NCBI RefSeq assembly: GCF_044647545.1
Contig: NZ_CP172818.1
Length of the DNA stretch: 64,000 bases
Reading direction: 5' to 3' (one strand)
From: Escherichia coli
GTDB taxonomy: Bacteria; Pseudomonadota; Gammaproteobacteria; Enterobacterales; Enterobacteriaceae
In this document: positions 1 to 64,000 of the stretch, piece by piece
Position numbering within the stretch: the first letter of the stretch is position 1
Layout of the letters: every line of letters starts with the position of its first letter
The notes under the pieces: generated by a model
What the model was told of the DNA's origin: nothing
Database searches by the model: none
Seen by the model: the letters and a program-made list of their open reading frames with translations, nothing else
Position numbers and translations under genes: made by a program

Positions 1-242
1 TTACCGCCTTCACGGTTATGACGAATATATTCAGGATGCGCAGGACGCAAATCCCGCGGAATCAGCATATCAATGTTATTGCCAATGACTTCTTCACGTT
101 TGTACCCCCAGAGCTTCTCTGCGGCGGGGTTGAAAAACATCACTTCATCATTTTCGTTAATTAACACCGCACCCATCATATTTTGCTCAAGGGCGGGGAA
201 AAAAATGCCATCGGCGGCATTATCCGCATCGGTTAGCTTCAT
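1..242 (-). CDS. dosP: c-di-GMP phosphodiesterase DosP, N-terminal 80 codons only (gene continues beyond window start)
   Basis: Reverse-complement translation from ATG at 242-240 gives MKLTDADNAADGIFFPALEQNMMGAVLINENDEVMFFNPAAEKLWGYKREEVIG..., a PAS-type N-terminus; lies immediately downstream of dosC as in the dosCP operon. Not in ORF track because it runs off the window edge. Confidence 0.8.
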   Translation of the reverse strand, partial: MKLTDADNAADGIFFPALEQNMMGAVLINENDEVMFFNPAAEKLWGYKREEVIGNNIDMLIPRDLRPAHPEYIRHNREGG

Positions 243-266
243 AATTACCTCTGCATCCTGACGCAT

Positions 267-1649
267 CTAAAGACTGGCTTTCCAGAGTTCAACACGGTTT
301 CTACCTCGTCTTTTGGCGATATACAGAGCTTCATCGGCTATTTGAATGAGGCGCTCATAGTCAGGATGACCATTAAACATGGCGGCACCGATGGAAAGTG
401 AGAGGGCAATATCCTCGCCGTTTGCGGCTTTCAGTTTGGTTTTCTCCACCCGACTGCGAATACGTTCTGCGGTACGTAACGTTTCGTTTTCCGAAGCTTC
501 AGTCAAAACAATGATAAATTCATCGCCACCGTAGCGGAAAACATAATCACTACTGCGGACGTTGTCATAAAAGGCCTGAGAGACTTTACGCAGAATTTCA
601 TCGCCAGTGTTATGGCCCCACGTATCGTTGATCTCTTTGAATTTATCAACGTCAATAATCAGCACTGACAGCGGTGTACCGGTCCGGTTGGCATGGGCAA
701 TTTCGCGTTTGAAGATCGTCGGCAGGAAACGACGGTTAAGTAATTTCGTCAGGACATCCATACCGACTTCGTGGCGCGATACTTCTTCAAACAATTCACG
801 CAGCAAGGTAATAATTTGCGATACGGTATTTCTTATCTGTAATAAAAATTTCACCCGTAAACTTCTGTTATTCAAATTCCTGGTGTTACGCATGGTTTGA
901 TTGAAAATACCGTCGAAATCCTGAATCAGACGGGAGATATGGCCCACTTCGGCAATGCCGCTAAAATAATGTCGACCTTTATGGTTAAACCACAGGCCAA
1001 AATCAGCCTGGCTTAAAGGCAAACTACTGCCTAAATCAGAATCCAGCAGGACTTTATAGATAATATCTATTTCCCATGAAAGTATTGAGGCTATTTGCCG
1101 TTCTTTTTCTTCTTCGGCATTTTCCAGTAACGAGAAGATACGATAGTTTTCATCTTCCTTTGAGGCACTACTGTCACTAAAGGTAAACGCGCGGGTCATC
1201 ACTTCCATAGCGATATCAATACTGTTAATAGAGAAATGGTAGACCTGAAGTTTTTCTGCGGCGGAATAATCCGAAGAGAAGATGACCGGATAGAGGATTT
1301 TTTTCAGCACCCGAAACCCCATCTCGACAATTTCTACCGGAATTCCTATGCGGGCATGCACTTCCGCGACGGTATGCTGGATTTGTATTAGCCTTTCGAC
1401 ATCGTCAACCTGGGCAGAAAGCACGTTAATAATCCAGCGTTCCATCGCACTTTTCAACTGCCGCTCAACTTGTTCATTACTCAAGAATTCTTCGGCATGT
1501 GGGTCGATACGGACAATTCGATAAAACTCAATACTCAGATAATGAGCATGCGCAACGGCAATTTCCGCGGCTTTAGCACGAATGAGCGGATCTGCTTGTT
1601 CGACAAGCCCGGTCCACTCATCTTTCATTCTTTTAAAATACATCTCCAT
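267..1649 (-). CDS. dosC: globin-coupled diguanylate cyclase DosC (DgcO), 460 aa
   Basis: 460-aa ORF with C-terminal GGDEF domain (RYGGDEFIIVL) and N-terminal sensor region; synteny with dosP and yddW. Confidence 0.9.
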   Translation of the reverse strand: MEMYFKRMKDEWTGLVEQADPLIRAKAAEIAVAHAHYLSIEFYRIVRIDPHAEEFLSNEQVERQLKSAMERWIINVLSAQVDDVERLIQIQHTVAEVHARIGIPVEIVEMGFRVLKKILYPVIFSSDYSAAEKLQVYHFSINSIDIAMEVMTRAFTFSDSSASKEDENYRIFSLLENAEEEKERQIASILSWEIDIIYKVLLDSDLGSSLPLSQADFGLWFNHKGRHYFSGIAEVGHISRLIQDFDGIFNQTMRNTRNLNNRSLRVKFLLQIRNTVSQIITLLRELFEEVSRHEVGMDVLTKLLNRRFLPTIFKREIAHANRTGTPLSVLIIDVDKFKEINDTWGHNTGDEILRKVSQAFYDNVRSSDYVFRYGGDEFIIVLTEASENETLRTAERIRSRVEKTKLKAANGEDIALSLSIGAAMFNGHPDYERLIQIADEALYIAKRRGRNRVELWKASL

Positions 1650-2024
1650 AATTCACACCCTTATAAGGCTGGGAAAGCAGACGGAATCAAAACGAAACGC
1701 AACGTGCGAGATCGACTAACTGCACCATACTCTCCTGAAATATGAAGATATACTGAAAACAAATAAGCGACTTAGGACAGTTTCAATCTACGCTACTGTT
1801 CTTCAGAAGAGTATAGCCCATCGTAATTATTTTTCGGTGACAGCGAATATCGTATGTTTTTTCATGTTCATACATTTTTATTAGGGGATTTATGACTGTT
1901 TAACTAAGTGTGGTTAATTGCGTAGTTAATTTGACTTAAGTAAGCATGATTACTAGTGGGATATTTCAAGAGGGTAACAAGCCGGGGGGAAAGCACCGGC
2001 TTGTTACAAAGTAAGAATGGGAGT

Positions 2025-3344
2025 TTAACTGCCCCAACGACTTTGCAGATAGCTGACCGCTTGTTGAGTCTGTGGCTTATTCAGATAGTCCTCACGGAAC
2101 AAGATTGTGCCGCTAATTTCTGGCACGGCATCGTTAAGATCGAGCTGCTTTTTCAGTTCCGGTACGCCGCCGTTAATCATCCAGTCTGGCTCTATCTTTG
2201 AAGGTTCACCCACTTTATAGAAGGCGATACCGATATACAGGCGGGTCCTGGTCGGTTTAACGACATCCGCCCACCATTTTGCCAACACGTCATAACGTGC
2301 GGCACTCCGTGAGAACGGCCAGTAAATTTGGGGAGCAATGTAATCCAGCAACCCTTGTTCCACCCATCGACGGGTATCAGCGTAGGATTCGTCATAGGCT
2401 GCCGCGCCTCGGGTATCGGAACCGAGCGGATCGTGTGATCGGTTACGCCACACGCCTGCCGGGCTAACGCCAAATTCGACTTCCGGCTTAATGCTTTTAA
2501 TGGTGTGCGATACCTTCGCAATTAACTGCTGAGTATTGTTGCGCCGCCAGTCTGCTTTTGACGCAAATGCGCCGCCGTATTTGCGGTACGTTTCGTTATC
2601 ATTTAGCCGTGAAGCTGGTGACTCAGTATAGAAATAGTCGTCAAACTGCACGCCATCTACCGGATAGCGGGAAACCACTTCTGCGACTATTGATGTGATC
2701 CAGTCCTGAACCTCAGGGATGCCCGGGTCGAGGACAAAGCGATCGCCGGACGTTCTGATCCAGTCGCGGTGTTGCACATAGACGCTGGCCGGTTGTTGAG
2801 ACAGGGTGCTATTCAGTTCCCTGATAGTACCGGGCTTCGTATTAACCGATACGCGATAGGGGTTAAACCATGCGTGTACTTTCATCCCACGCTTGTGGGC
2901 TTCGTCGAGCATGAATTGCAGCGGATCGTAACCCGGATTTTCACCAATCTTACCGGTCATAAGATCGGACCACGGCAAAATTTTCGATGGCCACAGGGCG
3001 GTACCATCCGGCTTGACCTGAAAAAAGACCGTGTTTATGCCGAGACGTTGCAGATGATCCAGTTTGTCGATCATCGCCTGTTGTTGTACACGGGCCCGGC
3101 TGGTGGGGTTACTAATGTTAACCGAGGAAAGCGGTGGCCAGTCGAGGCGAGACACCGTGGCCAGCCAGATGCCACGCATCGGTTGTGACGATTGTTGCGT
3201 CGTGGCTGGTGGCTTTGAACCCGCTGGTGGTGTCACCATGGACTCTGGAGGCGTGCTTTTACAACTACACAGTAAAAGTGCCAGTGCAACCAGTATCGCT
3301 GGTCTTCTAATCGCTAATTTCTCGTTTCGGGAGCAGATATCCAT
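2025..3344 (-). CDS. yddW: lipoprotein YddW, glycoside-hydrolase-like family, 439 aa
   Basis: 439-aa ORF with signal peptide and lipobox-like LLLCSC near N-terminus; position between dosC and gadC matches K-12. Confidence 0.8.
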   Translation of the reverse strand: MDICSRNEKLAIRRPAILVALALLLCSCKSTPPESMVTPPAGSKPPATTQQSSQPMRGIWLATVSRLDWPPLSSVNISNPTSRARVQQQAMIDKLDHLQRLGINTVFFQVKPDGTALWPSKILPWSDLMTGKIGENPGYDPLQFMLDEAHKRGMKVHAWFNPYRVSVNTKPGTIRELNSTLSQQPASVYVQHRDWIRTSGDRFVLDPGIPEVQDWITSIVAEVVSRYPVDGVQFDDYFYTESPASRLNDNETYRKYGGAFASKADWRRNNTQQLIAKVSHTIKSIKPEVEFGVSPAGVWRNRSHDPLGSDTRGAAAYDESYADTRRWVEQGLLDYIAPQIYWPFSRSAARYDVLAKWWADVVKPTRTRLYIGIAFYKVGEPSKIEPDWMINGGVPELKKQLDLNDAVPEISGTILFREDYLNKPQTQQAVSYLQSRWGS

Positions 3345-3420
3345 ATGTGCTGGTTTCCGGTAAACAGATGTGCGCTCATTCTCGTACTTATCCCGGTTAA
3401 GTCAATACGACAGCAAGCAC

Positions 3421-3449
3421 GAAAAAGGGAGCGATGAATTATCGCTCCC
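3421..3449 (-). terminator. rho-independent terminator downstream of gadC
   Basis: Inverted repeat gggagcgat / atcgctccc with 5-nt loop, followed on the minus strand by a T-run; sits just 3-prime of the gadC stop. Confidence 0.5.
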
Positions 3450-3474
3450 TTATCTTATAACCATTCAGACATGG

Positions 3475-5010
3475 TTAGTGTTTCTTGTCATTCATCACAA
3501 TATAGTGTGGTGAACGTGCACGCGGGTGCAGGAAGAAGTGACCTTTTGGTGCGTTCTGACTGTTGATTGGCTCCAGAGTAACGCCGGTATTCCCTTTGCC
3601 TTTACGATCATGAACAGCATAGAGAATAAAGGGCAGGGCAAGTACCACCAGGAAACTCACGACCAGTAATTCAACATACATATCAGTAGAGTCACCCTGG
3701 ATGTTATCCGGCGGCAGGAAGGAAACAATAAACGCCATAATTGAAGTCAGCAGACCGACAATAGCCACGACCAGTTTCACCCCTTTACCACCAGGGATAT
3801 TAAATGTGCGTTTTAAGTCAGGATGTTTAAGAACCAACACAATGTAGCCAATAAACAGCATGAAATAAGCACACAGATAAATCACCACCGTCAGCGCCAG
3901 TGCGATCAGGAAGGACATGTTGTTACCGCCACCGGTATTGGTGAGGATGATCAACGCGATAGAAGTAATCACCAACTGCGAAATGACCAGCGTTACCGGT
4001 ACGCCATTTTTGTTCATTTTAGCGAATGCCGCTGGCAGCAGGTTTTTCTGCGCTGTGACATACATCCCGCGAGAAGGACCAACAATCCAGGAAGCGATTT
4101 CCGCCAGAACACCCAGCAACAGCAGTGCGGAGATCACGCGAACCGTCCACTCAATTTCCGGTGCCACATGTGACATCAGAACGGTAAAGGTTTGCATTAC
4201 CCCTGCGGAGAGGTTGATTTCATTACCCGGAATGACCATCGCAATAGACAAACCGCCAACAGAGCTTAAGCAGATTGCCGCCACCATCAGCAGTAACATA
4301 GCCAGTGGATAGTCGCGCCCGGGGTTGCTCATTTCATTGACGTGGGTTGCGGAAGCTTCAACGCCCATATAACTCAAAATGAAGGCAACAAATACAACCA
4401 GAGTGCCCACTTTAGAGAAGTCAGGGAAGAAGGTCTTCGCATCCATTTCGATAGCAACGGGGGCACCGGAGTGCAGATAAATAGCCGCTAATGCGATCAA
4501 AATAAATGCAGGTAACAGGATACCGGCGAAGAAGCCAACTTTAGCAATTCGCGCCGTGTATTTCGTGCCACCAAACTGCGTTAATGCCAGCGCCCAAAGA
4601 ATGATGAGTGCTGCAATAGTTTTGGTAATGGGGTCTTCATTCAGCGCTGGCCATTTCAGGATGTAGGAGAGTGCCCCTAACACGAAATAGAGCATCGGAA
4701 TAAAACCAATGGCGATTTGCAGATAGCCAAATGAGATCGCTGCAAATCCCCATCTCGGCCCCAGAGTATTTGATACCCAGGCGAAGACGCCACCTTCTTC
4801 CCAGCCGTCGACGGTAGCCATTTCCGCAGCACAAAGTCCCACGGGAATAAACCATAAAATCCCGCCTAATAGCAGGAAGAAGACTAATGAAAAGCCCGAT
4901 GTTGCGAAGGTAGGGTATTCATAAACAGCCATTACCATCGATGCCGTTATGGCAAAGAATCCGAGTAATGTGAGCTGCTTAGCTTTACCTGTCTGTACTG
5001 ATGTAGCCAT
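3475..5010 (-). CDS. gadC: glutamate:GABA antiporter GadC, 511 aa
   Basis: 511-aa highly hydrophobic multi-pass ORF (APC-family-like) immediately downstream of gadB. Confidence 0.9.
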
Positions 5011-5165
5011 ATTATCCCCCTAAAACGGTATTCCTGTCGGAACCGCACCTGTTTTGTTCTGAAGCGTATTCAGAACAATATTTTCCGTTGCTAATGCCAG
5101 TGAACAGACTTTGGAAATTGTCCCGAAACGGGTGTGTTTCGGGACACCGTTACCGTTAAACGTTA

Positions 5166-6566
5166 TCAGGTATGTTTAAAGCTGTTCTGCTGGGCAATAC
5201 CCTGCAGTTTCGGGTGATCGCTGAGATATTTCAGGGAGGCTTTGTAGTCTTCCAGCAACAGTTCAGCAAAGTCCATTTCGAAGCCGCGACGACACATAAT
5301 GCGCATCACCACGATGTCAGTGGCTTCACCGCCGAGAGTGAAGGCCGGAACCTGCCAGCCGCGCAGACGCAGACGTTCAGAGAGGTCGTAGAGGGTGTAT
5401 CCCGGATCTTCACCATCTTTCAGTTTGAAGCAAACCGCTGGGATGCCTTCGTCCGGGCGACCGGTACAGATGAACTCATACGGCCCCAGTTTGGCGATTT
5501 CATCCGCCAGATAGGCAGCAACCTGGTAGGAAGCGTTCTGTACTTTGGTATAGCCTTCACGACCGAGGCGCAGGAATTCATAGTACTGTGCAATCACCTG
5601 ACCCGCCGGGCGGGAGAAGTTGATGGCGAAAGTCCCAATCTGACCACCGAGATAGTCAACGTTGAACACCAGTTCCTGCGGCAGCGCTTCTTCATCACGC
5701 CAGATAACCCAGCCGCAGCCTAGCGGAGCCAGACCGAATTTATGGCCTGAAGCACTGATCGATTTCACACGCGGCAGGCGGAAGTCCCAGACGATATCCG
5801 GGGCGACGAACGGTGCCAGGAAGCCACCGCTGGCGGCGTCGATGTGCATGTCGATGTCGATACCGGTGTCGGCCTGGAATTTATCCAGCGCATCGTGCAG
5901 CGGCTGCGGGAACTCATAGTTACCGGTATAGGTCACGCCGAAAGTCGGCACCACGCCGATGGTATTTTCGTCGCAGGCTTCAATCATGCGTTTCGGGTCC
6001 ATAAACAACTGACCGGGGCGCATAGGGATCTCACGCAACTCCACATCCCAGTAGCGGGCGAATTTATGCCAGCAGATTTGTACCGGACCGCACACCAGGT
6101 TTGGTTTATCCGTTGGCTTACCTGCAGCTTCCATACGCTTGCGCCAACGCCATTTCATCGCCATCCCGCCAAGCATACAGGCCTCGGAAGAACCAATGGT
6201 GTTGGTGCCAACGGCCTGACCATTTTTCGGTGCAGGCGCATGCCACAGATCGGCAACCATGTTTACGCAACGCAGGTCGATGGCTGCAGATTGCGGATAT
6301 TCTTCTTTGTCGATCCAGTTTTTGTTAATGGATAAATCCATCAACTTGTGGACATTTTCGTCGTCCCAGGTCTGGCAGAAAGTGGCCAGGTTCTGACGAG
6401 CGTTGCCATCAAGATATAATTCGTCATTGATAATCTGAAATGCGACATCGTCGCGCATTTCGTGCAGCGGAAAACGTTTTGATTCTGCGATAGTGGAAAT
6501 AGACTTTGCACCAAAACGTGAATCGAGTAGTTCCGACCTTAAATCCGTTACTTGCTTCTTATCCAT
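5166..6566 (-). CDS. gadB: glutamate decarboxylase GadB, 466 aa
   Basis: ORF track gives 489 aa; trimmed to internal start [21 protein letters not shown] (466 aa) which matches the recalled GadB N-terminus; PLP-dependent decarboxylase motif [10 protein letters not shown] present. Confidence 0.9.
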
Positions 6567-6645
6567 TTTAAACTCCTTAAAATGATTGGATCGCATTAAA
6601 AAAGTAGGATTTATCGATAAAGTAAGCAAGTGCAAAGGACTCGTG

Positions 6646-6665
6646 TTTAAATAACAAAATCCTAA
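6646..6665 (-). promoter_or_regulatory. GAD box (GadE/GadX-GadW binding element) in gadB promoter
   Basis: Reverse complement of 6646-6665 is TTAGGATTTTGTTATTTAAA, the 20-bp GAD box consensus, about 80 nt upstream of the gadB start codon. Confidence 0.75.
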
Positions 6666-7173
6666 TGTTATTTATCGTGAGATATTGCGTGAATAATATT
6701 TTTTCATTGAAAAACAATATAGTAGGGAGCTATTGGGTGGTGGCAAGGTGTTTTATGCTGTTATTTTTATGTGCATTCTGTGCCTCCTGAATTATCACGT
6801 AAAAATCAGACCTTAAAATATCATTATTAGTACGCGGTTATTTACTTTGAACGCATTTATAAAATTATTACATAAAAATAGCGAATATTGCTAAAATCCC
6901 CGCCAACGATGTGTTGACGGGGCTGTGATTATTTTGGCAATAATACCCCGGCATAAGTATTTACCGGATGAGAAAGATATTGTTTAACGCGTTAAGGGGG
7001 GGGGGAGTGAATGTCATTCTCGAGCTCTTTATTCGCTGCCGCTCCGCAAACAGTAACCTTCCACCTTCTCCCATCCACCACCGGCCCCTCGCCTCGTAGC
7101 CGGCCGGCGAGCCCCGGCAGCCAGCATGGTCTCTGCCGGGGTACGGGTGTGGTCAGGCCCCTACTGCCCTCTG

Positions 7174-7364
<191 letters not shown>

Positions 7365-7439
7365 TCAGGCAGGGGGGGGAAACCGAGTAATAATGGGATA
7401 TAAGGTAATGGTGAAAAAAGGATAAACGAAAAATAAGAA

Positions 7440-9150
7440 AGTCTATGTATGAATACGCGCTGGAACCCATGCGGTGGCCTGCCTGCAATTTGCTAAATGT
7501 TGGCTTCAGTTAACTTTATCGTTGAGTAGATAATGTAATTGTCTTGGATAGAAAAATGTGATGTAAATGTCTATATTAAAAAGATTTTAGGATGAAAATA
7601 AACTTGATGATTAAAAAAGGCTAAAAGTAAACTAGAATGAAAATTACCAATGTAACATATAAAAATGGTGAATAAACTGATAAGGTGGGAGGAAGAAAAA
7701 TAATGATAGGAATGTGCTATTCATAAATAATATCGGGTCGGTGAGAATTGATAAATTATATGTATCCGATAGATAAAAAATGATAAACTAAGAGGGTAAT
7801 GGAATTAGTATAATGAGGTAAGTAAAATAATTGATATGATCAGAGTGATGGCTGCTATCATGAAAAGTAGTTACTGAATTATGGTCTGTAAGGTATGTAG
7901 CTCTGGGGGCATAAATTAAATAAAAGAAACTATGTTCTGAGAAAAGAAATTATTATTAATAAAATGCATTGTGTAATGATAAAAATAGTTTTTGGCCTGC
8001 ATAGCGTTGTTGATAGTGAATAATTTAGGAAAAAATAGGCCAGCAGAGTGGGTTCCCTGGTCGCGCTGTCTTTGTTTGATGAACTCTTTCAGAGTGCTGT
8101 CATCATCATTTTTCATGAGTAAACTGCGACTCTTTTCAAGGTAAAAACAGTAATCAATTTGAGATTAATTGAAAACTGGAGGGCTGGCTCCTGCATTCTG
8201 CTCCTGCCGGGCTTTTTGATTTGTTAATTTTGATTTATTGTAGGGTGGCTGGCTGCTGTGATAAACTCTTTAAGCTTGCATCTTTTAACGACCTGCGGAT
8301 TGGGGGGCAAGGTTATTTTTGCTTAGATCGTGTTGTAGATAACTGATGTTTTCTACTGTATAGAAAGGAATAATCGTTTTACGTATAGAATTGGCTTAAG
8401 TCTGTGTTGGGGTTATGCGGGTAATTTGACTGATGGGAAAAATTTGGGTAATTTCAGAATGGAATATTTCTGTAAACAGTGAGAATAAGAGGTTATCAGG
8501 TAGATTTTTATGTGGCTGCTTTTTTATCTGCAACAGGGCAGCAAGGAAACGCCATCAGCTTAAGGTCTTTGGAATGCTGATATGGCTGATAAGAGCTGTA
8601 GGTAAAATCATTGGGAAATAGCTGTATAATTACGGGTGAAGTCACAATAAAATTGGGGTGTGAGTGCGGATAGGTCTGACTTTAAGCCTGCCGAGCGGCA
8701 AGGACATCGATAACGCACATTATGGAGGTAAAGAGAATAATTGTATGATACTGTCCGTCAGTTGTCGAGAATGCGTAACCTGATAAGAATAGGAAGCGTA
8801 GTAGTTACTTACTCAGATAATGCTTTGATTGATCAGGTGAGGATTATTTGGCAGGTCGGAGCTTTAAGCAGGTAGCTTGGCTGGTGTGTGGCGATAGTGT
8901 TGGTGTGCGTGGGGTTGAAGTTGGGTGCCTTGGGGTGTGTTGGTGGGGGTGTCTTGGAAGTAAGAGAGAAAAAGTGGGTGAGTGAAGTAGTAAAAGAGAA
9001 GAGAAGAAGGGAAAAAGTAAAGGTTAAGTAATTGAAAAAATGAATAAAATGAGAAAATGGAATTGAGATAAAATAATATGAAAGGTTATGAAATGATAAA
9101 TATGTGATGAATGTATTATTTATTAATAAATATATCGCCTAAAAACAACG
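7440..9150. other. cytosine-depleted, AT-rich low-complexity non-coding block
   Basis: Plus strand is almost entirely G/A/T, with G/T-rich and G/A-rich stretches; no credible ORF, RBS or RNA gene; occupies the position of pqqL-yddB-yddA-ydeM-ydeN in K-12. Confidence 0.8.
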
Positions 9151-9203
9151 CGGGGCAGGGAATGACTGCATTTAATTTTTAGTAGGGTGCGTGGTGACTC
9201 TCG

Positions 9204-9974
9204 TTAGCAAATAATCAATCCTAAAGCACTCATCGTGTTGTCCGTGTTCATACCGGTGTGCCTTTGACAACGGTACTCCTTAGAAACTCTCTTTGGACTG
9301 TTGCCGAAATGTTTGCGGAACGCATAAATAAAATAAGATGTACTCGCATAACCACATTGTTCGGCAATTTTATTGACTGAACCTTCTACGCGTATCAAAT
9401 TTTTTGCGTGCTGCATTCTGGCATCTAAAAGAATCTGTGAGAATGTCGTTTGCTCTTGCTTTAGTTTTTTCTTCAACAGGCTTTCACTGATGTACAGGCA
9501 GTCACAAATATCTTTCAGCTTCCATGGGTGCGCCAGCTTCATGTTGACAATATTTCTCACTTTCCCGGAAACGGATAGCACACCGTTAGTTAATAGTGTA
9601 ATGAAACCTTTGCATGCGGCAAAAATAGACAGGCAAGAAAAAAGCAAAAGTTCTGAAAAATTATGATGATTGCGTTCTTCCGAGTTGAGATAAGCAATCA
9701 TTTCATTAAGCAATCCAGTCGGTACATTTGAAGCACGTAAAAACTTCGCAGGAACAGGCACCGTCACTGTCTGAATGTTAGTGCATTGTAGATATTTTTT
9801 AATGGTATTTTCATTAAATCCGATTTCTTTGAAATGCCGCTCATAAGGTTCAAAATGCGTACGAACAGCGTTATCTACCATCAGGATCTCGCCGTCAGAG
9901 AAGGCGTAATCTTTATCTAAAATGTTAGCGTTGAAGGCATGATGAATAAATATAACAGAACAAACGAGCGACAT
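9204..9974 (-). CDS. ydeO: AraC-family acid-resistance transcriptional regulator YdeO
   Basis: 256-aa ORF with C-terminal AraC-type HTH; directly downstream of safA and ydeP as in the K-12 safA-ydeO operon. Confidence 0.8.
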   Translation of the reverse strand: MSLVCSVIFIHHAFNANILDKDYAFSDGEILMVDNAVRTHFEPYERHFKEIGFNENTIKKYLQCTNIQTVTVPVPAKFLRASNVPTGLLNEMIAYLNSEERNHHNFSELLLFSCLSIFAACKGFITLLTNGVLSVSGKVRNIVNMKLAHPWKLKDICDCLYISESLLKKKLKQEQTTFSQILLDARMQHAKNLIRVEGSVNKIAEQCGYASTSYFIYAFRKHFGNSPKRVSKEYRCQRHTGMNTDNTMSALGLIIC

Positions 9975-10048
9975 TTTATCTCCTTAAAACAATAAAGTTT
10001 TTATCGATACTTTTTTAACATTTCATATTTATAATTTGCTGTTTATTT

Positions 10049-10246
10049 TCAGTCTTGCAAACTATTGATAATGAAATGTGTAAGATCTCTTGCAATGCGA
10101 CCCATTTCTGAAATACCCAGCTGATCAATTGCCGAAAAAATGGCTATCAACGTAAGTGTCAGTAATAAGACAACCACAATTACAGACATGATTTCTTTAT
10201 AGTTGTCTCTTTGCGTGATTTTGTTTTTCACTGTGGTCGCATGCAT
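10049..10246 (-). CDS. safA: two-component connector membrane protein SafA, 65 aa
   Basis: 65-aa ORF with single hydrophobic segment (VIVVVLLLTLTLIAIFSAI), located between ydeP and ydeO. Confidence 0.8.
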   Translation of the reverse strand: MHATTVKNKITQRDNYKEIMSVIVVVLLLTLTLIAIFSAIDQLGISEMGRIARDLTHFIINSLQD

Positions 10247-10493
10247 TTCAAATATGTTTATTTAGCGGATAACGTTAAAAATCGTTAATCAGTATGCTTA
10301 ATATAACAGGCTGGAAAAAAGAGGAAATAGGACTGGTGCTTCAGTACTGAGCGGAGTTTCTTACAGCTGTAGGCAGAAGTTTATATCTTATAGTATGTAG
10401 TCTAATTTAATCCATGTGAGCAAATTGCGCGATAATAGTCAATGAGGAATTCTTCTGCTGTGCGGATGACAGCAGAAGAAATGAGAAGAGGCA

Positions 10494-12773
10494 TTAATTT
10501 GATGGTTCTAATTCAACCGGAATACTTTTATAGCCAGGAATGCCACTTAATGGATCGTGGTTATCAAGTGTTAGCATGTGATTCGATTCTGGAAAATAGG
10601 TCACCAGTGAGCGGTCAGCCATAGGGTAAATGACCACTTTTAATCTATCCATGCGTCGTGAGCTACGTTTACCGTCTGGCGTGAGTGCAATAAGATTAAC
10701 TCTTTCGCCGTTTTTTACACGGCAAATTTTAGCTTGTTTAGCACTCATAAAGACCACATCTCGTTGACCGAATACACCTCGATAGCGATCATCCATACCA
10801 TAAATCGTCGTGTTGTACTGATCGTGGCTGCGTACTGTCGCCATGACCAGTTTACTGTTAAACGCTGAAGAGGGATCTTCTAACAGCCCTTTGCTGGTAA
10901 TGAAATTAGCCTTACCTGACGGCGTCATCCAGCGCCTTTCAGCAGCTGCGTTTATCAGGTGAAAACCACCAGGATGACGGATGCGCTGGTTATAGTCGGC
11001 AAACTCTGGCAGCACAGCTTCAATGTCATTGCGAATGCGATCATAATCTTCCACCAGATACTCCCAGGCTACCACGCTCTGGGGTAGTGCTGCCTGCGCG
11101 ATTCCCGCGACCACTGCACACTCTGATTTCAGCATTACACCGGCGGGTTTTAACACACCACGCGAGGCATGAATCATCGACATTGAATCTTCAACGGTTA
11201 CCGCCTGCGCACCGCTTTTTTGCATGTCAATCTCGCTACGTCCCAGAACCGGCAGAATATAGCTATGCCGTGCGGTCAGCAGATGAGAGCGGTTAAGCTT
11301 AGTGGCTACGTGTACAGCCAAATCTAATTGCGTTAACGGTACAGCGCTCGCTTCCCGATCTGGCATTGCCAGCGCAAAGTTGCCCCCCATGCAGATCAAT
11401 GCTCGAGCTTGCCCCGTACATATTGCTTGCATGCTGGCAATTGCAGCATGTCCAGGTGCATGAGGTGGGGTGAAACCATAGCGCTCACCCAGGCGAGCCA
11501 GAAACTCTGCAGACGGTTTCTCGGTGATACCGACGGTTCGGTCGCCCTGTACATTAGAGTGACCTCGTAGTGGGCAGATGCCCGCACCAGGCTTGCCAAT
11601 GTTACCTTTCATCAACAGCAGATTGACCAGTTGCTGTACATTCTGGGTACCATGTTCGTGCTGAGTGATCCCCATTCCGTAACAGATAATGGTGCGGTCG
11701 GCAGCGGCATATGCATCAGCCAGTTCGGCGATTTGAGTCTGACTTAGTCCAGAAATACGCTCGATATCTTTCCACTCGGAATTGAGAACGTCACGGCGTA
11801 GCTCGTCAAAGCCGACGGTATGCGTTTGAATAAATTCGTCATCCAGCAATGAGGGCCGACCTGCGGCGCTTGCAGCATCATCGCGCTCAATTAACAGGCG
11901 CATCATCCCCTTGAGCAACGCCATATCACCACCAATGCGCACGTTGTAGTAGGCACTGGCCAACTGAGTCTCAGAGTTCGTCAGCATTTCAAACGGGTTT
12001 TGCGGTGCGGTAAATCGCTCCAGGCCACGTTCCTGTAGAGGATTGATGGCGATCATTTTCGCTCCCCGTTTCACTAAAGCGCGCAACGAACTCAGCATGC
12101 GAGGGTGGTTTGTACCAGGGTTATGCCCAATGCAAATGACTAAATCGCATTTCTCAAAGTCTTCCAGCAACACGGTCCCTTTACCTACACCGATACTCGC
12201 TGCCAAACCCACACTGGTCGGTTCATGGCACATGTTGGAGCAGTCGGGGAAGTTATTGCTCCCGTATTCACGGGCAAAAAGCTGATAAAGAAAGGCAGCT
12301 TCATTGGAAGTGCGGCCCGAAGTATAGAATTCAACCTGATTGGGATCACTATAGCTTTGAAGGCGTTCGCCAATTTCGTCGAAAGCTTGTTGCCAGCTTA
12401 ATGGCTTGTAACAGTCGCTGACGGCATCATATTTCAAAGGCTGGGTGAGACGCCCCGCAGCCTCAAGCTCGTGGTCTCCCCAGGTAAGTAATGATTGAAC
12501 CGTATTCTCAGCAAAGAAAGAGGCGTTTACCTGCTTATCCGTGACTTCCCAGGCGATTGCTTTTGCGCCGTTTTCACAAATGTCGAATGACGCACTGTGC
12601 TTAGGATCTGGCCATGCACAACCCGGACAGTCAAAGCCCTCTGGCTTATTCATGTCAAACATGGCAATAACATCCTGGCGTATATCCATCTGCTTACGTA
12701 CTGCATTCGCTACGGATTTAACAGCACCCCAACCACCGGCAGCCCCCTGGTAGGATTCAATTTTTTTCTTCAT
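10494..12773 (-). CDS. ydeP: molybdopterin oxidoreductase YdeP (formate-dehydrogenase-like), 759 aa
   Basis: 759-aa ORF with N-terminal Cys cluster (CPGCAWPDP...C...C) typical of molybdopterin oxidoreductases; synteny. Confidence 0.9.
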
Positions 12774-13111
12774 CTACTTATCCTGTGTGGAAATGAATTA
12801 TTAGGATTTGAAATAGCGATGATGCACAGTATATACAAAGGGATTATCGTCAATATGGATATATAAGAGTAGGGGACTACTCTCTTTCTATTTTTAATCT
12901 ATTATCGTTAAATAATAGAATGGTATAAATACGATAAGTTAAGCATCATCTCTCATAGTGTTTAAATTAACATGTTTTTCAATATAAAAAATAAGACTCT
13001 GGCGTTAATTGTGCGCGGATTTTCTTACAGGTGTAGGATAATAGCCTTCACAAAATAATTATCCGCGCAATTTTCGCGAATGGAGCGCATAGACTAAGGT
13101 CAAAATCACAA

Positions 13112-14026
13112 TTATTCATAGATAAAAGTGACACCAATGACTGACTGGACGGTTCCGGCTGCAACCTTGTTTCCTGTTTGTCCATAGGTTGCGCTTAAAC
13201 CCAGAGGTACTTTGCTTTTATTTACTGTCCCCAGGGAGACATTTTCTCCCGTTGCCAGTATTTTTCCATTACGTATCAGAGAGACACCCACTCCCGATGC
13301 TTTTGTTGCATCAGGTGCCGTGTTAGCAAACACTTGTCGGGCACTGTCAGTGGTGGCACCCGAAAGATAAAATGAGAGCTTTTGTTCGCTTGAGCAATAT
13401 ACGCCAAGGGGTATTTCTGCGCTTCCAGGAAAGTCCGGGAGATCCACGGTGACATTACGACTATCAACAGTGCAGCCGCCTGTTGGCATAACAACACTGT
13501 TATTTGAAATAATATTCCACGTAAAATTACGCGGATTTCCGCTTCCTAACGTGGCAATTTTATACATATGAATACGGGCAATAACTTCCCCGGCTTTTAT
13601 GACAACTCCACCGGCCGCCCCGACTGGGGTAATATAGAGTTTTAACGGTAATGGCATCGGTGTCTTATCACCAATATCCAATACGTTGGTATTTGTCGTC
13701 AACGGGAAGGGGTAGGTCACATTATTCCAGTACAGCGATCCCTTATATGACTGTAGAGAGCCTGCGAAAGCTGAGCCTTGTACCAGGTTTATATGATCAG
13801 TGTCGTACCAGCCGCCGTAATCATTCCAGCAACTTATATGCTGAGACAAGTCTACAACCAGATTCTGGCCCGGCTGTATTACAGGGTCGAGATTAACATA
13901 AACAGAGGTTGTACCAGCTCCAATACTTGACCCGCCATCGACATTACAACTGAAGGCAAAAACTTTACCTGCCATTAATAGAAAATAAATACCGAACAGG
14001 ACCTTTATACTGATTGTTTTACCCAT
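13112..14026 (-). CDS. ydeQ: fimbrial adhesin-like protein YdeQ (FimH-like), 304 aa
   Basis: Signal peptide, fimbrial subunit C-terminal beta-strand (VTFIYE), two-domain size typical of tip adhesins. Confidence 0.8.
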
Positions 14027-14085
14027 GATATATCCTAAGGTTAAAAAATTGATTTAAAAAGAAGGCTAAGAAAATCGAATCGACG

Positions 14086-14589
14086 TTATTGCCAGGTGTA
14101 GATCACATTGATTAGCGCCTCGATCGTTCCCTGGCTTGCGTTTCCATTCACCGTGATAGCTCTTGCCTTAAGTGGAAACTGTGCATTACGAGTGATCTCA
14201 TCAACAATAACCGTTTTGCTATCGCCATTTTTTAACGTCGCATCCTGGTCATCCCTCAGCTCTATCTGAATATTTTCGGCAGTACCTTCATTTTTGTAAT
14301 AACCCGTATTGTCAGTTGAACCTGTCACGATTGCCGTCACTGCACTTGTTTCAATCGGACAATCGGTTAATGACAAAGTAATATTGTGCCAGCCAGATGC
14401 AGAACCAGGTTGTTGCAGATTGCGTGTATAAAGATCCCCGAGATTAACGTTAGCTTCTTTGGTTTGAATAGTGCATGGTTTAGCGACTACCCGACCATTA
14501 ACAGTGATAGTGACATCGGCGGCCTGGAGAGTTGCTGTGAATAATGTGCAAAACGTAGCTAACAGGAACCTCTTGTGAAGTCTTTTCAT
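14086..14589 (-). CDS. ydeR: fimbrial minor subunit YdeR, 167 aa
   Basis: Signal peptide plus fimbrial subunit fold length; synteny in ydeQRST cluster. Confidence 0.8.
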   Translation of the reverse strand: MKRLHKRFLLATFCTLFTATLQAADVTITVNGRVVAKPCTIQTKEANVNLGDLYTRNLQQPGSASGWHNITLSLTDCPIETSAVTAIVTGSTDNTGYYKNEGTAENIQIELRDDQDATLKNGDSKTVIVDEITRNAQFPLKARAITVNGNASQGTIEALINVIYTWQ

Positions 14590-14601
14590 ATCTGACTCTG
14601 A

Positions 14602-15132
14602 TTATTGAAATTCAAGGGTAAAGGTTGCCGAAGCGCTCACCAGTCCAGGATTGACGGACTTCTGAGTTGACTTCAAACGAGCGGAGTAAGGCAAAATATT
14701 GTTCTGTTCTGGTACCAATGGGATCCACTGCATCCCGGCATGAAGGTCATTCAATTTCACCGGACGCATATTTCCGTCCAGTATTTCTATACCCAAACCG
14801 GAGGCCGTATTGCTTCCTTCATCCAGTTTCAACAGAGTATTATTTTCTGCATCCTCAATACCGTTAAATGCAACCCGAACTCCCGTTGTCCCTTTGCTGC
14901 ATTCACTTAATGTAATCTGAAAAGGGACGGCTGGACTTGTGCTACCGGTCGTTGGAAATTGTCTGGCACTGTTTTTTTGGAGATCTACGGTAAAATTAAG
15001 CGAATCCGATGAGACTGTGCAGCCATAATCGAGGACGCGCCCGCTAATTTTAATAACGCTATCTGCGGATAAAGCAGAATAGGTGGTTAACCCCAGACAT
15101 AAACCGAGGAAAATAATGTTATTGTATTTCAT
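14602..15132 (-). CDS. ydeS: fimbrial subunit YdeS, 176 aa
   Basis: Signal peptide, conserved Cys pair, C-terminal TFTLEFQ-type strand; synteny. Confidence 0.8.
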   Translation of the reverse strand: MKYNNIIFLGLCLGLTTYSALSADSVIKISGRVLDYGCTVSSDSLNFTVDLQKNSARQFPTTGSTSPAVPFQITLSECSKGTTGVRVAFNGIEDAENNTLLKLDEGSNTASGLGIEILDGNMRPVKLNDLHAGMQWIPLVPEQNNILPYSARLKSTQKSVNPGLVSASATFTLEFQ

Positions 15133-15145
15133 AATCTATTGTTCC

Positions 15146-16294
15146 TTAGCGACAGATTGCTGTCTGCTGGTTCAGTAAGGTACCAGGAGAAACTTCAGGA
15201 AGCTTGTACTCGACAATACAGTTTGAGTTTTTATCTTTGCCCCATGAAACCTGTAATTTCCCTGACTGTGGAAGTCCAGTCAGATAAACCTGACCGTTTT
15301 CCGCGACAATGCTGCCATTTTTATTCTGTCCATGTGTGACAATTGCACCGAATGGAACGCTCTTATTACCGTACTTCAACGTCATTAATACTTTCCCGCC
15401 GATTTGTGCATTAAATGTTGCTCTGGCAATAGCACCGTGAGTTGGGATGACAGTGACAACGGTTTCATCCAGTTCAACATTATCTGCAAGGGAATTCGCG
15501 TTAAGAGCGACACGATTTTCTCTATATTCTGTCGCAAATGGTAATATGGCATAGCCACGCCAGTCGGTATGAATACCGGTCTGGTTCTCTATTTTGACAT
15601 TATCAGCGCCAGGAGCCTTAACCAGAACCATTGTGTCGCCCAGCGGCTGTCCAAAGGTGATGCCATCAGCATGAGCAATAATGCCACCACTCATTCCGTA
15701 ATAAATCTGGCTGCTGTCACCACTCCGACTGTAACCGATATTCGTATTACCGTAAGCTCCACGATAATTAAGAGAACTGTAACCACTGGTGCCAGACGAT
15801 GTATTACCCCCGTGGGTGTTACCGACCTGAACACTATAATTCAGGTTATTATCCGGCAGCAGAGTGCCATAAACTCCCGATAGATTGGTCATGCCGCCTT
15901 TCAAATCGTTTGACATACTGTAACTGGCGTTTGAGTTACGAAATGTCGACTGACTGTCTGTACGCATCCAATGACTGAAGGGAACATTAAGCGTAAAAGC
16001 AAGTAAATGATCCCGATCGTTTTGCCATATATTATTGGAATAGCTGTAATTCAGCGAAGTCGTAATATCACTAAACGGCACATTTAATCCAAATGATATT
16101 TGCTGGTCGCTGCGTGACGTGTTCCAGTAACTTTGGCGACTGGCACTGAAAAATGTCGTACCGTAATTTCCAAGCTGCTGAGAGATGCTTATTTGTTCCT
16201 GACCACGCTTACTGTAGAACAGATTAAAATAATCAATAAATTGTGTCTGCTCATTGCTGTCTCCGGTAGGAGGCTTGACGGTGTAACCACTCAT
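15146..16294 (-). pseudogene. ydeT: fimbrial usher C-terminal fragment (ydeT)
   Basis: 382-aa ORF resembling only the C-terminal third of an outer-membrane usher (full ushers are about 850 aa); no chaperone gene and no usher N-terminus upstream. Confidence 0.7.
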
Positions 16295-16546
16295 TCGACT
16301 GTAGGCACTGTCGGATAAGTTATAAAAACCTTGCGTAGAATAGCGATATCCTGCGACCTGGATATTGGTTCCACAACAAGTTTATTGCAGCACTTGTTGA
16401 AGAGAGTATTTGCAAAGACATTTTATGTCGCTAAATAACATGACGATTTCATTATGCATGTTATTTATAAACCGTGACTAAACAGAATATTATTGCGAAC
16501 AAGGGAAGTGTCAGGAAAGGTCAAGAGCGACCAATGGCTTATATGG

Positions 16547-16975
16547 CTATAAATCATTAGCTATAGTTAATGTTTGCCTGGTGTAACTAACACGGAATTG
16601 CTCTAAACAGATAAGTGCAGGGTTTATTAAAGCTGACCGACAGACTTTCTTAACCTGGTAATATCTCTCAGGTGACTCTCCAAACATCCGCGAATATTCC
16701 CGACAGAAATGGGATAAGCTTTCGTAACCGACAGCATAGGCTGCAGTGGTGACATCGTAATGTTCATTCAGTATCAGTCGCCTGGCTTCATTGAGGCGTA
16801 GCCATTTCTGATACCGGAGTGGACTCATTCCCGCAAGCTGTCTGAAGTGTTGATGGAAAGGGGGGCGTTCATTTGCACGCGGTTTGCCAGCCTGACTCTT
16901 CAACGCAGGGAAGATGCGGCAAACGGCAAACCTGCATACCAGCCAGCCTATATCCGGTATGCACAGGCCAATCAT
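16547..16975 (-). pseudogene. yneL: AraC-family regulator fragment (yneL)
   Basis: ORF contains only an AraC-type HTH region (…RYQKWLRLNEARRLI…GYESLSHFCREYSRMFGESP…) without a sensor domain; position matches K-12 yneL. Confidence 0.6.
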
Positions 16976-17159
16976 GAAAGAGGAGAGGCTTTATGTTCTG
17001 GAACCCTGAAGTAATAACGACGACCGGAAAATCGCTTCGCATCACTCAAATCCAATTTAACATAATATACATTATGCGCACCAACATAAACCAAGGAAGA
17101 ATCCAGTCGTTGGCGGTCATGATTGTCCTGCTCATTAACAACGACCAAAACCCCATATC

Positions 17160-18482
17160 TTACTTAATACCGTATTCTCGGCTTAACCGGTCGTGCAACC
17201 TCAACACATTGGTTTCAACTGCCGTCACCACGTTCTCCGGAAAATCTGTCGGTAATGAAGTCTTCACGTTATCCAGTGCTGCTGGAATCATTCTGGCAAA
17301 GTCACTCAGGATTTCATGCATCTGCACTTCCGGGAATCTCAGCACCTTTGCTGTCGCCAAAAAATGTCGCGGATAAATTTTATCGATTGCCGTTTTTTTG
17401 CCTTTGGATGCGTTAAGCCCCATTGCCAGTTTGAGATCGCTGATGTGTATTCCCGTACCGCCAAGGACCGGAAATGCTGAAATGATGTCGTAAAATGGCG
17501 TGAGTCGATAACTGCCGCCAGCCTGAATAAATACGGAGAAGTTTTTTGCATGACCGTCCGTTGCGCCAATCAACCACTGGAAGACCTGGAATTTCATAAA
17601 ATCATAGCGATCTTTCAGCGCCTCGCTGGACCCCATCAAAAAAGCCATGATCCGCGCGATGCCTGGGCCTCCATCTGATTCATATTTCACCGATGAAGGT
17701 AAACCGAATGTCTGACACATATCCTCCTGTGGCAAGCGAAGTAAAACCGTTCGCTCAGCATTCCAACGCCTGTCAAAACGTTCGACCGCTAACGCGCGCA
17801 CATTTCCCGCTTTAATGATTTCTGCGTCCGGAACATTCAACCCAAGTTCTTTCGCCAGCAGCAGACAGTAATACTCATTATCAACGCTTTGGCTGAGATC
17901 GAGCGTCGCATTGGGCTGCCTGATTTCGCCAATCGGTAATTTAATGATGTGCGTCGTCGGCGTTATTCCTTTCGGAATGCACCAGTCATTGCCTATTCTG
18001 AGCAGTGCTGTCTTCTCCTGTGCGCCAGCAACCGAGATGCGAAAGTCATTTTCTTCTCTAATCATGCCTAGCGGGATATCTGCTTTATAAGCCGTTAATA
18101 CTTCTTCAAGTCTGGCTTCAGTAAGCTTTTCCCATGCCATTATCGGATGCGTTACGGTTTCGTCTTCGGGTATTAACGTCACGGCACCAACGCTGTCTCG
18201 CCCTATTTCTGACAATAAATCAAACGGTTGTCTGGATTTGGCATGATAACGTTTAACGATCCGGTCACGTACAATCGGGCTATCGGGTAACAGGTTATCG
18301 AAGAAGTTAAATACGGCATCAGAGGTGATATTCCCCCTCTGCAATGGCAGCGAAAGTGACAACGGTCTGGCATAACGGCTTGCTAACCACTCCGGTGCAT
18401 ACTTAAAGGTGTGCGCGCCGTTGGCTAACTTCGTTAACTCGCCTACCCGCTGGTTGTTCATCCAAGTGACAAGTTTAGGCAT
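17160..18482 (-). CDS. hipA: HipA serine/threonine kinase toxin, 440 aa
   Basis: ORF track 459 aa; trimmed to MPKLVTWMNNQRVGELT start (440 aa) whose ATG overlaps the hipB stop by 1 nt. Confidence 0.9.
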   Translation of the reverse strand: MPKLVTWMNNQRVGELTKLANGAHTFKYAPEWLASRYARPLSLSLPLQRGNITSDAVFNFFDNLLPDSPIVRDRIVKRYHAKSRQPFDLLSEIGRDSVGAVTLIPEDETVTHPIMAWEKLTEARLEEVLTAYKADIPLGMIREENDFRISVAGAQEKTALLRIGNDWCIPKGITPTTHIIKLPIGEIRQPNATLDLSQSVDNEYYCLLLAKELGLNVPDAEIIKAGNVRALAVERFDRRWNAERTVLLRLPQEDMCQTFGLPSSVKYESDGGPGIARIMAFLMGSSEALKDRYDFMKFQVFQWLIGATDGHAKNFSVFIQAGGSYRLTPFYDIISAFPVLGGTGIHISDLKLAMGLNASKGKKTAIDKIYPRHFLATAKVLRFPEVQMHEILSDFARMIPAALDNVKTSLPTDFPENVVTAVETNVLRLHDRLSREYGIK

Positions 18483-18748
18483 TACCACTCCAGATTTTGC
18501 TGTTCTGTTGATTCTGGCGAGGCATTTTTCGCGTCGCATAGCGTCATTGAGAGTTCAAGCGACTGTAAAATCTTAAAAAATGTCGTGAGCGTGGTATTGT
18601 CAGGGTTGTTTTCGAAATTGGAAATCGTCGCCTGCTTAATACCAATTTTTTTCGCCAGCTCGCTCTGCGTCCAGCCATTTTGCTGGCGAACCAGTTTCAT
18701 TGCATTCGCCAATTGCGTTGGGCTATAGATCTTCTGAAAGCTCATCAT
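18482..18748 (-). CDS. hipB: HipB antitoxin, HTH-XRE DNA-binding protein, 88 aa
   Basis: Trimmed to MMSFQKIYSPTQLANAMKLVRQQNGWTQSELAKKIGIKQATISNFENN... (88 aa); helix-turn-helix motif; immediately upstream of hipA. Confidence 0.9.
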   Translation of the reverse strand: MMSFQKIYSPTQLANAMKLVRQQNGWTQSELAKKIGIKQATISNFENNPDNTTLTTFFKILQSLELSMTLCDAKNASPESTEQQNLEW

Positions 18749-18959
18749 GTCATACGTCCACAGCAAGTTTATCCGCTTAAGGGGATATTATAAGTTTTAT
18801 CCTTTAGTGAGGATAAGTCAATCTGGAAACACATCTTATCCGCTCTACGGGATAAACGCTGCGATATCCGCGATCGCGGATAAAAAGGAGGATTTAAAAG
18901 TCGTTTGAAGTCGGCAATATTAAGCCGCATGCATCTTCGACATGCGGCTTATACGGTTT

Positions 18960-21900
18960 ACCAGCTATATTTCACACCCAGCATGCCCTGAGTATCGCTA
19001 TAGCCTTTATCACCTAGTTGCACACCGACATTCCCCCACAGGCTAAGGTTGTTATTTACTTTCGCCTCAACCCCGGTACGTACTTCACCGAGATTACGCG
19101 CACCATCACGGCTTACGGTTTGACCATTCATCTTCACGGCGTAGACTTTGCTGTTGTTGATCCAGTTCGCTTCAATGTAAGGCTGGAACTCACGCTGTTT
19201 ACCATTGTCACGCTGGTGTAGTCGTCAGCAGAACGGTTATCGGAACTGACGCTGTTATCAAACCAGTTATACAGCGCCCAGCTGTCAACATAAGCGCCGG
19301 TCTTATTCGCATCGTTCTGATACCAGGTCGCGTACAGTCCTGCGCTGTAACCGCTGATGCGCCCATCCGATTTATAACCCACATGATTACTCTGAGTATT
19401 ACTGTGCTGATTGGCATAGCCTGCCATGACGCCGAGATGCCAGCGATCCTGCGCGTTGCTACTCCACTGCGCCAAATCGCCGCCCTTGCCATATTAATGG
19501 CAGAGTCGGAACCGAAAGCAATTTCCCCCCCACGATATCCGTCGTACCCTGATACGCCGCGGAATCGTTGTTAAGAGTCAGGATCCCGGTACCCAGTTTT
19601 GTCACATCACCGCTACCGCTGATACTGTGCGTCATCGCCCAGCTACGCTCAGTGGAGATGGTGAGCAGGCCATTATTGATAACGGAAGCATCACCCAGGT
19701 TTTTCTGCTCGTTGACGCTGAGCGCGCTGCCTGTATCAATGTTGAATTGCCCCACAAAGCGGCTATTATCGCCATCCAGCTCTACATCTGTCCTGGCGGT
19801 TGCGCTCACGATACCCTTCCCGCTTATGCCATTGCGCAGTTCGCCAGTCACGTTTTTTAGCGTTAACAGACCGTTATTGGCAATATTTCCGCTGCCTAAC
19901 CCCTGCGTATTATCGAGGCTGACTTCCGCATTTGGGCTAATGCTGGTTAACGCATTGTAGCGTGCATTAAGCCCCTCGATAGCCAGCGTTCCCCCTGTAA
20001 CATTCAGGTTTCCGCCACCTGTCAGTTCACCCTGACTGATCCCACCTTTATTTACCGTCAGCGCCCCCTCTTTGAACAAAACAGTCGAACCCATCTGCCC
20101 GGTGAATGTCTCTACCGTCTGCGTCGATCCATTAAGATCGACGATGGCCGCGTTGCTGATGTTCAGTTCCCGGGTGTTGCCAAGTGCACCATCCGCATCG
20201 GTACGTAATGTCCCCATCTGAACGTAGGTTGCCCCCTGATAGTCGTTCTGAGCGTTGGAAAGCGAAACCTGTCGCACCGTATTGATTGCCAGATCCCCTT
20301 CACCACCGATTTTTGCCGACATATCGGCCGTTGCGCCATAGGCTCCGCCATGTTCGGCTAACGTCAGCTTTTGCCCTCCATGGATGTTCAGCGCTTTCAG
20401 CCCATAGTTAACGTACAAACCATCACCTGGTGCGGTCGTGAGGCGGAATCCATAATCACCCTCGGCGACCACCGTTCCGTTTTGCGCAATGTGTAACGTT
20501 TTGTCCGCTTCCACCTCGTCGCCCTGTAAATCACGTAACGTTAATGAGCCACCCGACCCAATAACCGTTTGCGCCTTCACCAGTTGAACGCCGACATGGC
20601 TATCATCGTGTTCCAGCAAATTGAGCGTCGTCAGAGGGTTATTCGCCATGGGATCATTCCACGGTTTAGGCACGTCGATAAGCACGTCGCCCGTCCCGTT
20701 TACCTTATAGTTACGGCCTTTCCAGGTGTAGTCACTCGCGCCGACAACCAGCGTATCGACGCTGATATATCCCTCTGCAAGCGTCGCAGCAGGAATATCC
20801 GTATCGAAAATGAGCGTACCGCCATTCATGGCCAGTCCACCAATGGATTGCTCTCCCACGTTTACCGATGTGGTATTTTCAATGTCAGACTGCAACATCG
20901 CGTGAGTAAGCGCAGCGGTGTTGTCGCGTTCCAGAGTGAAGGTACTGTCTTTCAGTTGGGCAACACCGGCGAATTCAGTCCCTGTTGCATGGGTAAAGCC
21001 AAACATCTTGTCGGAGGATGACAGCTGCACTCGCATCAAGCCATCGCCTTTGAGCGCATTGGTCAGCGTGTAATCTCCTGCGCTGTTCGTTGATGCGAGA
21101 ATGTCGAGCGTACCGGGGCTTGCAATGGTGACTTCACTCGAACCCATGCCTGTTACCCCATCTGCCGTATGTGACGCAATAGTCAGGAGGCCGTCATTGA
21201 CCAGCGTTTTACCGCTATAAGTATTCCCTGCATTGAACACCGTATGGCCTGCATCATGCATCACTTTTCCGTCTTTATCGTCACCCGTAATCAGCATATC
21301 GACCTGGTAGCCGGCATCACTGTTATTGGTATGATTAAAGACAAAAACGCCTTCGCCAAGACCAAACTCCACTTTCGTCGCATTGGTAATAAACCCGGCA
21401 TCTGCCGCTACCTCACCGTGAGCAGCACCAATGTTTAGCGTTCCTACAGCAGGCTCAAAAACACCTAAGTAAACTTCTCCACCTTCGACATTCAGCGTGC
21501 CGTTATTCGTCAGGGTTAACGTACCTGTGCCAGTCGTCCCTACGTTCATATTGAATGTTTCAAGAAGAGAGTTCTGCCCATCCACCCGCACGTCGCCCTT
21601 ACTTTTGTCATTCAGAGCTATCTGTGTATCACGCGCTTTAACTATACCTCCGGTGGTAATATTCAGTTCACCCGTGCCTAATACACCGACCTGTAGCAAT
21701 TGGGCGTTAGTAGATGACGTTTTTAAATTCCAGAGACTATGCGTTGAAATATTAACTATCCCCTTACCGGAGGCATTTCCTCCGATAAATCCATAGCCCG
21801 TTGAATTAAGGGTGGCACCATTACTGACATTTACGATGCCGCTACCAAAATTACCGACATTGATACCTACAGTATCGAACGATGATGTCGCATCCATCAG

Positions 21901-23361
21901 GTTCAGTGTGCCGATACCGCTTGCTTTATCGCCCAAAAAAGTAATATTTTGCGATACGAACTTACCGCCATCGCTGATATTGAGGTTTCCGACGCCCGCA
22001 ACACCAATAGTGGTATAGACATTCTTATTGACCTCCCACATCCCCCCCGTGGTGATGCTAACCTTCCCGACGCCGGTTTCTCCATAACCGAGTGAGCTTC
22101 CTCCGTTGCTGACAACAAGCCCCTCATTACTGATATTCATTTCGCCGTGGCCGTCATAACCAAGATTAGTTCCGAGATTAGTGATAACGGAGTTCTTATC
22201 CTTAACAGTAATGTTGCCTGTGCCTGTTTCTTTCATCCCCGCAGTGATAATTCCCGAATCGACTTTGCCTTCACTAGAGACATTAAGTTCACCGTCGCCA
22301 GCATCACCGATATAGATATAGCGGAAAGCTTCGCCCGTTCCGAGGAAATTCCAATGCCCTTTATCGGTCACGTTGACGACACCGTGGGAACCGTCCTGAA
22401 CGCCCACCAATGAATATTCTTTGTTATTAATCAGTCCATTATTGGAAATATTGACTTTGCCATTACCGAAATATCCATTATAGAGTCTGCGTACCGTAAT
22501 GACAGAGTCTTGATCCTGCACATTCAGGGTTCCGATACCGGTGGCATTGCCACCGATAATCGTATTTTCAGCCGTAATTAGCCCACCCTCGCGAATAGTC
22601 GCTTCCCCAGTTCCTTGATTACCAATTTGAAATTCAATTGAGGAATCGTTATTTTTCATTAGCCACTCACCGCCCTTTTCAACGACAACCTGGCCATTAC
22701 TGCCCGCCTGATAGCCTAAAATGGCGACGATTGAACTCGTGACGTAACCCTTATCCGTAATATTTAATGAGCCCGTACCGTAACTCCCTATTTCGAATAA
22801 TTCGGTCGTCAAAACCGAGTCCTCTTCCTCAACATTAACCGTCCCGACGCCTGCAGCTTGAGTACCTAATCTTAAATAGCCTCCATCGACGTGACCCTTC
22901 TGTTTAATATTCAGCGTCCCCGTTCCGGATTGACCCACATTTAAAGGCCTTGCATTATTTCCGCTATCATACAATCGCCAGGTGCCACCCAAAACATTAA
23001 CGGTGCCCTCTGAGTCCTCATTAGCGCCAATGACGCTGGTAGTAATAGTGGTTAAGGAGGCATTACCGCCAGCCAAAATATTAAGCACTCCAGTGCCATA
23101 CCAGCCAACCAGGTAGGCATCATAAGCAACATTAGTATCAATATTGGTAATCTGATCATTATCAACTTCCAGACTTGCACCAGACGCTGAACCGCTTAGT
23201 GCCAGCAAAACACCCAGCGTCAATCTACTGAGTTTCGTTGTCAGTCCAGAGGATTTACGCAAATTAACCGTCGATGTTTTACCTACCCTGCGAGTTAATT
23301 CCGAGCAGACCTGAAATGCCTGTAGGGTGCAATTCCATATCACGCGATAGATTCTATTCAT
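18960..23361 (-). pseudogene. yneO: AIDA-I-like autotransporter adhesin, frameshifted (yneO/ydeK)
   Basis: 1300-aa passenger ORF with repetitive G/N/T-rich beta-helix repeats, plus two further ORF fragments (19134-19475, 19208-19492) carrying beta-barrel motifs; C-terminus ends ...VKYSW at 18960; at least two frame changes between 19134 and 19500. Confidence 0.8.
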
Positions 23362-23890
23362 ATAAACGCTCCATATACAAACAATACAGCCACGAAAGAG
23401 ATGAGTCGTCAGACATTAAAAATGAAACTTATTAAATTGTCAGAGGTCTGTATTGAGTGTTGGTTGGAGGTGGGAAGGTGTCAATTTGGCTAATTTGCTA
23501 ATACTTTCGAATTGATAGATTAAAAATTGCATAGTTCTTATTTTATTTAAAAATGAACCATGAGTTATTGTTGCTTAATAAGAAAAATATTTCTTTCAAT
23601 AAGAAAATTACCATCATCATATTTAACAAAGAATAGCACTAATTGCTAAAAAAGAACTCTATTAAAACTCTTTTTCATTCATTTATGCCTTTAGGAATAT
23701 TCGCTATAAAATAAGGGTTATGCTTAATGTTTTAAGAAAAATAGCAATTTTCCCTTGAATATAGTACTGGCGATGGAACGATGAATCTGCAAGCTGGCAT
23801 TTAACAAGCCAGTTCTAAAAGAAGGGAAATAAGAATAACTATACTCAAAAACTAACAGCCACGGTCATCATGATGTGGCTGTCAATGAAA

Positions 23891-25483
23891 CTATAACCCA
23901 GGCGCTTTCCATAACGACGTCGTCAGTCCATGATCAACCAGCCCCAGCTGATCCTGATAAACTGCCTGCCACTTATCGCGTGAATCCTGATAAAGTTCAT
24001 GCTTTTCTGGGTCTGGTGTGTGCGTCCGTTCCCAGCGAACCAGGCGTTCTCCGGTTTCTGCCATTGATGAAAAAATTCCGGCACCGACGCCAGCTGCAAT
24101 GGCACATCCTAATGCAGTGGCTTCTTTGACCACCGGAATATTGACGGGTAATCCCGAGACATCAGCGAGAATTTGACTCCATAATTTCCCTTTTGAACCT
24201 CCGCCTGCAAAGACTAGAGATGTGGGATGAATATTCGAAAAATCAGCAATTTGCTGCAAGTTACACGCTGATACAATCGCCGCATTTTCTTCCAGCGCAC
24301 GGAACAATGTCGCTTTGTTACATTTATCCGGGTCAATGGACAAGTTAATAAAGGAAGGCGCAGCGTGATACCAGGTTTTAAAGCGCATTCTGTCGGAGAA
24401 TATCGGCATTACGCCCCACGACCCAGGCGGCACACGACTTGCCATCTCTTCAAGCAGCGTATAGGTGTCGATGCCTAAACGTTCGGCAATCAGTTTTTCT
24501 TCGGCACAGAAAGCATCGCGGAACCAGCGCATGGTGAGTCCGGTAAAAAAGCTTATAGATTCAGCTTGTACCATGCCAGGAATAACATGGGGATTAACGC
24601 GCACGTTCATTTCTGGGTCTGTCACCGGCGCGGCTAAGTTTACAACTTGCTGCCAGAATGTACCGCCAAGAACCGCGGTTTGTGCCGGACGGACAACGCC
24701 TAACCCCAGGCAACCAAGCTGCACGTCACCTCCTCCAACGACCACCGGAGTGCCCGCCTTCAGACCGCAGAGTTCCGCCGCTTGTGAACTTACCACGCCC
24801 AGCAATGTGCCGGTTTCTTTGACAGGAGAAAGAATATCGGCCCGCAGTCCGGCCATATCCAGCAATGCAGGTTTCCAGTCACGGGTGGTTAGATCAAGAA
24901 GTCCCGTGGTGCCAGCGTTAGAGGGATCCACCGCCAGTTCGCCGCTGAGCATATAGGCCAGCCAGTCGCTGATCATGGTGATGGTCGACGCCTGTCGGTA
25001 GATATCGGAACGATGGTGCGCCAGCCAAAGTAATCTGGGGATGGCGCTTAAAGCCAGCGTTTGCCCGGTCGCTCGATAAACTTTGTTTTCAAAGGTATTG
25101 TTGTGCAGTTCTTTAAGTTCGCTAACTTCGCGCGCCGCTCTGGCATCCACATTGGCGCAGGCCCAGATCGGTGTTCCATCATTGTTATATAAAACAATGC
25201 CTTCACGCATCGAACATGCCGAAACGGCAGCGATATACTCCGGGGCTATGCCGGCGTTGTGCAGCGCCTGGCGCATACACTCACACGCCAGTTGCCAGTT
25301 TTTGTTGAGATCAAATTCCATAGAACCAGGAACGTCCGGTACTGCCAGGTGCCGCCACTCCGCCTGTCTCACGGCTATTTGATTGCCTTCCAGGTCGAAT
25401 ATCACAGCCCGAATACTTCCGGTACCTGCATCCAGCGCCATCAGGTAATACTTTGATTCTGAAGGGGTAAAGAGTCGAGCCAT
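23891..25483 (-). CDS. lsrK: autoinducer-2 kinase LsrK, 530 aa
   Basis: FGGY-family carbohydrate kinase-like 530-aa ORF adjacent to and co-oriented with lsrR, divergent from lsrACDBFG. Confidence 0.9.
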
Positions 25484-25561
25484 TAGATTATCCTCGGCTT
25501 ATGCGTTCTGTCTGTTCCTCTATACGTTCTCCATCATTCCCGGTAATAAGGTCATGCAAAT

Positions 25562-26515
25562 TTAACTACGTAAAATCGCCGCTGCTGTATCCTGATCGGT
25601 AACCAGTGCGTTGATATAACCGCCTTTCATTGCAGCGGCAATTGCTTCGGCTTTATTTTCTCCCCCTGCCACGCCAACCCGGACGGGTATGGTCTTCAGC
25701 GCGCTTAAAGGTAAGCCAATCAGTTCGTTATGTATTTTAATATCCGTGACAACGTCACCTTTTGCATCAAAAAAGTAGCCTAAAATGTCGCCAACCGCCC
25801 CTTTTCGACCAATCATTAACTGTTCGCCCTGGCTGATATAGCCGGAGCGAATGATTGTTGCGTCGTCTTGTTGACTCACAGCCCCAATGCCGACAATCGC
25901 CACATCCGCTGCTTGCGCGGCTAGCAGAACATCTTTGACGCAATTTTCATTTTTTAACGTACGGGCAATGTCAGCGGAGGATGCCCGCAACGGAGCCGGA
26001 ATAATATTCACACTGCACGCCGCGTTAAGCTGCCCGATACCCGTCATATAAGAACCGACTCCACCGGAGAGCGTGACCAGGCGAATTTGCTGTGACGAAA
26101 TAAAACCACTTAAGCGTTGCAGCGTATTCATGGTTGCCTCGCCAAAACCAATCGCCAGCATCTGTTGTGGTTGAAGTAAACTCATCAACATATGCGCCGC
26201 GCCTATCCCTAGTCGCCCGCCGACATCAGCATCCGCAAGCCCTGGGATCACCCGGACATGTTGCAGCGAAAACTGACGACGTAATTGTGTTTCATATTCC
26301 AGACAGCCTTCAAAGCGAGAATTAATCTGTACGCGAATAATGCCGGATTGATGCCCTTTCTCCAGTAATCGCGACACTTTCAAACGGGTCAGGCCGAGAC
26401 GATCGCTGATCTCACTCTGGGTCAGCCCGTCATGGTAGTAAAACCACGCAATCCGCGCGACCTGTTCTTCTTCACACATTCCCTGTTCTGAAATTACCGA
26501 ATCGTTGATTGTCAT
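25562..26515 (-). CDS. lsrR: lsr operon repressor LsrR (SorC family), 317 aa
   Basis: N-terminal HTH and SorC-type sugar-phosphate-binding domain; divergent from lsrA. Confidence 0.9.
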
Positions 26516-26763
26516 AATTCATTCTTCACTTTGAACATACTTAAATCTTTAATGCAATTGTTCAGTTCTTGCGCATTTATATCTGTGATGGCAACCACAG
26601 TTTGACTCTATGAGTATGAACAAACGCAACCGTGAAAATCAAAATAGCATAAATTGTGATCTATTCGTCGGAAATATGTGCAATGTCCACCTAAGGTTAT
26701 GAACAAATTAAAAGCAGAAATACATTTGTTCAAAACTCACCTGCAAAACTGAACGGGGGAAAT
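26516..26763. promoter_or_regulatory. divergent lsrR / lsrA promoter-operator region
   Basis: 248-bp AT-rich intergenic region between divergently transcribed lsrR and lsrA; known site of LsrR and CRP control in K-12 (established knowledge, individual sites not mapped here). Confidence 0.6.
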
Positions 26764-28299
26764 ATGCAAACGAGTGATACCCGCGCGTTACCGCTACTTT
26801 GCGCCCGCTCGGTTTATAAACAGTATTCAGGAGTTAATGTCCTGAAAGGCATCGATTTTACGTTGCATCAGGGGGAGGTCCACGCCCTGCTCGGCGGCAA
26901 TGGTGCCGGTAAATCGACGTTAATGAAGATTATTGCCGGTATTACCCCTGCTGATAGCGGTACGCTGGAGATTGGGGGCAACAACTACGTCAGATTAACG
27001 CCAGTTCATGCTCATCAGCTGGGCATTTATCTCGTTCCCCAGGAACCGCTGCTTTTTCCAAGCCTGTCGATAAAAGAAAACATCCTGTTTGGTCTGGCAA
27101 AAAAACAACTCTCCATACAGAAAATGAATAACTTGCTGGCGGCGCTGGGCTGCCAGTTTGATCTGCATAGTCTGGCAGGATCGCTGGATGTCGCCGATCG
27201 CCAAATGGTGGAAATCCTCCGCGGGCTGATGCGCGATTCGCGAATTCTGATCCTCGATGAACCTACCGCCTCGCTTACTCCCGCCGAAACCGAACGTTTG
27301 TTTATTCGCTTGCGGGAGTTGCTTGCTACTGGCGTGGGTATTGTTTTTATCTCGCATAAGCTGCCGGAAATTCGCCAGATTGCCGACCGAATTAGCGTGA
27401 TGCGCGACGGAACCATCGCCTTAAGCGGCAAAACCAGCGAACTGTCTACCGACGACATTATTCAGGCCATTACGCCAGCGCTACGGGAAAAATCGCTCTC
27501 TGCCAGCCAAAAATTATGGCTGGAATTACCTGGCAACCGCCCACAACATGCCGCGGGAACGCCGGTGCTGACACTGGAAAATCTGACCGGCGAAGGTTTC
27601 AGGAATGTCAGCCTGACGCTCAATGCCGGAGAAATTCTGGGCCTGGCTGGGCTGGTGGGAGCCGGACGCACAGAACTGGCCGAGACGCTCTATGGTCTGC
27701 GTACTTTGCGTGGCGGACGCATTATGCTGAATGGTAAAGAGATCAATAGATTATCCACCGGAGAACGTTTACTGCGCGGTCTGGTTTATCTGCCGGAAGA
27801 TCGCCAGTCATCCGGACTTAATCTCGATGCTTCACTGGCGTGGAACGTCTGCGCCCTTACTCATAACCTTCGTGGATTCTGGGCGAAAACCGCGAAAGAT
27901 AACGCCACACTGGAACGTTATCGTCGGGCGCTGAATATTAAATTTAACCAACCGGAACAAGCTGCGCGGACCTTATCCGGCGGCAACCAGCAAAAAATCC
28001 TGATTGCCAAATGTCTGGAAGCTTCGCCGCAAGTTTTGATTGTCGATGAGCCGACGCGCGGCGTGGATGTCTCGGCGCGTAATGATATCTACCAACTGTT
28101 GCGCAGCATCGCCGCACAAAATGTGGCTGTGCTGCTTATCTCCTCTGATCTGGAAGAGATCGAACTGATGGCAGATCGCGTGTATGTGATGCATCAGGGC
28201 GAAATTGCCCACTCTGCACTGACCGGACGCGATATTAATGTCGAGACCATTATGCGCGTTGCCTTCGGAGATAGTCAGCGTCAGGAGGCGTCATGCTGA
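26764..28299 (+). CDS. lsrA: AI-2 ABC transporter ATP-binding protein LsrA, 511 aa
   Basis: Two ABC ATPase domains (Walker [10 protein letters not shown]; signature LSGGNQQK). Confidence 0.9.
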
Positions 28300-29321
28300 A
28301 ATTTATTCAGAACAACCGTGAAATCACGGCACTGCTGGCGGTGGTGCTGCTGTTTGTATTACCCGGTTTTCTCGACCGTCAGTATTTAAGTGTGCAAACG
28401 CTGACCATGGTTTATAGCAGCGCGCAAATCCTGATCCTGCTGGCAATGGGCGCGACGCTGGTAATGCTTACGCGCAATATTGATGTTTCAGTGGGTTCGA
28501 TTACCGGAATGTGCGCGGTGCTGTTGGGGATGTTACTGAACGCGGGGTATTCACTACCTGTTGCTTGTGTCGCGACTTTACTGCTTGGTTTGCTCGCGGG
28601 ATTTTTCAACGGTGTCCTGGTCGCGTGGCTAAAGATCCCTGCCATTGTTGCCACCCTTGGCACGTTAGGGTTGTACAGAGGCATCATGTTGCTGTGGACT
28701 GGCGGTAAATGGATTGAGGGATTACCCACCGAACTGAAACAACTCTCCGCCCCGCTGCTGTTTGGCGTTTCCGCGATTGGTTGGTTGACGATAATTCTGG
28801 TGGCATTTATGGCCTGGCTGCTGGCAAAGACGGCGTTTGGACGCAGTTTTTATGTCACGGGCGATAATTTACAGGGCGCTCGTCAACTGGGCGTTCGTAC
28901 GGAAGCCATTCGCATTGTGGCATTTTCGTTGAACGGCTGCATGGCGGCACTGGCGGGAATTGTGTTTGCTTCGCAGATTGGTTTTATCCCCAACCAGACC
29001 GGTACCGGGCTGGAGATGAAAGCAATTGCAGCCTGCGTGCTGGGCGGCATTAGTTTGCTCGGCGGTTCCGGCGCGATCATCGGTGCGGTACTCGGCGCAT
29101 GGTTCCTGACGCAGATCGATAGTGTACTGGTGCTGTTGCGCATTCCGGCATGGTGGAATGATTTTATCGCGGGCATGGTTCTGCTGGCGGTGCTGGTGTT
29201 TGATGGACGCCTGCGTTGTGCGCTGGAACGTAATCTGCGGCGGCAAAAATATGCCCGCTTTATGATGCCACCGCCATCCGTTAAACCCGCTTCGTCAGGT
29301 AAAAAACGGGAGGCCGCGTAA
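28293..29321 (+). CDS. lsrC: AI-2 ABC transporter permease LsrC, 342 aa
   Basis: Polytopic membrane ORF overlapping lsrA stop; synteny. Confidence 0.9.
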
Positions 29322-30313
29322 TGCGTATTCGCTACGGTTGGGAACTGGCTCTTGCCGCACTGCTCGTTATTGAGATTGTTGCATTTGGTGCAATTAACCC
29401 GCGGATGTTAGATCTCAATATGTTGCTGTTCAGCACCAGTGACTTTATCTGCATTGGCATTGTCGCCCTACCGCTGACGATGGTGATTGTCAGTGGTGGG
29501 ATCGATATTTCGTTTGGTTCGACCATCGGCCTCTGCGCCATTGCATTGGGCGTACTGTTTCAAAGTGGTGTGCCGATGCCGCTGGCGATTCTTCTGACCT
29601 TACTGCTCGGCGCATTGTGCGGGTTGATCAACGCCGGATTAATTATCTATACCAAAGTTAACCCGCTGGTGATTACGCTTGGCACGCTGTATCTGTTTGC
29701 CGGAAGCGCCCTGCTGCTTTCCGGGATGGCCGGAGCGACGGGGTACGAAGGTATTGGTGGATTCCCGATGGCGTTTACAGATTTCGCTAACCTGGATGTG
29801 CTGGGACTCCCCGTTCCGCTGATTATCTTCCTGATATGTCTCCTCGTTTTCTGGCTCTGGCTGCATAAAACCCATGCCGGACGTAACGTGTTTTTAATTG
29901 GGCAAAGCCCGCGTGTGGCGGTTTATAGCGCGATTCCAGTTAACCGCACCTTGTGTGCGCTCTATGCCATGACGGGGCTGGCGTCTGCGGTCGCCGCTGT
30001 GCTGCTGGTATCGTATTTTGGTTCAGCACGTTCCGATCTCGGTGCGTCGTTTCTGATGCCCGCCATCACCGCCGTAGTGCTCGGCGGTGCCAATATTTAT
30101 GGTGGTTCTGGTTCCATTATCGGCACCGCCATAGCGGTTTTATTAGTGGGATATTTGCAACAAGGTTTGCAAATGGCAGGAGTGCCAAATCAGGTGTCCA
30201 GCGCCCTTTCCGGTGCGCTACTTATCGTCGTTGTCGTAGGTCGTTCCGTTAGCCTGCATCGCCAGCAAATTAAAGAGTGGCTGGCGCGTCGGGCCAATAA
30301 CCCATTGCCATAA
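29321..30313 (+). CDS. lsrD: AI-2 ABC transporter permease LsrD, 330 aa
   Basis: Polytopic membrane ORF, start overlaps lsrC stop; synteny. Confidence 0.9.
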
Positions 30314-30324
30314 AGGATATCTTC

Positions 30325-31347
30325 ATGACACTTCATCGCTTTAAGAAAATCGCCTTACTTAGCGCGCTTGGCATTGCCGTAATCTCTATGAATGTGCAGG
30401 CGGCAGAGCGTATTGCATTTATTCCCAAACTGGTTGGCGTGGGATTTTTTACCAGCGGTGGCAACGGCGCACAACAAGCGGGTAAAGAGCTGGGCGTTGA
30501 TGTGACCTACGACGGGCCGACAGAACCCAGTGTTTCTGGTCAGGTACAGTTGATTAATAACTTCGTCAATCAGGGTTATAACGCCATTATCGTTTCTGCG
30601 GTTTCGCCTGATGGCTTGTGTCCGGCACTGAAACGCGCCATGCAACGTGGTGTGAGAGTGCTGACCTGGGACTCTGATACTAAACCGGAGTGCCGCTCTT
30701 ACTACATTAATCAGGGAACGCCCGCCCAGTTGGGAGGTATGTTGGTGGATATGGCGGCGCGTCAGGTGAATAAAGACAAAGCCAAAGTCGCGTTTTTCTA
30801 CTCAAGCCCCACCGTTACGGACCAAAACCAGTGGGTGAAAGAAGCGAAAGCGAAAATCGCCAAAGAGCATCCAGGCTGGGAAATTGTCACTACGCAGTTT
30901 GGCTATAACGATGCCACTAAATCGTTACAAACCGCAGAAGGAATATTAAAAGCCTATAGCGATCTCGACGCCATTATCGCCCCCGATGCCAATGCCCTGC
31001 CCGCTGCCGCACAAGCCGCAGAAAACCTGAAAAATGACAAAGTTGCGATTGTCGGATTCAGTACGCCAAACGTGATGCGTCCATATGTGGAACGCGGCAC
31101 GGTGAAAGAATTTGGCCTGTGGGATGTGGTTCAGCAAGGCAAAATTTCAGTTTATGTCGCGGATGCATTATTGAAAAAAGGATCAATGAAAACGGGCGAC
31201 AAGCTGGATATCCAGGGCGTAGGTCAGGTGGAAGTCTCGCCAAACAGCGTTCAGGGCTATGACTACGAAGCGGATGGTAATGGCATCGTACTGTTACCGG
31301 AGCGCGTGATATTCAACAAAGAGAATATCGGCAAATACGATTTCTGA
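30325..31347 (+). CDS. lsrB: AI-2 periplasmic binding protein LsrB, 340 aa
   Basis: Signal peptide plus periplasmic sugar-binding-protein fold length; synteny. Confidence 0.9.
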
Positions 31348-31373
31348 TGTGCATTACTTAACCGGAGTACGTT

Positions 31374-32249
31374 ATGGCAGATTTAGACGATATTAAAGAT
31401 GGTAAAGATTTTCGTACCGATCAACCGCAACAAAATATCCCTTTTATCCTGAAAGGTTGCGGTGCACTGGATTGGGGAATGCAGTCACGCTTATCGCGGA
31501 TATTTGATCCGAAAACGGGTAAAACCGTGATGCTGGCCTTTGATCATGGTTATTTTCAGGGGCCGACTACCGGACTTGAACGCATTGATATAAATATCGC
31601 CCCGCTGTTTGAACATGCAGATGTATTAATGTGTACGCGCGGCATTTTGCGCAGCGTAGTTCCCCCGGCGACCAATAAGCCGGTGGTACTGCGGGCGTCA
31701 GGTGCGAACTCTATTCTGGCGGAATTAAGTAATGAAGCCGTGGCGTTATCGATGGATGACGCCGTGCGCCTGAACAGTTGCGCGGTGGCGGCGCAGGTTT
31801 ATATCGGCAGCGAATATGAACATCAGTCGATCAAAAATATTATTCAGCTGGTCGATGCCGGAATGAAAGTGGGAATGCCGACCATGGCCGTGACAGGCGT
31901 GGGCAAAGATATGGTGCGCGATCAACGTTATTTCTCGCTCGCGACTCGAATCGCCGCTGAAATGGGGGCGCAGATTATCAAAACTTATTATGTCGATAAA
32001 GGTTTTGAACGGATTGTTGCCGGATGTCCGGTACCCATTGTTATTGCTGGCGGTAAAAAGTTACCGGAGCGCGAGGCGCTGGAAATGTGCTGGCAGGCTA
32101 TCGATCAGGGCGCTTCTGGTGTGGATATGGGACGTAATATTTTCCAGTCTGACCATCCGGTGGCGATGATGAAAGCCGTACAGGCGGTGGTACACCATAA
32201 CGAAACGGCTGATCGGGCATATGAACTCTATCTGAGTGAAAAACAGTAA
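31374..32249 (+). CDS. lsrF: 3-hydroxy-2,4-pentanedione-5-phosphate thiolase LsrF (aldolase-like), 291 aa
   Basis: Class I aldolase-like ORF following lsrB. Confidence 0.85.
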
Positions 32250-32272
32250 CTGCGGATTTAAGGAGAAGAATT

Positions 32273-32563
32273 ATGCACGTCACACTGGTTGAAATTAACG
32301 TTCATGAAGACAAGGTTGACGAGTTTATCGAAGTTTTTCGCCAGAACCACCTGGGCTCGGTACAGGAAGAAGGCAATTTGCGCTTCGATGTCTTACAGGA
32401 CCCGGAAGTGAATTCGCGCTTTTATATCTACGAAGCTTATAAAGATGAAGACGCAGTGGCGTTCCATAAAACCACGCCCCACTACAAAACCTGTGTCGCA
32501 AAACTGGAAGCTTTAATGACCGGGCCGCGTAAAAAACGTCTGTTCAATGGATTGATGCCGTGA
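32273..32563 (+). CDS. lsrG: phospho-AI-2 isomerase LsrG, 96 aa
   Basis: 96-aa ORF (antibiotic-biosynthesis-monooxygenase-like size) at end of lsr operon. Confidence 0.85.
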
Positions 32564-32619
32564 GGCGAATTTATCAGTTTTATCTACACTAGGGGTAACG
32601 CGCTGACGGGAGTAAAAAT

Positions 32620-33378
32620 ATGTCTGACTGGAACCCCTCTTTATATCTGCACTTTGCCGCTGAACGATCGCGTCCGGCGATGGAGCTGCTTGCCAGAGTG
32701 CCGCTGGAGAATATCGAATACGTTGCCGATCTTGGCTGTGGCCCAGGTAACAGCACCGCACTGCTGCATCAACGTTGGCCTGCTGCCAGAATAACGGGCA
32801 TCGACTCGTCTCCGGCGATGATTGCTGAAGCGCGCAGTGCTTTGCCAGACTGCCAGTTCGTGGAAGCAGACATCCGCAACTGGCAACCGGAACAGGCACT
32901 CGATCTGATTTTTGCTAATGCCTCACTGCAATGGCTGCCCGCCCACTACGAATTGTTCCCTCATCTGGTTTCTTTACTTAATTCGCATGGTGTGTTGGCA
33001 GTACAGATGCCAGATAACTGGCTAGAGCCAACCCATGTGCTCATGCGCGAAGTCGCCTGGGAACAAAATTATCCGGATCGCGGGCGTGAGCCGCTGGCTG
33101 GCGTTCATGCTTACTACGATATTTTGAGCGAAGCCGGATGTGAGGTCGATATCTGGCGAACCACTTACTATCACCAGATGCCGTCGCACCAGGCGATTAT
33201 CGATTGGGTGACCGCCACTGGATTACGTCCGTGGTTACAGGATCTGACCGAGAGCGAACAGCAGCATTTTCTTACGCGCTACCATCAGATGCTGGAAGAG
33301 CAGTATCCACTGCAAGAGAACGGAGAGATACTGCTGGCATTTCCGCGTCTGTTTATTGTTGCCCGGCGTACGGAGTAA
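32620..33378 (+). CDS. tam: trans-aconitate 2-methyltransferase Tam, 252 aa
   Basis: SAM-methyltransferase motif ([12 protein letters not shown]); synteny after lsrG. Confidence 0.85.
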
Positions 33379-33381
33379 ATA

Positions 33382-34296
33382 TTACGTCAGCTGGTAATGA
33401 CGATCGGGAAGAATTTTTGCTGGAATTTCTGCTTCATCGTTCATCTGTAACAGGTCAATTTCAATAGCGTTGCAGATGGCATCCAGCGGTAAATCATTGT
33501 TTTCAATACCGAAGGGATCTTCCAGTTCTTCCGCCAGACAATCCAGCGAAATAAAAGTGTAGGAAATCAGCACAGAGATAAAAGGCGTCATGTAATGCAG
33601 ATCCACGACCAGCGCGAACGGCAGCATGATACAAAACAGATAAACGGTACGATGCAAAATCAGGGTGTAGGCAAAGGGAATTGGCGTATAGGCAATGCGC
33701 TCGCAGCCTGCCAGAACCGCTGAAATATCGTTAAGCCGATCGTTGAGGCTAATAAACAGGATATCTGAAAGCTGCCCATTGCGGCGCTGAACCGCCAACC
33801 ACTCCCCCATTATTAACAAGATACGGTTAGCTGGAGAGTTCGAAGTCAGTACACGCTGAAGATCTTCCGTCTTGAGATATTGAGCCAGCACTTCCGCCTG
33901 TGGTTGTTTGCGTAATGTCATGCGTAAACAGTGAGCGAAGGCGATTTGCAGCCGGGCAAACTCCCTTACACTTGCCGAATCCGGCAATGTCGTTTTTACC
34001 TCGCGCAGTAACGACCGTGAGGCAATCATCAACTGCCCCCAAAGTTTTCGCGCTTCAACGTAACGGGCGTAACCGGCATTATTACGAAAACCAAGAAAAA
34101 TGGCGATGGCGACACCGAGAATGCTGAACGGTGCGAGGGTGAATTTGATGCCCAGATGCGTGTACCAGGGCAGCATGAAAATAACAGCGATAGAAAAGAG
34201 AAAATTGAGTAGTAAACGCGAGGATATCTTGGATAATACTGAGCCGTGCCAGACAAAAATACGGCGCAGCCAGTGTTGTTGTGGACGAACAATCAT
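33382..34296 (-). CDS. yneE: bestrophin-family membrane protein YneE, 304 aa
   Basis: ORF track 321 aa; trimmed to MIVRPQQHWLRRIF start (304 aa); multi-pass membrane protein. Confidence 0.75.
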   Translation of the reverse strand: MIVRPQQHWLRRIFVWHGSVLSKISSRLLLNFLFSIAVIFMLPWYTHLGIKFTLAPFSILGVAIAIFLGFRNNAGYARYVEARKLWGQLMIASRSLLREVKTTLPDSASVREFARLQIAFAHCLRMTLRKQPQAEVLAQYLKTEDLQRVLTSNSPANRILLIMGEWLAVQRRNGQLSDILFISLNDRLNDISAVLAGCERIAYTPIPFAYTLILHRTVYLFCIMLPFALVVDLHYMTPFISVLISYTFISLDCLAEELEDPFGIENNDLPLDAICNAIEIDLLQMNDEAEIPAKILPDRHYQLT

Positions 34297-34492
34297 GGTT
34301 ATCTTCAGGCGTGGAAAAGTCGCCCTATTAAACGTGATTACGATCACATTCTCAAGACACTACTTACAAATTACCTACAAGCTTACAACATTAACAGGTG
34401 CTGCATGTAGCACCTGTTAATGATAAAGGCACATAGGATGTTGTAACTAATATAGTGAAATAAGAAACCCGGTCGAAACCGGGTTCAGAGTA

Positions 34493-35944
34493 TTAGCACA
34501 ACGGACGTACAGCTTCGCGCATTCCTTTTTCGAGAATCGCATCCAGGTCATTAGCAACCTGCTCGACCAGACCAGGCACTTGCGTCAGGTCCTGCTCCCA
34601 GTGGTCTTTTTCTGCCAAAACAATCGCTACCAGTTCCTGGGTGCCGATAACACGGTTACGATGCTGGCTCCAGAGTTGCTGATAACGTTCCAGCCAGTGG
34701 GCATCGTCCTGTACCGGATATGTTTCTCCATTACGCTCACCGCGATAGAACGCAATCAATGCTGCTAATGCGAAAGTAAGGCGCGCCGGAAGTGTGCCGT
34801 TTGCCTTCTGCCCTGCCAGCAGCTGCGGCAGGATACGGGTGCGGAACTTGGTCATACCGTTGAGCGCGATAGACAGCAGCTGATGCTTAATGTACGGGTT
34901 ACGGAAACGCCCGGTGACAGCACTGGCGAAAGATTCCAGTTCATCACGAGGCAAATCCAGTACCGGAATAATCTCTTCGTAGATGGCTTTTTCAACGAAT
35001 GCGCAAATTTCAGCATCGTTCATCGCTTCACCTACGGTATCCAGCCCTGCCTGGAACGCCACCGGCACCAGCGCGGTGTGCGCACCGTTGAGGATTGCCA
35101 CTTTGCGCTCTTTATACGGTTTAATATCGTCAACAATCAGCACGTTGAGCGGATATTTGTCCAGACGCAGCTCAGTCGCTAAGGATTTCGGCCCCTGAAT
35201 CACAAACAGGTAAAAGTGTTCAGCGGTGTCGAGGAAACCATCGTGATAACCCAGTTCTTCTTCCAGTTTAGCCACTTCATCACGCGGATAGCCGGTAACG
35301 ATACGGTCCACCAGCGTAGAACAGAAGCTGTTAGCCTGATCCAGCCATTGAATAAATGCTTCTGGCAGTGCCCACTCTTGCGCGTAGCGCAGCACCAGTT
35401 CACGCAGTGCATCGCCGTTATAGTCGATCAGTTCACATGGTATGATGATCCAACCTTTATCCTGCGCTCCGTTGAAATGGCTAAAACGTTCGAACAGCAG
35501 ACGGGTCAGTTTTGCCGGATAACTTACCGCTGGCGCGTCATCGAATTTATCGCCCGCATGGTAGCTGATACCCGCTTCGGTGGTGTTAGAGAAAACAAAG
35601 CGCATTTCCGGGTTGTGCGCCAGTTTCAGGAATTCATCGTATTCACTGTAGACGCTGATTTCACGATTAACAGAGCGAATCAGACGCGCGTCGCTGACCG
35701 CTTCCCCCTTCTCGTTCAGACCACGGATAATGGTGGTGTACAGACCATCCTGCGTGCTCAGTGACGGCGGGAATGAAGTTTCAATCGGACGAACAACGAC
35801 CACGCCAGAATTCAGATCGGTGTGCTCATTCAGGAGATCGATTTGCCAGTCAACAAAGGCGCGCAGGAAGTTACCTTCACCAAACTGAATGATACGTTCT
35901 GGATACTGTGCACCGGGAAAATCGCGACGATTTAGTGTTTTCAC
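34493..35944 (-). CDS. uxaB: altronate oxidoreductase UxaB (tagaturonate reductase), 483 aa
   Basis: 483-aa mannitol-dehydrogenase-family ORF; synteny. Confidence 0.85.
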
Positions 35945-36171
35945 AATGGGTTCCCTTCTGATTAGTCATACAACCTGTTTGAATTGGTACGACAGGTTAG
36001 CAAACTTTAATACGCCGAACCCCTGTTTTGATCAACTCCTGATGATTAATGAGCAGTTTTATGAGAAAAGTGTGGCGCGGATCATGGTTTAATCGAGGAA
36101 CTACGCCTTTTATTCGCTCAATAAAGTGGTAGAACACATTCCATTTAAATCGCTGTGAATGAATAAAGATG

Positions 36172-37119
36172 TCAGACAACTTCCTCACCGTAACGCATAG
36201 TGCTGGTACGGTTGCGCCCATCTTTCTTCGAGCGATACAGACATGTATCGGCTTCGACCATCAATTTATTAAAGTCATCGGTCAGCGTTCGGTACGATGC
36301 GCAACCACTACCGACGCCAATACTTACCGTGAGATAAAGCGTTTTTTGTTGCCAGGTGAACGGTTGCAGTTCAACGCCTTTACGGATTTTTTCCGCCATT
36401 AGCAGACCATCGACAGGATTCACCGATGGCACTGCAACAGCAAATTCCTCGCCGCCCATTCGCGCCACCAGCCCCTTATCACCGACAATCTTCTGAATAT
36501 GCTGGGCAAACACGCTTAACACTTTATCGCCACATTCATGTCCATAGTTATCGTTAATGCTTTTGAAATAGTCGATATCAAGCAGCATGACAGTCAGATG
36601 TTGTGTCTGTTTCAGCGATGGACTTTTCAGCGCCTCATAAAGACCGGACCGTGAGTAAACCTGAGTCAGAAAATCAAAGTCGGCTCGCAGCGCAACTTGC
36701 TTCATTAGCGAATTGATCGCTGCCACGCTAAAAGAAACCATAATTGGGCATATCGCCATCGTGGCAATACCGAGACGTGCGGAGAACATTTCTGGAATGG
36801 AGAATGGCGAACCGACCGAGATATCAATCACCGAATTTGCCACCAGTACGATTTCCACCGCACCGGTGACAAAGGTCAACAGACATGTTACCTGCGGCGT
36901 ATAGCGCACTGCACACCAGATTAATGCAGGCAGCGGGAACGCCAGACTCCCCGCTCCGCCAATGACTACCGAGGCAATAACCGACACAATAAGCGCGATG
37001 GCGGGCATCATCTGTTCTGCTTTAAAGCGCGGCAGCACTCCCGGAATAGCCAACGTCAGCATACAAGGCACGATCAACACGCCCGTTGAGAATTGCTCAC
37101 TGAACCAGTCCGCAAGCAA
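36172..37119 (-). CDS. dgcF: membrane-anchored diguanylate cyclase DgcF (YneF), 315 aa
   Basis: N-terminal TM segments plus GGDEF-type domain with degenerate-looking motif RMGGEEF. Confidence 0.85.
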   Translation of the reverse strand: MLADWFSEQFSTGVLIVPCMLTLAIPGVLPRFKAEQMMPAIALIVSVIASVVIGGAGSLAFPLPALIWCAVRYTPQVTCLLTFVTGAVEIVLVANSVIDISVGSPFSIPEMFSARLGIATMAICPIMVSFSVAAINSLMKQVALRADFDFLTQVYSRSGLYEALKSPSLKQTQHLTVMLLDIDYFKSINDNYGHECGDKVLSVFAQHIQKIVGDKGLVARMGGEEFAVAVPSVNPVDGLLMAEKIRKGVELQPFTWQQKTLYLTVSIGVGSGCASYRTLTDDFNKLMVEADTCLYRSKKDGRNRTSTMRYGEEVV

Positions 37120-37199
37120 AGGCCAGAAATCCAGACTATCAATACTGACCGAACCAATCCCCCAAATACCATAATAATCGGCAATCAGACAGTAATTAA

Positions 37200-37500
37200 A
37201 TACCTAACACTTACTCTCATACTTATTTTTCCCCAAACCTTATCCCCACGACCAAACGACAAAAATAAACATCATATAGAAATTGATACCAGAAACCCCC
37301 CCATCTTTACACATAAACCACACCCACAAACGACGCAAGAAGACGATAAACCAAAAAAGAAAACCCCCCAAACGAAAAAAAAAAAAAGGAAAACCAAAAA
37401 AAAAAAAAAAAAAAAAAAAAAAAGAAAAAAAAAAGAAAAAAAAAAAAAAAAGAAAGGGAAAAAAATAAAAAAGAAAAAAAAAAAAAAAAAGATAGCATGT
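37200..37500. repeat. A/C-rich low-complexity block with long poly-A runs
   Basis: Plus strand nearly devoid of G/T from about 37200, then A-runs up to about 27 nt punctuated by single G (37376-37490); yields Lys-rich/Phe-rich spurious ORFs. Confidence 0.9.
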
Positions 37501-37563
37501 TCGCTGACAGCGGCGGCAAATAAAGATACCTAATGAATGCCATTTTATCGATTTCCGTAATTA

Positions 37564-37923
37564 TCATGGCTGATTCATCTGTATAACCAGCCAGTGATAG
37601 ATTACCGTCACAATATAACGTTGTTGCTCCTCACTTAACGCTTCCCCTTGAGGAATGTTATGCCACTTAGCCAGACAACCGCGACAACAGGTCGCGGTGG
37701 CGTGTTGAGCGATAAAAACCGGATGCCCGCGCATGGGGGTTTGCTTACCGTCGTTAGCCGGTAATGCCGGAGCAAGACGTTTAGCGACAAAATCCGCCGC
37801 ATGTTGTTCGATGACTGGCGCACCTTTCTCCAGACAATACTGACGCTCTTTCATGCCCAAACGAAAGCGAGAGCGAAATTTTGAACGGGATAAACGCGCG
37901 AAGAGTGGATCGAGAGACTGCAT
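37564..37923 (-). CDS. yneG: uncharacterised protein YneG (DUF4186), 119 aa
   Basis: 119-aa ORF whose start codon overlaps glsB stop by 1 nt; synteny. Confidence 0.8.
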   Translation of the reverse strand: MQSLDPLFARLSRSKFRSRFRLGMKERQYCLEKGAPVIEQHAADFVAKRLAPALPANDGKQTPMRGHPVFIAQHATATCCRGCLAKWHNIPQGEALSEEQQRYIVTVIYHWLVIQMNQP

Positions 37924-38849
37924 TAATAAACTGAACGCCCTAATTGTTTCGTCAATTGTTCAAGGACAGCAATGCCCGCAAGCGAGTTACCGGCATCATC
38001 CAGTTCCGGGCTCCAGACTGCGATGGCCATTTCATGCGGAACAATCGCCACAATACCGCCACCAACGCCAGATTTTGCCGGTAGTCCCACCCGCCAGGCA
38101 AACTCCCCCGCGTTCTGGTACATACCACTGGTCGCCATCAGCGCGTTAATTTGCCGCGCCTGCATTGGCGTCACCACAGGTTCATCAATATGAATAGCTT
38201 TACCCTGATTAGCCAGAAAGACAAACGTCCGGGCCAGCTCTACACAGCTCATTTTCAGAGCGCAGTAATGAAAGTAGTTTTGCAGAACGGTTGTCACATC
38301 ATGATGGAAATTGCCAAACGACTTCATCAGCCAGGCGATAGCCGCATTTCGCGCGGAGTGTTCAAATTCGGAACGCGCTACCACCGTATCGTAGGAAATA
38401 TCAGACACACCGCTTAAGCCGCGCACGACTTCCAGCATACGTTGCCGAGGAGCGCTTAATCGCCCTTGCAACATATCGCAGACCACCAGCGCACCGGCAT
38501 TAATAAACGGATTACGCGGAATACCCTGCTCCATTTCCAGTTGCACTAAAGAATTGAACGGTGATCCAGACGGATCTTTGCCGACGCGTTGCCAGATTTC
38601 CTCTTCGGAGTAATGACGCATGGCGACAACGAGACTCAGCACTTTGGAAATAGACTGAATGGAAAAACGTTCTTGCGCGTCTCCGGCCTGAAAAAGCTGT
38701 CCGTCAACGGTACAGATAGCAATCCCCAATCGGGAACCGTCTACCGTAGCCAGCGCCGGAATATAATCCGCGACTTTACCCTGACCAATGAGCGGCCGCA
38801 CTTGCCGCAAGATGTTTTCTAAAATTGCATTATCCATGGCGACTGCCAC
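37923..38849 (-). CDS. glsB: glutaminase 2 GlsB (YneH), 308 aa
   Basis: 308-aa serine-dependent glutaminase-family ORF; synteny. Confidence 0.85.
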
Positions 38850-38912
38850 TTTCTACTCCTGGACCGCAGGTCTGAAAAGACCTGCGAGTATATCAGAGCT
38901 GAATATATAGCG

Positions 38913-40301
38913 TCAGACCCGGTCTTTCCACACCGTCTGGATATTACAGAATTCGTGTAAGCCAAAATGGGAAAGCTCACGCCCAAAGCCACTCTTCTTC
39001 ACACCACCAAAGGCGACTCGCGCGTCGCTGGCACAGTAACCATTGATAAACACCCCACCGCATTCCAGACGTGCCGCCATCTGTCTGGCCCGGGTTTCGT
39101 CGGTGGTGAAAATGGTCGCTGAAAGGCCGAACTCGCTATTATTAGCCAGTTCCAGTGCATGTTCTGCATCTTTCGCAATGGTGATTGCCGCAACGGGGCC
39201 AAACATTTCTTCCCGAAACGCGGTCATTTCTGGGGTAACATTCGCCAGAACCGTTGGCGGATAGTAGTTACCTGCCCCAGCCATCTTTTCCCCGCCCAGT
39301 AACAAACGCGCACCCTGCGCCAGGGTTTTCTCCACCTGATGATGCAGCTCATCACGTAAATCAAAACGAGCCATTGGTCCGAGAGTGTTCTCTTCGTCAC
39401 GGGGATCGCCCATTTTCAAGGCTGCCGCAGCTGCCACAAAACGTTCGGTAAATGCCGAAGCAATTCCCTCTTCGATGATAAAGCGTTTTGCCGCTGCACA
39501 AACCTGTCCGGTATTCTGATAACGTCCGGCTACCGCCGCTTTAACCGCCAGTTCCAGATCGGCATCGTTAAGCACAATAAATGGATCCGAACCGCCCAGT
39601 TCCAGTACGCATTTTTTCAGTGCCGCTCCAGCCTGTGCGCCAATAGCCGCTCCCGCACGAACACTTCCGGTCACCGTGACAGCAGCAATGCGCGAGTCTT
39701 TAATCATCTGACTGACGCCGTCGTTGTCGGCATTCAGCCAGCCATATACGCCTTGTGGGATACCCGCATCTTTAAACACCTGGGCAATGAGCTGTGCACA
39801 GCCCATCACATTCGGCGCATGTTTAAGTAAGTAGCCGTTACCTGCAAGAATGATGGGAACCGCGCCACGCATCACCTGCCATAACGGAAAATTCCACGGC
39901 ATAATCGCCAGAATTGTCCCCAACGGTCGATACTCAATAACTGCCTGCTGATTTTCCACCAGCGTAGGTTCCGCCTTCAGCATTGCCGGACCATGTTCTG
40001 CATACCAGTCACACAAATTCGCCGATTTCGCCACTTCAGCGCGCGCCTGGTTGATTGGTTTGCCCATTTCACGGGTGATCATTTGCGCCATTTCTTCGCT
40101 ACGGACACGCAGAGCCTTACCGATATCACGCAGTTTTTCAGCACGATAATCTATATTTGTCTCGCGCCAGTCGCGAAAGCCTGCTGCCGCCAGCTGAAGT
40201 GCGTTTTCGATATCATCAGCGCCAGCCCACGGCAGCACAGAAAGTTGTTCACCGGTGGCAGGATTTATCGAAATTGCATGAGTTGCCGGAGTAATGGTCA
40301 T
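38913..40301 (-). CDS. sad: NAD-dependent succinate-semialdehyde dehydrogenase Sad (YneI), 462 aa
   Basis: Aldehyde dehydrogenase family (catalytic Cys region [13 protein letters not shown] motif). Confidence 0.85.
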
Positions 40302-40401
40302 CGGGGTATCTCCTTTATGGGTTATGGTAAAAAGATACGCAGATTTACTCTTGCTTGAAAATGAATAATATTAAGCCACTTATTCACGAATCGAGAATAT
40401 T

Positions 40402-41283
40402 ATGGATCTGACCCAACTGGAGATGTTCAACGCGGTTGCCGAAGCTGGCAGCATTACCCAGGCTGCAGCAAAAGTGCATCGCGTGCCGTCGAATCTCACT
40501 ACCCGTCTACGCCAGCTGGAAACAGAACTGGGGGTTGATCTGTTTATTCGCGAGAATCAGCGTTTACGTCTCTCGCCTGCCGGGCATAACTTTTTACGCT
40601 ATAGCCAACAAATTCTCGCGTTAGTGGATGAAGCGCGGAGCGTTGTCGCTGGCGATGAGCCGCAAGGTTTATTTTCTCTTGGTTCGCTGGAAAGCACCGC
40701 TGCAGTGCGCATTCCGGCCACGCTGGCGGAATTTAACCGTCGTTATCCCAAAATTCAGTTTTCACTTTCCACCGGCCCTTCCGGCACTATGCTGGAAGGT
40801 GTGCTGGAGGGAAAACTGAATGCAGCGTTTATTGATGGGCCCATTAACCATACTGCCATTGACGGGATACCGGTGTACCGCGAGGAGCTGATGATCGTCA
40901 CGCCACAAGGACATGCGCCAGTAACCCGCGCCAGTCAGGTAAATGGCAGTAACATTTATGCCTTCCGCGCCAATTGTTCGTATCGTCGCCACTTCGAGAG
41001 CTGGTTTCATGCTGATGGTGCCGCTCCGGGAACTATTCACGAGATGGAGTCGTATCACGGGATGTTGGCCTGTGTGGTCGCAGGAGCAGGCATTGCGCTT
41101 ATTCCACGCTCTATGCTGGAAAGTATGCCGGGGCATCACCAGGTTGAAGCGTGGCCGTTAGCTGAGCAATGGCGTTGGTTAACAACCTGGCTGGTCTGGC
41201 GTCGCGGTGCGAAAACGCGTCCGCTTGAGGCATTTATTCAACTACTGGATGCGCCTGACTCGGCAAAACAGGGTTACCAATGA
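40402..41283 (+). CDS. yneJ: LysR-family transcriptional regulator YneJ, 293 aa
   Basis: N-terminal LysR HTH ([23 protein letters not shown]), divergent from sad. Confidence 0.85.
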
Positions 41284-41360
41284 GCTATTTTTGATAGTTC
41301 TTGCGGCTAATATGCTCTATATAGTGATGTTCCGATGACTTATGACTATATGGGGCAAAT

Positions 41361-42476
41361 ATGGTTACGCCAGTAAGCATCAGCAATTACATATCTCTTC
41401 CTGATGATTTTCCCGTACGTAATATTGCACCGCAGGTAAAAGAAGTTTTAAAGGATTTCATTGATGCACTTAGTACAATAATATGTGATGAAGAATGGCG
41501 CACGTCTTTAAACATCAACTCAGCCACAAAAAAGATATTTAATAACCTTGACAACTTATCATATATTCAGAGGACTTCTTTTCGGGGTAACGACACGCTA
41601 TACAATGAAAAGGTTCAGTTTAAACTCACTTATCCCGTCAAGAATGGAAGACACAAAGAAAATATTGAATTTCAGGTAGTAATAAATTTAAGCCCTATTT
41701 ATTTAGATAATTTCCGCCATGATGGGGAAATTAATATTTTTTGCGCTCCCAACCCAAAGCCTGTCACTATGGGGCGCGTATTTCAGACCGGCGTCGAGCG
41801 TGTACTCTTTCTGTTTCTGAATGACTTTATAGAACAATTTCCAATAATCAACCCTGGCGTTCCTATCAAAAGAGCGCATACGCCACATATTGAACCCCTG
41901 CATCCGGATCACCATACCGCTGCAGATTACATACGCCAGTTTGATTTGCTTGTCCTGAATTTTATCTCTCGCGGTAATTTTGTCATACTCCCCCGATTAT
42001 GGAATAACTCTGAGGTTCACAGATGGTTCGGGAATAAAGAACCTAACTTGCTCACCGCTATTCTCGACATAACGGACAGCGAATTAAAAGAGGATTTATT
42101 GCAAAGTCTGATGGATTCACTAGGTTCTAACAAACATGTACTACCCGAAGTCTGCATCTGCTTTTTATCCCTTTTAGCAGAACAAGATTTTCCACATTTT
42201 CAGGAGTTGTTTTTATTTTTCGCCAATATGTTATTGCACTATCACCAATTTATGAAACCCAATGAAAGTGATTTGATTGACGTGTTGATGCCAGCATCAT
42301 TAAGTGATGATAAAATTATCAAACATATGGCGCGCAAGACCCTCAAACTTTTTGTAAAAAATGAAACGCCGCCAAAAGTTACTCATGAAGACCTGGTGAA
42401 AAACAGGCCTCGCTCCCCTGTCAGACCACCTATACCCGCAACCTCCAAAACGCCAGACCTCCCTGAACGTCATTAA
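41361..42476 (+). CDS. yneK: uncharacterised protein YneK, 371 aa
   Basis: 371-aa ORF, AT-rich codon usage unlike neighbours, no recognisable domain; synteny. Confidence 0.7.
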   Translation: MVTPVSISNYISLPDDFPVRNIAPQVKEVLKDFIDALSTIICDEEWRTSLNINSATKKIFNNLDNLSYIQRTSFRGNDTLYNEKVQFKLTYPVKNGRHKENIEFQVVINLSPIYLDNFRHDGEINIFCAPNPKPVTMGRVFQTGVERVLFLFLNDFIEQFPIINPGVPIKRAHTPHIEPLHPDHHTAADYIRQFDLLVLNFISRGNFVILPRLWNNSEVHRWFGNKEPNLLTAILDITDSELKEDLLQSLMDSLGSNKHVLPEVCICFLSLLAEQDFPHFQELFLFFANMLLHYHQFMKPNESDLIDVLMPASLSDDKIIKHMARKTLKLFVKNETPPKVTHEDLVKNRPRSPVRPPIPATSKTPDLPERH

Positions 42477-42625
42477 ACCGTGATGTGACCGACTCTCTGA
42501 CGCGTGAAAGAATCAGCGTCAGAGAAACGGAAAACGCGATCCAGATCACAAATGCATTGTATTCACATCATTAACCGTTTTAAGATCATTTCATCACTTT
42601 TTCGCAACTCACCCGATAATCTGTT

Positions 42626-43816
42626 ATGACAACAAACACTGTTTCCCGCAAAGTGGCGTGGCTACGGGTCGTTACGCTGGCAGTCGCCGCCTTCATCTTC
42701 AACACCACCGAATTTGTCCCAGTTGGCCTGCTCTCTGACATTGCGCAAAGTTTTCACATGCAAACCGCTCAGGTCGGCATTATGTTGACCATTTACGCAT
42801 GGGTAGTAGCGCTAATGTCATTGCCTTTTATGTTAATGACCAGCCAGGTTGAACGGCGCAAATTACTGATCTGCCTGTTTGTGGTGTTTATTGCCAGCCA
42901 CGTACTGTCGTTTTTATCGTGGAGTTTTACCGTTCTGGTGATCAGTCGCATTGGTGTGGCTTTTGCACATGCGATTTTCTGGTCGATTACGGCGTCTCTG
43001 GCGATCCGTATGGCTCCGGCCGGGAAGCGAGCGCAGGCTTTGAGTTTAATAGCCACCGGTACAGCACTGGCAATGGTATTAGGTTTACCTCTCGGGCGCA
43101 TTGTGGGGCAGTATTTCGGTTGGCGAATGACCTTCTTCGCGATTGGTATCGGGGCGCTTATCACCCTTTTGTGCCTGATTAAGTTACTTCCCTTACTGCC
43201 CAGTGAGCATTCCGGTTCGCTGAAAAGCCTCCCGCTATTATTCCGCCGCCCGGCATTGATGAGCATTTATTTGTTAACTGTGGTGGTTGTCACCGCCCAT
43301 TACACGGCATACAGCTATATCGAGCCTTTTGTGCAAAACATTGCGGGATTCAGCGCCAACTTTGCCACGGCATTACTGTTATTACTCGGTGGTGCGGGCA
43401 TTATTGGCAGCGTGATTTTCGGTAAACTGGGTAATCAGTATGCGTCTGCGTTGGTGAGTACGGCGATTGCGTTGTTGCTGGTGTGCCTGGCACTGCTGCT
43501 ACCTGCGGCGAACAGTGAAATACACCTCGGGGTGCTGAGTATTTTCTGGGGGATCGCGATGATGATCATCGGGCTTGGTATGCAGGTTAAAGTGCTGGCG
43601 CTGGCACCAGATGCTACCGACGTCGCGATGGCGCTATTCTCCGGGATATTTAATATTGGAATCGGCGCGGGTGCGTTGGTAGGTAATCAGGTCAGTCTGC
43701 ACTGGTCAATGTCGATGATTGGTTATGTGGGCGCGGTGCCTGCTTTTGCCGCGTTAATATGGTCAATCATCATTTTTCGCCGCTGGCCAGTGACACTCGA
43801 AGAACAGACGCAATAG
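42626..43816 (+). CDS. ydeA: MFS sugar efflux transporter YdeA, 396 aa
   Basis: 12-TM-type MFS ORF; synteny next to marC. Confidence 0.85.
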
Positions 43817-43820
43817 TTGA

Positions 43821-43842
43821 AAGGCCCATTCGGGCCTTTTTT
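43821..43842. terminator. bidirectional rho-independent terminator between convergent ydeA and marC
   Basis: Hairpin aaggccc-att-cgggcctt flanked by T-run on plus strand. Confidence 0.55.
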
Positions 43843-44506
43843 AGTGGTACGTTTTAATGATTTCCAGGATGCCGTTAATAATAAACTGCACCCCCATACA
43901 TACCAGCAGGAATCCCATCAGACGGGAGATCGCTTCAATGCCACCCTTGCCCACCAGCCGCATAATCGCGCCGGAGCTGCGTAGGCTTCCCCACAAAATA
44001 ACCGCCACCAGGAAAAAGATCAGCGGCGGCGCAACCATCAGTACCCAATCAGCAAAGGTTGAACTCTGACGCACTGTGGACGCCGAGCTAATAATCATCG
44101 CTATGGTTCCCGGACCGGCGGTACTTGGCATTGCCAGTGGTACAAAAGCAATATTGGCGCTGGGTTCATCTTCCAGCTCTTCCGACTTGCTTTTCGCTTC
44201 CGGTGAATCAATCGCTTTCTGTTGCGGAAAGAGCATCCGAAAACCGATAAACGCGACGATTAAGCCGCCTGCAATTCGCAGACCGGGAATCGAAATGCCA
44301 AATGTATCCATCACCAGTTGCCCGGCGTAATACGCCACCATCATGATGGCAAAGACGTACACCGAGGCCATCAACGACTGACGATTACGTTCGGCACTGT
44401 TCATGTTGCCTGCCAGGCCAAGAAATAACGCGACAGTTGTTAATGGGTTAGCTAACGGTAGTAACACCACCAGCCCCAGGCCAATTGCTTTAAATAAATC
44501 TAACAT
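43841..44506 (-). CDS. marC: inner membrane protein MarC, 221 aa
   Basis: Hydrophobic 221-aa ORF divergent from marRAB. Confidence 0.85.
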
Positions 44507-44654
44507 TGGTGGTTGTTATCCTGTGTATCTGGTTTATCAGCGAAAAGTATAAGGGGTAAACAACGATAAAGTGTCACTCTTTAGCTAACCTTGCATCGCA
44601 CTGACCAAAACTTGAACCGATTTAGCAAAACGTGGCATCGGTCAATTCATTCAT

Positions 44655-44717
44655 TTGACTTATACTTGCCTGGGCAATATTATCCCCTGCAACTAATTAC
44701 TTGCCAGGGCAACTAAT
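44655..44717 (+). promoter_or_regulatory. marO promoter-operator with two MarR-binding palindromes
   Basis: -35-like TTGACT followed by TACTTGCCTGGGCAATATTAT (site I) and TTGCCAGGGCAACTAAT (site II) immediately upstream of the GTG start of marR. Confidence 0.8.
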
Positions 44718-45152
44718 GTGAAAAGTACCAGCGATCTGTTCAATGAAATTATTCCATTGGGTCGCTTAATCCATATGGTTAATCAGAAGAAAGATCGCCT
44801 GCTTAACGAGTATCTGTCTCCGCTGGATATTACCGCGGCACAGTTTAAGGTGCTCTGCTCTATCCGCTGCGCGGAGTGTATTACTCCGGTTGAACTGAAA
44901 AAGGTATTGTCGGTCGACCTGGGGGCGCTGACCCGTATGCTGGATCGCCTGGTCTGTAAAGGCTGGGTGGAAAGGTTGCCGAACCCGAATGACAAGCGCG
45001 GCGTACTGGTAAAACTTACCACCAGCGGCGCGGCAATATGTGAACAATGCCATCAATTAGTTGGCCAGGACCTGCATCAAGAATTAACAAAAAACCTGAC
45101 GGCGGACGAAGTGGCAACACTTGAGCATTTGCTTAAGAAAGTCCTGCCGTAA
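44718..45152 (+). CDS. marR: multiple-antibiotic-resistance repressor MarR, 144 aa (GTG start)
   Basis: Winged-helix MarR-family ORF; first gene of marRAB. Confidence 0.9.
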
Positions 45153-45172
45153 ACAAAAAAAGAGGTATGACG

Positions 45173-45556
45173 ATGTCCAGACGCAATACTGACGCTATTA
45201 CCATTCATAGCATTTTGGACTGGATCGAGGACAACCTGGAATCGCCACTGTCACTGGAGAAAGTGTCAGAGCGTTCGGGTTACTCCAAATGGCACCTGCA
45301 ACGGATGTTTAAAAAAGAAACCGGTCATTCATTAGGCCAATACATCCGCAGCCGTAAGATGACGGAAATCGCGCAAAAGCTGAAGGAAAGTAACGAGCCG
45401 ATACTCTATCTGGCAGAACGATATGGCTTCGAGTCGCAACAAACTCTGACCCGAACCTTCAAAAATTACTTTGATGTTCCGCCGCATAAATACCGGATGA
45501 CCAATATGCAGGGCGAATCGCGCTTTTTACATCCATTAAATCATTACAACAGCTAG
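45173..45556 (+). CDS. marA: AraC/XylS-family activator MarA, 127 aa
   Basis: Trimmed to [46 protein letters not shown]... (127 aa); ORF track alternative start at 45167. Confidence 0.9.
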
Positions 45557-45587
45557 TTGAAAACGTGACAACGTCACTGAGGCAATC

Positions 45588-45806
45588 ATGAAACCACTTT
45601 TATCCGCAATAGCAGCTGCGCTTATTCTCTTTTCCGCGCAGGGCGTTGCGGAACAAACCACGCAGCAGTTTGTTACTTCCTGTGCCAATGTCGTGGTTGT
45701 TCCCCCATCGCAGGAACAACCACCGTTTGATTTAAATCACATGGGTACTGGCAGTGATAAGTCGGATGCGCTCGGCGTGCCCTATTATAATCAACACGCT
45801 ATGTAG
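45588..45806 (+). CDS. marB: periplasmic protein MarB, 72 aa
   Basis: 72-aa ORF with signal peptide, third gene of mar operon. Confidence 0.85.
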   Translation: MKPLLSAIAAALILFSAQGVAEQTTQQFVTSCANVVVVPPSQEQPPFDLNHMGTGSDKSDALGVPYYNQHAM

Positions 45807-45836
45807 TTTGTTCTGGCCCCGACATATCGGGGCTTA

Positions 45837-46736
45837 TTAACTTCCCACTTTTACCGCTTTACGCCACCGCAAGCCAAATACATTGATATACAGCCCGGTC
45901 ATAATGAGCACCGCACCGAAAAATTGCAGGCCCGTTAAGCGTTCATCCAGCAATAGTGCCGCACTTGCCAGTCCAACTACAGGCACCAGTAACGATAACG
46001 GTGCAACCCGCCAGGTTTCATAGCGTCCCAGTAACGTCCCCCAGATCCCATAACCAACAATTGTCGCCACAAACGCCAGATACATCAGAGACAAGATGGT
46101 GGTCATATCGATAGTAACCAGACTGTGAATCATGGTTGCGGAACCATCGAGAATCAGCGAGGCAACAAAGAAGGGAATGATTGGGATTAATGCGCTCCAG
46201 ATTACCAGCGACATCACCGCCGGACGCGTTGCGTGCGACATGATCTTTTTATTGAAGATGTTGCCACACGCCCAACTAAATGCTGCCGCCAGGGTCAACA
46301 TAAAGCCGAGCATCGCCACATGCTGACCGTTCAGACTATCTTCGATTAACACCAGTACGCCAAAAATCGCTAAGGCGATCCCCGCCAATTGTTTGCCATG
46401 CAGTCGCTCCCCGAAAGTAAACGCGCCAAGCACGATAGTAAAAAACGCCTGTGCCTGTAACACCAGCGAAGCCAGTCCAGCAGGCATACCAAAGTTAATG
46501 GCGCAGAACAGAAAGGCAAACTGCGCAAAACTGATGGTTAATCCATACCCCAGCAGCAAATTCAGTGGTACTTTCGGTCGTGCGACAAAAAAGATAGCCG
46601 GAAAAGCAACCAGCATAAAGCGCAAACCGGCCAACATCAGCGGTGGCATGTTATGAAGCCCCACTTTGATGACCACAAAATTTAGCCCCCATACGACCAC
46701 TACCAGTAGCGCCAACACCCCATCTTTTCGCGACAT
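45837..46736 (-). CDS. eamA: cysteine/O-acetylserine exporter EamA (YdeD), 299 aa
   Basis: ORF track 306 aa; trimmed to MSRKDGVLALLVVVVWGLNF start (299 aa); DMT-superfamily 10-TM protein. Confidence 0.85.
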   Translation of the reverse strand: MSRKDGVLALLVVVVWGLNFVVIKVGLHNMPPLMLAGLRFMLVAFPAIFFVARPKVPLNLLLGYGLTISFAQFAFLFCAINFGMPAGLASLVLQAQAFFTIVLGAFTFGERLHGKQLAGIALAIFGVLVLIEDSLNGQHVAMLGFMLTLAAAFSWACGNIFNKKIMSHATRPAVMSLVIWSALIPIIPFFVASLILDGSATMIHSLVTIDMTTILSLMYLAFVATIVGYGIWGTLLGRYETWRVAPLSLLVPVVGLASAALLLDERLTGLQFFGAVLIMTGLYINVFGLRWRKAVKVGS

Positions 46737-46930
46737 TCTACCGCCTCTGAATTTCATCTTTTGTAAGCAATCAACTTAGCTGAATTTACTTTTCTTTAAC
46801 AGTTGATTCGTTAGTCGCCGATTACGACGGCATTAATGCGCAAATAAGTCGCTATACTTCGGATTTTTGCCATGCTATTCCTTTACATCTCTAAAACAAA
46901 ACATAACGAAACGCACTGCCGGACAGACAA

Positions 46931-48118
46931 ATGAACTTATCCCTACGACGCTCTACCAGCGCCCTTCTTGCCTCGTCGTTGTTATTAACCATCGGACGCG
47001 GCGCTACGCTGCCGTTTATGACCATTTACTTGAGTCGCCAGTACAGCCTGAGTGTCGATCTAATCGGTTATGCGATGACAATTGCGCTCACTATTGGCGT
47101 CGTTTTTAGCCTCGGTTTTGGTATCCTGGCGGATAAGTTCGACAAGAAACGCTATATGTTACTGGCAATTACCGCCTTCGCCAGCGGTTTTATTGCCATT
47201 CCTTTAGTGAATAACGTGACGCTGGTGGTGCTCTTTTTTGCCCTTATTAACTGCGCCTATTCCGTTTTTGCTACCGTGTTGAAAGCCTGGTTTGCCGACA
47301 ATCTTTCCTCCACCAGCAAAACGAAAATCTTCTCAATCAACTACACCATGCTCAACATTGGCTGGACCATCGGTCCGCCGCTCGGCACGCTGTTGGTGAT
47401 GCAGAGCATCAATCTGCCCTTTTGGCTGGCAGCTATCTGTTCCGCGTTTCCCATGCTTTTCATTCAAATTTGGGTAAAGCGCAGCGAGAAAATCATCGCC
47501 ACGGAAACAGGCAGTGCCTGGTCGCCGAAAGTTTTATTACAAGATAAAGCACTGTTGTGGTTTACCTGCTCTGGTTTTCTGGCTTCCTTTGTTAGTGGCG
47601 CATTTGCTTCATGCATTTCACAATATGTGATGGTGATTGCTGATGGGGATTTTGCCGAAAAGGTGGTCGCGGTTGTTCTTCCGGTGAATGCCGCCATGGT
47701 AGTTACGTTGCAATATTCCGTGGGCCGCCGACTTAACCCGGCTAACATCCGCGCGCTGATGACAGCAGGCACCCTCTGTTTCGTCATCGGTCTGGTTGGT
47801 TTTATTTTTTCCGGCAACAGCCTGCTAATGTGGGGTATGTCAGCTGCGGTATTTACTGTCGGTGAAATCATTTATGCGCCGGGCGAGTATATGTTGATTG
47901 ACCATATTGCGCCGCCAGGAATGAAAGCCAGCTATTTTTCCGCCCAGTCTTTAGGCTGGCTTGGTGCTGCGATTAACCCATTAGTGAGTGGCATAGTACT
48001 TACCAGTCTGCCGCCTTTCTCGCTGTTTATCATCTTAGCGTTGGTGATCGTTGCTGCGTGGGTGCTGATGTTAAAAGGAATTCGTGCAAGACCGTGGGGG
48101 CAGCCCGCGCTTTGTTGA
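46931..48118 (+). CDS. ydeE: MFS transporter YdeE, 395 aa
   Basis: 12-TM-type MFS ORF; synteny. Confidence 0.85.
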   Translation: MNLSLRRSTSALLASSLLLTIGRGATLPFMTIYLSRQYSLSVDLIGYAMTIALTIGVVFSLGFGILADKFDKKRYMLLAITAFASGFIAIPLVNNVTLVVLFFALINCAYSVFATVLKAWFADNLSSTSKTKIFSINYTMLNIGWTIGPPLGTLLVMQSINLPFWLAAICSAFPMLFIQIWVKRSEKIIATETGSAWSPKVLLQDKALLWFTCSGFLASFVSGAFASCISQYVMVIADGDFAEKVVAVVLPVNAAMVVTLQYSVGRRLNPANIRALMTAGTLCFVIGLVGFIFSGNSLLMWGMSAAVFTVGEIIYAPGEYMLIDHIAPPGMKASYFSAQSLGWLGAAINPLVSGIVLTSLPPFSLFIILALVIVAAWVLMLKGIRARPWGQPALC

Positions 48119-48244
48119 TTTAAGTCGAACACAATAAAAATTTAATTCAGCCTTCGTTTAGGTTACCTCTGCTAATATCTTTCTCATTGAGATGAAAATT
48201 AAGGTAAGCGAGGAAACACACCACACCATAAACGGAGGCAAATA

Positions 48245-48340
48245 ATGCTGGGTAATATGAATGTTTTTATGGCCGTACTGGGAATAATTTTATTTTCTGG
48301 GTTTCTGGCCGCGTATTTCAGCCACAAATGGGATGACTAA
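48245..48340 (+). CDS. mgtS: small membrane protein MgtS (YneM), 31 aa
   Basis: ATG at 48245: MLGNMNVFMAVLGIILFSGFLAAYFSHKWDD stop; below the ORF-track size cut-off; followed by an intrinsic terminator. Confidence 0.8.
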   Translation: MLGNMNVFMAVLGIILFSGFLAAYFSHKWDD

Positions 48341-48367
48341 TGAACGGAGATAATCCCTCACCTAACC

Positions 48368-48408
48368 GGCCCCTTGTTACAGTTGTGTACAAGGGGCCTG
48401 ATTTTTAT
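48368..48408 (+). terminator. rho-independent terminator of mgtS
   Basis: Stem ggcccctt / aaggggcc with 14-nt loop followed by TGATTTTTA. Confidence 0.6.
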
Positions 48409-48415
48409 GACGGCG

Positions 48416-48441
48416 AAAAAAAACCGCCAGTAAACCGGCGG
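48416..48441 (-). terminator. minus-strand rho-independent terminator (dgcZ transcript or 3-prime end of a small RNA such as MgrR)
   Basis: On minus strand: ccgccggtttactggcgg hairpin followed by TTTTTTTT; lies in the mgtS-dgcZ intergenic region where K-12 encodes the sRNA MgrR (strand and exact ends not verified here). Confidence 0.45.
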
Positions 48442-48558
48442 TGAATGCTTGCATGGATAGATTTGTGTTTTGCTTTTACGCTAACAGGCATTTTCCTGCA
48501 CTGATAACGGATCGTTGACACAGTAGCATCAGTTTTCTCAATGAATGTTAAACGGAGC

Positions 48559-49449
48559 TTAAACTCGGTGAATCACGTTTTGTTCGTCAATAAACATACA
48601 GCGATTTCTTCCGGTTTGCTTACCCTCATACATTGCCCGGTCCGCTCTTCCAATGACCACATCCAGAGGCTCTTCAGGAAATGCGCGACTCACACCTGCT
48701 GTCACGGTAATGTTGATATGCCCTTCAGAATGTGTGATGGCATGGTTATCGACTAACTGGCAAATTCTGATACCTGCACGACATGCTTCTTCATCATTAT
48801 CCGCTTTGACAATAATGATAAATTCTTCGCCCCCGTAGCGATAAACCGTTTCGTAATCACGCGTCCAACTGGCTAAGTAAGTTGCCAGGGTGCGTAATAC
48901 TACATCGCCGATTAAATGCCCGTAGGTATCATTAACCAATTTAAATCGGTCAATATCCAACAACATTAAATAAAGATTCAGAGGCTCAGCGTTGCGTAAC
49001 TGATGATCAAAGGATTCATCAAGAACCCGACGACCCGGCAATCCCGTCAAAACATCCATATTGCTACGGATCGTCAGCAAATAAATTTTGTAATCGGTTA
49101 ATGCCGCAGTAAAAGAAAGCAACCCTTCCTGAAAGGCGTCGAAATGCGCGTCCTGCCAGTGATTTTCAACAATAGCCAACATTAATTCCCGACCACAGTT
49201 ATGCATATGTTGATGGGCAGAATCCATTAGCCGAACGTAAGGTAATTCATCGTTATCGAGTGGCCCCAGATGATCAATCCACCGACCAAACTGGCACAGT
49301 CCATAAGAATGGTTATCCGTTATTTCTGGCTTACTGGCATCTCTCGCGACCACGCTGTGAAACATACTTACCAGCCACTGGTAGTGGGCATCGATAGCCT
49401 TATTGAGATTTAACAAGATGGCATCAATTTCCGTTGTCTTCTTGATCAT
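48559..49449 (-). CDS. dgcZ: zinc-regulated diguanylate cyclase DgcZ (YdeH), 296 aa
   Basis: Trimmed to MIKKTTEIDAILLNL start; C-terminal GGDEF domain (RYGGEEFIIIV) and N-terminal zinc-sensory region. Confidence 0.9.
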   Translation of the reverse strand: MIKKTTEIDAILLNLNKAIDAHYQWLVSMFHSVVARDASKPEITDNHSYGLCQFGRWIDHLGPLDNDELPYVRLMDSAHQHMHNCGRELMLAIVENHWQDAHFDAFQEGLLSFTAALTDYKIYLLTIRSNMDVLTGLPGRRVLDESFDHQLRNAEPLNLYLMLLDIDRFKLVNDTYGHLIGDVVLRTLATYLASWTRDYETVYRYGGEEFIIIVKADNDEEACRAGIRICQLVDNHAITHSEGHINITVTAGVSRAFPEEPLDVVIGRADRAMYEGKQTGRNRCMFIDEQNVIHRV

Positions 49450-49703
49450 TGCCACTCCTTTTTCACAGTTCCTTGTGCGCGCTATTCTAACGAGAGAAAA
49501 GCAAAATTACGTCAATATTTTCATAGAAATCCGAAGTTATGAGCCATCTCTGAGATAACATTGTGATTTAAAACAAAATCAGTAGATAAAAAAGTGTTTA
49601 ATTCTGTAAATTAACTCTGCATTATCGCAATTAAAAGGATGACAAATAGCATAACCCAATACCCTAATGGCCCAGTAGTTCAGGCCATCAGGCTAATTTA
49701 TTT

Positions 49704-50096
49704 TTATTTCTGCAACTGAGTGACCCGAACGACGGCCGGCGCGCTTTTCTTATCCAGACTGCCGCTAATGTTGATCATCTGGTCCGGCTGAACTTCTCGT
49801 CCATCAAAGACGGCCGCAGGAATAACAACATTAATTTCACCGCTCTTATCGCGAAAAACGTAACGGTCCTCTCCTTTGTGAGAAATCAAATTACCGCGTA
49901 GTGAAACCGAAGCGCCATCGTGCATGGTTTTTGCGAAATCAACGGTCATTTTTTTTGCATCGTCGGTTCCGCGATAGCCATCTTCTATTGCATGAGGCGG
50001 CGGTGGCGCTGCATCCTGTTTTAAACCGCCCGGGTCATCTGCCAACGCATAAGGCATGACAAGAAAACTTGCTAATACAATGGCCTGAAATTTCAT
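49704..50096 (-). CDS. ydeI: periplasmic OB-fold (BOF) protein YdeI, 130 aa
   Basis: Signal peptide plus about 110-aa mature domain; synteny. Confidence 0.8.
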
Positions 50097-50459
50097 ACTG
50101 ACTCCTTAATTGCGTTTGGTTTGACTTATTAAGTCTGGTTGCTATTTTTATAATTGACAATTAAGATTACTTCCAATTGTTATAAGGCATTTAAAATCAG
50201 GTAACTAGCTGTCAAATATTCAGAGAATTTAACTCACTAAGGTTAAGAAGAAGATTAAAGAGTCTTAAACATATTTCAGAATAATCAGATTTATAAATTT
50301 GAAAATTATTATAACGGAAGGGTATACAAAAAAAGATTTTGCTGGCGACTGCGAAACGGCATTCGCATTAGCGGTGAAGTTTGCCCTCGCCCAGCTGCTG
50401 CAATTACTGCTATAACGAGGCTGGTCTGGCGATAAATCCAGGCCAGCCATTGGTGGTGT

Positions 50460-52505
50460 TTATACGTTCAAGCCACGATGTTGCAGCATCGGCATAATCT
50501 GAGGTGCCTTACCGCGCCATTGTCGATACAGGCGTTCCAGATCCTCGCTGTTACCTCTGGAAAGGATCGCCTCGCGAAAACGCAGCCCATTTTCACGCGT
50601 TAATCCGCCCTGCTCAACAAACCACTGATAACCATCATCGGCCAACATTTGCGTCCACAGATAAGCGTAATAACCCGCGGCATATCCGCCACCAAAAATA
50701 TGGGCGAAATAACTGCTGCGATAGCGTGGCGGTATAGCGGGAAGATCCATATTTTCCGCCACCAGCGCCCGCAATTCGAAATCATCGACATCCTGCATTG
50801 CTTCGTTTTCTTCCAGGCAATGCCAGCGCATATCGAGAAGTGCGGCGCTAAGCAGTTCGCTCATCTCATACCCTTTATTGAACAGGCTGGCATTACGCAT
50901 TTTCTGTTGCAGTTCGTCAGGCATTGCTGCCCCGCTCTGATAATGCCGGGCGTAGCGAGCGAATACCTGCGGATGCGTTGCCCAGTGTTCGTTGATTTGC
51001 GACGGAAATTCGACAAAATCACGCGGCGTGTTGGTGCCGGAAAGCGTAGCATAACGCTGGCAGGCAAACAGGCCGTGCAGCGTATGACCAAATTCATGGA
51101 ATAAGGTTATTACATCATCCCAGAGTAACAACGCAGGCTCCCCAGCAGCGGGTTTCTGATAATTGCAGACGTTATAAATTACCGGATGCGTTTCATTAAG
51201 CGTTGATTGCTCAACAAAATTGCCCATCCATGCACCGCCGCTTTTTGAATCACGGGCGAAGAAATCACCGTAAAATAACGCCAGCCCCACGCCATTATGA
51301 TCAAAAATTTCCCACACCCGAACGTCAGGATGGTAGACAGGAATATCAAAACGTTCGACAAACTTAATACCGAAGAGCTGATTCGCAGTCCAGAATACAC
51401 CTTCATTCAACACCGTGTTTAATTCAAAATATGGCTTGAGCTGCGATTCATCGAGATCGAATTTCTCACGTCTTACCTGCTCGGCATAAAATGCCCAGTC
51501 CCACGGCTGCGCGCTAAACCCGCCCTGCTGCTTATCGATAACCGCCTGTATGGAGGCTAATTCATCGCTCGCACGTTGACGCGCCGCTGGAACAATTTCC
51601 CGCATAAAGTTGAGCGCTGCTTCTGGCGTTTTTGCCATCTGATCGGCGATTTTCCATGCGGCATAATGAGGAAAACCAAGCAGTTTCGCCTGCTGCGCGC
51701 GGATCTCCACCAGACGTTGAATGATAGCGCGGGTATCATTGGCATCATTTTTTTCCGCTCGCATCCAGCCCGCAGTAAACAGTTTTTCACGCGTCGCGCG
51801 ATCGCACAGTTCAGCAAGCGCTGGTTGTTGGGTGGTATTCAGCAGCGGAATCAGCCATTTGTTATACAGACCTTTCTCGCGAGCCGCCTCTGCCGCCAGC
51901 GCAATCTCTTGCTCACTCATTCCTGCCAGCTGCGCGATATCGTTCACAACCAGACCGCCGGATTTATTTGCTGCCAGTAACCGCTGGTTAAACTGGCTGG
52001 TCAGGGTCGCAGCTTCTGTATTCAGTACTTTTAATTTTGCTTTATCAGCTTGCTTAAGTTTGGCTCCGGCAAGGACAAAACGTTGATGAATCACCTCCAC
52101 CAGGCGGATGGATTCACTATCAAGCCCCAGGGATTCACGGCGCTGCCAGACAGCATCTACCCGCGCGAATAATTCCCCGTTCAGATAGATATCATTCGCA
52201 AGTTCCGCCAGTTCAGCGGAAAACTGTTCATCAAGACGCTGTAATTCATCATTGGTATGCGCCGCAGTCATCGCAAAAAAGACGCTGGTAACGCGGGTAA
52301 GTAATTCTCCGCTTTGTTCCAGTGCCAGAATAGTATTGTTGAAATCAGGTGTTTGCGGGTTAAGCGCGATGGCAGCAATTTCTGCCCGCTTTTGCTGCAT
52401 TCCCTCATCGAATGCCGGGCGATAGTGATGATTGGCAATTTGATCAAAATGGGGAGCCAGATACGGCAGTGTGCTTTGCACAAGGAAAGGATTCATTGTT
52501 GTCAT
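50460..52505 (-). CDS. dcp: dipeptidyl carboxypeptidase Dcp (M3 metallopeptidase), 681 aa
   Basis: ORF track 703 aa; trimmed to MTTMNPFLVQ start (681 aa); zinc-binding HEFGH motif present. Confidence 0.9.
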   Translation of the reverse strand: MTTMNPFLVQSTLPYLAPHFDQIANHHYRPAFDEGMQQKRAEIAAIALNPQTPDFNNTILALEQSGELLTRVTSVFFAMTAAHTNDELQRLDEQFSAELAELANDIYLNGELFARVDAVWQRRESLGLDSESIRLVEVIHQRFVLAGAKLKQADKAKLKVLNTEAATLTSQFNQRLLAANKSGGLVVNDIAQLAGMSEQEIALAAEAAREKGLYNKWLIPLLNTTQQPALAELCDRATREKLFTAGWMRAEKNDANDTRAIIQRLVEIRAQQAKLLGFPHYAAWKIADQMAKTPEAALNFMREIVPAARQRASDELASIQAVIDKQQGGFSAQPWDWAFYAEQVRREKFDLDESQLKPYFELNTVLNEGVFWTANQLFGIKFVERFDIPVYHPDVRVWEIFDHNGVGLALFYGDFFARDSKSGGAWMGNFVEQSTLNETHPVIYNVCNYQKPAAGEPALLLWDDVITLFHEFGHTLHGLFACQRYATLSGTNTPRDFVEFPSQINEHWATHPQVFARYARHYQSGAAMPDELQQKMRNASLFNKGYEMSELLSAALLDMRWHCLEENEAMQDVDDFELRALVAENMDLPAIPPRYRSSYFAHIFGGGYAAGYYAYLWTQMLADDGYQWFVEQGGLTRENGLRFREAILSRGNSEDLERLYRQWRGKAPQIMPMLQHRGLNV

Positions 52506-52641
52506 TTTCTTCTCCTGAACGCGAGGTGTTCCATAGCGTAGGCTTACTGATAACGGAGTGCAATCTTGCAAACCAGTATTACCCGCTCTTAAGCATCACG
52601 TGCTATGTTATTGACACACAAAAGCGTTGAGGAACAGTGAG

Positions 52642-53388
52642 ATGATCGTTTTAGTAACTGGAGCAACGGCAGGTTTTGGTGAATGCATTACTCGTCGTTT
52701 TATTCAACAAGGGCATAAAGTTATCGCCACTGGCCGTCGCCAGGAGCGGTTGCAGGAGTTAAAAGACGAACTGGGAGATAATCTGTATATCGCCCAACTG
52801 GACGTTCGCAACCGCGCCGCTATTGAAGAGATGCTGGCATCGCTTCCTGCCGAGTGGTGCAATATTGATATCCTGGTAAATAATGCCGGTCTGGCGTTGG
52901 GCATGGAGCCTGCGCATAAAGCCAGCGTTGAAGACTGGGAAACGATGATTGATACCAACAACAAAGGCCTGGTATATATGACGCGCGCCGTCTTACCGGG
53001 TATGGTTGAACGTAATCATGGTCATATTATTAACATTGGCTCAACGGCAGGCAGCTGGCCGTATGCCGGTGGTAACGTTTACGGTGCGACGAAAGCGTTT
53101 GTTCGTCAGTTTAGCCTGAATCTGCGTACGGACCTGCATGGTACGGCGGTGCGCGTCACCGACATCGAACCGGGTCTGGTGGGTGGCACCGAGTTTTCCA
53201 ATGTCCGCTTTAAAGGCGATGACGGTAAAGCGGAAAAAACCTATCAAAATACCGTTGCATTGACGCCAGAAGATGTCAGCGAAGCCGTCTGGTGGGTGTC
53301 AACGCTGCCTGCTCACGTCAATATCAATACCCTGGAAATGATGCCGGTTACCCAAAGCTATGCCGGACTGAATGTCCACCGTCAGTAA
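52642..53388 (+). CDS. ydfG: NADP-dependent 3-hydroxy acid dehydrogenase YdfG (SDR family), 248 aa
   Basis: Trimmed to MIVLVTGATAGFG (Rossmann TGxxxGxG) start; SDR active-site region present. Confidence 0.9.
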   Translation: MIVLVTGATAGFGECITRRFIQQGHKVIATGRRQERLQELKDELGDNLYIAQLDVRNRAAIEEMLASLPAEWCNIDILVNNAGLALGMEPAHKASVEDWETMIDTNNKGLVYMTRAVLPGMVERNHGHIINIGSTAGSWPYAGGNVYGATKAFVRQFSLNLRTDLHGTAVRVTDIEPGLVGGTEFSNVRFKGDDGKAEKTYQNTVALTPEDVSEAVWWVSTLPAHVNINTLEMMPVTQSYAGLNVHRQ

Positions 53389-53476
53389 TTTTTATACCCG
53401 GCGTAACTGCCGGGTTATTGCTTGTCACAAAAAAGTGGTAGACTCATGCAGTTAACTCACTCACAAGCAAGAACGA

Positions 53477-54163
53477 ATGACCGTCGAAACGCAACTTAAT
53501 CCCACACAGCCTGTCAATCAGCAGATTTATCGTATTCTTCGTCGCGACATTGTCCATTGCCTGATTGCTCCAGGCACACCGTTGTCGGAAAAAGAAGTTT
53601 CTGTTCGTTTCAATGTGTCACGCCAGCCGGTTCGTGAAGCCTTTATTAAACTGGCGGAAAACGGCCTGATTCAAATTCGTCCGCAGCGTGGCAGCTACGT
53701 CAACAAAATTTCCATGGCCCAGGTGCGCAACGGCAGTTTTATCCGTCAGGCCATTGAGTGCGCGGTGGCGCGTCGGGCGGCGAGCATGATTACCGAAAGC
53801 CAGTGCTACCAACTGGAACAAAATCTTCACCAGCAACGCATTGCCATTGAGCGCAAGCAACTGGATGATTTTTTTGAACTTGATGACAACTTCCATCAAC
53901 TCCTGACCCAGATTGCCGACTGTCAACTGGCGTGGGAAACCATTGAGAACCTGAAAGCGACCGTTGATCGCGTGCGCTATATGAGTTTCGACCACGTTTC
54001 TCCACCAGAAATGCTGTTACGCCAGCATCTTGAGATTTTCTCTGCCCTGCAAAAACGTGATGGCGATGCGGTAGAACGTGCAATGACGCAACATTTGCAG
54101 GAAATCAGCGAATCTGTGCGCCAGATCCGCCAGGAAAACAGCGACTGGTTTAGCGAAGAGTAA
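53477..54163 (+). CDS. rspR: GntR-family transcriptional regulator RspR (YdfH), 228 aa
   Basis: N-terminal GntR-type HTH and FCD-type C-terminal domain; synteny. Confidence 0.8.
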
Positions 54164-54339
54164 TTCATTTCCTCTCATCCCATCCGGGGTGAGAGTCTTT
54201 TCCCCCGACTTATGGCTCATGCATGCATCAAAAAAGATGTGAGCTTGATCAAAAACAAAAAATATTTCACTCGACAGGAGTATTTATATTGCGCCCGTTA
54301 CGTGGGCTTCGACTGTAAATCAGAAAGGAGAAAACACCT

Positions 54340-54543
54340 ATGACGACCTACGATCGTAACCGTAACGCAATCACCACTGGCAGCCGTGTTATGGTTAGCG
54401 GCACCGGTCACACTGGCAAGATCCTGTCGATTGATACTGAAGGTCTGACCGCTGAGCAAATCCGCCGCGGAAAAACCGTAGTTGTTGAAGGTTGTGAAGA
54501 GAAACTGGCACCTCTGGACCTGATTCGTCTCGGCATGAACTAA
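54340..54543 (+). CDS. ydfZ: putative selenium-binding protein YdfZ, 67 aa
   Basis: 67-aa ORF with good RBS (aggagaaaacacctATG), followed by terminator. Confidence 0.8.
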
Positions 54544-54551
54544 GCGTGTGA

Positions 54552-54580
54552 ATGCCGCCGATGGCGGCATTGCTTTTTTT
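54552..54580. terminator. bidirectional rho-independent terminator between convergent ydfZ and ydfI
   Basis: Hairpin atgccgcc-gat-ggcggcat followed by TTTTTTT on plus strand. Confidence 0.6.
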
Positions 54581-56039
54581 ACTTCACGGAATATTTCGCC
54601 ACGGTCGCTTTCGCACCATGCGCTAATAAAGACAAGTACGCTTCCGTCACTTTTGCAGTAAACAAGCTATTGTCTGGCAAATCATCACCAAAGATCGCCT
54701 TAATCGCCAGCAATGACTGGACGCGCGCTTTCCCTTCGGCACTACTTTGTACAGCCTTCTGAATAACAGGTAACAGTGGGTCACTGATTTCTATCGGATT
54801 TCCCTGTTCATCAACACCACCGACATAACGCATCCAACCCGCGACGCCTAGCGCCAGCAGATCGAACTTGCTGTCATGCGCCAGATGCCAGCGAACAGAA
54901 TCCAACATCCGCTGTGGCAATTTCTGGCTGCCATCCATCGCAATCTGCCAGGTTCGATGACGTAGCGCCGGGTTGCTATAGCGTTCAATTAATCGGTTAG
55001 CGTAATCTTGCAAATCAACGCCCTGCACTTTCAACGTCGGCGCTTGTTCATGCAACATCAAGGCATACGCTGCATGACGATAATGTTCATCTTCCATGCA
55101 GTCATTAATGTGCTGATATCCGGCAAGATAACCCAGATACGCCAGGAATGAATGACTGCCGTTGAGCATGCGCAACTTCATCTCTTCATAAGGCAGCACA
55201 TCACTAACCAGTTCGGCTCCCGCTTTTTCCCATTCCGGACGTCCGGCAACAAAGTTATCTTCTATTACCCACTGGCGGAAAGGTTCACAGGCAACGCCAG
55301 CAGGATCGCGCACACCGGTAAGTTGTTCGATTTTCGCCAGCGTATCCTCTGTCACTGCGGGCACAATACGGTCCACCATTGTTGATGGGAAAGTCACGTT
55401 TTCTTCGATCCATTGTGCCAGTTTTACATCAACAGCTTGCGCGTAGGAAGTGACAACGTCACGCATAACATGACCGTTTTCTGGCATGTTGTCACATGAC
55501 ATGACGGTAAATGCGGGAAGTCCTGCCGCTTTACGGCGAGCCAGCGCCTCGACAATCACCCCTATTGCAGTTTTCGGCTGGTGGGGATTTTGTACATCGG
55601 CAACGACCATCGGGTGATCGGGCATTAACTGTCCGGTCGCCGGAGAGTGGAAATACCCTTTTTCGGTGATTGTCAGAGAGACAATCGCGATTTGCGGTTC
55701 ACACATCGCAGCCAACACGGTTTCTAAGCCATCAATCTGTACGTGCAAGGCTTTTTTAACGACGCCAACGACGCGAGCCGTCCACGCATCGGCCGACATT
55801 TCCGCAACGGTATAAAGATTATCTTGCTGTTGTAAATCGGCAATTTGCTGTTCGCCGCCGATTAAATTGACCTCATAATATCCCCAGTCACTGAAATGTT
55901 CCGTAGCAAGAATATCGGCATACACACCCTGATGCGCACGGTGAAATGCACCAAAGCCTAAATGAACAATTCTTGGGGCCAGGTTATTACGATCATAAAC
56001 AGGGAGCGTCGCTTTTGCTGATAACAAATTATTTCCCAT
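54579..56039 (-). CDS. ydfI: mannitol-dehydrogenase-family oxidoreductase YdfI, 486 aa
   Basis: 486-aa ORF with N-terminal Rossmann-type fold; co-oriented with ydfJ transporter. Confidence 0.85.
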
Positions 56040-56128
56040 AACAATTCCTTAAATTTAAATATGGCAAGCTGCATGTTTTGTTATATGAATAAAAAATCCC
56101 CTCTCCGGTAAGAGAAGGGATGGAGGAT

Positions 56129-57412
56129 TTACAGACTTCTTGAAGGTTGCGCTGCTGTTACAACACGCGGTTGATCTTCCGCGGCATCTTCCAGTGCACT
56201 TAAATCACGGTCTTTCACTTCTGGCATTTTCAGCGCAGAGATTAAACCAATCACTGAATATGCCATGATCATAATGGCGATCGGATACCAGGATTCCGTC
56301 ATGGTGCAGAAAATACCCGCCAGGATAGGACCAAAACCGGAAGCGATAAGACCACCAATTTCTTTAGAAATAGCCATCCGGGTAAAGCGGTTTTTACAGC
56401 CGAACATTTCTGCCATGGTAATGTTTTCCAGAGCAAATAATCCCAGCACCGCACAGTTATGAATCACAATCAGTGCAACCATAATGGTGCTCGGGGCATA
56501 GCTTTTATCTACGATGATAGAAAGCATTGGCCACGCCAGCACAATCGCAGAGGTATTCATAATAATATACGGGATCCGGCGACCTATTTTATCGGATAAC
56601 CAACCAAGGAACGGAATGGTCATAAAGCCGAGAATCGAACTGATCATCAATGCATCTGTTGGAATTGCTTTGTTAAACAATAACGTCTGCACTAAATAGC
56701 CTGCAAGGAAAGTCTGAATTAAACCTGAGTTACCAGCCTGACCAAAACGCAGCCCTGTTGCCAGCCAGAAGGATTTGCTCTGGAACATGCTACCAGCAGG
56801 TGCAGGTTTTGCTGTCGGTTGATTGCTGTCGTTAACCTTCTCAAAGACCGGGCTTTCTTTCAGATTCATACGCAACCAGATAGCAAAGACCATCACGACA
56901 ACGCTCGCCAGGAACGGTATACGCCATCCCCACGCCAACAGTTCCTCTTTACTGAGAATGAAGAACATAAAGGCCCAGATTGCCGTTGCGCTCAAGGTTC
57001 CGCAGTTAGTCCCCATAGCAACAAATGAGGAGATAATTCCGCGCTTACCTTTTGGCGCATATTCCGCCAGCATCGTACCGGCACCGGAAATTTCCGCACC
57101 TGCACCCAATCCCTGAATAATACGCAGCGTCACCAGCAAGATGGGTGCAAAAACACCAATCTGTGCATAGGTCGGTAACACACCAATTAAGGTGGTACAG
57201 ATCCCCATCATGGTGATGGTAATAAAGAGTACTTTTTTACGCCCTATTCTGTCGCCCATTTTGCCGAAAATAAATGCTCCGACAATACGCGCCACATAAC
57301 CTGCACCGTAGGTTCCCATTGCCAGAATTAACGCCATTGCCGTTGATGATTCAGGAAAAAATATTTCATGAAACACTAACGCTGCGCCGAGCGAATATAA
57401 CTGGAAATCCAT
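56129..57412 (-). CDS. ydfJ: MFS metabolite:H+ symporter YdfJ, apparently N-terminally truncated (427 aa)
   Basis: MFS signature GKMGDRIGRKK occurs at residue about 50 of the ORF, implying TM1 and upstream sequence are missing; the 5-prime end abuts the prophage boundary. Confidence 0.7.
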   Translation of the reverse strand: MDFQLYSLGAALVFHEIFFPESSTAMALILAMGTYGAGYVARIVGAFIFGKMGDRIGRKKVLFITITMMGICTTLIGVLPTYAQIGVFAPILLVTLRIIQGLGAGAEISGAGTMLAEYAPKGKRGIISSFVAMGTNCGTLSATAIWAFMFFILSKEELLAWGWRIPFLASVVVMVFAIWLRMNLKESPVFEKVNDSNQPTAKPAPAGSMFQSKSFWLATGLRFGQAGNSGLIQTFLAGYLVQTLLFNKAIPTDALMISSILGFMTIPFLGWLSDKIGRRIPYIIMNTSAIVLAWPMLSIIVDKSYAPSTIMVALIVIHNCAVLGLFALENITMAEMFGCKNRFTRMAISKEIGGLIASGFGPILAGIFCTMTESWYPIAIMIMAYSVIGLISALKMPEVKDRDLSALEDAAEDQPRVVTAAQPSRSL

Positions 57413-58198
57413 AATTCACAGGTGTTTTTTCCCATCCTGTGGTTTCCTTGGCGTTTTCTAGGTTTTTTCAGATAGTTGCATTTTTTAAAAAGCATCCTAA
57501 GTTCGATCTCAGTGTCTATCTGGGGCCTATTTCTGTCCCATATATGCCCCAAAAAAAACTCCCCAACAGATAAGTAGTTTTTTCATGGATTTATGCGTAA
57601 AATCAAGAACGGCTGGAAATCATTCAATACTCACACTATCGAAAAATTTACCAGCCAACCGCAGCACGTTCTTGCATAAGGCGTGTCTGCGGTTTTTCAA
57701 CTATTCAGATACATCACTCCCATCACATTCATTCCTCCGCATCAAAGGCATATAGGCTATATCACCTTGATATTTTTCTTTTTCAGATAAAAACTGTTAT
57801 CTATGTATACTTTTAAACCCAATCCGTGTAGAGTCTCTGCATAAGATAGTTTACAGTTGCCGCTTCAGCTTGCGCCATAAACCGCCTGATTTTTGCTGCC
57901 ACCTGTTAGCATTCCTGTATACCTGAAACGACAATGTTTATCTACGAACTTTAAGAACACCCAAGATAAAAATTGTCAACTATATCATATATAACACATT
58001 ACTAATTCGAGGCTATATGAACAGCATACTGATAATCACATCTCTCCTTATCATATTCAGCATTTTTAGTCATGCCCTAATAAAATTAGGGATTGGCATA
58101 TCCAATAACCCAGACAAAACCGATGTATAAGTCAACATATCCTGAATCAGACATACAATATCGCAATGAAAATCAATAATATTTTAAGGAATATCTTC

Positions 58199-58432
58199 AT
58201 GAAATCAAAAGACACCCTAAAGTGGTTCCCTGCGCAGCTTCCTGAAGTAAGAATTATCCTAGGGGATGCTGTAGTGGAAGTAGCAAAACAGGGAAGACCT
58301 ATCAATACCAGAACATTGCTTGATTACATTGAAGGAAACATAAAGAAAAAATCATGGCTGGATAACAAAGAATTATTACAAACAGCGATATCAGTTCTTA
58401 AAGACAACCAAAATTTAAATGGTAAAATGTAA
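58199..58432 (+). CDS. ydfK: Qin prophage protein YdfK, 77 aa
   Basis: Trimmed to MKSKDTLKWFPAQLPEVRIILGDAVVEVAKQGRPINTRTLLDYIEGNIKKK... start. Confidence 0.75.
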   Translation: MKSKDTLKWFPAQLPEVRIILGDAVVEVAKQGRPINTRTLLDYIEGNIKKKSWLDNKELLQTAISVLKDNQNLNGKM

Positions 58433-58748
58433 TATAATAAACTTACTTTTTTATCATTTTTCCACTTTAACAACATTTTGCTCCACTTTTCCACGACCAA
58501 ACAACTTGAAATCTGGTTAAAATAACACGCAACACTATTCTTCTTCCTTGAGTCCGCCCGGAACTCGAAAAACAAACCGAGTTAAAGCCTTTTTTCACAA
58601 AATCGATTTTGGGTCTCACCAAAATTACGGGGTTGCATACGCATTCGTTTATTTTCGAACGTGTACATACAAATATGCACAAAAATAATCATAATTATTT
58701 TCTGAGATGCATTATGATATGAACACCAATTTCGTATAGAGTCTCACT

Positions 58749-59339
58749 ATGTCTCGAATTTTTGCTTACTGTCGGATATCAACGCTGGATCAGACCACCG
58801 AAAATCAACGCCGGGAAATCGAAAGTGCAGGTTTTAAAATCAAACCTCAGCAAATAATCGAAGAACACATTAGCGGCTCAGCAGCAACCAGTGAGCGTCC
58901 TGGTTTTAACCGGTTGCTTGCTCGCCTGAAATGTGGTGATCAATTGATTGTGACAAAACTGGATCGCCTTGGTTGTAATGCAATGGATATCAGGAAAACA
59001 GTGGAACAACTGACCGAAACAGGTATCAGAGTGCATTGCTTAGCATTGGGTGGCATTGACCTGACCAGTCCAACAGGAAAAATGATGATGCAAGTAATTT
59101 CAGCAGTCGCTGAATTTGAACGAGACCTTTTACTTGAACGCACTCATTCCGGGATAGTAAGAGCCCGCGGCGCAGGGAAACGTTTTGGTCGACCACCTGT
59201 GTTAAATGAAGAACAGAAACAGGTGGTATTCGAACGAATTAAGTCAGGTGTAAGTATAAGTGCCATTGCCCGGGAATTCAAAACCTCGCGGCAAACCATT
59301 TTAAGAGCCAAAGCAAAACTTCAGACACCTGACATATAA
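58749..59339 (+). CDS. pinQ: serine DNA invertase PinQ (Hin/Gin/Pin family), 196 aa
   Basis: Resolvase/invertase N-terminal catalytic domain (YCRISTLDQ with catalytic Ser) and C-terminal HTH. Confidence 0.9.
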
Positions 59340-59436
59340 AAAATAATCTCGGTGTGAGATGCTTTACGTCTTCCAAGCCCCCTTCCTTGCCGTAAATGGA
59401 AAGATACATCTAATTATAGAATTTATATGTTTTACC

Positions 59437-60011
59437 CTACGGCAGTGCTGGCCATTCAATATCCTGTGCAGTTGACGTATCAACACGGTTCAGCAATACC
59501 CGATACTTTTTCCATGCTTCCAGCAACGGGGTTTCTTCCTCCGTTGCAATTTCCAGATCTGCAGCATCCTGAAGCGGCGCAATATGCTCACTGGCTACCT
59601 GCATCAGGTTGTTTTTTTTTCTTCCGCTTCCCGTATCCGAAACAGTTTTTCTGCTTCCTCATCATTCACCCAGGATACGCCGTCCCACTTCTGATACTCC
59701 CCTGCTGGCGACAACCAGGTGACATTCTCTGGTAGCGGTCCGAGTTCAGAAATAAACAATGCGTCCCCCGACGCCACGTCATAGACCGTTTTACCACGAT
59801 GGTCTTCAACAATATTCCACGATTCATTTTCACTGTTAAAAACTGCCACAAAGCCAGCAGGAATTTCCGGTGGGGCGATATCTGTAGAATTAGCTGGCAG
59901 CCCTGTATGAGGTGGAATATATGCGTCACCTTCACCAATAAACTCATTAGTTCCGGCCAGCAGGTTATAAATTTTTACGGTACGTGATTGTTCACTCATT
60001 CTGAATGCCAT
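59437..60011 (-). pseudogene. tfaQ: tail-fibre assembly protein TfaQ, disrupted by a -1 frameshift in an A9 homopolymer
   Basis: ORF 59604-60011 (135 aa) ends ...EEKKTT stop inside a run of nine A (coding strand; T-run at 59612-59620). Shifting frame by one A continues as [58 protein letters not shown] to a stop at 59437-59439, giving the expected 191-aa protein. Confidence 0.8.
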
Positions 60012-60934
60012 TATGCAAGCCTCACAATATAATTAAATGCGATGTTTTTAACGGTGTTTTCCGCGTTACCAGCAGCGTTAACGGTGATGGTGTGTCCATG
60101 TGAACCAATCTTAACAGAGTGCGTATGAGCGCCAATACCAACAGTGTGTGCATGTGCCCCAGCACTTGTAGCGGTACCTGATACTGAGTGGGTATGTGCG
60201 CCAGAAGAAGGCACAGTTCCATTCCCCACCACCGTGCCACTTGATGAACCATCCAGCCAGTCGAAATTCATACCGCCACTGTTTGGTCTCCTTAATGGAA
60301 CGGTATGAGTATGTGCGCCAGCACTATTTGCAGTACCAGATACATTGTGGGTATGTGCACCTGTGTTATTCGTTGATTTAGTACCGTAATCAAACGACGA
60401 TGTGGTTTTCGTACCCAAATCCGTACTGGATGCGCTGGCACTGTGGGTGTGCGATTTAATGCCATCCTGTTCCTGAGACAATACGGCCCGACCACTGGCG
60501 GGTTTGCCCTTGATTGTCCAGCCGCGCATATCTGGAATAACACCAGAAGGATAGGCAATAGCCAGTTTCGGATATGCTGCCTTATCAAACGTCTGCCCCT
60601 GCATGATTGCATAACCTGCAGGTGGCGTATCTGATGGCCACGGGATTGGTGCACCGACTGGATAAAACTCTGCAGGAGGATGAGCCGAGGTGTAAAGCTG
60701 CGCCCACGGCGACCAGTTTGCGTCGGTCGTATCCCGTCGTGAACGAATAAATGCCGGAGCATGAGCACCGCTTGTACCACTCCAGCCGATGAGTAACTCA
60801 CCTTCGCCAACGGCTGTCATCCCTTTCAGGTGAATGATATTTCCATACGCTGTTGGATATCCGTTGTTATACACCTCGTATAACTCAAGACCTGCTGCCC
60901 CCTGCGTATTGTCTGTCAGCGCGGTTATATTCAC
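60011..60934 (-). CDS. stfQ: side tail fibre protein remnant StfQ (YdfN), 307 aa
   Basis: Repeated GAHTH(S/T)V motifs typical of phage side-tail-fibre C-terminal regions; stop overlaps tfaQ start by 1 nt. Confidence 0.75.
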
Positions 60935-61454
60935 TCAGCAACCCCGGTATCAGTTCATCCAGCGCGGCTGCTTTGTTCATGGCTTTGATAATATCCCGTT
61001 TCAGGAAATCAACATGTCGGTTTTCCAGTTCCGGAAAACGCCGCTGCACCGACAGGGGGAGCCCGTCGAGAATACTGGCAATTTCACCTGCGATCCGCGA
61101 CAACACGAAAGTACAGAATGCGGTTTCCACCACTTCAGCGGAGTCTCTGGCATTCTTCAGTTCCTGTGCGTCGGCCTGCGCACGCGTAAGTCGATGGCGT
61201 TCGTACTCAATAGTTCCTGGCTGGAGATCTGCCTCGCTGGCCTGCCGCAGTTCTTCAACCTCCCGGCGCAGCTTTTCGTTCTCAATTTCAGCATCCCTTT
61301 CGGCATACCATTTTATGACGGCGGCAGAGTCATAAAGCACCTCATTACCCTTGCCACCGCCTCGCAGAACGGGCATTCCCTGTTCCTGCCAGTTCTGAAT
61401 GGTACGGATACTCGCACCGAAAATGTCAGCCAGCTGCTTTTTGTTGACTTCCAT
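60885..61454 (-). CDS. nohQ: phage terminase small subunit (Nu1-like) remnant NohQ, 189 aa
   Basis: N-terminus [29 protein letters not shown] is a Nu1-type HTH; 3-prime end overlaps stfQ by 50 nt in a different frame, consistent with a deletion-fusion junction. Confidence 0.7.
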
Positions 61455-61841
61455 TGTTCATTCCACGGACAAAAACAGAGAAAGGAAACGACAGAGGCCA
61501 AAAAGCTCGCTTTCAGCACCTGTCGTTTCCTTTCTTTCAGAGGGTATTTTAAATAAAAACATTAAGTTATGACGAAGAAGAACGGAAACGCCTTAAACCG
61601 GAAATTTTTCATAAATAGCGAAAACCCGCGAGGTCGCCGCCCCGTAACCTGTCGGATCGCCGGAAAGGACCCGCAAAATGATAATAATTATCATCTGCAT
61701 GTCACAACGTGCATCTACGCCATCAAACCACGTCAAATAATCAATTATGACGCAGGTATCATATTAATTGATCTGCATCAACTTAACGTAAAAACAACTT
61801 CAGACAATACAAATCAGCGACACTAAATACGGGACAACCTC

Positions 61842-62075
61842 ATGTCAACGAAGAACAGAACCCGCAGAACAACAATCCGCAACATCCGCTTTCCTAACCA
61901 AATGATTGAACAAATTAACATCGCTCTTGATCAAAAAGGGTCCGGGAATTTCTCAGCCTGGGTCATTGAAGCCTGCCGCCGGAGACTGTGCTCAGAAAAA
62001 AGAGTTTCTCCTGAAGCAAACAAAGAAAAGAGTGACATTACTGAATTGCTCAGAAAACAGATCAGACCAGATTGA
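61842..62075 (+). CDS. ynfO: Qin prophage protein YnfO, 77 aa
   Basis: 77-aa basic ORF (ribbon-helix-helix-like N-terminus); synteny. Confidence 0.65.
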   Translation: MSTKNRTRRTTIRNIRFPNQMIEQINIALDQKGSGNFSAWVIEACRRRLCSEKRVSPEANKEKSDITELLRKQIRPD

Positions 62076-62116
62076 AGCAATTTAGATAATCGTGCAGACT
62101 ACGCCCCTCATATCAC

Positions 62117-62542
62117 ATGGAAGGTACCACAATGGCTCAGGTTGCCATTTTTAAACAAATATTCGATAAAGTGCGAAATAATTTAAACTATCACTGGTTT
62201 TATTCTGAACTAAAACGTCACAATGTCTCACATTACATTTACTATTTAGCTACAGAGAATATTCATCTTGTTCTTGAAAACGATAATACGGTTTTAATAA
62301 AAGGACAGGGTAAGGTTGTAAATGTAAGATTTTCAAAAAATAAATGCCTTATAGAAGCCACCTTAAAAGGATTCAAATCAGGAGAGTTATCATTTTACGA
62401 ATACAGGAAAAATCTTGCTACAGCAGGGGTTTTCAGATGGATTACAAATATCCACGAAAACAAAAGGTATTACTATACCTTTGATAATTCATTACTCTTT
62501 ACTGAGAACATTCAGAACACTACACAAATATTTCCGCACTAA
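62117..62542 (+). CDS. ydfO: Qin prophage protein YdfO (DUF1398), start uncertain (62117 or 62132)
   Basis: 141-aa ORF; alternative start [11 protein letters not shown]; synteny. Confidence 0.65.
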
Positions 62543-62731
62543 ATCATAACGTCCGGTTTCTCTCACTCCTGAGCCGGACTGCATTGGTTTAATAAAAACC
62601 ATCGACAATCGAGATTTATATCTATTCGGTAATGTTTAAATATAACAAAACCCCGTAAAAACGAGGTTTATGGGTAATTTGTATTGTTGAATAGCATCTG
62701 ATGAGAAATTGATGCTAATACTATAAACATG

Positions 62732-62905
62732 CTAGATTAAATCAATCTTGATATCATAGCTTTCAAGACCAGTCATTTTTTCCCGTGCAGTAAACTGGAT
62801 ACTGGTAACTTCTTTCCCGGTCTTTTTCTTAAGCTCAATGATTTTTTTTGTTATATATTCAGAAATATCTGCTTCTGTTTTTGTTTTTAACTCTTCAATG
62901 TTCAT
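62732..62905 (-). CDS. gnsB: GnsB, 57 aa (overexpression suppressor of secG/fabA mutations)
   Basis: Trimmed to MNIEELKTKTEADISEYITKKIIELKKKTGKEVTSIQFTAREKMTGLESYDIKIDLI. Confidence 0.8.
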   Translation of the reverse strand: MNIEELKTKTEADISEYITKKIIELKKKTGKEVTSIQFTAREKMTGLESYDIKIDLI

Positions 62906-63077
62906 CATTTCCTCTTTTAGTCTGTTATGACTGTCCTGGTACACAGTAGTGTCAATTATATGGAGCAAACGTATAAAAGATAAGATGAAACATCGCAATA
63001 ATCAACATACGACGGTCTAAATTTCACACAAACAGATAAAGATGATTATCATTTATTATCAATGCATTAGAATCAAA

Positions 63078-63347
63078 TCAATTCAAGAGTCTCATTGCTG
63101 CTTCCAGAATTTCTTCTGAAGTTACATGTCGATCCGCTGCTACATAAATGACTTTATGATCTCCGGTCAGAGATGGAAACCCTGCAGCCATTACAGTGAG
63201 GTGTGTTGTTTCGCCATTTGGATATTCACGCATGATGGTGTTAACTCCGGTCATCACTGGCACTACCATTGCTGGTTCAGAGTTAAAAAAAACTATTATT
63301 TTTTTCATAATGTTACCGTAATATGTGAGTATCCATCGACTAGACAC
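63078..63347 (-). CDS. ynfN: Qin prophage small protein YnfN; true start probably internal (about 51 aa, MREYPNGETTHL...)
   Basis: ORF track 89 aa; located immediately downstream of cspI as in K-12; start not resolvable from sequence alone. Confidence 0.55.
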   Translation of the reverse strand: MSSRWILTYYGNIMKKIIVFFNSEPAMVVPVMTGVNTIMREYPNGETTHLTVMAAGFPSLTGDHKVIYVAADRHVTSEEILEAAMRLLN

Positions 63348-63579
63348 TAAGCAAAAAAGCTCCCGAAGGAGCCTTCATTTTCACTTTCTTAAATCTAACG
63401 ACAGATGGCTAACATTTAAGTATTGTGAAATATTATCAAATGTAATCATCATTGATTTACAAAAGATACATTTTGCCCCGAAAGGATTTCTGTCAGAAAC
63501 ATCAAAAGATGATGTTCTATACTGAGAACCATGGCAACACGGGCATCTAAAGTGAATATGGTTTGTAATATTTTCTACC

Positions 63580-63792
63580 TCAAAGTGCCACTACATGAAC
63601 AGCTGCAGGGCCTTTAGGTCCGTTCTCAATACCAAATTCGACTTCCTGATTCTCAGTTAACGTTTTGAAATCGTTGCTCTGAATAGCTGAGAAATGCACA
63701 AACACATCTTTGCTACCATCTTTCGGCGTGATGAAACCAAAACCTTTTTCAGGGTTAAACCATTTCACTAAACCAGTCATTTTGTTAGACAT
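63580..63792 (-). CDS. cspI: cold-shock protein CspI, 70 aa
   Basis: [38 protein letters not shown]... with RNP1 motif KGFGFI and RNP2-like VFVHF; long AT-rich 5-prime leader upstream (63793-64000) as typical for csp genes. Confidence 0.9.
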
Positions 63793-64000
63793 CATTATTA
63801 CCTTTTGAAGAAGTTAGCCCTTGGGCAGAATGGTCCGAAAAAAAAATATCAGAGAGAAAAACCAACAAGGAAATCTCAAGAGGTACAAATAATAAAATTA
63901 TAACAATGACTGCTTCAGATAATTTTGTAACAAACCAGAACACCATTAACGCATGATTAACCAACCATAGCAAGGATTACTTTTGTAAAGAAAAACACAC

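Follow-up and report, generated by a model that had tools for sequence, protein, structure and literature searches.

The stretch of DNA analysed here (64 kb in length, hereafter the window) carries at positions 23891-32563 a complete lsr locus, which is almost certainly a canonical and functional E. coli Lsr system. Many complete E. coli chromosomes match these 8,673 nt with 100% identity and have the genes annotated as lsrK, lsrR and lsrACDBFG. The locus is an ordinary E. coli AI-2 uptake cluster that is already known and contains nothing new; the first-pass annotation, made from the sequence, had judged it so and was right, given the identity to many sequenced E. coli. Our observations cover gene content, gene integrity, family membership and the conservation of functional residues and regulatory sites.

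Gene content and predicted function

Both the ORF map and the annotation of identical genomes give the canonical divergent arrangement, with lsrK and lsrR on one strand and lsrA, lsrC, lsrD, lsrB, lsrF and lsrG on the other (Table 1). The gene lengths found in the window, together with the gene names, recur in RefSeq for a chromosome of 100% identity and for K-12 MG1655 (b1511-b1518). The coordinates of the first-pass annotation match the ORF list exactly, and its description of eight full-length genes, with lsrK and lsrR divergent from lsrACDBFG, was borne out by lengths equal to those in K-12. It had also reported overlaps at lsrA/lsrC and lsrC/lsrD, and both are real: in the junction sequence the lsrC start lies over the lsrA stop by 7 nt (ATGCTGA, 28293-28299) and the lsrD start over the lsrC stop by 1 nt (TAATG, 29321). 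GGAGG-type Shine-Dalgarno sequences are found upstream of the lsrC and lsrD starts, and the geometry of the overlaps suggests translational coupling at the two junctions. An Rfam scan of 23891-32563 at gathering thresholds revealed no RNA genes.

Table 1. Features of the lsr locus, its control region and the adjoining tam gene. Positions refer to the window; bit scores are followed by the equivalog cut-off of the NCBIfam model in brackets.
Feature	Position	Strand	Description	NCBIfam model, bits (cut-off)	Matching structures
lsrK	23891-25483	-	autoinducer-2 kinase, 530 aa; ORF list and annotation of identical genomes	NF008187, 998.6 (528)	5ya0 (full-length)
lsrR	25562-26515	-	SorC/DeoR-type repressor released by phospho-AI-2, 317 aa; ORF list and annotation	NF011947, 619.9 (486)	4l5i, 4go1
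lsrR/lsrA control region	26516-26763		divergent, 248 bp
lsrR-proximal repeat	26532-26564		TGAACA-N21-TGTTCA, 33 bp; contains the published p-lsrR-box elements
p-lsrR-box elements	26541-26549 and 26557-26562	-	AAGATTTAA and AACAAT, as given in PMC5137460
CRP site (CRPII)	26581-26602		ATCTGTGATGGCAACCACAGTT; 9/10 core matches to TGTGA-N6-TCACA; identical to K-12
CRP site (CRPI)	26652-26673		AATTGTGATCTATTCGTCGGAA; perfect TGTGA half-site, 6/10 core matches; identical to K-12
putative CytR half-site	26677-26684		TGTGCAAT; sequence named in PMC5137460; identical to K-12
lsrA-proximal repeat	26700-26732		TGAACA-N21-TGTTCA; identical to K-12
p-lsrA-box elements	26732-26737 and 26745-26753	+	AAAACT and AAAACTGAA; identical to K-12
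lsrA	26764-28299	+	ABC transporter ATPase, two nucleotide-binding domains, 511 aa	NF011967, 954.2 (586)
lsrC	28293-29321	+	permease, 342 aa	NF011961, 664.3 (388)
lsrD	29321-30313	+	permease, 330 aa	NF011612, 597.1 (500)
lsrB	30325-31347	+	periplasmic AI-2-binding protein, 340 aa	NF011937, 700.1 (384)	5gta, 1tjy
lsrF	31374-32249	+	3-hydroxy-5-phosphonooxypentane-2,4-dione thiolase, 291 aa	NF006081, 558.8 (297)	3gkf, 4p2v
lsrG	32273-32563	+	phospho-AI-2 isomerase, 96 aa	NF007791, 191.3 (135)	3qmq
tam	32620-33378	+	trans-aconitate methyltransferase, 56 nt after lsrG; no part in AI-2 processing

All eight proteins, matched from end to end, scored above their NCBIfam equivalog cut-offs, and every score of a paralogue model (Rbs, Als, Ara, XylB, DeoR and others) against them fell under that model's own cut-off. 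In addition, LsrR, LsrK, LsrB, LsrF and LsrG gave near-identical, full-length matches to solved E. coli structures. LsrA contains Walker A at residue 44, Walker B at residues 161 and 424 and LSGGNQ at 404, and LsrF retains Lys203, the Schiff-base lysine; neither this residue nor the Walker A/B and ABC signature motifs of LsrA are touched by the substitutions relative to K-12. All six AI-2-contacting residues of LsrB (K35, D116, D166, Q167, P220 and A222, precursor numbering) are present; PMC6166536 quotes these residues as criteria from Pereira et al. 2009.

The proteins are nearly identical to their characterised and crystallised counterparts in K-12, which argues for AI-2 import, phosphorylation and degradation, as well as for release of LsrR by phospho-AI-2, and the biochemical activities and regulatory logic would be those described in the K-12 and Salmonella literature. 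LsrB would bind AI-2 in the periplasm, the LsrA/LsrC/LsrD ABC transporter would import it and LsrK would phosphorylate it. LsrR, a tetramer, would repress from two operators of the 248-bp control region until phospho-AI-2 frees it, and lsrRK and lsrACDBFG(-tam) would then be de-repressed. cAMP-CRP would be required as activator, hence expression should be blocked by preferred sugars. Isomerisation of phospho-AI-2 by LsrG, followed by cleavage by LsrF, would end the signal.

Such machinery might serve mainly for carbon scavenging, a pentose-like uptake and catabolism, rather than for communication. We regard this as unlikely, although the paralogy to sugar systems (LsrA to RbsA/AlsA/AraG, LsrB to the rhamnose-binding protein, LsrK to xylulokinase) and the CRP dependence of lsr expression speak for it, as does a 2026 preprint in which the behaviour of AI-2 is argued to be that of a non-PTS carbon source (bioRxiv 10.64898/2026.06.09.730415). 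However, the question concerns the biological meaning of the locus and not its identity, scavenging is compatible with a canonical Lsr system, and sequence cannot tell scavenging from communication.

The divergent control region

The 248-bp region between lsrR and lsrA had been described as intact and as the place to look for regulatory variants. LsrR boxes lie near both promoters with the CRP sites in between. Alignment of 26516-26763 to K-12 revealed four substitutions, at 26540, 26573, 26611 and 26615 (-224, -191, -153 and -149 from the lsrA ATG), none of which touches the published LsrR-box elements, either CRP site or the CytR-like site; with the published elements unchanged, the region is indeed intact. 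The definitions of the LsrR boxes are second-hand, taken from PMC5137460 and PMC8487509, the latter quoting the p-lsrA-box elements after Xue et al. 2009. The CRPI site is located just upstream of the putative CytR half-site, which PMC5137460 puts "very close to the CRPI box", and the label CRPII is a tentative one, based on the order of the boxes in Fig. 2 of that paper. A simple sigma-70 consensus scan of the lsrR/lsrA intergenic region found no strong promoter, as expected since the promoters are activator-dependent.

The inverted repeat TGAACA-N21-TGTTCA has exactly two matches in the 64-kb window (0.00 expected), one near each gene start. The full 33-bp lsrR-proximal repeat is a candidate LsrR operator, and the lsrA-proximal copy is probably an LsrR operator as well. 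Across the four genera sampled (eight operator copies, four species), the repeats are conserved in Salmonella, Klebsiella and Enterobacter, with the lsrA-adjacent copy perfect in all three. Equating the published p-lsrA-box with the lsrA-proximal repeat was rejected: the elements given in PMC8487509 fall just downstream (26732-26753) and do not coincide with the palindrome. It may be the two conserved palindromes, and not the short A/T-rich boxes of the literature, that serve as the true LsrR operators. For engineering of lsr promoters, the pair of 33-bp repeats offers a cleaner way of defining these operators in practice.

Could the locus, though intact, be a regulatory variant in which the four substitutions, chiefly T>C at 26540, move the LsrR/CRP set-point away from that of K-12? 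Position 26540 is a spacer base of the putative operator near lsrR, adjoins a conserved ATTTAA block, and is found within the p-lsrR box region of PMC5137460 (-237 to -197), directly beside the 9-bp box element. In that study, promoter strength rose with mutations in the neighbourhood of the two p-lsrR-box elements as well as inside them, and among the related operators compared the K-12 base is the majority at this position while the window base occurs in none. Nevertheless, the spacer column at 26540 is not conserved among the eight operator copies from four species, and its base differs between species as well. The allele carrying the variant is exact in ~545 of 4,160 E. coli genomes and is therefore a common polymorphism; the four variants combine differently in other strains, which indicates ordinary standing polymorphism; and the core regulatory elements are all unchanged. 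A shifted set-point is hence improbable, and it is just as doubtful that the four-substitution allele measurably retunes LsrR autoregulation, and with it the AI-2 uptake threshold, in ~13-19% of E. coli. A private regulatory mutation was rejected, the four control-region variants being shared polymorphisms outside the core elements.

Gene integrity and distribution among E. coli

Over the eight genes, 201 of 8,295 coding bases differ from K-12 MG1655 and 31 amino acids are changed, with a nucleotide identity of 96.6-98.3% per gene. Frameshifts, premature or internal stops and length changes, the first two named in the first-pass annotation as what to look for against an intact locus, were found in none of the eight genes on comparison with K-12. 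The protein-level comparison gave 1-9 substitutions in each Lsr protein and no truncation (LsrK 6, LsrR 2, namely A7V and N258D, LsrA 9, LsrC 5, LsrD 1 and LsrG 1). Purifying selection would be expected to leave such a picture, with few amino-acid changes among 201 base differences and every reading frame free of stops and frameshifts. The 31 amino-acid and four control-region substitutions relative to K-12 all belong to alleles common to many genomes.

The lsr locus is labile in E. coli, and strains with a truncated locus cannot remove or respond to AI-2, while luxS was retained in all natural E. coli strains examined (PMC3595036); luxS, which encodes the signal synthase and with pfs belongs to the complete AI-2 quorum-sensing circuit, lies outside the 64-kb window. 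Some match to the locus is present in 5,323 genomes and at least 80% of it in only 4,174; the control region was found in 4,178 of 5,426 complete E. coli genomes, in 798 of them at no less than 99% identity. This known lability, the gap between partial and near-complete matches and a neighbouring autotransporter pseudogene would fit a locus in decay and no longer functional, like that of the many E. coli strains which lost AI-2 reception. Such decay is highly improbable here and is effectively refuted by the K-12 comparison and the family scores, as all eight ORFs are full length without stops or frameshifts, the functional residues are intact and only ~15% of the bases that differ from K-12 alter an amino acid. 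The strain thus belongs to the approximately three-quarters of sequenced E. coli in which the system for AI-2 reception and quenching is complete; on the strength of its gene complement it should respond to AI-2 and be able to clear it from the surroundings. Beyond annotation the locus matters little.

tam and the flanking regions

No terminator-like site and no stable hairpin (z = -0.41) was found in the gap between lsrG and tam, and a terminator separating the two genes was accordingly rejected. The transcription unit therefore probably runs on through tam, which would be co-transcribed with the lsr genes; a unit "lsrACDBFG-tam" is named in PMC8085971.

The whole window is not colinear with FDAARGOS_497; comparison of the two brought out structural differences in the flanks and, also there, two stretches that look corrupted. 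All of these leave the lsr locus unaffected. The corrupted-looking stretches, a poly-G/C-depleted segment at ~6990-9220 and a G-depleted/poly-A segment at ~37160-37490, are located outside the locus and should not be read biologically. That part of the lsr locus is an assembly artefact like these two segments of the same window is ruled out by its 100% identity to many independent complete genomes and by its normal base composition without any homopolymer of 10 or more, the nearest anomaly being 4.6 kb away.

Comparison with known systems

Rbs and other CUT2-type importers were strong second-best matches (LsrA to RbsA/AlsA/AraG, LsrC and LsrD to RbsC/AraH/AlsC), and LsrB also matches the rhamnose-binding protein. 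However, matches to the CUT2 sugar families are far under their curated cut-offs, whereas the Lsr equivalog cut-offs are passed, and against a reading as sugar importer the AI-2-binding residues of LsrB are present.

Salmonella enterica is the system where Lsr was first defined. Its lsr locus has the same divergent lsrRK / lsrACDB... arrangement, an LsrR that is 78% identical and the same TGAACA-N21-TGTTCA repeats adjoining lsrR and lsrA, with a third, central copy that has one mismatch. Salmonella has an extra gene, lsrE, missing in E. coli (PMC5137460), whereas in the window lsrG is followed by tam.

LsrR is structurally very similar to B. subtilis DeoR of the SorC/DeoR subfamily, and both are tetramers (PMC11229326). 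The outer hexamers of the B. subtilis DeoR operator ATTGAACA...TGTTCAA quoted there are the same as those of both lsr repeats, so that the lsr repeat pair resembles in sequence the operator of the DeoR tetramer. The spacing of the outer arms differs (24 nt in the quoted DeoR operator, 21 nt in the lsr repeats), as do the regulated genes and the effector, which is deoxyribose-5-phosphate or a related compound for DeoR and phospho-AI-2 for LsrR.

The lsr locus of K-12 MG1655 has the same gene order, orientation, lengths, overlaps, 248-bp control region and published regulatory elements as that of the window, from which it differs by the 31 amino-acid and four control-region substitutions, alleles common in natural E. 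coli.

Gene content and protein integrity

The lsr locus of the window is the already known textbook system for AI-2 uptake and processing in its ordinary state. An ORF map made over 22000-35000 returned exactly the eight genes listed by the first-pass annotation, and its overlaps were confirmed at the sequence level: lsrA and lsrC share 7 nt (ATGCTGA, the lsrC ATG over the lsrA TGA) and lsrC and lsrD share 1 nt (TAATG, the lsrD ATG over the lsrC TAA), with a GGAGG-type ribosome-binding site 5' of both the lsrC and the lsrD start. Judging from this overlap geometry, translation at both junctions may reasonably be taken as coupled. The gap between lsrG and tam contains no terminator-like site and no stable hairpin (z = -0.41), and a transcription unit "lsrACDBFG-tam" has been named (PMC8085971). 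The lsr transcript thus probably runs on through tam, with the functional Lsr genes stopping at 32563.

Table. Features of the lsr locus, its control region and other parts of the window.
Feature	Position	Strand	Basis or remark
lsrK	23891-25483	-	ORF map
lsrR	25562-26515	-	ORF map
TGAACA-N21-TGTTCA	26532-26564		17 nt from lsrR start
T>C	26540		-224, vs K-12
p-lsrR-box AAGATTTAA	26541-26549	reverse	PMC5137460
p-lsrR-box AACAAT	26557-26562	reverse	PMC5137460
T>G	26573		-191, vs K-12
CRP-like 22-mer, 9/10 core	26581-26602		consensus scan
C>T	26611		-153, vs K-12
C>T	26615		-149, vs K-12
CRP-like 22-mer, perfect TGTGA half-site	26652-26673		consensus scan
CytR-like TGTGCAAT	26677-26684		PMC5137460
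TGAACA-N21-TGTTCA	26700-26732		32 nt from lsrA start
p-lsrA-box AAAACT	26732-26737		PMC8487509
p-lsrA-box AAAACTGAA	26745-26753		PMC8487509
lsrA	26764-28299	+	ORF map
lsrC	28293-29321	+	ORF map
lsrD	29321-30313	+	ORF map
lsrB	30325-31347	+	ORF map
lsrF	31374-32249	+	ORF map
lsrG	32273-32563	+	ORF map
tam	32620-33378		
STnc560 Hfq-binding sRNA	48334-48547	-	Rfam
IS009	59471-59668	-	Rfam
cspA-type thermoregulator 5' UTR	63534-63951	-	Rfam; near right window end
Substitutions are numbered relative to the lsrA ATG; Rfam matches were counted above the gathering score.

The K-12 MG1655 locus has the same lsr genes, lengths and spacing, with 96.6-98.3% nucleotide identity gene by gene. Per-protein comparison bore out the claim of full-length genes, as none of the eight had an internal stop or a length change relative to K-12. 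The amino-acid differences number 6 in LsrK, 2 in LsrR, 9 in LsrA, 5 in LsrC, 1 in LsrD, 2 in LsrB, 5 in LsrF and 1 in LsrG; across 8,295 coding bases there are 201 differences yet just 31 residue changes in total, a mark of purifying selection. Over its whole length, each of the eight proteins scores above its curated NCBIfam equivalog cut-off. Paralogous sugar-system families were rejected, their models scoring the Lsr proteins under their own cut-offs. LsrA carries the Walker A, Walker B and ABC signature motifs, and LsrF keeps its catalytic Lys203. In LsrB, all six AI-2-contacting residues quoted as the LsrB criterion (PMC6166536) are present (K35, D116, D166, Q167, P220, A222). Furthermore, full-length, near-identical matches were found to solved E. 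coli structures of LsrR (4l5i/4go1), LsrK (5ya0), LsrB (5gta), LsrF (3gkf/4p2v) and LsrG (3qmq).

Distribution among E. coli genomes

Megablast of the 8,673-nt interval in a set of 5,426 complete E. coli genomes recovered many chromosomes that match it at 100% identity and 100% coverage (e.g. FDAARGOS_497, IMT16316 and a strain named ST648), all annotated with lsrK, lsrR and lsrACDBFG. Some match was present in 5,323 genomes, at least 80% of the locus in only 4,174 and the control region in 4,178; thus roughly a fifth of these E. coli retain only an lsr remnant. The window holds the common, intact state. In about 1,150 of the 5,426 genomes the match is partial and the control region absent, in keeping with the repeated loss of AI-2 reception described for E. 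coli, in which reception is labile and luxS always kept (PMC3595036). In the record of E. coli O157:H7 493/89 (L009, 209-248), lsrA is given as 1,575 nt, an extension of 39 nt; its annotated start lies 40 nt before the usual ATG and out of frame with it, which suggests an early lsrA indel or an annotation quirk of that lineage.

Flanking regions and sequence quality

Outside the lsr locus, colinearity with FDAARGOS_497 is absent, and that alignment ends at about 59548. The ECSE_1600-family autotransporter gene upstream of lsrK (yneO in K-12; 18954-23361, minus strand) is a pseudogene. Compared with the intact copy in strain SCU-301 (5,421 nt), it has two internal gaps, of 233 and 785 nt, and at 19484 it is also missing 4 nt (CTAG) found in FDAARGOS_497, whose own copy carries a frameshift annotation. 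At about 16372 a ydeQRS-type fimbrial operon is truncated: it lacks about 3.3 kb seen in SCU-301, which there covers the usher's N-terminal portion, the chaperone and a fimA-like major subunit; FDAARGOS_497 has an IS2 inserted in this region. Colinearity with SCU-301 places the hipBA toxin-antitoxin genes at about 17160-18750, within a minus-strand segment of about 17160-18805. Since about 1.6 kb here (17221-18827) is missing from the FDAARGOS_497 stretch, though the lsr loci are identical, the flank is a mosaic relative to that strain, which also has prophage tail-fiber genes in the region corresponding to the cspA-type 5' UTR.

Two stretches are anomalous. The first, at about 6990-9220, stands in place of about 10.3 kb (pqqL-yddB-yddA-ydeM-ydeN) of other E. 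coli; G runs of 10, 48 and 114 nt (6996-7005, 7175-7222, 7249-7362; GC up to 86%) give way to about 1.8 kb in which C makes up only 2-7% and GC skew reaches +0.72, and of the replaced genes just a gappy 78% match to ydeM is left (7659-8055). In the second, at about 37160-37490, G-depleted sequence passes into nearly pure A, with A runs of 10-28 nt; this stretch is about 165 nt shorter than in FDAARGOS_497 and lies on the 5' side of a minus-strand gene for a dgcF-like sensor diguanylate cyclase, 1,419 nt in FDAARGOS_497 versus only 948 nt (dgcF) in K-12. Because the differences from that strain at the edges of both stretches are almost all missing C's (right edge of the first) or missing G's (the second, where they make up most of the differences), both look like base drop-out in assembly and not biology, and the first is probably an assembly or consensus artefact. 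The lsr locus is unaffected, given its normal composition, the absence of long homopolymers and its identity to independent genomes.

Control region and putative LsrR operators

The 248-bp control region (26516-26763) aligned to K-12 without gaps and with four differences, none of them inside the LsrR-box, CRP-like or CytR-like elements, in line with the first-pass annotation, which called the region intact. By the box order in PMC5137460, the CRP-like sites at 26581-26602 and 26652-26673 would correspond to CRPII and CRPI, respectively. The substitution at 26540 directly adjoins the 9-bp p-lsrR element and falls inside the p-lsrR box as taken by PMC5137460 (-237 to -197). A 46-bp query over this box had exact matches in about 545 of 4,160 genomes, and the whole control region was at least 99% identical in 798. 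Six sampled strains carried the four variants in differing combinations, with all seven polymorphic columns outside the core elements. The variants are ordinary standing polymorphisms; a private regulatory mutation was ruled out, as they are common to other genomes and lie outside the core elements.

Within the 64-kb window the inverted repeat TGAACA-N21-TGTTCA occurs just twice, at these two places (0.00 expected from shuffles; see Table). The lsrR-proximal copy encloses both published p-lsrR-box elements and the lsrA-proximal copy abuts the published p-lsrA-box, the two not being identical. Among divergent lsr loci fetched from plasmid-collection records, the 21-nt-spaced repeat was confined to the lsrR-lsrA intergenic region: Salmonella has three copies, two of them perfect and one with a single mismatch; Klebsiella and Enterobacter have a perfect copy adjoining lsrA and a two-mismatch copy adjoining lsrR. 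This degenerate lsrR-side copy is CGAACA-N21-GAGTTCA-like (records L013/L014, ~2116/2165). In Bacillus sp. N5-665 (record L017, ~2008-2040), AGAACA-N21-TGTTCT with perfect arms lies upstream of an lsrR homologue, a hint that the 21-nt-spaced operator may reach well beyond E. coli. Among E. coli, Salmonella, Klebsiella and Enterobacter, conservation covers the arms, their spacing and an ATTTAA block inside the spacer, which diverges elsewhere, a pattern typical of sites bound by protein. The 26540 variant occupies spacer column 19, which shows A, T or G among eight operator copies, and a strong effect is therefore unlikely.

Gene content, integrity and regulatory sites all agree with the first-pass reading of a standard intact lsr system, and we infer the biochemical activities in this strain from the K-12 and Salmonella systems (summarised in PMC5137460 and bioRxiv 10.64898/2026.06.09.730415). 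AI-2 would be captured by LsrB, imported by LsrACD and phosphorylated by LsrK; phospho-AI-2 would free LsrR from its operators and de-repress both divergent units, activation would need cAMP-CRP, and LsrG and LsrF would degrade the phosphorylated signal. A search of literature text, with Xue et al. 2009 outside its reach, linked LsrR to the hexamers only through a paper on DeoR (PMC11229326). The outer hexamers of the lsr repeats recur in the Bacillus subtilis DeoR operator (ATTGAACA...TGTTCAA), and DeoR binds as a tetramer with a structure very similar to that of LsrR (PMC11229326). By this analogy, each 33-bp repeat may constitute the full operator for one LsrR tetramer.

Follow-up and report, generated by a model that had tools for sequence, protein, structure and literature searches.

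A garbled, A-rich tract at the start of dgcF in an Escherichia coli genome is very probably a consensus artefact of templating on MG1655

Results

The tract and its composition

The analysis of a 64,000-nt stretch of an Escherichia coli genome (contig NZ_CP172818.1; the whole stretch is called the window below) revealed a tract of 331 nt at the 5′ end of dgcF in which the sequence is garbled. With high confidence we attribute this tract to the assembly or consensus procedure of a genome templated on MG1655, and not to biology. This conclusion is based on alignment of the tract to dgcF, on the coincidence of its limits with a deletion junction of MG1655, on signs of templating elsewhere in the window and on a second genome that is garbled at the same junction.

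Comparison with intact genomes placed the tract at 37158-37490 on the plus strand, the first deviation being the deletion of a G at 37160 and the last one lying at 37490. The region 37160-37490 contains 198 A, 69 C, 25 G and 39 T residues, with runs of A of 13, 28 (37396-37423), 10, 16 and 17 nt. The composition was compared with that of the window outside both anomalous blocks, i.e. the tract and the sister block described below. In 37160-37290 G makes up a fraction of 0.061, while 131-nt windows elsewhere average 0.227 and never fall below 0.069; A accounts for a fraction of 0.834 in 37346-37490, and for at most 0.483 elsewhere. The initial annotation had reported an A/C-rich block with poly-A runs at 37130-37560, and a block with a composition far from normal is indeed present inside these coordinates. 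Its longest A-run, put at about 27 nt, measures 28 nt. The description of the block as almost free of G and T holds for G and was overstated for T, since 44 T are found in the 251 nt at 37130-37380 and T vanishes only after about 37290.

An Rfam scan of 36900-37800 gave no match at E≤1, and the tract is not an RNA gene. Three program-made open reading frames run through it: 37093-37533 (plus strand, 146 aa), 37283-37468 (plus strand, 61 aa) and 37307-37567 (minus strand, 86 aa). The first of these ends in a poly-lysine tail, and gene calls within the tract would be spurious.

The tract is collinear with the 5′ region of dgcF

In its typical form, as found in FDAARGOS_497 (locus L002) and in strain 201609 (locus L004; allele at NZ_CP048107.1 2660164-2661720), dgcF is a minus-strand gene of 1419 nt encoding 472 aa, with the GGDEF domain at residues 303-461, and a spacer of 138 nt separates it from yneG. 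The distance from the dgcF stop to yneG is 165 nt shorter in the window than in these two genomes. Global alignment of 37050-37560 with 201609 showed that the tract is collinear with the true dgcF sequence, that nearly every retained base matches and that the differences are almost all deletions. This indicates that the tract is a degraded copy of dgcF and not foreign or intergenic filler. As judged from the alignment, it is what is left of a 498-bp segment made up of codons 1-144 of dgcF (433 nt) and the 65 nt upstream of them.

The initial annotation had seen a low-complexity block between dgcF and yneG, where the dgcF promoter should be. A reading as foreign or low-complexity sequence in a promoter gap is not supported by the alignment. 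The placement between the two genes is correct only with respect to the K-12-style 315-aa open reading frame; when the ancestral 472-aa gene is taken as the reference, most of the tract falls within coding sequence. The judgement that it is not native E. coli sequence was borne out, in the sense that it is a degraded dgcF copy bounded by a deletion junction of MG1655. A mobile element or other foreign insertion was ruled out, since the tract is collinear with the 5′ sequence of dgcF, its open reading frames are poly-lysine junk and no Rfam match was found.

The alignment with 201609 also revealed the order in which bases were lost: G from 37160, T in addition from about 37290 and C in addition from about 37345. 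The tract can be divided into three zones. The first (37160-37290) has suffered chiefly G deletions, with A, C and T nearly all kept. In the second (37291-37345; 23 A, 21 C, 6 G and 5 T) both G and T are lost. The third (37346-37490) retains almost only A and a few G, with about 19 inserted A, and ends in an abrupt switch back to the correct sequence at gatagcatgttcgct. In the alignment, 205 out of 206 A residues are kept and 19 extra A are added. The true segment contains 167 A, 118 C, 110 T and 103 G, so that the bases survive in the order of their abundance (A > C > T > G); this match may be a coincidence.

Both flanks of the tract are intact. The 3′ 986 nt of dgcF, corresponding to codons 145-472 and including the GGDEF domain, are found at 36172-37157 on the minus strand. 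At 37491-37923, also on the minus strand, the rest of the dgcF-yneG spacer is followed by yneG (37564-37923), and the sequence is correct again when compared with 201609.

The limits of the tract coincide with a deletion in MG1655

DgcF of MG1655 (b1522, yneF) is annotated as a protein of 315 aa, which equals the program-made open reading frame of the window at 36172-37119 with a TTG start. When compared with the intact gene, MG1655 lacks exactly 498 bp (L002 2259-2756; the matching segments break at L002 2258/2757). In the window, alignment to MG1655 is interrupted between 37157 and 37489, and the yneG-dgcF junction of MG1655, 5′-ccgaaccaa|gatagcatg-3′, coincides with both ends of the tract. 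The breaks, the deviations at 37160-37490 and the junction all show that the extent of the tract is that of the segment missing from the template, MG1655. The alignment to MG1655 that the initial annotation had proposed as a check was decisive, as MG1655 has nothing between the two junction halves. Because MG1655 has no sequence here, the tract derives from the sample's own sequence.

The 5′-deleted dgcF allele of K-12 has the same flanks, the same junction positions and the same 315-aa open reading frame as the window. It differs in that nothing stands between 'ccgaaccaa' and 'gatagcatg', whereas the window has 331 nt of degraded sequence there. The possibility that the window simply carries a K-12-type deletion allele was ruled out on these grounds. 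Moreover, the presence of degraded ancestral sequence between the junction halves indicates that the strain that was sequenced had a full-length allele of 472 aa, and the dgcF of the organism is probably an intact, ordinary gene of this length. The altered dgcF expression that the initial annotation had considered would apply to the deposited sequence only and almost certainly not to the organism.

We surveyed 5426 complete E. coli genomes for the 498-bp segment. It is intact in 4197 of them (77%) and absent from 1229; the survey gave 4199 matching records, all but two at 95% identity or more. The 5′ truncation of K-12 type is accordingly a common polymorphism and not a peculiarity of K-12. 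Garbled copies were sought in the same genomes both with the tract and with the intact segment, and only one genome, BS-04, was found to have one. With the segment intact in most genomes, missing from the others and garbled in BS-04 alone, native conserved sequence and a natural homopolymer tract were ruled out.

A second genome is garbled at the same junction

The garbled tract of BS-04 (NZ_CP172819.1) lies at the same junction and covers exactly the interval missing from MG1655 (L001 2259-2713), the matching segments of MG1655 and BS-04 breaking at L001 2258/2714. The garbling is milder, 498 nt having been reduced to 455 nt, and the BS-04 tract is 74.6% identical to that of the window. The same first G residues are dropped in both, at ATAG^CGC, AATG^CGG and ACTGG^CTC.

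Over 90 kb, BS-04 shows full collinearity with MG1655. A stretch of 7 kb in its Qin prophage (L009 13000-20000) shows 0 differences to MG1655, against a backbone with 10-16 differences per kb; in the next 3 kb (L009 20000-23000) there are 93-162 differences per kb. BS-04 thus appears to be an MG1655-templated consensus too, and these signs mean that it is not an independent confirmation of the tract. The initial annotation had held that the same sequence in a reference genome would speak for a genuine tract; what BS-04 offers is a different garbling, in a genome that itself bears the marks of templating.

Several other features of this genome were recorded. Many genes of BS-04 are annotated as frameshifted or partial, and the genome (4.52 Mb) is smaller than that of MG1655. 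Within the garbled tract, at L001 2474-2602, PGAP annotates a 42-aa hypothetical protein (WP_400165721.1, MSQKNKKKRENPPPQGEKKKKWEPAETAKKKKKKGGKGKKKK), which is spurious. Between marB and eamA (L003 47975-48017) a G-poor stretch of about 40-50 nt stands in place of the terminator-like ctggccccgacatctcggggc, and eamA is annotated as truncated as a result; the same kind of garbling has probably occurred here on a small scale. A literature search on the BS-04 genome and on the dgcF truncation of K-12 gave nothing useful.

The window has the structure of MG1655 and the sequence of another strain

The best match to the window among the 5426 complete RefSeq E. coli genomes is strain 201609, with 99.7% identity over 22 kb. 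The sequenced strain is about 99.8-99.98% identical to 201609. There are two mismatches and no gaps in the 10.2 kb at 37487-47727, and only three SNPs at 19486-37159. Over about 40 kb this nearest relative, in which dgcF is intact, is separated from the window by a handful of SNPs. Near-identity to 201609 outside both anomalous blocks indicates that the garbling is local and does not reflect general read noise.

The divergence of the window from MG1655 is about 2.5% (2-3%; 10-15 differences per 500 nt), and all 64 kb are collinear with MG1655. Clean deletions of 233, 786 and 478 bp relative to MG1655 are carried into the window. No clean insertion of more than about 13 nt relative to MG1655 was found in the 64-kb window, and the only large insertion is the garbled one.

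Three further regions follow the structure of MG1655. The first is the hipBA segment at 17213-18898, which is absent from 201609 and shows 0 differences to MG1655 over about 1686 nt. Strain 201609 lacks hipBA at exactly the junction seen in the window. The real strain probably has no hipBA, and the copy in the window would stem from the template.

The second is found at 16372, where ydeT has a deletion junction of K-12 type, identical to that of MG1655, and where the window lacks 3.3 kb of fimbrial genes that 201609 possesses. In 201609 this 3.3-kb segment contains a fimA-like gene, a chaperone gene and the 5′ part of an usher gene. It is probably an insertion that the templated consensus could not take in.

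The third is the Qin region. To the right of 60203 the window follows the Qin gene order of MG1655 at 92-94% identity, and the prophage genes of 201609 are not the same. At 59500-63999, where 201609 has a different lambdoid prophage, as many as 77 differences from MG1655 were counted per 500 nt, and the part at 59500-60203 has about 60 differences per 500 nt from both MG1655 and 201609. The Qin region of the window looks like a chimeric consensus built from reads of related prophages.

A sister block at 6990-9225

A similar artefact is present at 6990-9225, where alignment to MG1655 showed that 10.3 kb of MG1655 sequence (pqqL, yddB, yddA, ydeM and ydeN) is reduced to about 2.2 kb. The changes are deletions alone; C is lost most, followed by T, and the left end has G-runs of 48 and 114 nt. 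The initial annotation had regarded the tract near dgcF as the opposite-strand counterpart in style of a block at 7440-9150, and we agree with this view: the process is the same on the other strand, with C dropout in the sister block and G dropout in the tract.

Within the sister block (7398-9225) the MG1655 allele is present at 32 out of 36 informative retained sites, and just past it the 201609 allele is present at 11 out of 11. Judged by these alleles, the block is template sequence that has been incompletely deleted. The real strain probably lacks the pqqL-ydeN region, or almost no reads covered it. The block degrades from right to left and does not represent an insertion relative to MG1655.

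Discussion

Proposed origin of the tract

The alignments show directly that the tract is collinear with dgcF, that it coincides exactly with what MG1655 has lost and that both assemblies are templated on MG1655. An explanation that would unite these observations is as follows. Reads of a non-K-12 strain close to 201609 would have been mapped onto MG1655 as a template, which a pileup-type step of consensus calling or polishing would then have edited. Such a procedure would correctly carry over SNPs and small indels, as well as deletions with respect to MG1655. Template regions without reads would stay MG1655, and large insertions would be ignored. As the strain has the dgcF segment and MG1655 does not, its reads would show a 498-nt insertion at a single template position. 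We suppose that the inserted bases were put into insertion columns counted from the left anchor, without mutual realignment of the reads. The register would then decay away from the left anchor, the support for each column would be diluted and the caller would increasingly emit no base. Eventually only A, the commonest base that forms runs, would survive, and the correct sequence would come back abruptly at the next template position. The decay in the tract does grow with the distance from the left anchor, and recovery takes place at the first template base on the right. The same mechanism acting at the same template junction would account for the milder garbling in BS-04. A neural pileup polisher similar to medaka, applied to the reference, may have been the caller.

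This scheme was explored in a toy simulation, in which 60 noisy copies of the true 498 nt were subjected to column-wise voting without realignment, with optional removal of ambiguous columns. The simulation reproduced the decay from left to right, homopolymer smears (C-, G- and A-runs), enrichment in A and, when ambiguous columns were dropped, the shortening of the segment. Its output closely resembles the BS-04 tract. It failed on two points. Over its first 130 nt the tract has lost G strongly and selectively but has kept about 95-100% of each of the other three bases, and almost no A is missing; neither feature emerged from the voting. For this reason we have to postulate that the caller had a further base-specific bias, which a neural polisher with a strong gap prior in insertion columns could introduce. 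An account based on left-anchored insertion columns cannot explain the sister block, which is no insertion and in which the degradation runs from right to left. A second mode would be needed there, either a deletion carried out only in part or very scarce reads.

Alternative explanations

The alternative that survives best is a de novo assembly of a mixed sample, in which a clinical-type strain was contaminated with K-12, reads were gapped at indels and repeated polishing deleted bases erratically. Such a mixture would also tie the garbling to boundaries of K-12 indels, and it would account for the MG1655-identical stretches and for the MG1655 alleles in 6990-9225. It does not readily explain why the insertion structure is all that of MG1655 (hipBA kept, the 3.3-kb fimbrial segment absent, Qin gene order) while all SNPs are those of the other strain, as the structure expected from a de novo assembler is that of the majority strain. 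In addition, the exact 7 kb of MG1655 Qin beside heavily chimeric consensus in BS-04 is typical of mapping to a template. We consider a mixed sample quite unlikely.

Less probable still is that a poor raw long read, its signal decaying into a homopolymer, was left unpolished at a chance position in a de novo assembly. The progressive 5′ to 3′ decay into homopolymer followed by abrupt recovery is what such a read would produce, and the very high quality of the flanks would be expected after short-read polishing that was unable to map into the junk. Chance, however, would not place the start of the tract 3 nt past a deletion junction of MG1655 and its end exactly at that junction. Nor would it bring about the recurrence at the same junction, with the same first G residues dropped, in the assembly of a second lineage. 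The MG1655-identical hipBA segment and the MG1655 alleles of the sister block would also remain unexplained.

That the tract is a real, strain-specific allele, in which the 5′ end of dgcF has decayed to A-rich sequence in this lineage, is scarcely credible in spite of the A-rich tract at the same place in BS-04: no mutational process is known that would remove first G, next T and finally C in a polar manner while sparing nearly every A, the two tracts diverge from each other next to normal flanks in each strain, the nearest relative is intact and BS-04 alone of the genomes surveyed is garbled, and both garbled genomes bear independent signs of templating on MG1655. It would be just as extraordinary for both tracts to be real, as this would take polar, base-selective decay of the dgcF 5′ end arising independently in two lineages at the site of the K-12 deletion.

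Three technical causes other than consensus building on a template were also considered. Homolog-based polishing with relatives lacking the segment is not favoured, as the nearest relatives all carry it and the polar decay would not be explained. The poly-G chemistry of two-colour short-read sequencing, in which G is dark, was rejected because what is seen are deletions spanning hundreds to thousands of bases, and not substitutions confined to the length of a read. Short-read polishers with local reassembly are unlikely, since their output is either accurate sequence or nothing.

Consequences for sequence records

If the tract is a product of consensus building on an MG1655 template, as we believe, it holds no new biology, and neither loss of the dgcF promoter nor an effect on c-di-GMP signalling should be concluded from this sequence. 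The consequences concern data quality. The genome containing the window and at least one RefSeq 'complete genome', BS-04, look like consensus sequences templated on MG1655 and not like assemblies. Records of this kind may contain K-12 segments that the strains do not have, such as hipBA and parts of Qin, and may lack DNA specific to the strain. Garbled tracts break genes, as seen from the dgcF pseudogene in the window and the truncated eamA in BS-04, and spurious proteins reach the databases, as with the poly-lysine WP_400165721.1. A garbled tract with limits that match an indel relative to MG1655 can serve as a flag for such records.

Comparison with known systems

Natural poly(A) and other simple-sequence tracts, for example phase-variable homopolymers, resemble the tract in having A-runs beside the 5′ end of a gene. 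These natural tracts are short and common to relatives, whereas the tract of the window replaces conserved coding sequence and is found garbled elsewhere only in BS-04.

Junk arising at the level of reads, through signal failure in long-read sequencing or poly-G in two-colour sequencing, likewise has long homopolymers and a skewed composition, comparable to the run of 28 A in the tract and the runs of 48 and 114 G in the sister block. Unlike such junk, that of the window is collinear with real sequence, is bounded by indels of the template and is reproducible in two assemblies; moreover, the sister block carries alleles of the template.

The closest likeness is to the reference bias of reference-guided bacterial consensus sequences. 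In these, the structure of the template is kept and uncovered regions are left unchanged, as with hipBA in the window and Qin in BS-04; insertions of the sample are lost or mis-built, and reads from paralogous prophages give rise to chimeric consensus. The difference is that insertions are usually omitted, whereas in the window a 498-nt insertion was partly written, with dropout of G, T and C passing into poly-A. Base-selective dropout ending in poly-A is an unusual and recognisable signature of a mis-built insertion.

Follow-up and report, generated by a model that had tools for sequence, protein, structure and literature searches.

The marRAB control region, marO, occupies positions 44507-44717 of the window (the whole 64-kb stretch of DNA that was analyzed), and its 211 bp coincide exactly with the intergenic gap between marC and marR. 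The locus comprises the following genes and intervals.

43841-44506, minus strand: marC, a 221-aa open reading frame (NCBIfam equivalog NF008228, 376.6 bits against a cut-off of 162).
44507-44717, no strand: marO promoter-operator, of the same length as in K-12, with five single-nucleotide polymorphisms (SNPs), all at or before 44605.
44718-45152, plus strand: marR, with a GTG start and 144 aa (equivalog NF008565, 318.4 bits against a cut-off of 240).
45153-45172, plus strand: marR-marA spacer, 20 nt, located 5' of the marA Shine-Dalgarno sequence.
45173-45556, plus strand: marA, 127 aa, an AraC/XylS-type activator (NF008564, 294.3 bits against a cut-off of 202).
45588-45806, plus strand: marB, 72 aa (NF007508, 138.8 bits against a cut-off of 87).

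All four open reading frames (MarC, MarR, MarA and MarB) exceed the curated cut-offs of their NCBIfam equivalogs. A 1501-bp query covering 44400-45900 matches 5,421 of 5,426 complete E. coli genomes, and the RefSeq annotation of the matching genomes at this locus lists marC, marR, marA, marB and eamA. The region is identified as E. coli marO on the basis of the equivalog scores of the four flanking open reading frames and the RefSeq annotation of the matches. The marC gene is divergent from marR, and its product is a membrane protein of the NAAT family. The MarR protein matches NF008565 over its full length (residues 1-144) and also matches PDB entries 3VOE, 5H3R and 1JGS; it is identical to the 3VOE chain at 141 of 144 residues, and the differences fall at the same three positions that distinguish it from K-12 MarR. 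An Rfam scan of marO found no RNA family.

Within marO, the promoter, operator and activator elements are located as follows.

44619-44638, plus strand: marbox GATTTAGCAAAACGTGGCAT, 16 bp upstream of the -35 hexamer and identical to K-12.
44655-44660, plus strand: -35 hexamer TTGACT of the marRAB promoter, from a promoter scan and identical to K-12.
44663-44677, plus strand: MarR site I, TACTTGCCTGGGCAA, with its core TTGCCTGGGCAA at 44666-44677, from a repeat search and identity to K-12; binding is predicted from the sequence.
44678-44683, plus strand: -10 hexamer TATTAT, from the promoter scan and identical to K-12.
44689-44717, plus strand: duplication-prone segment, with 9-nt direct repeats GCAACTAAT at 44689-44697 and 44709-44717 (spacing 20).
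44698-44712, plus strand: MarR site II, TACTTGCCAGGGCAA, with its core TTGCCAGGGCAA at 44701-44712, from a repeat search and identity to K-12; a predicted binding site.

Each MarR core is a 5-bp inverted repeat, TTGCC/GGCAA, flanking two central bases, and a repeat finder reports sites I and II as two copies of the 15-nt direct repeat TACTTGCC[T/A]GGGCAA that are 93% identical. The two marRAB hexamers are separated by a 17-bp spacer and match 10 of 12 consensus positions in the promoter scan. The core of site I lies inside this spacer and abuts the -10 hexamer, and transcription would start some 7-8 nt 3' of the -10, near 44691. The core of site II holds AGGG (44706-44709), which is the sole Shine-Dalgarno-like purine run, and ends 5 nt 5' of the GTG codon at 44718. 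Upstream of these elements, the marbox is the binding site of the activators MarA, SoxS and Rob. Read on the opposite strand, its inner 15 nt (44621-44635) give ccacgttttgctaaa, the MarA site recovered between marC and marR by ChIP-seq (PMC5684230). On the minus strand, positions 44679-44707 hold a sigma-70-like match directed at marC (CTGGCA, a 17-nt spacer and GATAAT; 9 of 12 consensus positions). This match overlaps MarR sites I and II and may be due to chance, as two such matches were found in the scanned region against 1.1 expected.

The exact pattern TTGCCWGGGCAA occurs twice in the window, both times on the plus strand and 35 bp apart, against 0.05 occurrences expected by chance. None of 100 shuffles gave two matches, and allowing one mismatch adds just two more matches in the window, both unrelated. 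Since the motif is short (12 nt), the palindromes could be read as chance matches with no functional operator. This reading conflicts with the presence of two exact matches where 0.05 were expected, both of them in the marC-marR gap, and with MarR ChIP-seq in E. coli, which recovers the mar promoter alone (PMC5684230). It is refuted by the comparison with K-12, because the region is base-identical to the experimentally characterized K-12 operator. The first-pass annotation had described 44507-44717 as marO and reported two near-identical palindromic MarR sites overlapping the -35/-10 region and the ribosome-binding site of marR. Both the coordinates and the description are borne out: the gap is flanked by marC on the minus strand and marR on the plus strand, no other exact match to the palindrome exists in the 64 kb, and the repeats sit in the promoter spacer (site I) and over the AGGG run (site II). 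The features of marO that can be tested, namely gene context, two palindromes and a marbox, are all present.

In the mar system, RNA polymerase is excluded by a MarR dimer bound at site I in the -35/-10 spacer, and a second dimer, bound at site II in the interval from the transcription start to the marR start codon, covers the ribosome-binding site. Together, the two dimers keep marR-marA-marB repressed. MarR leaves the operator when inducers such as salicylate are present or when it is oxidized through copper. MarA, SoxS or Rob then occupies the marbox, located 16 bp before the -35 hexamer, and activates transcription. Fis, acting just upstream of the marbox, gives a modest boost.

The base-by-base comparison uses a gapped alignment to K-12 MG1655 (NC_000913.3, 1618000-1620600). 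The K-12 marO (NC_000913.3, 1618909-1619119) has the same 211 bp and the same order, marC <- marO -> marR-marA-marB. There are zero differences from K-12 in the alignment of 44606-44874, so the canonical sequence is retained at the marbox, the -35 and -10 hexamers, MarR sites I and II and the start codon. The half of marO nearer to marC differs from K-12 by five SNPs: 44533 G>T, 44564 G>C, 44588 G>A, 44601 T>C and 44605 A>C. The marR gene carries six substitutions, three of which alter the protein: A53E (44875 C>A), G103S (45024 G>A) and Y137H (45126 T>C). The marR-marA spacer is 20 nt long against 19 in K-12, with an A7 run in place of A6 through an extra A at about 45155. The first-pass annotation had seen no deviation from the canonical arrangement and had proposed an alignment to reference marO and marR as the check. 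That alignment returns an equal 211-bp length and an unchanged 44606-44874, and the statement therefore stands for the operator core; it does not hold for the five distal SNPs, the three MarR substitutions and the additional spacer A.

In the other genes of the locus, marC shows 14 synonymous differences from K-12 and 0 amino-acid differences, marA differs at 0 of 384 nucleotides, synonymous changes included, and MarB carries S5L, P27Q, V28F and H44Q. Divergence from K-12 is about 1.4-2.4% for each of marC, marO, marR and marB, against an invariant marA between them. In marB, one base is deleted and another is inserted three positions away (45665-45669), which converts CAGCCAGTTGTT of K-12 to CAGCAGTTTGTT. 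This compensated frameshift changes Pro27-Val28 to Gln-Phe and is common to ST648-type genomes, as are S5L and H44Q. Sequencing error as the source of the K-12 differences was rejected, since at least 30 independent complete genomes have the same 1501-bp locus.

Mar-phenotype alleles of resistant mutants and clinical isolates map to this same locus, but this copy is without their lesions. Compared with K-12, no point change, deletion or duplication was found in either MarR site, and marR has no frameshift, stop or deletion, its 144-aa open reading frame being intact. A 20-bp insertion of TACTTGCCAGGGCAACTAAT at the marR start has been described in chloramphenicol-resistant mutants (PMC8757474). 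Here the 20-bp unit TACTTGCCAGGGCAACTAAT (44698-44717) is present in one copy bracketed by the GCAACTAAT repeats, which could promote its duplication by slippage; the 20-bp duplication of site II is absent from this marO, whose length equals that of K-12. Selection experiments have also yielded substitutions in the helix and wing of MarR, including G69E, T72P, R73C and L78P (PMC10649057). The MarR of this genome has no such substitutions in the DNA-reading helix or wing, and its altered positions 53, 103 and 137 fall outside the invariant or nearly invariant columns of the ortholog alignment.

A 76-bp core of the operator (44650-44725) has a match in 5,416 of 5,426 genomes (5,418 records). The band of at least 99% identity, which includes end-trimmed alignments, holds 4,798 of the 5,418 records, and about 44 of 60 evenly sampled rows are perfect over the full length. 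These counts identify the core of this marO as the majority allele. One mismatch in the core is seen in about 10% of the sampled genomes. For UPEC957C (CM177858), 28 nt (37%) of the 76-bp core align, which suggests a marO disrupted by insertion or deletion. In ECONIH5 (CP026202) and DETEC-S792 (CP116067), marC and the marC-proximal part of marO are replaced by a RelE/ParE-family toxin gene, accompanied in DETEC-S792 by an HTH-domain gene that is presumably the antitoxin; the breakpoint in both is equivalent to about 44590, a short way upstream of the presumed Fis site. In ECONIH5, site II is also altered to TTGTCAGGGCAA and 1 bp is deleted between the marbox and the -35 hexamer; neither change is present here. 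The operators of ECONIH5 and DETEC-S792 and those with one mismatch would be more interesting than this intact marO.

The origin of the differences from K-12 is apparent from a marO alignment set comprising K-12, O157:H7, UPEC_U013, C5, C1, ECONIH5 and DETEC-S792. At 44605, K-12 stands alone within this set, and at 44588 it is joined by C1; the alleles of this genome at both positions are also found in O157, UPEC_U013 and C5. The T at 44533 is common to UPEC_U013, the C at 44564 to C1, and the C at 44601 to C1 and DETEC-S792, and a probe detects C at both 44601 and 44605 in 506 of 5,426 genomes. The 20-nt marR-marA spacer is also present in UPEC_U013, C1 and DETEC-S792, and G103S and Y137H occur in all six other non-K-12 genomes sampled. 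The differences from K-12 are shared natural polymorphisms, none of which is private to this sequence. The common non-K-12 MarR allele with G103S and Y137H is WP_000843419.1 (O157:H7, UPEC_U013, ECONIH5, C5 and DETEC-S792), to which the MarR of this genome adds A53E. That K-12 is itself the outlier at two of the five distal SNPs calls for caution when marR or marO ‘mutations relative to K-12’ are taken as resistance determinants.

Martin and Rosner are said to have reported in 1997 that Fis binds 20 bp abutting the marbox, and this accessory site is presumably 44599-44618 on the plus strand, directly upstream of the marbox. A Fis consensus-like 15-mer, GACCAAAACTTGAAC, is located at 44603-44617 and differs from K-12 by one change (44605). 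The Fis consensus is GNNYAWWWWWTRNNC. Position 44605 corresponds to an unspecified N in this consensus, 44601 is outside the 15-bp core, and the candidate 15-mer as read keeps its A/T-rich center as well as the outer G and outer C. It has to be considered whether the five distal SNPs change Fis stimulation of the marRAB promoter, or the divergent marC promoter, to give a quantitatively different mar response. In favor of such a change, SNPs 44601 and 44605 fall within or border the presumed Fis site, no more than 506 of 5,426 genomes carry the minority allele C at 44601, and 44533 is 27 nt upstream of the marC start codon. Against it, K-12 is the one with the unusual base at 44605 and 44588, and the specified positions of the Fis consensus are unchanged. 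An altered response of this kind is extremely unlikely. Fis binds ‘within marO upstream the marbox’ and contributes just an approximately two-fold effect (PMC7355843). Judged from the bases that are conserved, any effect of the distal SNPs on the presumed Fis site is likely to be small.

The three MarR substitutions were evaluated using an alignment of 84 MarR orthologs and an AlphaFold model built on the ortholog alignment (mean pLDDT 86.5). The model is a winged helix-turn-helix with alpha3/alpha4 and a beta wing. In this model, residue 53 is in the short linker between alpha2 (40-52) and alpha3 (57-64), ahead of the DNA-reading alpha3/alpha4, residue 103 falls where alpha5 begins, residue 137 belongs to the C-terminal helix, and all three are outside the recognition helix (68-81) and the wing (84-100). 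Positions 52 and 53 are the least conserved of the whole protein among the 84 orthologs. At position 53 the orthologs have V (26), G (25), A (10), E (9), T (6) and others, with the commonest residue at about 30-40%, and Glu53 is native in the MarR of Buttiauxella and other genera. Position 103 is likewise variable (E 39, D 18, S 10, G 3), as is position 137 (Y 27, H 22), with the commonest residue at about 30-50%. G103S and Y137H occur in susceptible isolates and have no association with resistance (PMC4317672, PMC8597741).

A 33-nt probe centered on the A53E codon detects this substitution in 86 of 5,426 complete genomes, and the 25 kb around mar is at least 99% identical in just 82 records. 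Both counts fit a single clone, and A53E is apparently a marker of that clone, ST648. At least 30 complete genomes, ST648 strains among them, match the 1501-bp locus (44400-45900) at 100% identity. The mar locus is 100% identical in strains ST648 (CP008697), MS6198 (CP015834) and IMT16316 (CP023815), which encode the MarR WP_022645711.1 with A53E. Strains ST648 and MS6198 are typed as ST648 and phylogroup F (PMC8281228), and IMT16316 is typed as ST648 (PMC6003029). The sources of isolates in the A53E lineage include wild birds, a dolphin, dogs and wastewater.

In the literature searched, A53E appears in one survey only, where it is reported from highly ciprofloxacin-resistant isolates with MICs of 256-512 ug/mL (PMC5177599). 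This raises the alternative that A53E weakens MarR or alters its response to inducers, such that marRAB is partly derepressed throughout ST648 and the lineage has a head start toward multidrug resistance even with its operator intact. The substitution is rare, it is confined to a lineage known for multidrug resistance and seen in isolates with the MICs given above, and residue 53 sits between Cys51 and Cys54, just before the helix-turn-helix. These points are countered by the variability of position 53, one of the two most variable in MarR orthologs, with Glu native in several genera, and by the isolation sources of the lineage given above, which fit clonal inheritance rather than repeated selection. 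The A53E isolates of the survey also carry gyrA S83L/D87N and AcrR H115Y, and the effect of an efflux inhibitor on them was no more than additive (PMC5177599). Of the 49 genomes identified by a probe for AcrR H115Y, 30 were listed, and at least 27 of these are part of the A53E/ST648 set. Since AcrR H115Y is restricted to the same clone, the association of A53E with resistance is explained by lineage, and the surveyed A53E isolates are most simply members of ST648. Partial derepression through A53E is thus very unlikely. There is a similarly slight chance that Glu53 subtly retunes MarR, either in its sensitivity to inducers or to copper and oxidation or through a slightly weaker grip on the operator; if true, this would amount to a lineage-wide shift in mar inducibility in a multidrug-resistant clone with a textbook operator. 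That A53E is a resistance mutation was rejected as the main interpretation in view of conservation, structural position and clonal distribution, and this interpretation is kept as a low-probability rival.

Conservation across orthologs and the structural model suggest instead that A53E is likely neutral. We infer that MarR with A53E, G103S and Y137H is a functional repressor and, on that basis, that the mar operon is normally repressed and inducible. The variant MarR would repress normally and the operon would stay off unless induced. The three changes would then be lineage markers and not resistance mutations: A53E together with AcrR H115Y marks the ST648 clone, and G103S with Y137H is the common non-K-12 state. 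Overall, the locus is very probably a canonical E. coli marRAB marO, carried on an ST648/phylogroup F chromosome and predicted to function like its K-12 counterpart. The differences from K-12 are no ground for inferring mar-mediated resistance in this genome. The mar operator is an already known system, among the best-studied regulatory regions of E. coli, and this wild-type-looking, repressible copy contains nothing new; with the operator intact, it is minor as a discovery.

Elsewhere in the window, several stretches look corrupted; despite these, the mar locus is corroborated base-for-base by many independent genomes. When 37159-37490 is compared with strain ST648 (segment positions 17161-17653), the G's, then the T's and then the C's are progressively lost, until about 37380-37490 is almost pure poly-A, followed by an abrupt return to a perfect match. 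About 320 bp of the reference are represented by about 180 bp in this stretch, which falls on the 5' end of a sensor diguanylate cyclase gene and on the sequence upstream of that gene. In all of the 25 best-matching genomes listed, the match breaks into two pieces here instead of running through. The stretch looks like a base-calling or assembly artifact rather than biology. A corrupted-looking region at 7150-7380 contains poly-G runs at about 7176-7222 and 7250-7362. Another spans 7659-8190 and is gappy over 7659-8055; one segment aligns to ydeM of strain ST648 at 78% identity with 75 gap openings. The sequence is nearly free of C from about 8900, and the roughly 170 nt of 8960-9130 have none. 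For 5500-11000 as a whole, the best database match covers 72% at about 94.5% identity.

Structural differences from strain ST648 are also present. Positions 1-7650 have no match in the 24.5 kb of that strain upstream of the shared region (CP008697, 2424000-2448500). At 16372, about 4.6 kb of strain ST648 (a fimbrial usher, a chaperone and IS2) is missing, and 17220-18828 is absent from the strain ST648 reference. At 22041, a run of four C's is missing inside an autotransporter pseudogene. Three Rfam families reach their gathering scores at other positions in the window.

48334-48547, minus strand: STnc560, an Hfq-binding sRNA in the ydeE-dgcZ interval beside mgtS.
59471-59668, minus strand: IS009.
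63534-63951, minus strand: cspA-type thermoregulatory 5' UTR.

Follow-up and report, generated by a model that had tools for sequence, protein, structure and literature searches.

The minus-strand segment 48416-48513 of the window (the whole 64,000-nucleotide stretch of Escherichia coli DNA that was analysed) was identified as the gene of MgrR, a known small RNA that is already published, as is its convergent neighbour. Taken together, the observations leave hardly any doubt that this gene is driven by PhoP, that its product is aided by Hfq and that it converges on mgtS-mgtT. The identity and position of the gene, its structural elements, the conserved layout of its promoter and the conserved convergent terminators were established here. 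MgrR belongs to the characterised components of the PhoQ/PhoP response to low magnesium. Lipopolysaccharide modification (eptB) and the sensitivity to antimicrobial peptides are under its control, and it acts also on pitA and rpoS. The E. coli K-12 RNA is said to have been described by Moon and Gottesman in 2009. The confirmation brings no new biology and has some practical use for annotation; the additions made here are small and are not discoveries, namely which PhoP half-sites are conserved, and the finding that the MgtT frame is mostly terminator sequence and confined to Escherichia. The elements of the gene are as follows:

48416-48513, minus strand: mgrR, 98-nt Hfq-dependent, PhoP-activated small RNA (K-12 b4698 by alignment, and inside the RF01407 match)
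48479-48509, minus strand: MgrR 5' stem-loop, nt 5-35 (minimum-free-energy fold)
48462-48477, minus strand: A-rich, (ARN)-type motif AAAAGCAAAACACAAA, nt 37-52 (read from the sequence; unpaired in the fold)
48446-48459, minus strand: seed UAUCCAUGCAAGCA, nt 55-68 (region U55-A68 from PMC6239178; unpaired in the fold)
48416-48442, minus strand: MgrR intrinsic terminator, stem nt 72-91 (48442-48423) plus U tail (terminator scan and fold)

A scan of the whole window with Rfam models matched RF01407 (STnc560 Hfq-binding RNA, the Rfam entry of MgrR) to 48334-48547 on the minus strand over all 214 positions of the model, scoring 281.9 bits (gathering score 55; E = 1.8e-64). The model is wider than the mature RNA, taking in 34 nt of promoter and 82 nt past the 3' end; the match therefore overshoots on both sides, and its coordinates are unfit as gene ends. 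The ends were transferred from K-12 MG1655 (NC_000913.3), in which the curated annotation places the 98-nt ncRNA mgrR (b4698) at 1622817-1622914 on the minus strand: alignment identified window 48416-48513 as its counterpart, with G48513 as +1 and the last U at 48416. The initial annotation had put forward 48416 to about 48520, minus strand, as a candidate for MgrR, to be compared with a reference sequence. In that comparison, with 97 of 98 positions identical to b4698, the strand and the 3' end proved exact, whereas the 5' end lies at 48513, making the RNA 7 nt shorter than proposed.

The only difference from K-12 MgrR is at nt 4, in the single-stranded 5' end: C in the window and U in K-12. 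The window shares with K-12 MgrR the locus, strand, 5' stem-loop, A-rich motif, seed, terminator and promoter. Locally the genes run ydeE, mgtS, mgtT, mgrR, dgcZ, ydeI, with the same neighbours in K-12, and the literature also places MgrR between mgtS and dgcZ (PMC8545128). Many sequenced strains match the 571 bases around the locus at 100% identity, and K-12 MG1655 matches them at 99%; of 5426 complete E. coli genomes, 5416 have the region. With the 98 nt of the window as query, 4145 of these 5416 records fell in the band of at least 99% identity. Since one mismatch in 98 nt amounts to 98.98% and falls below this band, the C at nt 4 is, judging by these sequence counts, probably the commoner allele in E. 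coli and that of K-12 the minority one. RefSeq E. coli genomes annotated by PGAP list only mgtT under the MgrR match, and an mgrR feature is present only in the curated MG1655 record.

The 98-nt RNA folded with -25.9 kcal/mol (z = -2.89) into a 5' stem-loop, an open centre and a terminator hairpin, in agreement with published RNase probing (PMC6239178). In the same study the (ARN)5-like motif of MgrR was single-stranded, lay in the open centre and served as Hfq distal-face site, and U55-A68 was the region pairing with target mRNAs. The terminator stem ACCGCCGG/CTGGCGGT at 48442-48423 has 8 pairs, 6 of them G-C, and a loop of 4; it is followed by eight U's ending at 48416, a tail that looks like a site of the Hfq proximal-face type. 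An A-rich (ARN) motif combined with a U-tailed terminator is what MgrR has in common with class II Hfq-dependent small RNAs such as ChiX (PMC6239178), a likeness that for the MgrR of the window is known from sequence motifs only.

The seed is identical between the window and K-12. Its targets include the eptB and ygdQ mRNAs. When duplex prediction was limited to the open centre of MgrR, the published eptB site was recovered: the seed was predicted to pair with positions -7 to +9 of K-12 eptB, across the AUG, at -17.6 kcal/mol, a value reached by 122 of 1000 shuffles and thus not significant. Prediction with full-length MgrR yielded a long, spurious duplex with eptB that was no better than those of shuffles, and was discarded.

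Relatives were collected by searching a single genome of each species for a 20-mer taken from the MgrR seed, which gave 67 loci in about 15 enterobacterial genera (Escherichia, Salmonella, Citrobacter, Enterobacter, Lelliottia, Leclercia, Kosakonia, Phytobacter, Pluralibacter, Yokenella and others). The identity of the seed in all 67 loci was imposed by the 20-mer used for retrieval. The A-rich stretch flanking the seed and the terminator stem were nearly invariant. Among 35 sequences the terminator stem was either unchanged or kept its pairing, and the innermost pair was changed on both sides in six. RNAalifold applied to 35 cross-genus MgrR sequences returned the terminator stem only: there are too many indels for the 5' stem-loop, which required a subgroup alignment with a named structure. 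In such a set of 18 Escherichia, Citrobacter and Salmonella sequences, compensatory changes on both sides were found at 5 of the 11 pairs of this stem-loop, and 89.9% of cells were paired, against 24-47% when the partners were slid.

Three records outside the enterobacteria or of broad assignment carry enterobacterial mgrR/mgtS sequence: a Caldithrix MAG (L007), whose MgtS and MgtT are identical to those of the window, Chryseobacterium sp. 18061 (L058) and a Proteobacteria MAG (L012). They probably reflect contamination or mis-binning in public assemblies.

Upstream of the RNA, the following features were located:

48538-48554, minus strand: mgrR PhoP box CGTTTA-ACATT-CATTGA, -41 to -25, exactly 12 nt upstream of the -10 hexamer (cross-genus alignment)
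48520-48528, minus strand: mgrR extended -10 TGcTACTGT, with TG at 48528-48527 and hexamer TACTGT at 48525-48520 (alignment)
48560-48565, minus strand: extra in-phase half-site AGTTTA, within the last codons and stop of dgcZ (pattern search)
48559-49449, minus strand: dgcZ (ydeH), diguanylate cyclase, upstream of mgrR in the same orientation (ORF list and annotation)

The PhoP box starts 5 bp past the end of dgcZ, and the -10 hexamer ends about 6-7 nt before +1 (G48513). All 63 distinct promoters of the relatives had the same sequence layout: (C/T)GTTTA, 5 nt, (C/T)(A/G)TT(G)A, exactly 12 nt, and TGnTAnnnT. In the central half-site (C/T)GTTTA, G2, T3, T4 and A6 were invariant and T5 was present in 61 of 63 promoters; in the downstream half-site, of which CATTGA in the window is a degenerate form, the TT was found in 63 of 63. 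T1, A2 and T6 of the -10 hexamer were likewise invariant (63/63), and the TG was kept in 59-63 of the 63. A PhoP box upstream of the mgrR start, suggested in the initial annotation as something to look for, is thus present in a degenerate and conserved form.

This conserved box (48554-48538) has 4 mismatches to the textbook consensus and surfaced only through the cross-genus alignment. A search of the whole window for KGTTTA-N5-KGTTTA with at most 2 mismatches gave 16 matches against 20.7 expected from shuffles; such matches are not enriched and are uninformative alone. The consensus search pointed to a second box with 2 mismatches, AGTTTA-AGCTC-CGTTTA at 48565-48549, which was rejected as a conserved box, the mean number of mismatches at this place being 3.5 outside Escherichia; its AGTTTA is a third in-phase repeat, found essentially in Escherichia only. 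A scan for sigma-70 promoters returned no match between 48000 and 48800, as expected for a promoter without a -35 hexamer.

This design agrees with published work, in which the PhoP box consensus is given and the box is placed at the -35 position in PhoP-activated genes (PMC7667037). In K-12, mgrR-lacZ and yneM-lacZ fusions follow PhoP levels (PMC3536696), and convergent transcription of mgrR and mgtS is PhoPQ-dependent (10.1101/2021.06.30.450655). The mgrR promoters resemble those of the PhoP-activated mgtA, mgrB and mgtS in having a direct repeat of the xGTTTA type, 5 nt apart, 12 nt before the -10; they differ in the degenerate downstream half-site CATTGA and, in Escherichia, in the third upstream half-site.

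Two minor observations concern this region. Enterobacteriaceae bacterium RIT691 (L014) has two MgrR copies about 1.6 kb apart (1438-1457 and 3032-3051, minus strand), and the copy adjacent to mgtS is without the PhoP-box promoter, unlike all other loci. At DgcZ codon 294 (48570, minus strand), three residues from the C terminus, the window has His (...VIHRV) where K-12 has Asn (...VINRV); the extra PhoP half-site is about 5 bp downstream of this position.

On the opposite strand, the following features face mgrR:

48245-48340, plus strand: mgtS (yneM), 31-aa PhoP-induced membrane protein, convergent with mgrR (ORF list, NCBIfam, RefSeq)
48144-48178, plus strand: mgtS promoter, with PhoP box AATTCA-GCCTT-CGTTTA (48144-48160), 12 nt, and extended -10 TGcTAATAT (48170-48178)
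48368-48408, plus strand: mgtS intrinsic terminator, bulged 13-pair stem-loop at 48368-48398 plus UGAUUUUUAU (fold)
48340-48444, plus strand: mgtT, 34 codons, its ATG overlapping the mgtS stop as TAATG (ORF list; RefSeq b4775 / WP_211180496.1)
46931-48118, plus strand: ydeE (ORF list and annotation)

The 31-aa mgtS ORF had been recognised in the initial annotation, and its product matched the NCBIfam model NF033842 'small_MgtS' with 80.6 bits against a cut-off of 35. The mgtS promoter has the same design as that of mgrR and forms a conserved block in an alignment of 29 mgtS upstream regions. Downstream of the gene, a G+C-rich stem-loop GGCCCCTTGT...ACAAGGGGCC at 48368-48398 is followed by TGATTTTTAT at 48399-48408. 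The 75 nt of 48341-48415, containing this terminator, folded with -25.3 kcal/mol (z = -3.15 relative to shuffles). Because its stem is bulged, a simple terminator scan missed it and found, of the two facing terminators, only that of MgrR; it was folding that revealed it.

The two convergent terminator-like elements described in the initial annotation are thus both present at the places given, the plus-strand one by fold and the minus-strand one by scan and fold. The gap between them, given there as 8 nt, which is nearly correct, is 7 nt when counted from the end of the T-rich tail (48408) to the start of the A8 run (48416), and 9 nt from the T5. Calling 48340-48558 intergenic was not fully correct: RefSeq places mgtT at 48340-48444 on the plus strand, across both terminators.

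Synteny analysis found mgtS convergent to mgrR in 35 loci, with a spacer of 74-113 nt between the two genes and a GGCCCC...GGGGCC hairpin plus U-run 3' of mgtS in every one; among distinct mgtS-mgrR spacers of other enterobacteria, the hairpin and U-run were kept in 31 of 31. The arrangement, which is kept across genera, resembles other convergent pairs with facing intrinsic terminators in that two unidirectional terminators, each a hairpin plus U-run, are directed towards one another, here 7 nt apart. It differs from them in that two separate hairpins are present in place of one bidirectional hairpin, and in that a translated ORF, mgtT, spans both.

Two hairpins outside these terminators were also seen on the plus strand. 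Between the mgtS stop and the mgtS terminator, 48341-48367 is near-constant in length and moderately conserved in sequence across genera, and a small GGA...UCC hairpin was predicted there in many of them. The last codons of ydeE contain a terminator-like hairpin (48093-48109) whose T-rich tail overlaps the stop codon at 48116-48118; this hairpin probably terminates ydeE transcripts.

The dependence on PhoP, the binding of Hfq, the targets and the translation of MgtT are known from the literature and presumably hold for this strain. On these grounds the following course of events is highly probable. At low Mg2+, phosphorylated PhoP would bind the direct repeat at -41 to -25 and, with the extended -10 and no -35 hexamer, would start transcription from G48513. 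Hfq, bound to the U tail and the A-rich stretch, would help the seed (nt 55-68) to pair with the start regions of mRNAs, and this pairing would repress the eptB, ygdQ and pitA mRNAs; the repression would alter lipopolysaccharide modification and the balance of Mg2+ and phosphate. The gene at the same time converges on the PhoP-activated mgtS-mgtT operon, with the intrinsic terminator of the operon 7 nt from the MgrR 3' end.

The whole mgtS terminator lies inside the reading frame of mgtT, which also covers the last 29 nt of MgrR (48416-48444) and has its stop codon 36 nt past the U-rich tail of that terminator. The sequence 48340-48444 has no differences from K-12, the encoded protein is identical, and WP_211180496.1 is annotated in a genome that is 100% identical over the query. 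Translation of MgtT has been reported from Ribo-RET and epitope tagging (10.1101/511675), from profiling in low Mg2+ (PMC11429745) and from PIRT-seq (PMC12350097); neither deletion nor overproduction of mgtT gave a phenotype (PMC11429745).

Since mgtT ends at 48444, an intact mgtT mRNA can form only if transcription continues beyond the mgtS terminator, and over at least 29 nt it is antisense to MgrR. This overlap could be regulatory: translation of mgtT would lower termination at the mgtS terminator, antisense RNA would extend into mgrR, and RNase III would cleave the resulting duplex of 29 bp or more, so that the amounts of two PhoP-induced products would become linked. We consider this reading, the linkage included, unlikely. 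The positions of the mgtT stop and of the overlap given above are compatible with it, as is the overlap of stop and start, U(A/G)AUG, which is present in each of the 35 loci with mgtS (L003-L067). In addition, the terminator scan found no plus-strand terminator downstream as far as 48800, and an RNase III-dependent site has been mapped at MG1655 1622816, which corresponds to window 48415 and which the authors attribute to antisense transcripts (PMC5371410). Those RNase III data, however, do not distinguish the strands, and no cleavage of the site occurred in vitro (PMC5371410). The absence of a phenotype upon deletion or overproduction also argues against a regulatory overlap, and so does the length of the mgtT frame, which varies from 7 to 83 codons across the 35 loci. 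The more particular proposal, that translation of mgtT sets the level of mgtS read-through into MgrR antisense RNA and that the act of translating matters more than the MgtT protein, seems quite improbable; if it were true, an RNase III-sensitive duplex would couple two PhoP-induced regulators.

Another reading is that 48340-48444 has been conserved through selection on the MgtT protein, in place of the RNA elements, which we regard as very improbable. The detection of MgtT by epitope tagging, Ribo-RET and PIRT-seq (PMC11429745, 10.1101/511675, PMC12350097) and the identity of the window and K-12 proteins are in its favour, but the residues that are conserved map to the hairpin arms: RPL and KGP correspond to the GGCCCC and GGGGCC arms, and KKPPVNRR to the A8 run and the MgrR stem. 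In many genera the frame meets stop codons at codons 8-15 while the hairpins persist, and no NCBIfam model matched MgtT. The frame is not conserved outside Escherichia; a length of 34 codons is seen in E. coli and E. albertii alone, and E. whittamii has 30. The variable length of the frame and the coincidence of its conserved residues with the hairpin arms and the complement of the MgrR terminator give MgtT, from its sequence, the look of a recent ORF, restricted to Escherichia, that is superimposed on two terminators.

No minus-strand terminator other than that of MgrR was found between 48558 and 48416, by terminator scan or in the sequence, so that dgcZ transcripts, the gene ending at 48559, probably also read through to 48442-48416 and end there. 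The view that 48416-48513 is merely the dgcZ 3' untranslated region and its hairpin merely the dgcZ terminator, with no independent small RNA, would account for this, but it is scarcely credible in the face of the conserved PhoP-type promoter between the dgcZ stop and +1, the Rfam match and K-12 ncRNA annotation, the published PhoP-dependent MgrR (PMC3536696, 10.1101/2021.06.30.450655) and the 51 of 67 loci that keep RNA and promoter without an upstream dgcZ, and it was rejected on these synteny data. MgrR is accordingly an autonomous unit, its promoter and RNA having been kept though no more than 16 of the 67 loci, in Escherichia and some Citrobacter, have dgcZ upstream. The statement in the initial annotation that the minus-strand hairpin terminates a transcript coming from the dgcZ side therefore needs amending: mgrR has its own promoter and is not only dgcZ read-through, while the ending of such read-through at this place is probable.

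Elsewhere in the window, 50097-50459 lacks ydeJ, the gene found between ydeI and dcp in K-12; in the matching strain only a small pseudogene fragment is annotated there. The Rfam model IS009 (RF02111) matched 59471-59668 on the minus strand with 204.7 bits (gathering score 117). The cspA thermoregulator model (RF01766) matched 63534-63951, also on the minus strand, with 109.2 bits against a gathering score of 78, which suggests a cold-shock protein gene with a 5' leader near the end of the window.

Follow-up and report, generated by a model that had tools for sequence, protein, structure and literature searches.

Insertion of a Qin-type prophage as the very probable cause of a 5'-truncated ydfJ gene in Escherichia coli

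The window analyzed here, a stretch of 64,000 nucleotides of Escherichia coli DNA, contains a clean-looking 427-aa transporter ORF that is a gene fragment: the first 28 codons of ydfJ are missing, and the coding sequence breaks off where a Qin-type defective lambdoid prophage begins (Table 1). Site-specific insertion of a lambdoid phage into ydfJ almost certainly explains the truncation, the duplication of a short attachment-site core, and the presence, in relatives, of a complementary gene fragment at the distal prophage end. Truncation of ydfJ by Qin is already known and ordinary. A passage by Ramisetty and Sudhakari describes Qin at the 5' end of ydfJ, with loss of the promoter and of 28 N-terminal codons (Ramisetty and Sudhakari, 2019; PMC6379469), a table in another study names ydfJ as the gene into which Qin is inserted in K-12, B, W, and Crooks (PMC3032704), and a section of the SE11 genome report places the lambda-like prophage 3 (PP_SE11-3) between ydfJ and rspB (PMC2608844). 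The truncated gene of the window has little significance beyond its correct annotation; the left boundary of the prophage is now fixed at 57404-57418.

Table 1. Features of the window, and the gene-strand sequences compared at the ydfJ attachment site.
Feature	Coordinates	Strand	Description
ydfI	54579..56039	-	mannitol-dehydrogenase family, downstream of ydfJ; from the ORF list
Terminator-like hairpin with T-run	56096..56121	-	just past the ydfJ stop codon; consensus match only
5'-truncated ydfJ	56129..57412	-	427-aa ORF with ATG start, the counterpart of residues 29-455 in full-length YdfJ (455 aa)
Proximal attachment-site core	57404..57418		15 nt, reading TGAATTATGGATTTC on the - strand; holds the ATG of the ORF
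Left 6.6 kb of Qin-type defective lambdoid prophage	57419..64000		runs past the window end
attP-derived prophage arm next to the core	57419..57565		kept among different prophages at the site
ynfT	58016-58129	+	ORF; K-12 Qin gene order
ydfK	58198-58431	+	ORF; K-12 Qin gene order
pinQ	58749-59339	+	ORF; K-12 Qin gene order
tfaQ, frameshifted	59437-60011	-	ORF; K-12 Qin gene order
Tail-fibre fragment	60011-60934	-	ORF; K-12 Qin gene order
nohA	60885-61454	-	ORF; K-12 Qin gene order
ynfO	61842-62075	+	ORF; K-12 Qin gene order
ydfO	62117-62542	+	ORF; K-12 Qin gene order
cspI	63580-63795	-	ORF; K-12 Qin gene order
Empty site (attB)		gene strand	...GGGCACAGCGCT TGAATTTATGGATTTC CAGTTATATTCG...; junction comparison
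Window, proximal junction		gene strand	...GGAAAAAACACCTG TGAATT-ATGGATTTC CAGTTATATTCG...; junction comparison
Distal prophage end, K-12 J53 and BS-01			...GGGCACTGCGCT TGAATTTATGGATTTC AAGAGTCATG..., then integrase pseudogene; junction comparison

The Truncated Gene and Its Junction

The ORF in the window is identical at 427 of 427 positions to residues 29-455 of YdfJ from strain C4, in which the site is empty. Two codons ahead of the ATG, an in-frame TGA closes the reading frame, so that the ydfJ frame cannot extend further. The MFS motif GKMGDRIGRKK occupies residues 50-60 of this ORF, as against a start at residue 78 in the intact protein, in keeping with the original prediction, which had placed the MFS loop near residue 50, earlier than expected. 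The extent of 56129-57420 that had been assigned to the gene is correct as to the ORF but not as to its end, as 57420 lies 8 nt past the ATG at 57412 and the excess spans the junction core. The 5' end of the ORF had also been said to coincide with the onset of AT-rich prophage DNA; indeed, the GC fraction falls from 0.466 in the body of ydfJ to 0.382 over 57419-58015 and 0.358 over 57419-58748. In J53, PI12, O111, IMT16316, and BS-01, the corresponding gene carries the PGAP label "incomplete; missing N-terminus".

The DNA around the core bears out the predicted Qin-type insertion junction inside ydfJ, as the attB and window sequences part at the core. In intact ydfJ, GCGCT is followed by TGAATTTATGGATTTC and CAGTTAT, whereas in the window prophage DNA ending in CACCTG leads through TGAATT-ATGGATTTC into the same CAGTTAT. 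Empty-site genomes match the window only as far as 57418; there, at TGAATTATGGATTTC, identity to the intact allele ends and the target gene is interrupted. When a 241-nt attB probe spanning the empty site was used, its two half-matches overlapped on exactly 16 attB positions (121-136). In attB, the core has 16 nt; the window copy, in which TGAATT is short by one T, has 15, and this one-T difference is present in all six interrupted genomes examined. The 9 nt at 57404-57412, start codon included, are an exact repeat of the distal core copy. Because the one-T difference has been kept in all six interrupted genomes, the crossover probably fell within these 9 nt; the Qin boundary in the MG1655 annotation lies 9 nt inside ydfJ, which is consistent with a crossover interval of that length. 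The duplicated att core that had been proposed as a check was found as TGAATT(T)ATGGATTTC at both junctions in J53, MG1655, and BS-01. Base for base, the window junction equals that of K-12 J53 and IMT16316.

On this basis, a lambdoid phage with a tyrosine integrase, an ancestor or relative of the cryptic Qin of K-12, would have inserted by site-specific recombination into an attachment site at codons 27-31 of chromosomal ydfJ, with strand exchange within the shared ATGGATTTC. Such an event would have left codons 1-28 and one core copy by rspB, where the prophage has its integrase, and codons 29-455 and the other core copy by ydfI, at the tail-fibre/pinQ end, part of which lies in the window. 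As codon 29 happens to be an ATG, gene-finding programs return what looks like a clean ORF of 427 aa. The ORF would have been deprived of a promoter, a ribosome-binding site, and the connection to rspA-rspB, and the protein of its N-terminal tail and approximately the first half of transmembrane helix 1.

Empty Sites and the Distal Fragment

The frequency of the interruption was surveyed in 5,426 complete E. coli genomes. The whole 241-nt probe, and hence an uninterrupted ydfJ site, was found in 2,009 of the 5,426, leaving approximately 63% without an uninterrupted ydfJ. In most of the other genomes, the two parts of the probe match at different places, with the 16-nt core common to both, and the junction of ydfJ with ynfT-ydfK-pinQ seen in the window is common to 1,984 of the 5,426. 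Other strains of the species thus hold the site empty. Strains C4 and HUSEC2011, for example, carry no prophage here and encode a 455-aa YdfJ directly downstream of rspB. In empty-site genomes, rspA, rspB, ydfJ, and ydfI are co-directional, with gaps of 57 nt and 89 nt; the prophage parts ydfJ-ydfI from rspA-rspB and removes the native start region of ydfJ. In E. coli CFT073, the rspA-rspB-ydfJ-ydfI cluster has reportedly been connected with the catabolism of L-gulonate. On the low-coordinate side, the neighbors of ydfJ are dcp, ydfG, rspR (ydfH), ydfZ, and ydfI, and the terminator-like hairpin that follows the ydfJ stop codon suggests that ydfI may have its own promoter. In the Nissle 1917 assembly CP171242 (L001 4129-5492), ydfJ is uninterrupted beside rspB yet frameshifted, with an ORF from Met29 of only 229 aa, which could reflect either independent inactivation or a sequencing error.

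The missing N-terminal coding piece had been predicted to lie at the other end of the prophage, outside the window. No N-terminal copy of ydfJ occurs in the window, which extends just 6.6 kb into the prophage, and in three relatives the piece was found where it had been expected: in K-12 J53, MG1655, and BS-01, 28 codons and the core sit between rspB and an integrase pseudogene, starting 57 nt downstream of rspB. The distal core copy is directly beside the decayed integrase gene intQ in K-12 and BS-01, and the distance from distal to proximal core is 21,792 bp in J53, 20,454 bp in MG1655, and 20,806 bp in BS-01. By analogy with these relatives, the genome of the window should carry the same fragment, which would read ...ATGACAATAGAAAAACA(C/T)GAAAG...GCGCTTGAATTTATGGATTTC before passing into prophage DNA. 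In MG1655, the orphan piece is annotated as ynfP (b4534), of 36 aa (MTIEKHERSTKDLVKAAVSGWLGTALEFMDFKSHAC), and Table 1 of one report lists YnfP among small proteins detected in tagged form (PMC6001520). The curated MG1655 record (locus positions 2003-3286 and 23729-23839) gives the truncated ydfJ the status of a regular CDS and YnfP that of a separate protein; PGAP practice differs, calling ydfJ a pseudogene elsewhere and leaving the N-terminal piece unannotated.

From ydfI through pinQ, the window and IMT16316 are 100% identical. An IS1 sits in the prophage arm of that strain (region 45682-46379), and the prophage there is far larger and more complete, with a second inserted element. The IS1 and the much larger prophage rule IMT16316 out as a stand-in for the distal junction of the genome under study.

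Two other accounts of the missing N-terminus were weighed against insertion. In one, 427 aa would be the native length of YdfJ, and the 455-aa form reported elsewhere would be merely an extended annotation. A clean ATG start and an older 427-aa K-12 entry speak for this account, and nothing more. Homology between interrupted and empty-site DNA stops at the core rather than upstream of it, conservation across genera extends to the 28 extra residues, and the MHS-family, ShiA, and ProP profiles reach into those residues; a native length of 427 aa is thereby refuted and has practically no chance of being correct. A 427-aa YdfJ in prophage-free strains had been named beforehand as the finding that would refute the insertion, but such strains encode 455 aa instead. 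In the other account, the N-terminus was lost through deletion or rearrangement at the prophage edge, and the 28 codons would be found nowhere in this genome. That the distal end lies outside the window leaves some room for a deletion, as does the wide variation in size and content among prophages at the ydfJ site (PMC6379469). Nevertheless, a junction identical base for base to those of J53 and IMT16316, together with retention of the distal fragment in J53, MG1655, and BS-01, makes a deletion exceedingly improbable; moreover, approximately 5,370 of the 5,426 genomes match part of the attB probe, and in interrupted genomes its N-terminal half typically matches at a location of its own. Site-specific insertion is thus the strongly preferred explanation.

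The Prophage Side of the Window

Phage genes adjoin the junction in the annotated order of K-12 Qin (Table 1). From 57000 to 64000, the window is 94.8-96.7% identical to K-12-like genomes over 98% of that interval, and no close match to the entire prophage part was found in the genome collection, the best being 96.7% over 7 kb. An alignment of the arm from the window, K-12, BS-01, PI12, and an O111 prophage is conserved over its first ~150 columns and then diverges. This ~150-nt arm (also at L006 4403-4800 and L009 2322-2405) holds the start of a dinI-like gene, which is intact in an O111:H8 prophage and a remnant in Qin-type elements; the BS-01 annotation likewise marks a DinI-family remnant.

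Further inside the element, tfaQ lacks one nucleotide of an A-run when compared with the K-12 gene (GAAGAAA-AAAAAAC versus GAAGAAACAAAAAAC), and this deletion splits it into ORFs of 135 and 55 aa. The DNA of ynfT (37 aa) is 100% identical to that of K-12; under an earlier name, the product appears in a portion of the small-protein report as a detected protein identical in sequence to YnaM of Rac (PMC6001520).

Transporter Family and the Loss Within Helix 1

The truncated YdfJ belongs to the metabolite/H+ symporter (MHS) family. Against TIGR00883, whose curated family cut-off is 443.45 bits, it scores 453.5 bits, compared with 462.9 for the intact protein, and it retains motif A (GxxxDRxGRK/R) between helices 2 and 3; the Pfam profiles MFS_1 and Sugar_tr also match. 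A complete 12-helix core including helix 1 is not present in the window ORF, judging from where the profile matches start and from the absence of 17 conserved residues. The truncated protein matches TIGR00883 positions 7-400, whereas the intact one matches 1-400, and its matches to the ShiA and ProP profiles begin only at positions 37-40, with approximately 18-25 further positions lost.

In Citrobacter, Enterobacter, Lelliottia, Leclercia, and Superficieibacter, the orthologous proteins measure 454-460 aa and have a conserved N-terminus. The last 17 of the 28 missing residues (DLVKAAVSGWLGTALEF) are nearly invariant across genera and continue directly into the retained MDFQLYSLGAALVF. Because this conserved lost stretch runs straight into retained sequence, the cut probably falls in the middle of helix 1, removing the cytoplasmic tail and about half of the helix. 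The original prediction that the ORF lacks the first transmembrane helix thus stands as to an N-terminal loss, of 28 aa, but probably not as to the whole helix. An AlphaFold2 model built with 17 close orthologues has a helix at residues 10-46, in agreement with a mid-helix cut, but carries little weight at a pLDDT of 39. Hydropathy over residues 15-45 gives a weak signal that does not settle the boundaries of helix 1, and a search by sequence found no solved structure of a YdfJ relative, so that the helix boundaries are weakly supported.

Expression and Fate of the Remnant

On the - strand between 57413 and 58180, no sigma-70-like promoter reading into ydfJ was found, the number of candidate sites being that expected from shuffled sequence, and no Shine-Dalgarno motif occurs within 10 nt of the truncated ydfJ ATG. 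The 427-codon frame is nonetheless open in all six interrupted copies examined, and pN/pS between ydfJ alleles is only 0.01-0.03, with 0-2 nonsynonymous versus 1-27 synonymous differences per pair.

Compared with K-12 J53, the prophage end of the window (57418-59339) differs by approximately 0.4%, whereas ydfI and ydfJ differ by approximately 2.2%. This contrast indicates that the prophage end descends from a more recent shared ancestor than the chromosomal flank, and it suggests that most allelic divergence in ydfJ arose before, or independently of, the insertion. The low pN/pS was accordingly rejected as a sign of selection on the remnant: since the alleles diverged mostly outside the period of the shared junction, the ratio would reflect the intact ancestor. 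Divergence jumps at the junction itself, the arm, ynfT, ydfK, and pinQ being approximately 5 times less diverged than the flanking genes.

It may still be asked whether the 427-aa YdfJ is made and useful, with transcription reading out of the prophage, translation from Met29, and maintenance by selection. Such a scenario would fit the intact frame in six of six interrupted genomes, the very low rate of nonsynonymous change, a score above the MHS cut-off (453.5 versus 443.45 bits), the listing of ydfJ as a CDS in MG1655 RefSeq, and an alteration of ydfJ RNA upon DicC induction, as given in part of one report (PMC11430063). The divergence of ~0.4% versus ~2.2%, however, makes the low pN/pS ancestral, and neither a promoter-like site nor a ribosome-binding site lies upstream; the loss of 17 nearly invariant helix 1 residues and the PGAP pseudogene call in every other genome looked at also count against a functional product, which we consider unlikely. 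Less likely again by a clear step is that YdfJ has been kept as an 11.5-helix transporter or pairs with a separately made 36-aa YnfP; if true, this would be a natural "split" MFS transporter made by a prophage. The truncated ydfJ is most likely a dead or nearly dead transporter gene.

Comparison With Known Systems

The closest known case is that of K-12, where Qin (NC_000913.3 1632277..1652745) splits ydfJ (b1543) from ynfP (b4534) and leaves the same 427-aa ORF, neighbors, and core. The K-12 junction is identical to that of the window over at least 70 nt on the prophage side, through the core, and into ydfJ, whereas the chromosomal flanks differ by ~2%. Unlike in K-12, tfaQ is frameshifted in the window. 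The tail-fibre fragment is 307 aa long in the window according to PGAP, compared with a 702-nt partial CDS in K-12 J53, although this length difference may be partly one of annotation, stfQ measuring 963 nt in MG1655 RefSeq. Other prophages at the site, namely those of O111:H8 and O157:H7 (with the dinI-like gene and nleG7), PP_SE11-3, and the large IMT16316 prophage, share the core, the truncated ydfJ, and the ~150-nt arm; these elements are complete or effector-bearing and differ in cargo and size, whereas the layout in the window is that of Qin, short and decayed.

Rac in ttcA and e14 in icd are two further cryptic prophages of K-12 that lie in gene ends; in both cases, the host protein stays whole. 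At ydfJ, unlike at these targets, the prophage supplies no replacement N-terminus, and the gene is therefore truncated. In other respects the cases are alike: as described in part of one study, Rac and e14 also entered coding sequence by site-specific insertion and duplicated a core (PMC6379469). According to a figure legend in the same source, a 163-bp pseudo-icd arises by duplication when e14 integrates at the icd 3' end, and integration of Rac alters the N-terminus of TtcA (PMC6379469).

Follow-up and report, generated by a model that had tools for sequence, protein, structure and literature searches.

In the model of North et al. (2019), as outlined in PMC9608196, the N-terminal domain of a tail-fibre assembly (Tfa) protein binds the fibre and a conserved, helical C-terminal domain drives trimerisation. 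The C-terminal 66 residues of the Tfa considered here align with Mu gpU/TfaMu (PDB 5YVQ), and the break in its gene falls at the domain border as it is outlined there. In this comparison, made by sequence alone, only the C-terminal region is detectably similar.

Two E. coli modules resemble the locus more closely. K-12 tfaQ (191 aa; WP_000885611.1 in strain AG100) shares its position, the convergent pinQ, the stfQ' and nohA genes upstream and, once the reading frame is repaired, its length. The last 184 nt of the two genes are identical apart from two substitutions and a missing C. In contrast, the first ~400 nt are only ~88% identical to K-12 tfaQ and 99.9% identical to a plasmid-borne tfa, and the window gene lacks one base and is split into open reading frames (ORFs) of 135 and 55 aa. 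The plasmid-borne counterpart belongs to a phage-like plasmid module (a phage tail protein plus the 205-aa WP_001523080.1) that matches at 99.9% over 1,030 nt, comprising the fibre tip and two thirds of tfa. The plasmid tfa continues in frame into its own, far more divergent C-terminal third (…EEKKARLIQEA…), whereas the window gene switches to the K-12 C-terminus.

A comparable lesion concerns the side tail fibres of lambda. Hendrix and Duda are said to have described in 1992 a frameshift in stf of lambda PaPa, where one missing base reportedly inactivates the side-tail-fibre module and has no further effect; PMC9608196 cites the paper as its reference 18. For phage HK630, the annotated description is [quoted passage not shown]. 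The present case resembles lambda PaPa in that a single missing base inactivates a lambdoid side-tail-fibre module; it differs in that the lambda lesion affects stf rather than tfa and lies away from any recombination joint.

Nine A or T residues are the run length at which slippage-prone behaviour and counter-selection show in many bacterial genomes (PMC1088944). An interrupted tssM gene of Citrobacter is rescued at a poly-A tract, at 20–25% (PMC4256274), and a deletion in human DMD made A9 from A4GA5, in a report whose title speaks of dystrophin rescue by transcriptional slippage (PMC12946587). As these cases are presented, the window gene shares with Citrobacter tssM1 (A11) and human DMD c.2281delG (A4GA5 to A9) a stop just past a poly-A run, and with the latter an A9 created by losing the interrupting base. 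Both have demonstrated products, with function in tssM1, whereas the window run is known from sequence, is not conserved and has no partner function.

The tfaQ position and its divided reading frame

The window, meaning the whole 64-kb stretch analysed and not the tfa gene alone, carries the gene order ydfJ'-ynfT-ydfK-pinQ-tfaQ-stfQ'-nohA-ynfO-ydfO-gnsB-ynfN-cspI, the same as K-12 AG100 and BS-01. Since this is the order of K-12 Qin, the split gene occupies the tfaQ position. The features around it are:

60934..60011, minus strand: stfQ', a 307-aa, N-terminally truncated ORF with Collar and Phage_fiber domains
60011..59604, minus strand: upstream tfa ORF, 135 aa, ATG at 60011, ending ...EAEEKKTT and a stop; it covers the N-terminal part of Tfa and reaches the first residues of its conserved C-terminal region
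59620..59612, minus (coding) strand: A9 run, read as T9 on the plus strand
59606..59604, minus strand: premature TGA stop of the upstream tfa ORF, 6 nt past the A9 run
59604..59437, minus strand: downstream tfa ORF of 55 aa, encoding the conserved C-terminal region of Tfa, with TAG at 59439..59437
58749..59339, plus strand: pinQ, serine invertase gene (Resolvase and HTH_7 domains), convergent with tfaQ

The stf ORF overlaps the tfa start codon by 1 nt, so that tfa lies directly downstream of the tail-fibre gene. Both tfa ORFs exceed the curated cut-off of Pfam family PF02413 (Caudo_TAP; 22.1 bits): the upstream ORF matches profile positions 1–73 (E 6.9e-10, 39.6 bits) and the downstream ORF positions 76–130 (E 3.4e-25, 89.1 bits). 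To judge from these matches, the two ORFs are consecutive halves of one Caudo_TAP/Tfa domain. No single uninterrupted frame holding both Tfa parts is present, the gene being split at the A9 run, and it thus counts as a pseudogene, a disrupted representative of its family. Adding one base within the run yields an uninterrupted Tfa of 191 aa (...EEKKNNLMQ...), residues 126–191 of which align with residues 112–174 of Mu gpU (PDB 5yvq_B, E 5.8e-08).

Much of the first-pass annotation of this gene agrees with these results. It had called the gene tfaQ, which fits the Qin gene order as to position and PF02413 as to family; it had placed a one-base frameshift at the A9 run, as the two ORFs covering consecutive parts of PF02413 confirm; and it had held that an extra base restores a 191-aa protein with a typical Tfa C-terminus, which the repaired frame and its alignment with Mu gpU uphold. 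It was mistaken in having the ORF terminate inside the A run. The upstream ORF closes with the codons GAA GCG GAA GAA AAA AAA ACA ACC TGA (minus strand), and it actually ends at the TGA, 6 nt past the run.

The stop of the upstream ORF overlaps the ATG of the 55-aa ORF in a TGATG at 59606..59602. Such an overlap could permit termination–reinitiation, and with it separate expression of the conserved C-terminal domain.

The neighbouring Qin ORFs (pinQ, nohA, ynfO, ydfO, gnsB, ynfN and cspI) are all intact, and the prophage is without head or tail genes. An invertible segment driven by pinQ, of the Mu G, P1 C or e14 P type, was also considered. Window positions 58600–61100 have a single stf-tfa cassette and are free of inverted repeats, which rules such a segment out and leaves nothing for the pinQ invertase to invert.

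Two other A runs lie near this locus. The ynfN gene (63078–63347, minus strand) is an intact 89-aa ORF with an A8 run (plus strand, ~63285–63292); in K-12 the run is A7 and the gene is annotated as frameshifted, while the A8 state is common to the window and ECONIH1, an ST648-lineage genome. A further A9 at 63838–63846, upstream of cspI, is the only other 9-nt A/T run outside two artefact-like stretches described below, so that the 64 kb hold only two A/T runs of at least 9 nt outside those stretches. It reads A8 in K-12 and BS-01 and is the same in ECONIH1 as in the window, which makes it a natural polymorphism.

A chimeric tfa and the lost C

Although it occupies the tfaQ position, the gene is not near-identical to K-12 tfaQ along its full length; only the last ~184 nt are K-12-type. 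Window positions 60643..59614 are instead 99.9% identical to E. coli phage-like plasmids of ~47–49 kb, e.g., NZ_CP024865.1 (1,030 nt), with one mismatch and no indels across the 1,030 nt of the imported patch. Plasmids of this donor type carry phage tail genes together with a plasmid RepA. The cassette is also 99.0–99.2% identical to prophages in some swine E. coli isolates. A plasmid of this type is present in ECONIH1 itself (99.4% identity), so that a donor would plausibly be available in such a strain. From the A run to the stop codon, the tfa sequence is of the K-12 tfaQ type. The parts of the chimera are:

60643..59621, minus strand: imported tail-fibre cassette, comprising the Stf C-terminal tip and the first ~133 codons of tfa (its N-terminal two thirds)
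59627..59620, minus strand: crossover interval GCGGAAGA, 8 nt common to both parents in a four-way alignment
59620..59549, minus strand: K-12-type tfaQ segment, identical to K-12 save for the missing C; not in ECONIH1

In the same four-way alignment, donor-specific bases end at 59628 and K-12-specific ones begin at 59619. Strong divergence of the parental tfa genes past GCGGAAGA makes this block the last site where homology could support an exchange. The other joint lies in stf at CCGTGGCCATCAGATAC, the first identical block of the homologous region, and the frame is kept across it; stfQ' is accordingly chimeric as well, changing at CCGTGGCCATCAGATAC from K-12/BS-01-like sequence on its 5' side to the plasmid type. 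The two joints have shared blocks of 17 nt and 8 nt, and the imported patch is exactly coextensive with the region over which the two modules can be aligned. If the N-terminal domain of Tfa binds the fibre, as in the outlined model, the patch would move the fibre tip together with the part of the chaperone that recognises the fibre, and would end at the domain border.

The tfa gene is, then, a chimera with two joints, and its allele is unique in the collections searched. The chimera-specific pattern, allowing any run length, is absent from species-representative genomes, viral contigs and metagenomes. Among complete E. coli genomes, the best match across the joint is 93.4% over 181 nt. A search with the repaired 191-aa protein returned cluster representatives of at most 91% identity, where closer members may hide within the 90% clusters, and exact-protein look-ups of the 135-aa, 307-aa and 55-aa products found none on record.

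The missing base lies close to the downstream joint. K-12 and BS-01 read GAAGAAACAAAAAACAACC where the window reads GAAGAAAAAAAAACAACC, and in both of them the site of the A9 run is AAACAAAAAA (alignment). The lost C belongs between 59618 and 59617, where K-12 has AAA-C-AAAAAA; this is 2–3 nt beyond the shared 8-nt block. Neither the chimera nor the proximity of the lesion to the joint had been noticed in the first-pass annotation.

Complete E. coli genomes were queried with a 67-nt A9 version and a 68-nt A10 version of the site. The 3' segment of tfa occurs at 5,751 places in 3,397 of these genomes, none of which gives an exact full-length match to either query. The best full-length match is 98.5% for both alike, equivalent to one gap or mismatch, as an interrupted run predicts. 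The interrupted form AAACAAAAAA is present in 59 viral contigs, as against none for A9 and none for A10, and an exact-pattern scan found the A9 pattern missing from metagenome contigs and from contigs of species-representative genomes as well. One genome record differs by a single base somewhere in 69 nt at the site. Since all comparable copies are interrupted and none is A9 or A10, the lesion is the loss of a C between A3 and A6. This loss fused A3 and A6 into A9, and the homopolymer is therefore a product of the lesion. An intact state of A10, as first proposed, is contradicted by K-12 tfaQ, which reads GAAGAAACAAAAAAC, and by the 5,751 genomic places and 59 viral contigs that agree with the interruption; the comparison with a reference tfaQ that had been suggested at that stage thus points to a missing C and not to a change in homopolymer length.

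The ST648 backbone and the quality of the record

By nucleotide identity, the chromosomal backbone of the window is that of the ST648 lineage. Positions 38000–50000 are 100% identical to ECONIH1, MS6198, strain ST648 and other genomes of that lineage. Against ECONIH1, positions 49207–59548 show no mismatches and one 2-nt gap, and positions 62595–64000 match its gnsB-cspI region at 99.93% identity without gaps. Between the equivalents of 59548 and 62595, ECONIH1 carries 24 kb of prophage head and tail genes, and its tfa is only a 111-bp remnant that stops at window position 59548. In place of this block, the window has at 59549–62594 a ~3-kb Qin remnant resembling K-12 and BS-01, composed in order of 72 nt of K-12-type tfaQ, the plasmid-type patch, a K-12/BS-01-type 5' part of stfQ', nohA, ynfO and ydfO. 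The combination of ST648 flanks with this remnant occurs in no complete E. coli genome.

Homopolymer tracts of at least 6 nt agree between the window and ECONIH1 in all cases (60 of 60), so the sequence is not generally noisy. Where homopolymers differ from K-12 in the stretch aligned with ECONIH1, the differences are common to ECONIH1 and are thus natural polymorphisms. The few other indels relative to ECONIH1 fall in pseudogenes or intergenic DNA, and those at 16860 and 19985 match K-12. A generally noisy assembly with homopolymer errors was rejected on the strength of the agreeing tracts and the shared differences from K-12.

A deletion of 4.6 kb in the ydeT fimbrial usher region, at ~16372, is common to the window and K-12; ECONIH1 has there a full usher, a chaperone and IS2, although the flanks in the window are nevertheless ECONIH1-type at the base level. 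This deletion and the K-12-like Qin remnant raised the idea that the window might be a K-12-guided consensus. That idea was rejected, since the window contains ECONIH1-specific structure absent from K-12, namely a deletion in ydeJ (50335) and, at 37160–37490, the 5' part of a diguanylate cyclase gene.

The best overall match to positions 52000–64000 is BS-01 (NZ_CP172816.1, 1574350–1586338). Within this 12-kb stretch of BS-01, ydfK, pinQ, the tail fibre gene and ynfN carry frameshift annotations, as does ynfN in K-12 AG100. The extra frameshifts suggest that the BS-01 assembly may be error-prone, and hence a poor reference for questions that turn on single bases.

Two stretches of the window do look artefactual. 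Positions 6990–9230 have a non-biological appearance, with G10 (6996–7005), G48 (7175–7222) and G114 (7249–7362), followed by ~1.7 kb that is almost free of C and includes a degraded copy of the ydeM region (7659–8055; 78% identity, 100 gap columns). A gradient of single-C dropouts at 9060–9220 leads back to normal sequence. The whole stretch stands for 10.3 kb (pqqL-yddB-yddA-ydeM-ydeN) found in ECONIH1 and K-12, and a glycine-rich 130-aa "ORF" at 7011–7403 is a by-product. In the second stretch, 37159–37486, a gradient of single-G, then T and C, dropouts relative to ECONIH1 runs into A13, A28, A10, A16 and A17; it stands for 492 nt of a sensor diguanylate cyclase gene, and register is regained at 37487. 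The homopolymer anomalies to which the first-pass annotation appealed therefore exist as gross poly-G and poly-A junk, but they do not extend to ordinary tracts. Its lean towards a sequencing error retains some force; with the agreement of the ordinary tracts and the sharing of K-12 differences by ECONIH1, that lean is weaker than stated.

Candidate explanations for the missing base

A real, strain-private pseudogene deletion at a recombination joint, in a defective Qin prophage of an ST648-lineage E. coli, is the explanation that we regard as probable, by a modest measure. The split, the missing C, the chimera, its two joints, its uniqueness and the quality of the backbone are direct results of the analysis; a cellular rather than a sequencing origin of the deletion, and its link to the recombination event, are what we infer.

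Under this explanation, a tail-fibre specificity cassette of ~1 kb (the receptor-binding tip of Stf and the N-terminal part of Tfa), of the type found on ~47-kb phage-like plasmids that ST648 strains often harbour, would have replaced the resident stfQ'-tfaQ sequence by an exchange across the entire stretch of homology between the two modules. The downstream joint would thereby have been forced into the last 8 shared nt (GCGGAAGA), at the border where the C-terminal regions of Tfa diverge. A joint confined to so short a homology is a plausible place for imprecise resolution. The C of AAACAAAAAA, 2–3 nt beyond it, would have been lost at or soon after recombination, leaving A9 and a shifted frame. 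Translation would then stop after 135 aa, so that the N-terminal part that binds the fibre would lack the conserved helical C-terminal part, while the last 55 codons would persist as a separate ORF with its ATG overlapping the stop. With the N-terminus of stfQ' missing and no head or tail genes present, there would be no selection against the lesion, and so no expected phenotype. That the neighbouring Qin ORFs are all intact speaks for a real deletion as well. Against it stands that the allele is known from one assembly, with no second copy in the collections searched. So understood, the case would be best described as ordinary pseudogene decay in a cryptic prophage, with a unique allele and no new mechanism.

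A sequencing, assembly or polishing artefact is a lesser yet substantial possibility. The gene in the cell would then be in frame (AAACAAAAAA), base-calling or consensus having missed the C in an A-rich tract of 10 nt within a repeated gene family; in a wider version, mis-mapped plasmid reads would have written the plasmid-type patch onto the chromosomal copy and left an indel at its edge. The two gross artefacts lie in this same window (the G48/G114 stretch and the G-dropout gradient ending in A13–A28), and the base missing from tfaQ is a single G on the plus strand, the same kind of dropout as at 37159–37300. These junk stretches are, however, dense local gradients at least 22 kb away and not scattered single errors. 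Outside them the sequence shows essentially no errors when compared with an independent ST648 genome, down to its homopolymers of at least 6 nt, and isolated private indels were not seen in ~50 kb of backbone. The wider version gains from the extent of the patch, which coincides exactly with the alignable region and places each joint in an outermost block of identity, the pattern expected of over-polishing with plasmid reads. Moreover, tfa is multi-copy, with a median of two places per genome, which is where short-read polishing is weakest, and no collection searched for the chimera or for A9 contains a second copy of the allele. On the other side, the patch shows a single mismatch and no indel over its length, and joint blocks of 17 and 8 nt are shorter than a de Bruijn graph mis-join would require.

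Recoding at the run is very unlikely to account for the gene. It would have RNA polymerase add an A, or ribosomes slip by –1 on A_AAA_AAA, such that truncated and some full-length Tfa are both made and the arrangement is retained. The heptamer A_AAA_AAA does lie in the zero frame ahead of the TGA, and A9 falls within the slippage-prone lengths of at least nine A/T (PMC1088944). A transcript with one extra A and a –1 ribosomal shift would give the same in-frame product, the 191-aa protein with ...EEKKNNLMQ.... Conservation is nonetheless zero: at none of the 5,751 genomic places is there a full-length match to A9 or A10, and the viral contigs contain neither; and with a truncated partner fibre gene in a defective prophage, the product would have nothing to assemble. 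The fold of 59660..59540, where a downstream stimulatory RNA structure was sought, is no better than that of shuffled sequence (z = –0.92). A programmed frameshift was rejected on this result and on the lack of conservation of the run. Some slippage product is physically plausible if tfa is transcribed, but it would be incidental. A related reading, in which the deletion is partly self-healing, we likewise hold to be highly improbable: a minority of full-length chimeric Tfa would accompany the N-domain and a reinitiated C-terminal domain, amounting to a split or dosage-tuned chaperone that is retained.

A phase-variable contingency switch, with reversible changes of run length at replication turning the chaperone on and off, is scarcely credible: a 9-nt homopolymer is mutable by replication slippage, as is generally known (also PMC1088944), but all other copies are interrupted (AAACAAAAAA) and thus stable, run-length polymorphism is not seen across thousands of genomes, and slippage cannot restore the wild-type sequence to a run born of the loss of a C.

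For annotation, the locus is best entered as a frameshifted, chimeric tfa pseudogene whose proper repair is a C and not an extra A. The two artefactual stretches in the window also serve as a quality flag, and single-base calls that decide a frame in this record deserve a read check. The finding carries little biological weight in itself, being one more decayed cryptic-prophage gene whose partner fibre gene was already truncated. It does illustrate the joint transfer of a fibre tip and the matching N-terminal part of its chaperone between one type of phage-like plasmid and a prophage remnant in the chromosome.

Follow-up and report, generated by a model that had tools for sequence, protein, structure and literature searches.

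Two overlapping reading frames in a prophage remnant

We analysed a window of 64,000 nt from the Escherichia coli contig NZ_CP172818.1 (assembly GCF_044647545.1), in which two minus-strand open reading frames run into each other in different frames, one at 60885..61454 (189 aa, ATG start) and one at 60011..60934 (307 aa, GTG start). A sequence-only reading had named them nohQ and stfQ and reported a 50-nt overlap at 60885-60934; as a statement on open reading frames, this is confirmed by both the ORF list and the sequence. The names are borrowed from K-12, because the window is not K-12. RefSeq/PGAP annotates no overlap on K-12-type genomes, where a tail-protein pseudogene of 702 nt is placed 211 nt from nohA.

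The 189-aa frame (60885..61454, minus strand) encodes a terminase small subunit of the nohQ/nohA type (Nu1; Pfam PF07471). Its residues 1-164 cover the whole Phage_Nu1 profile (1-164/164, E=2.8e-100), and before the junction described below it shares 173/176 identities with Nu1 of the intact phage PhiR42_1. At the DNA level, the nohQ region is 97-99.7% identical to the Nu1 regions of lambda-like phages. Upstream of Nu1 we found an exact match to cosN (GGGCGGCGACCT; 61631..61642, minus strand) with flanks nearly identical to the PhiR42_1 cos. Since cosN and the adjoining cos sequence are intact, the remnant should, judging by its sequence, still be cleavable and packageable by the terminase of a helper phage.

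In Pfam, the 307-aa frame matches the phage tail Collar domain (E=2.1e-11) as well as Phage_fiber repeats. DNA and protein alignments show that 60011..60925 (minus strand) is the 3' 31% of a side-tail-fibre gene, corresponding to codons 710-1025 of an intact-phage stf. Homology to intact stf begins at 60927: the DNA is 100% identical to PhiR42_1 45353-45653 over 301 nt, and the protein matches Stf residues 709-1025 with 263/321 identities. Only Stf 710-1025 is present, and the N-terminal tail-attachment domain and central shaft (about 700 aa) are absent. The C-terminal collar/fibre-repeat region is retained together with tfa directly downstream, which it meets in an ATGA-type overlap at 60011. 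Beyond PhiR42_1 45653 the stf tail of the window is a different mosaic allele. The window frame is also 13 codons shorter than that of K-12 (307 vs 320 aa), and one stretch of its GAHTH-type fibre-repeat region, 60204-60312, does not align to K-12 stfQ.

The tail fibre assembly gene tfa (59437..60011, minus strand) is split into 135-aa and 55-aa frames, as seen from the ORF list and from alignment to PhiR42_1 tfa. The split stems from a single 1-nt deletion in the A-run GAAGAAA-AAAAAAC (window 59600-59610); tfa is intact, at 191 aa, in K-12 and PhiR42_1. Convergent to the tail-fibre frames lies a gene for a pinQ-type serine recombinase (58749..59339, plus strand; 196 aa; Pfam Resolvase and HTH_7). 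The closest solved relative of this recombinase is Gin (E=2.7e-29), a distant one, at a distance similar to that of gamma-delta resolvase. We found no pix-type site in cis to pin in the intact phage PhiR42_1; K-12 PinQ inverts the P segment of e14, acting in trans (PMC12529663).

These genes belong to the right arm and late-region remnant of a defective prophage of the Qin type, which occupies 57419..64000 and continues past the end of the window. The gene order ynfT-ydfK-pinQ-tfaQ-stfQ-nohQ-ynfO-ydfO-gnsB-ynfN-cspI and the insertion in ydfJ identify it as Qin of the K-12 type. The proposed deletion had been called consistent with a cryptic, non-inducible prophage; what the sequence shows is that all virion structural genes are lost and that tfa is frameshifted. 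The host backbone at 30000-54000 is 99.9% identical to ST648-type strains, in which ydfJ is uninterrupted and no prophage is present at this place, and the match to the uninterrupted ydfJ (ST648, 99.97%) ends at 57418, inside ydfJ, 77 nt before its start. K-12 genomes aligned to window 59500-61700 with only about 93% identity over 95% of the length. Local alignment to K-12 gave 96% on the pin/tfa side and 92% on the noh/ynfO side, and across the Qin region as a whole identity to K-12 was 92-97%. The closest Qin allele that we found was that of strain BS-01 (97.6%); over the full prophage stretch, none of the complete E. coli genomes in the collection exceeded this value.

The overlap is the scar of a deletion of about 21 kb

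Overlap of a tail-fibre frame with a terminase frame had been taken to mark an internal deletion of head and tail genes, on the grounds that the two modules normally lie far apart, and comparison with intact lambdoid phages had been proposed as a check. We searched a phage collection with each flank separately and recovered intact lambdoid phages that carry both flanks in the same orientation about 21 kb apart, with all head and tail genes between them. The best intact relative was PhiR42_1 (PV340562.1), a complete Qin-type phage with which the right arm of the prophage is colinear up to the end of the phage record. The first part of its gene order reads int, xis, recE, dicC-type immunity, relBE, Q, S, R, rzpQ, cspI, ynfN, gnsB, ydfO, ynfO and cos, and the second Nu1, A, W, B, C/Nu3, D, E, FI, FII, Z, U, V, G, T, H, M, L, K, I, J, lom, stf (1025 aa), tfa, a pinQ-type recombinase and ynaE. 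The Nu1 side of the window aligns up to PhiR42_1 24216 and the stf side from 45353, with a TA common to both alignments. What is missing relative to PhiR42_1 amounts to 21,138 bp, from codon 4 of the terminase gene A to codon 709 of stf. In PhiR29_1/2, PhiR26_1 and PhiR68_2 the flanks are 20.9-21.1 kb apart; the size is thus an estimate from relatives (PhiR42_1 and four further intact phages), not from a direct ancestor. Because intact relatives hold these flanks about 21 kb apart, the overlap does mark a deletion of the morphogenetic region, as had been proposed, and because they hold them in the same orientation, a simple deletion accounts for it.

The two parental sequences meet at a single junction, 60926-60927, on the right-hand edge of the overlap. 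Here the window reads GTGAATA-TA-ACCGCGCTG, where A reads GTGAATA-TA-TCGAAC and stf reads GGTCGGG-TA-ACCGCG, so that the TA dinucleotide at 60926..60927, as seen by sequence comparison, is a 2-nt microhomology present in both parents. We found no direct or inverted repeat at the junction. Alignment to the K-12 Qin runs unbroken across it, and strains that hold extra A sequence break exactly at 60926/60927. We are thus highly confident that a single illegitimate (non-homologous) deletion of about 21.1 kb in a Qin-type lambdoid prophage in ydfJ left the overlap as its scar, joining nucleotide 9 of A to stf codon 710 at the shared TA, and none of our observations speaks against a deletion. The event removed A except for 9 nt, 19 further head and tail genes (W to lom) and the first 709 codons (69%) of stf. 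Two or more nested deletions could have produced the same end state instead of one, and strains with intermediate structures do exist (L031 and L008, see below).

The break fused the terminase start codon to stf and extended Nu1

In PhiR42_1 the Nu1 stop lies at 24233 and the GTG start of A at 24208, giving a natural overlap of 26 nt. In lambda, too, the GTG start of A lies within the 3' end of Nu1, 26 nt ahead of the Nu1 stop. The corresponding codons in the window, GTG AAT ATA at 60926..60934 (minus strand), are the first three of the terminase large subunit gene A, homologous to the PhiR42_1 A GTG at 24208. Since the break fell inside this natural Nu1/A overlap, it both fused the A start to stf (307 aa) and extended Nu1 (189 aa).

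The fusion is in frame. Where A reads GTG AAT ATA TCG and stf reads GGT CGG GTA ACC GCG CTG, the window reads GTG AAT ATA / ACC GCG CTG, and at the protein level the A N-terminus VNISNS and the Stf stretch GRVTALTDN are replaced by VNITALTDN. Comparison of the three sequences shows that the GTG with which the ORF list opens stfQ is terminase A's own start codon, and that stfQ, a predicted ORF, is an in-frame A'-'stf chimera. In the other frame, Nu1 reads 13 stf codons to a TGA because its own stop, 17 nt past the breakpoint, was deleted. These novel codons lie in stf-derived DNA at 60885..60925 (minus strand), as shown by alignment of nohQ to Nu1. nohQ consequently consists of 176 of the 181 Nu1 residues followed by 13 new ones, which replace the native last five residues IEQSG. 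Both frames had been described as remnants, a word that hardly suits nohQ, which is nearly full length.

The 50 nt of overlap are accounted for by 7 nt of Nu1/A sequence (60928-60934), the 2 ambiguous nt of the TA (60926-60927) and 41 nt of stf (60885-60925). Its length is deterministic rather than a matter of chance, and the overlap itself is a by-product of where the break fell.

We also considered whether the two frames are a selected overlapping gene pair whose products, an altered Nu1 and a shortened fibre protein, would serve the host. The A start is fused in frame, this type of junction is kept both in K-12 and in a diverged allele with 92-97% identity to it, and in e14 a Stf that is truncated or chimeric plays a part in defence against phages (PMC12529663). 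An in-frame fusion has, however, a one in three chance of arising, most other junctions at the same stf site (see below) are out of frame or end at TAA, and the adjoining tfa is frameshifted in the window. We therefore consider selection for the pair very unlikely.

Comparison with known elements

Qin is known as a defective lambdoid prophage with cos, a Nu1 homologue and stf/tfa homology to lambda (PMC3945230). The window shares with the Qin (Kim) prophage of K-12 the insertion in ydfJ, the gene order, the junction sequence GTGAATATAACCGCGCTG and the 50-nt overlap (stfQ ORF 320 aa and nohA 189 aa in K-12), but differs from it in its 92-97% identical allele, its stf ORF of 307 rather than 320 aa and its frameshifted tfa. 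The same A'-'stf junction sequence is found in L001 (K-12), L009 and the window. Both junction flanks, which include cos, Nu1, the stf tail, tfa, the pinQ-type recombinase and ynaE, are 93-100% identical at the DNA level to their counterparts in PhiR42_1, whereas the complete 21,138-bp segment from A to stf is present in the phage and missing from the window.

Like the lambda Nu1/A pair, the window has GTG AAT ATA (60926-60934) inside the 3' end of Nu1; in contrast to it, the A frame continues into stf and the overlap measures 50 rather than 26 nt, because the Nu1 stop was deleted. DLP12, with its order nohD - truncated A - truncated tfa, is likewise a K-12 lambdoid remnant that keeps cos and Nu1 and has lost its morphogenetic genes, and its nu1 is functional in lambda (PMC3945230). 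Its breakpoints are different, in a comparison drawn from that report alone (PMC3945230).

Because the window junction is the K-12 junction in a diverged allele, the deletion was already known. The overlap alone restates the loss of virion genes in Qin-type prophages, and it cautions that the stfQ start codon belongs to a terminase gene. In the literature we found no description of the junction or of an stf hot spot. What goes beyond the known is the reading of stfQ as a predicted in-frame A'-'stf chimera on a terminase start codon, and the apparent recurrence of the stf breakpoint.

The stf breakpoint is shared by deletions with different left partners

To reduce ascertainment bias, we scanned viral and metagenome collections in a position-unbiased manner with an anchor 24-mer 240 nt downstream of the site, and mapped the end of colinearity with PhiR42_1 stf in 87 loci. 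Further genomes came from a 300-nt query centred on the stf site. In these scans, breaks mapped to about 27 distinct positions along a span of 2,367 nt, and 7 of these positions lay within a single 3-nt window (P about 4e-12 if endpoints are uniform). This break position is PhiR42_1 45353-45355, or 60926-60927 in the window, with the site sequence CGGGTAACCG. The final catalogue holds 53 native copies and at least 14 distinct non-native left partners, all with the retained flank starting from PhiR42_1 45355 (ACC or GCC).

Among the left partners, terminase A is joined at four positions: nt 9 in K-12, the window, BS-01 and two metagenome contigs; nt 170; nt 245, as at the Qin site of strain S3 (L008); and nt 1240, as in a prophage adjoining bioA in EC21Z-048 (L003). 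Head-gene partners are the portal gene B and a ClpP-type prohead protease of a different head module. Partners from the tail region comprise U, I, J, the end of lom, a tape-measure gene from another phage and one further tail-region sequence; at the Qin site of NCCP12480 (L031), U nt 219 is joined to stf after a separate deletion from A to Z. The remaining partners are an internal stf site (44724) and, in a Rac-type prophage (L032), the left flank, which consists of sequence about 0.6 kb past a ynaK fragment. In one further locus (L226), the same stf point serves as a left end that is fixed.

Immediately ahead of the retained flank stands TA in 12 of the 14 partners, TG in one and CA in one. 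The native dinucleotide of the partner, where known, is TA, TG, TT or CA, each with at least one base in common with TA. Native alleles at the site read ACC in 35 cases and GCC in 20, and the GCC allele is used in 3 of the 14 partner types. The events lie on at least three right-flank haplotypes, at at least three chromosomal sites and among several head-gene types. Because haplotypes, chromosomal sites and left partners differ, no single ancestral junction can account for all events, and common descent of all junctions is ruled out. About 470 of the 1,276 genomes with this stf module hold only truncated copies, many of them being K-12 laboratory derivatives. Taken from sequence comparison, these observations indicate that deletions in different prophage lineages strongly recur at this stf breakpoint.

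As no causal feature was found at the site, there is a small residual chance that an ascertainment or selection effect, still unrecognised, lies behind the clustering. We also considered it unlikely that the junction shared by K-12 and the window is a one-off random microhomology-mediated deletion whose match with other junctions is without mechanistic meaning. Its microhomology of just 2 nt (TA) is typical of illegitimate recombination, and nearby junctions (L002, L007, L058, L081 and L048) resemble ordinary events with 2-7 nt of microhomology. Against this stands the finding that 14 left partners end at the same stf dinucleotide across prophage types, chromosomal sites and stf alleles, with the probability given above.

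Candidate causes of the recurrent breakpoint

Because at least 14 deletions with different upstream partners use the same 2-3 nt, a site-preferential break or joining reaction probably acted here. A more general proposition, which we regard as evenly balanced, is that the stf dinucleotide is a site-specific break or joining hot spot that repeatedly triggers loss of the late region in Qin/lambda-type prophages. Decay to a cos-Nu1...'stf-tfa-pin remnant would then be driven by a defined site and an enzyme (topoisomerase, nuclease or recombinase) and not by random erosion. If inactivation does repeatedly start at one defined site, the domestication of lambdoid prophages has a mechanistic, testable component, and the stf site could serve as a natural model for illegitimate recombination in E. 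coli. Among specific mechanisms, our preference goes first to a site-preferential break with end joining, then to template switching onto a preferred acceptor, and only after these to recombinase or defence-nuclease models.

In the first of these mechanisms, which we favour tentatively, DNA would break preferentially at CGGGT/AACCG in stf and be rejoined by end joining with 0-2 nt of microhomology. In all 14 events the right flank is unchanged from 45355 onward, the preceding bases are TA, TG or CA, each with at least one base as in TA, L226 has the same point as its fixed left end, and the break lies at the centre of a 10-bp near-palindrome, CGGGT/AACCG. One candidate for making the break is DNA gyrase. 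We compared the site with the published Topo-Seq consensus for gyrase, a 130-bp motif (PMC6379681 supplement). In the register 45351-45354, whose bottom-strand cut coincides exactly with the beginning of the retained flank, the central 36 bp rank in the top 0.28% of phage positions, by a count of matches to the published consensus and not by a weight matrix. However, the full 130 bp rank only in the top 6%, about 270 other phage positions score as well, seven registers were tried, and the junctions L003 and L018 do not fit simple subunit exchange. The gyrase match is therefore weak, and we treat it as a possible lead, not as a result.

Deletion series with one invariant and one variable end are known from Int-promoted b deletions of lambda, which are anchored at att, and from IS-adjacent deletions. 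The stf hot spot resembles them in having one invariant and one variable end; unlike them, it has no att, IS end or recombinase site that we could find at the fixed end. As an analogue of the Int-promoted, att-anchored deletions, the adjacent PinQ-type serine recombinase might have joined the stf site to upstream pseudo-sites. Exchange within a 2-nt core is what is expected of a serine recombinase, the pin gene lies 1.6 kb downstream in most carriers, and PinQ is active in K-12 (PMC12529663). Yet PinQ acts on Din-type pix repeats (CCTTCTCCCAAACCAA), and we found none of these in PhiR42_1 or close to the junction. The stf site is weak in dyad symmetry and exists in one copy only, the left core is other than TA in several cases, and some carriers lack pin. 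An inverted pair of 26-bp crossover sites (AAACC-NN-GGTTT core) was likewise not found in the stf-tfa-pin region of PhiR42_1 or near the junction. With neither a Din-type core, pix repeat, inverted repeats nor a second copy of the site, and with PinQ using classical pix sites, we rejected Pin-mediated deletion as highly unlikely.

Self-targeting by a type I-E CRISPR system appears extremely unlikely. Cas3, starting from a nick in the R-loop and degrading leftward, would leave a fixed right end and variable left ends. An AAG PAM lies at 45344-46, 7-8 nt left of the break, which would place the break at protospacer positions 7-8, and the deletions are one-directional. But a matching spacer between I-E repeats was present in 0 of 5,426 complete E. 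coli genomes, where the best matches were stf copies themselves (53% coverage), K-12 has the deletion but no such spacer, and the AAG could be there by chance.

Several further candidates were rejected. Chi-directed end protection lacks a Chi within kilobases of the stf site, and a hairpin or cruciform finds no support in DNA folding, which was no better than for shuffled sequence (z of -0.2 and -0.5). A BstEII-type site (GGTNACC) and a cosN-like sequence (AGGTCG...GTAACC) both exist only in the ACC allele, yet deletions use the GCC allele as well; in spacing and nick positions, moreover, the cosN-like sequence does not match cosN. A secondary att site was dismissed since the ends of the PhiR42_1 record have no similarity to the stf site, and a mosaic module boundary since native stf alleles continue across the site, whereas mosaic joints are situated at other positions such as 45574.

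Other junctions and less eroded Qin alleles

Junctions away from the stf hot spot (A1184/45320, A245/45206, A246/45396, A25765/45416 and J/44584) have the look of ordinary 2-7 nt microhomology events. Several further GG-N-TA sites are reused by independent deletions with different partners, namely PhiR42_1 24451-24452 (A nt 245), 25765 in A, 44724 in stf and a site in the I gene (ACAACGGATA). A245 joins stf at 45206, 45354 and 45396, A25765 joins stf at 45416 and 44718, and the I site joins both the hot spot and J.

Less eroded Qin alleles were found in NCCP12480 (L031), DLI.5a (L002) and S3 (L008), which retain 245-1185 nt of terminase A, or Z-U fragments. Together they form a series of decay stages of the same prophage.
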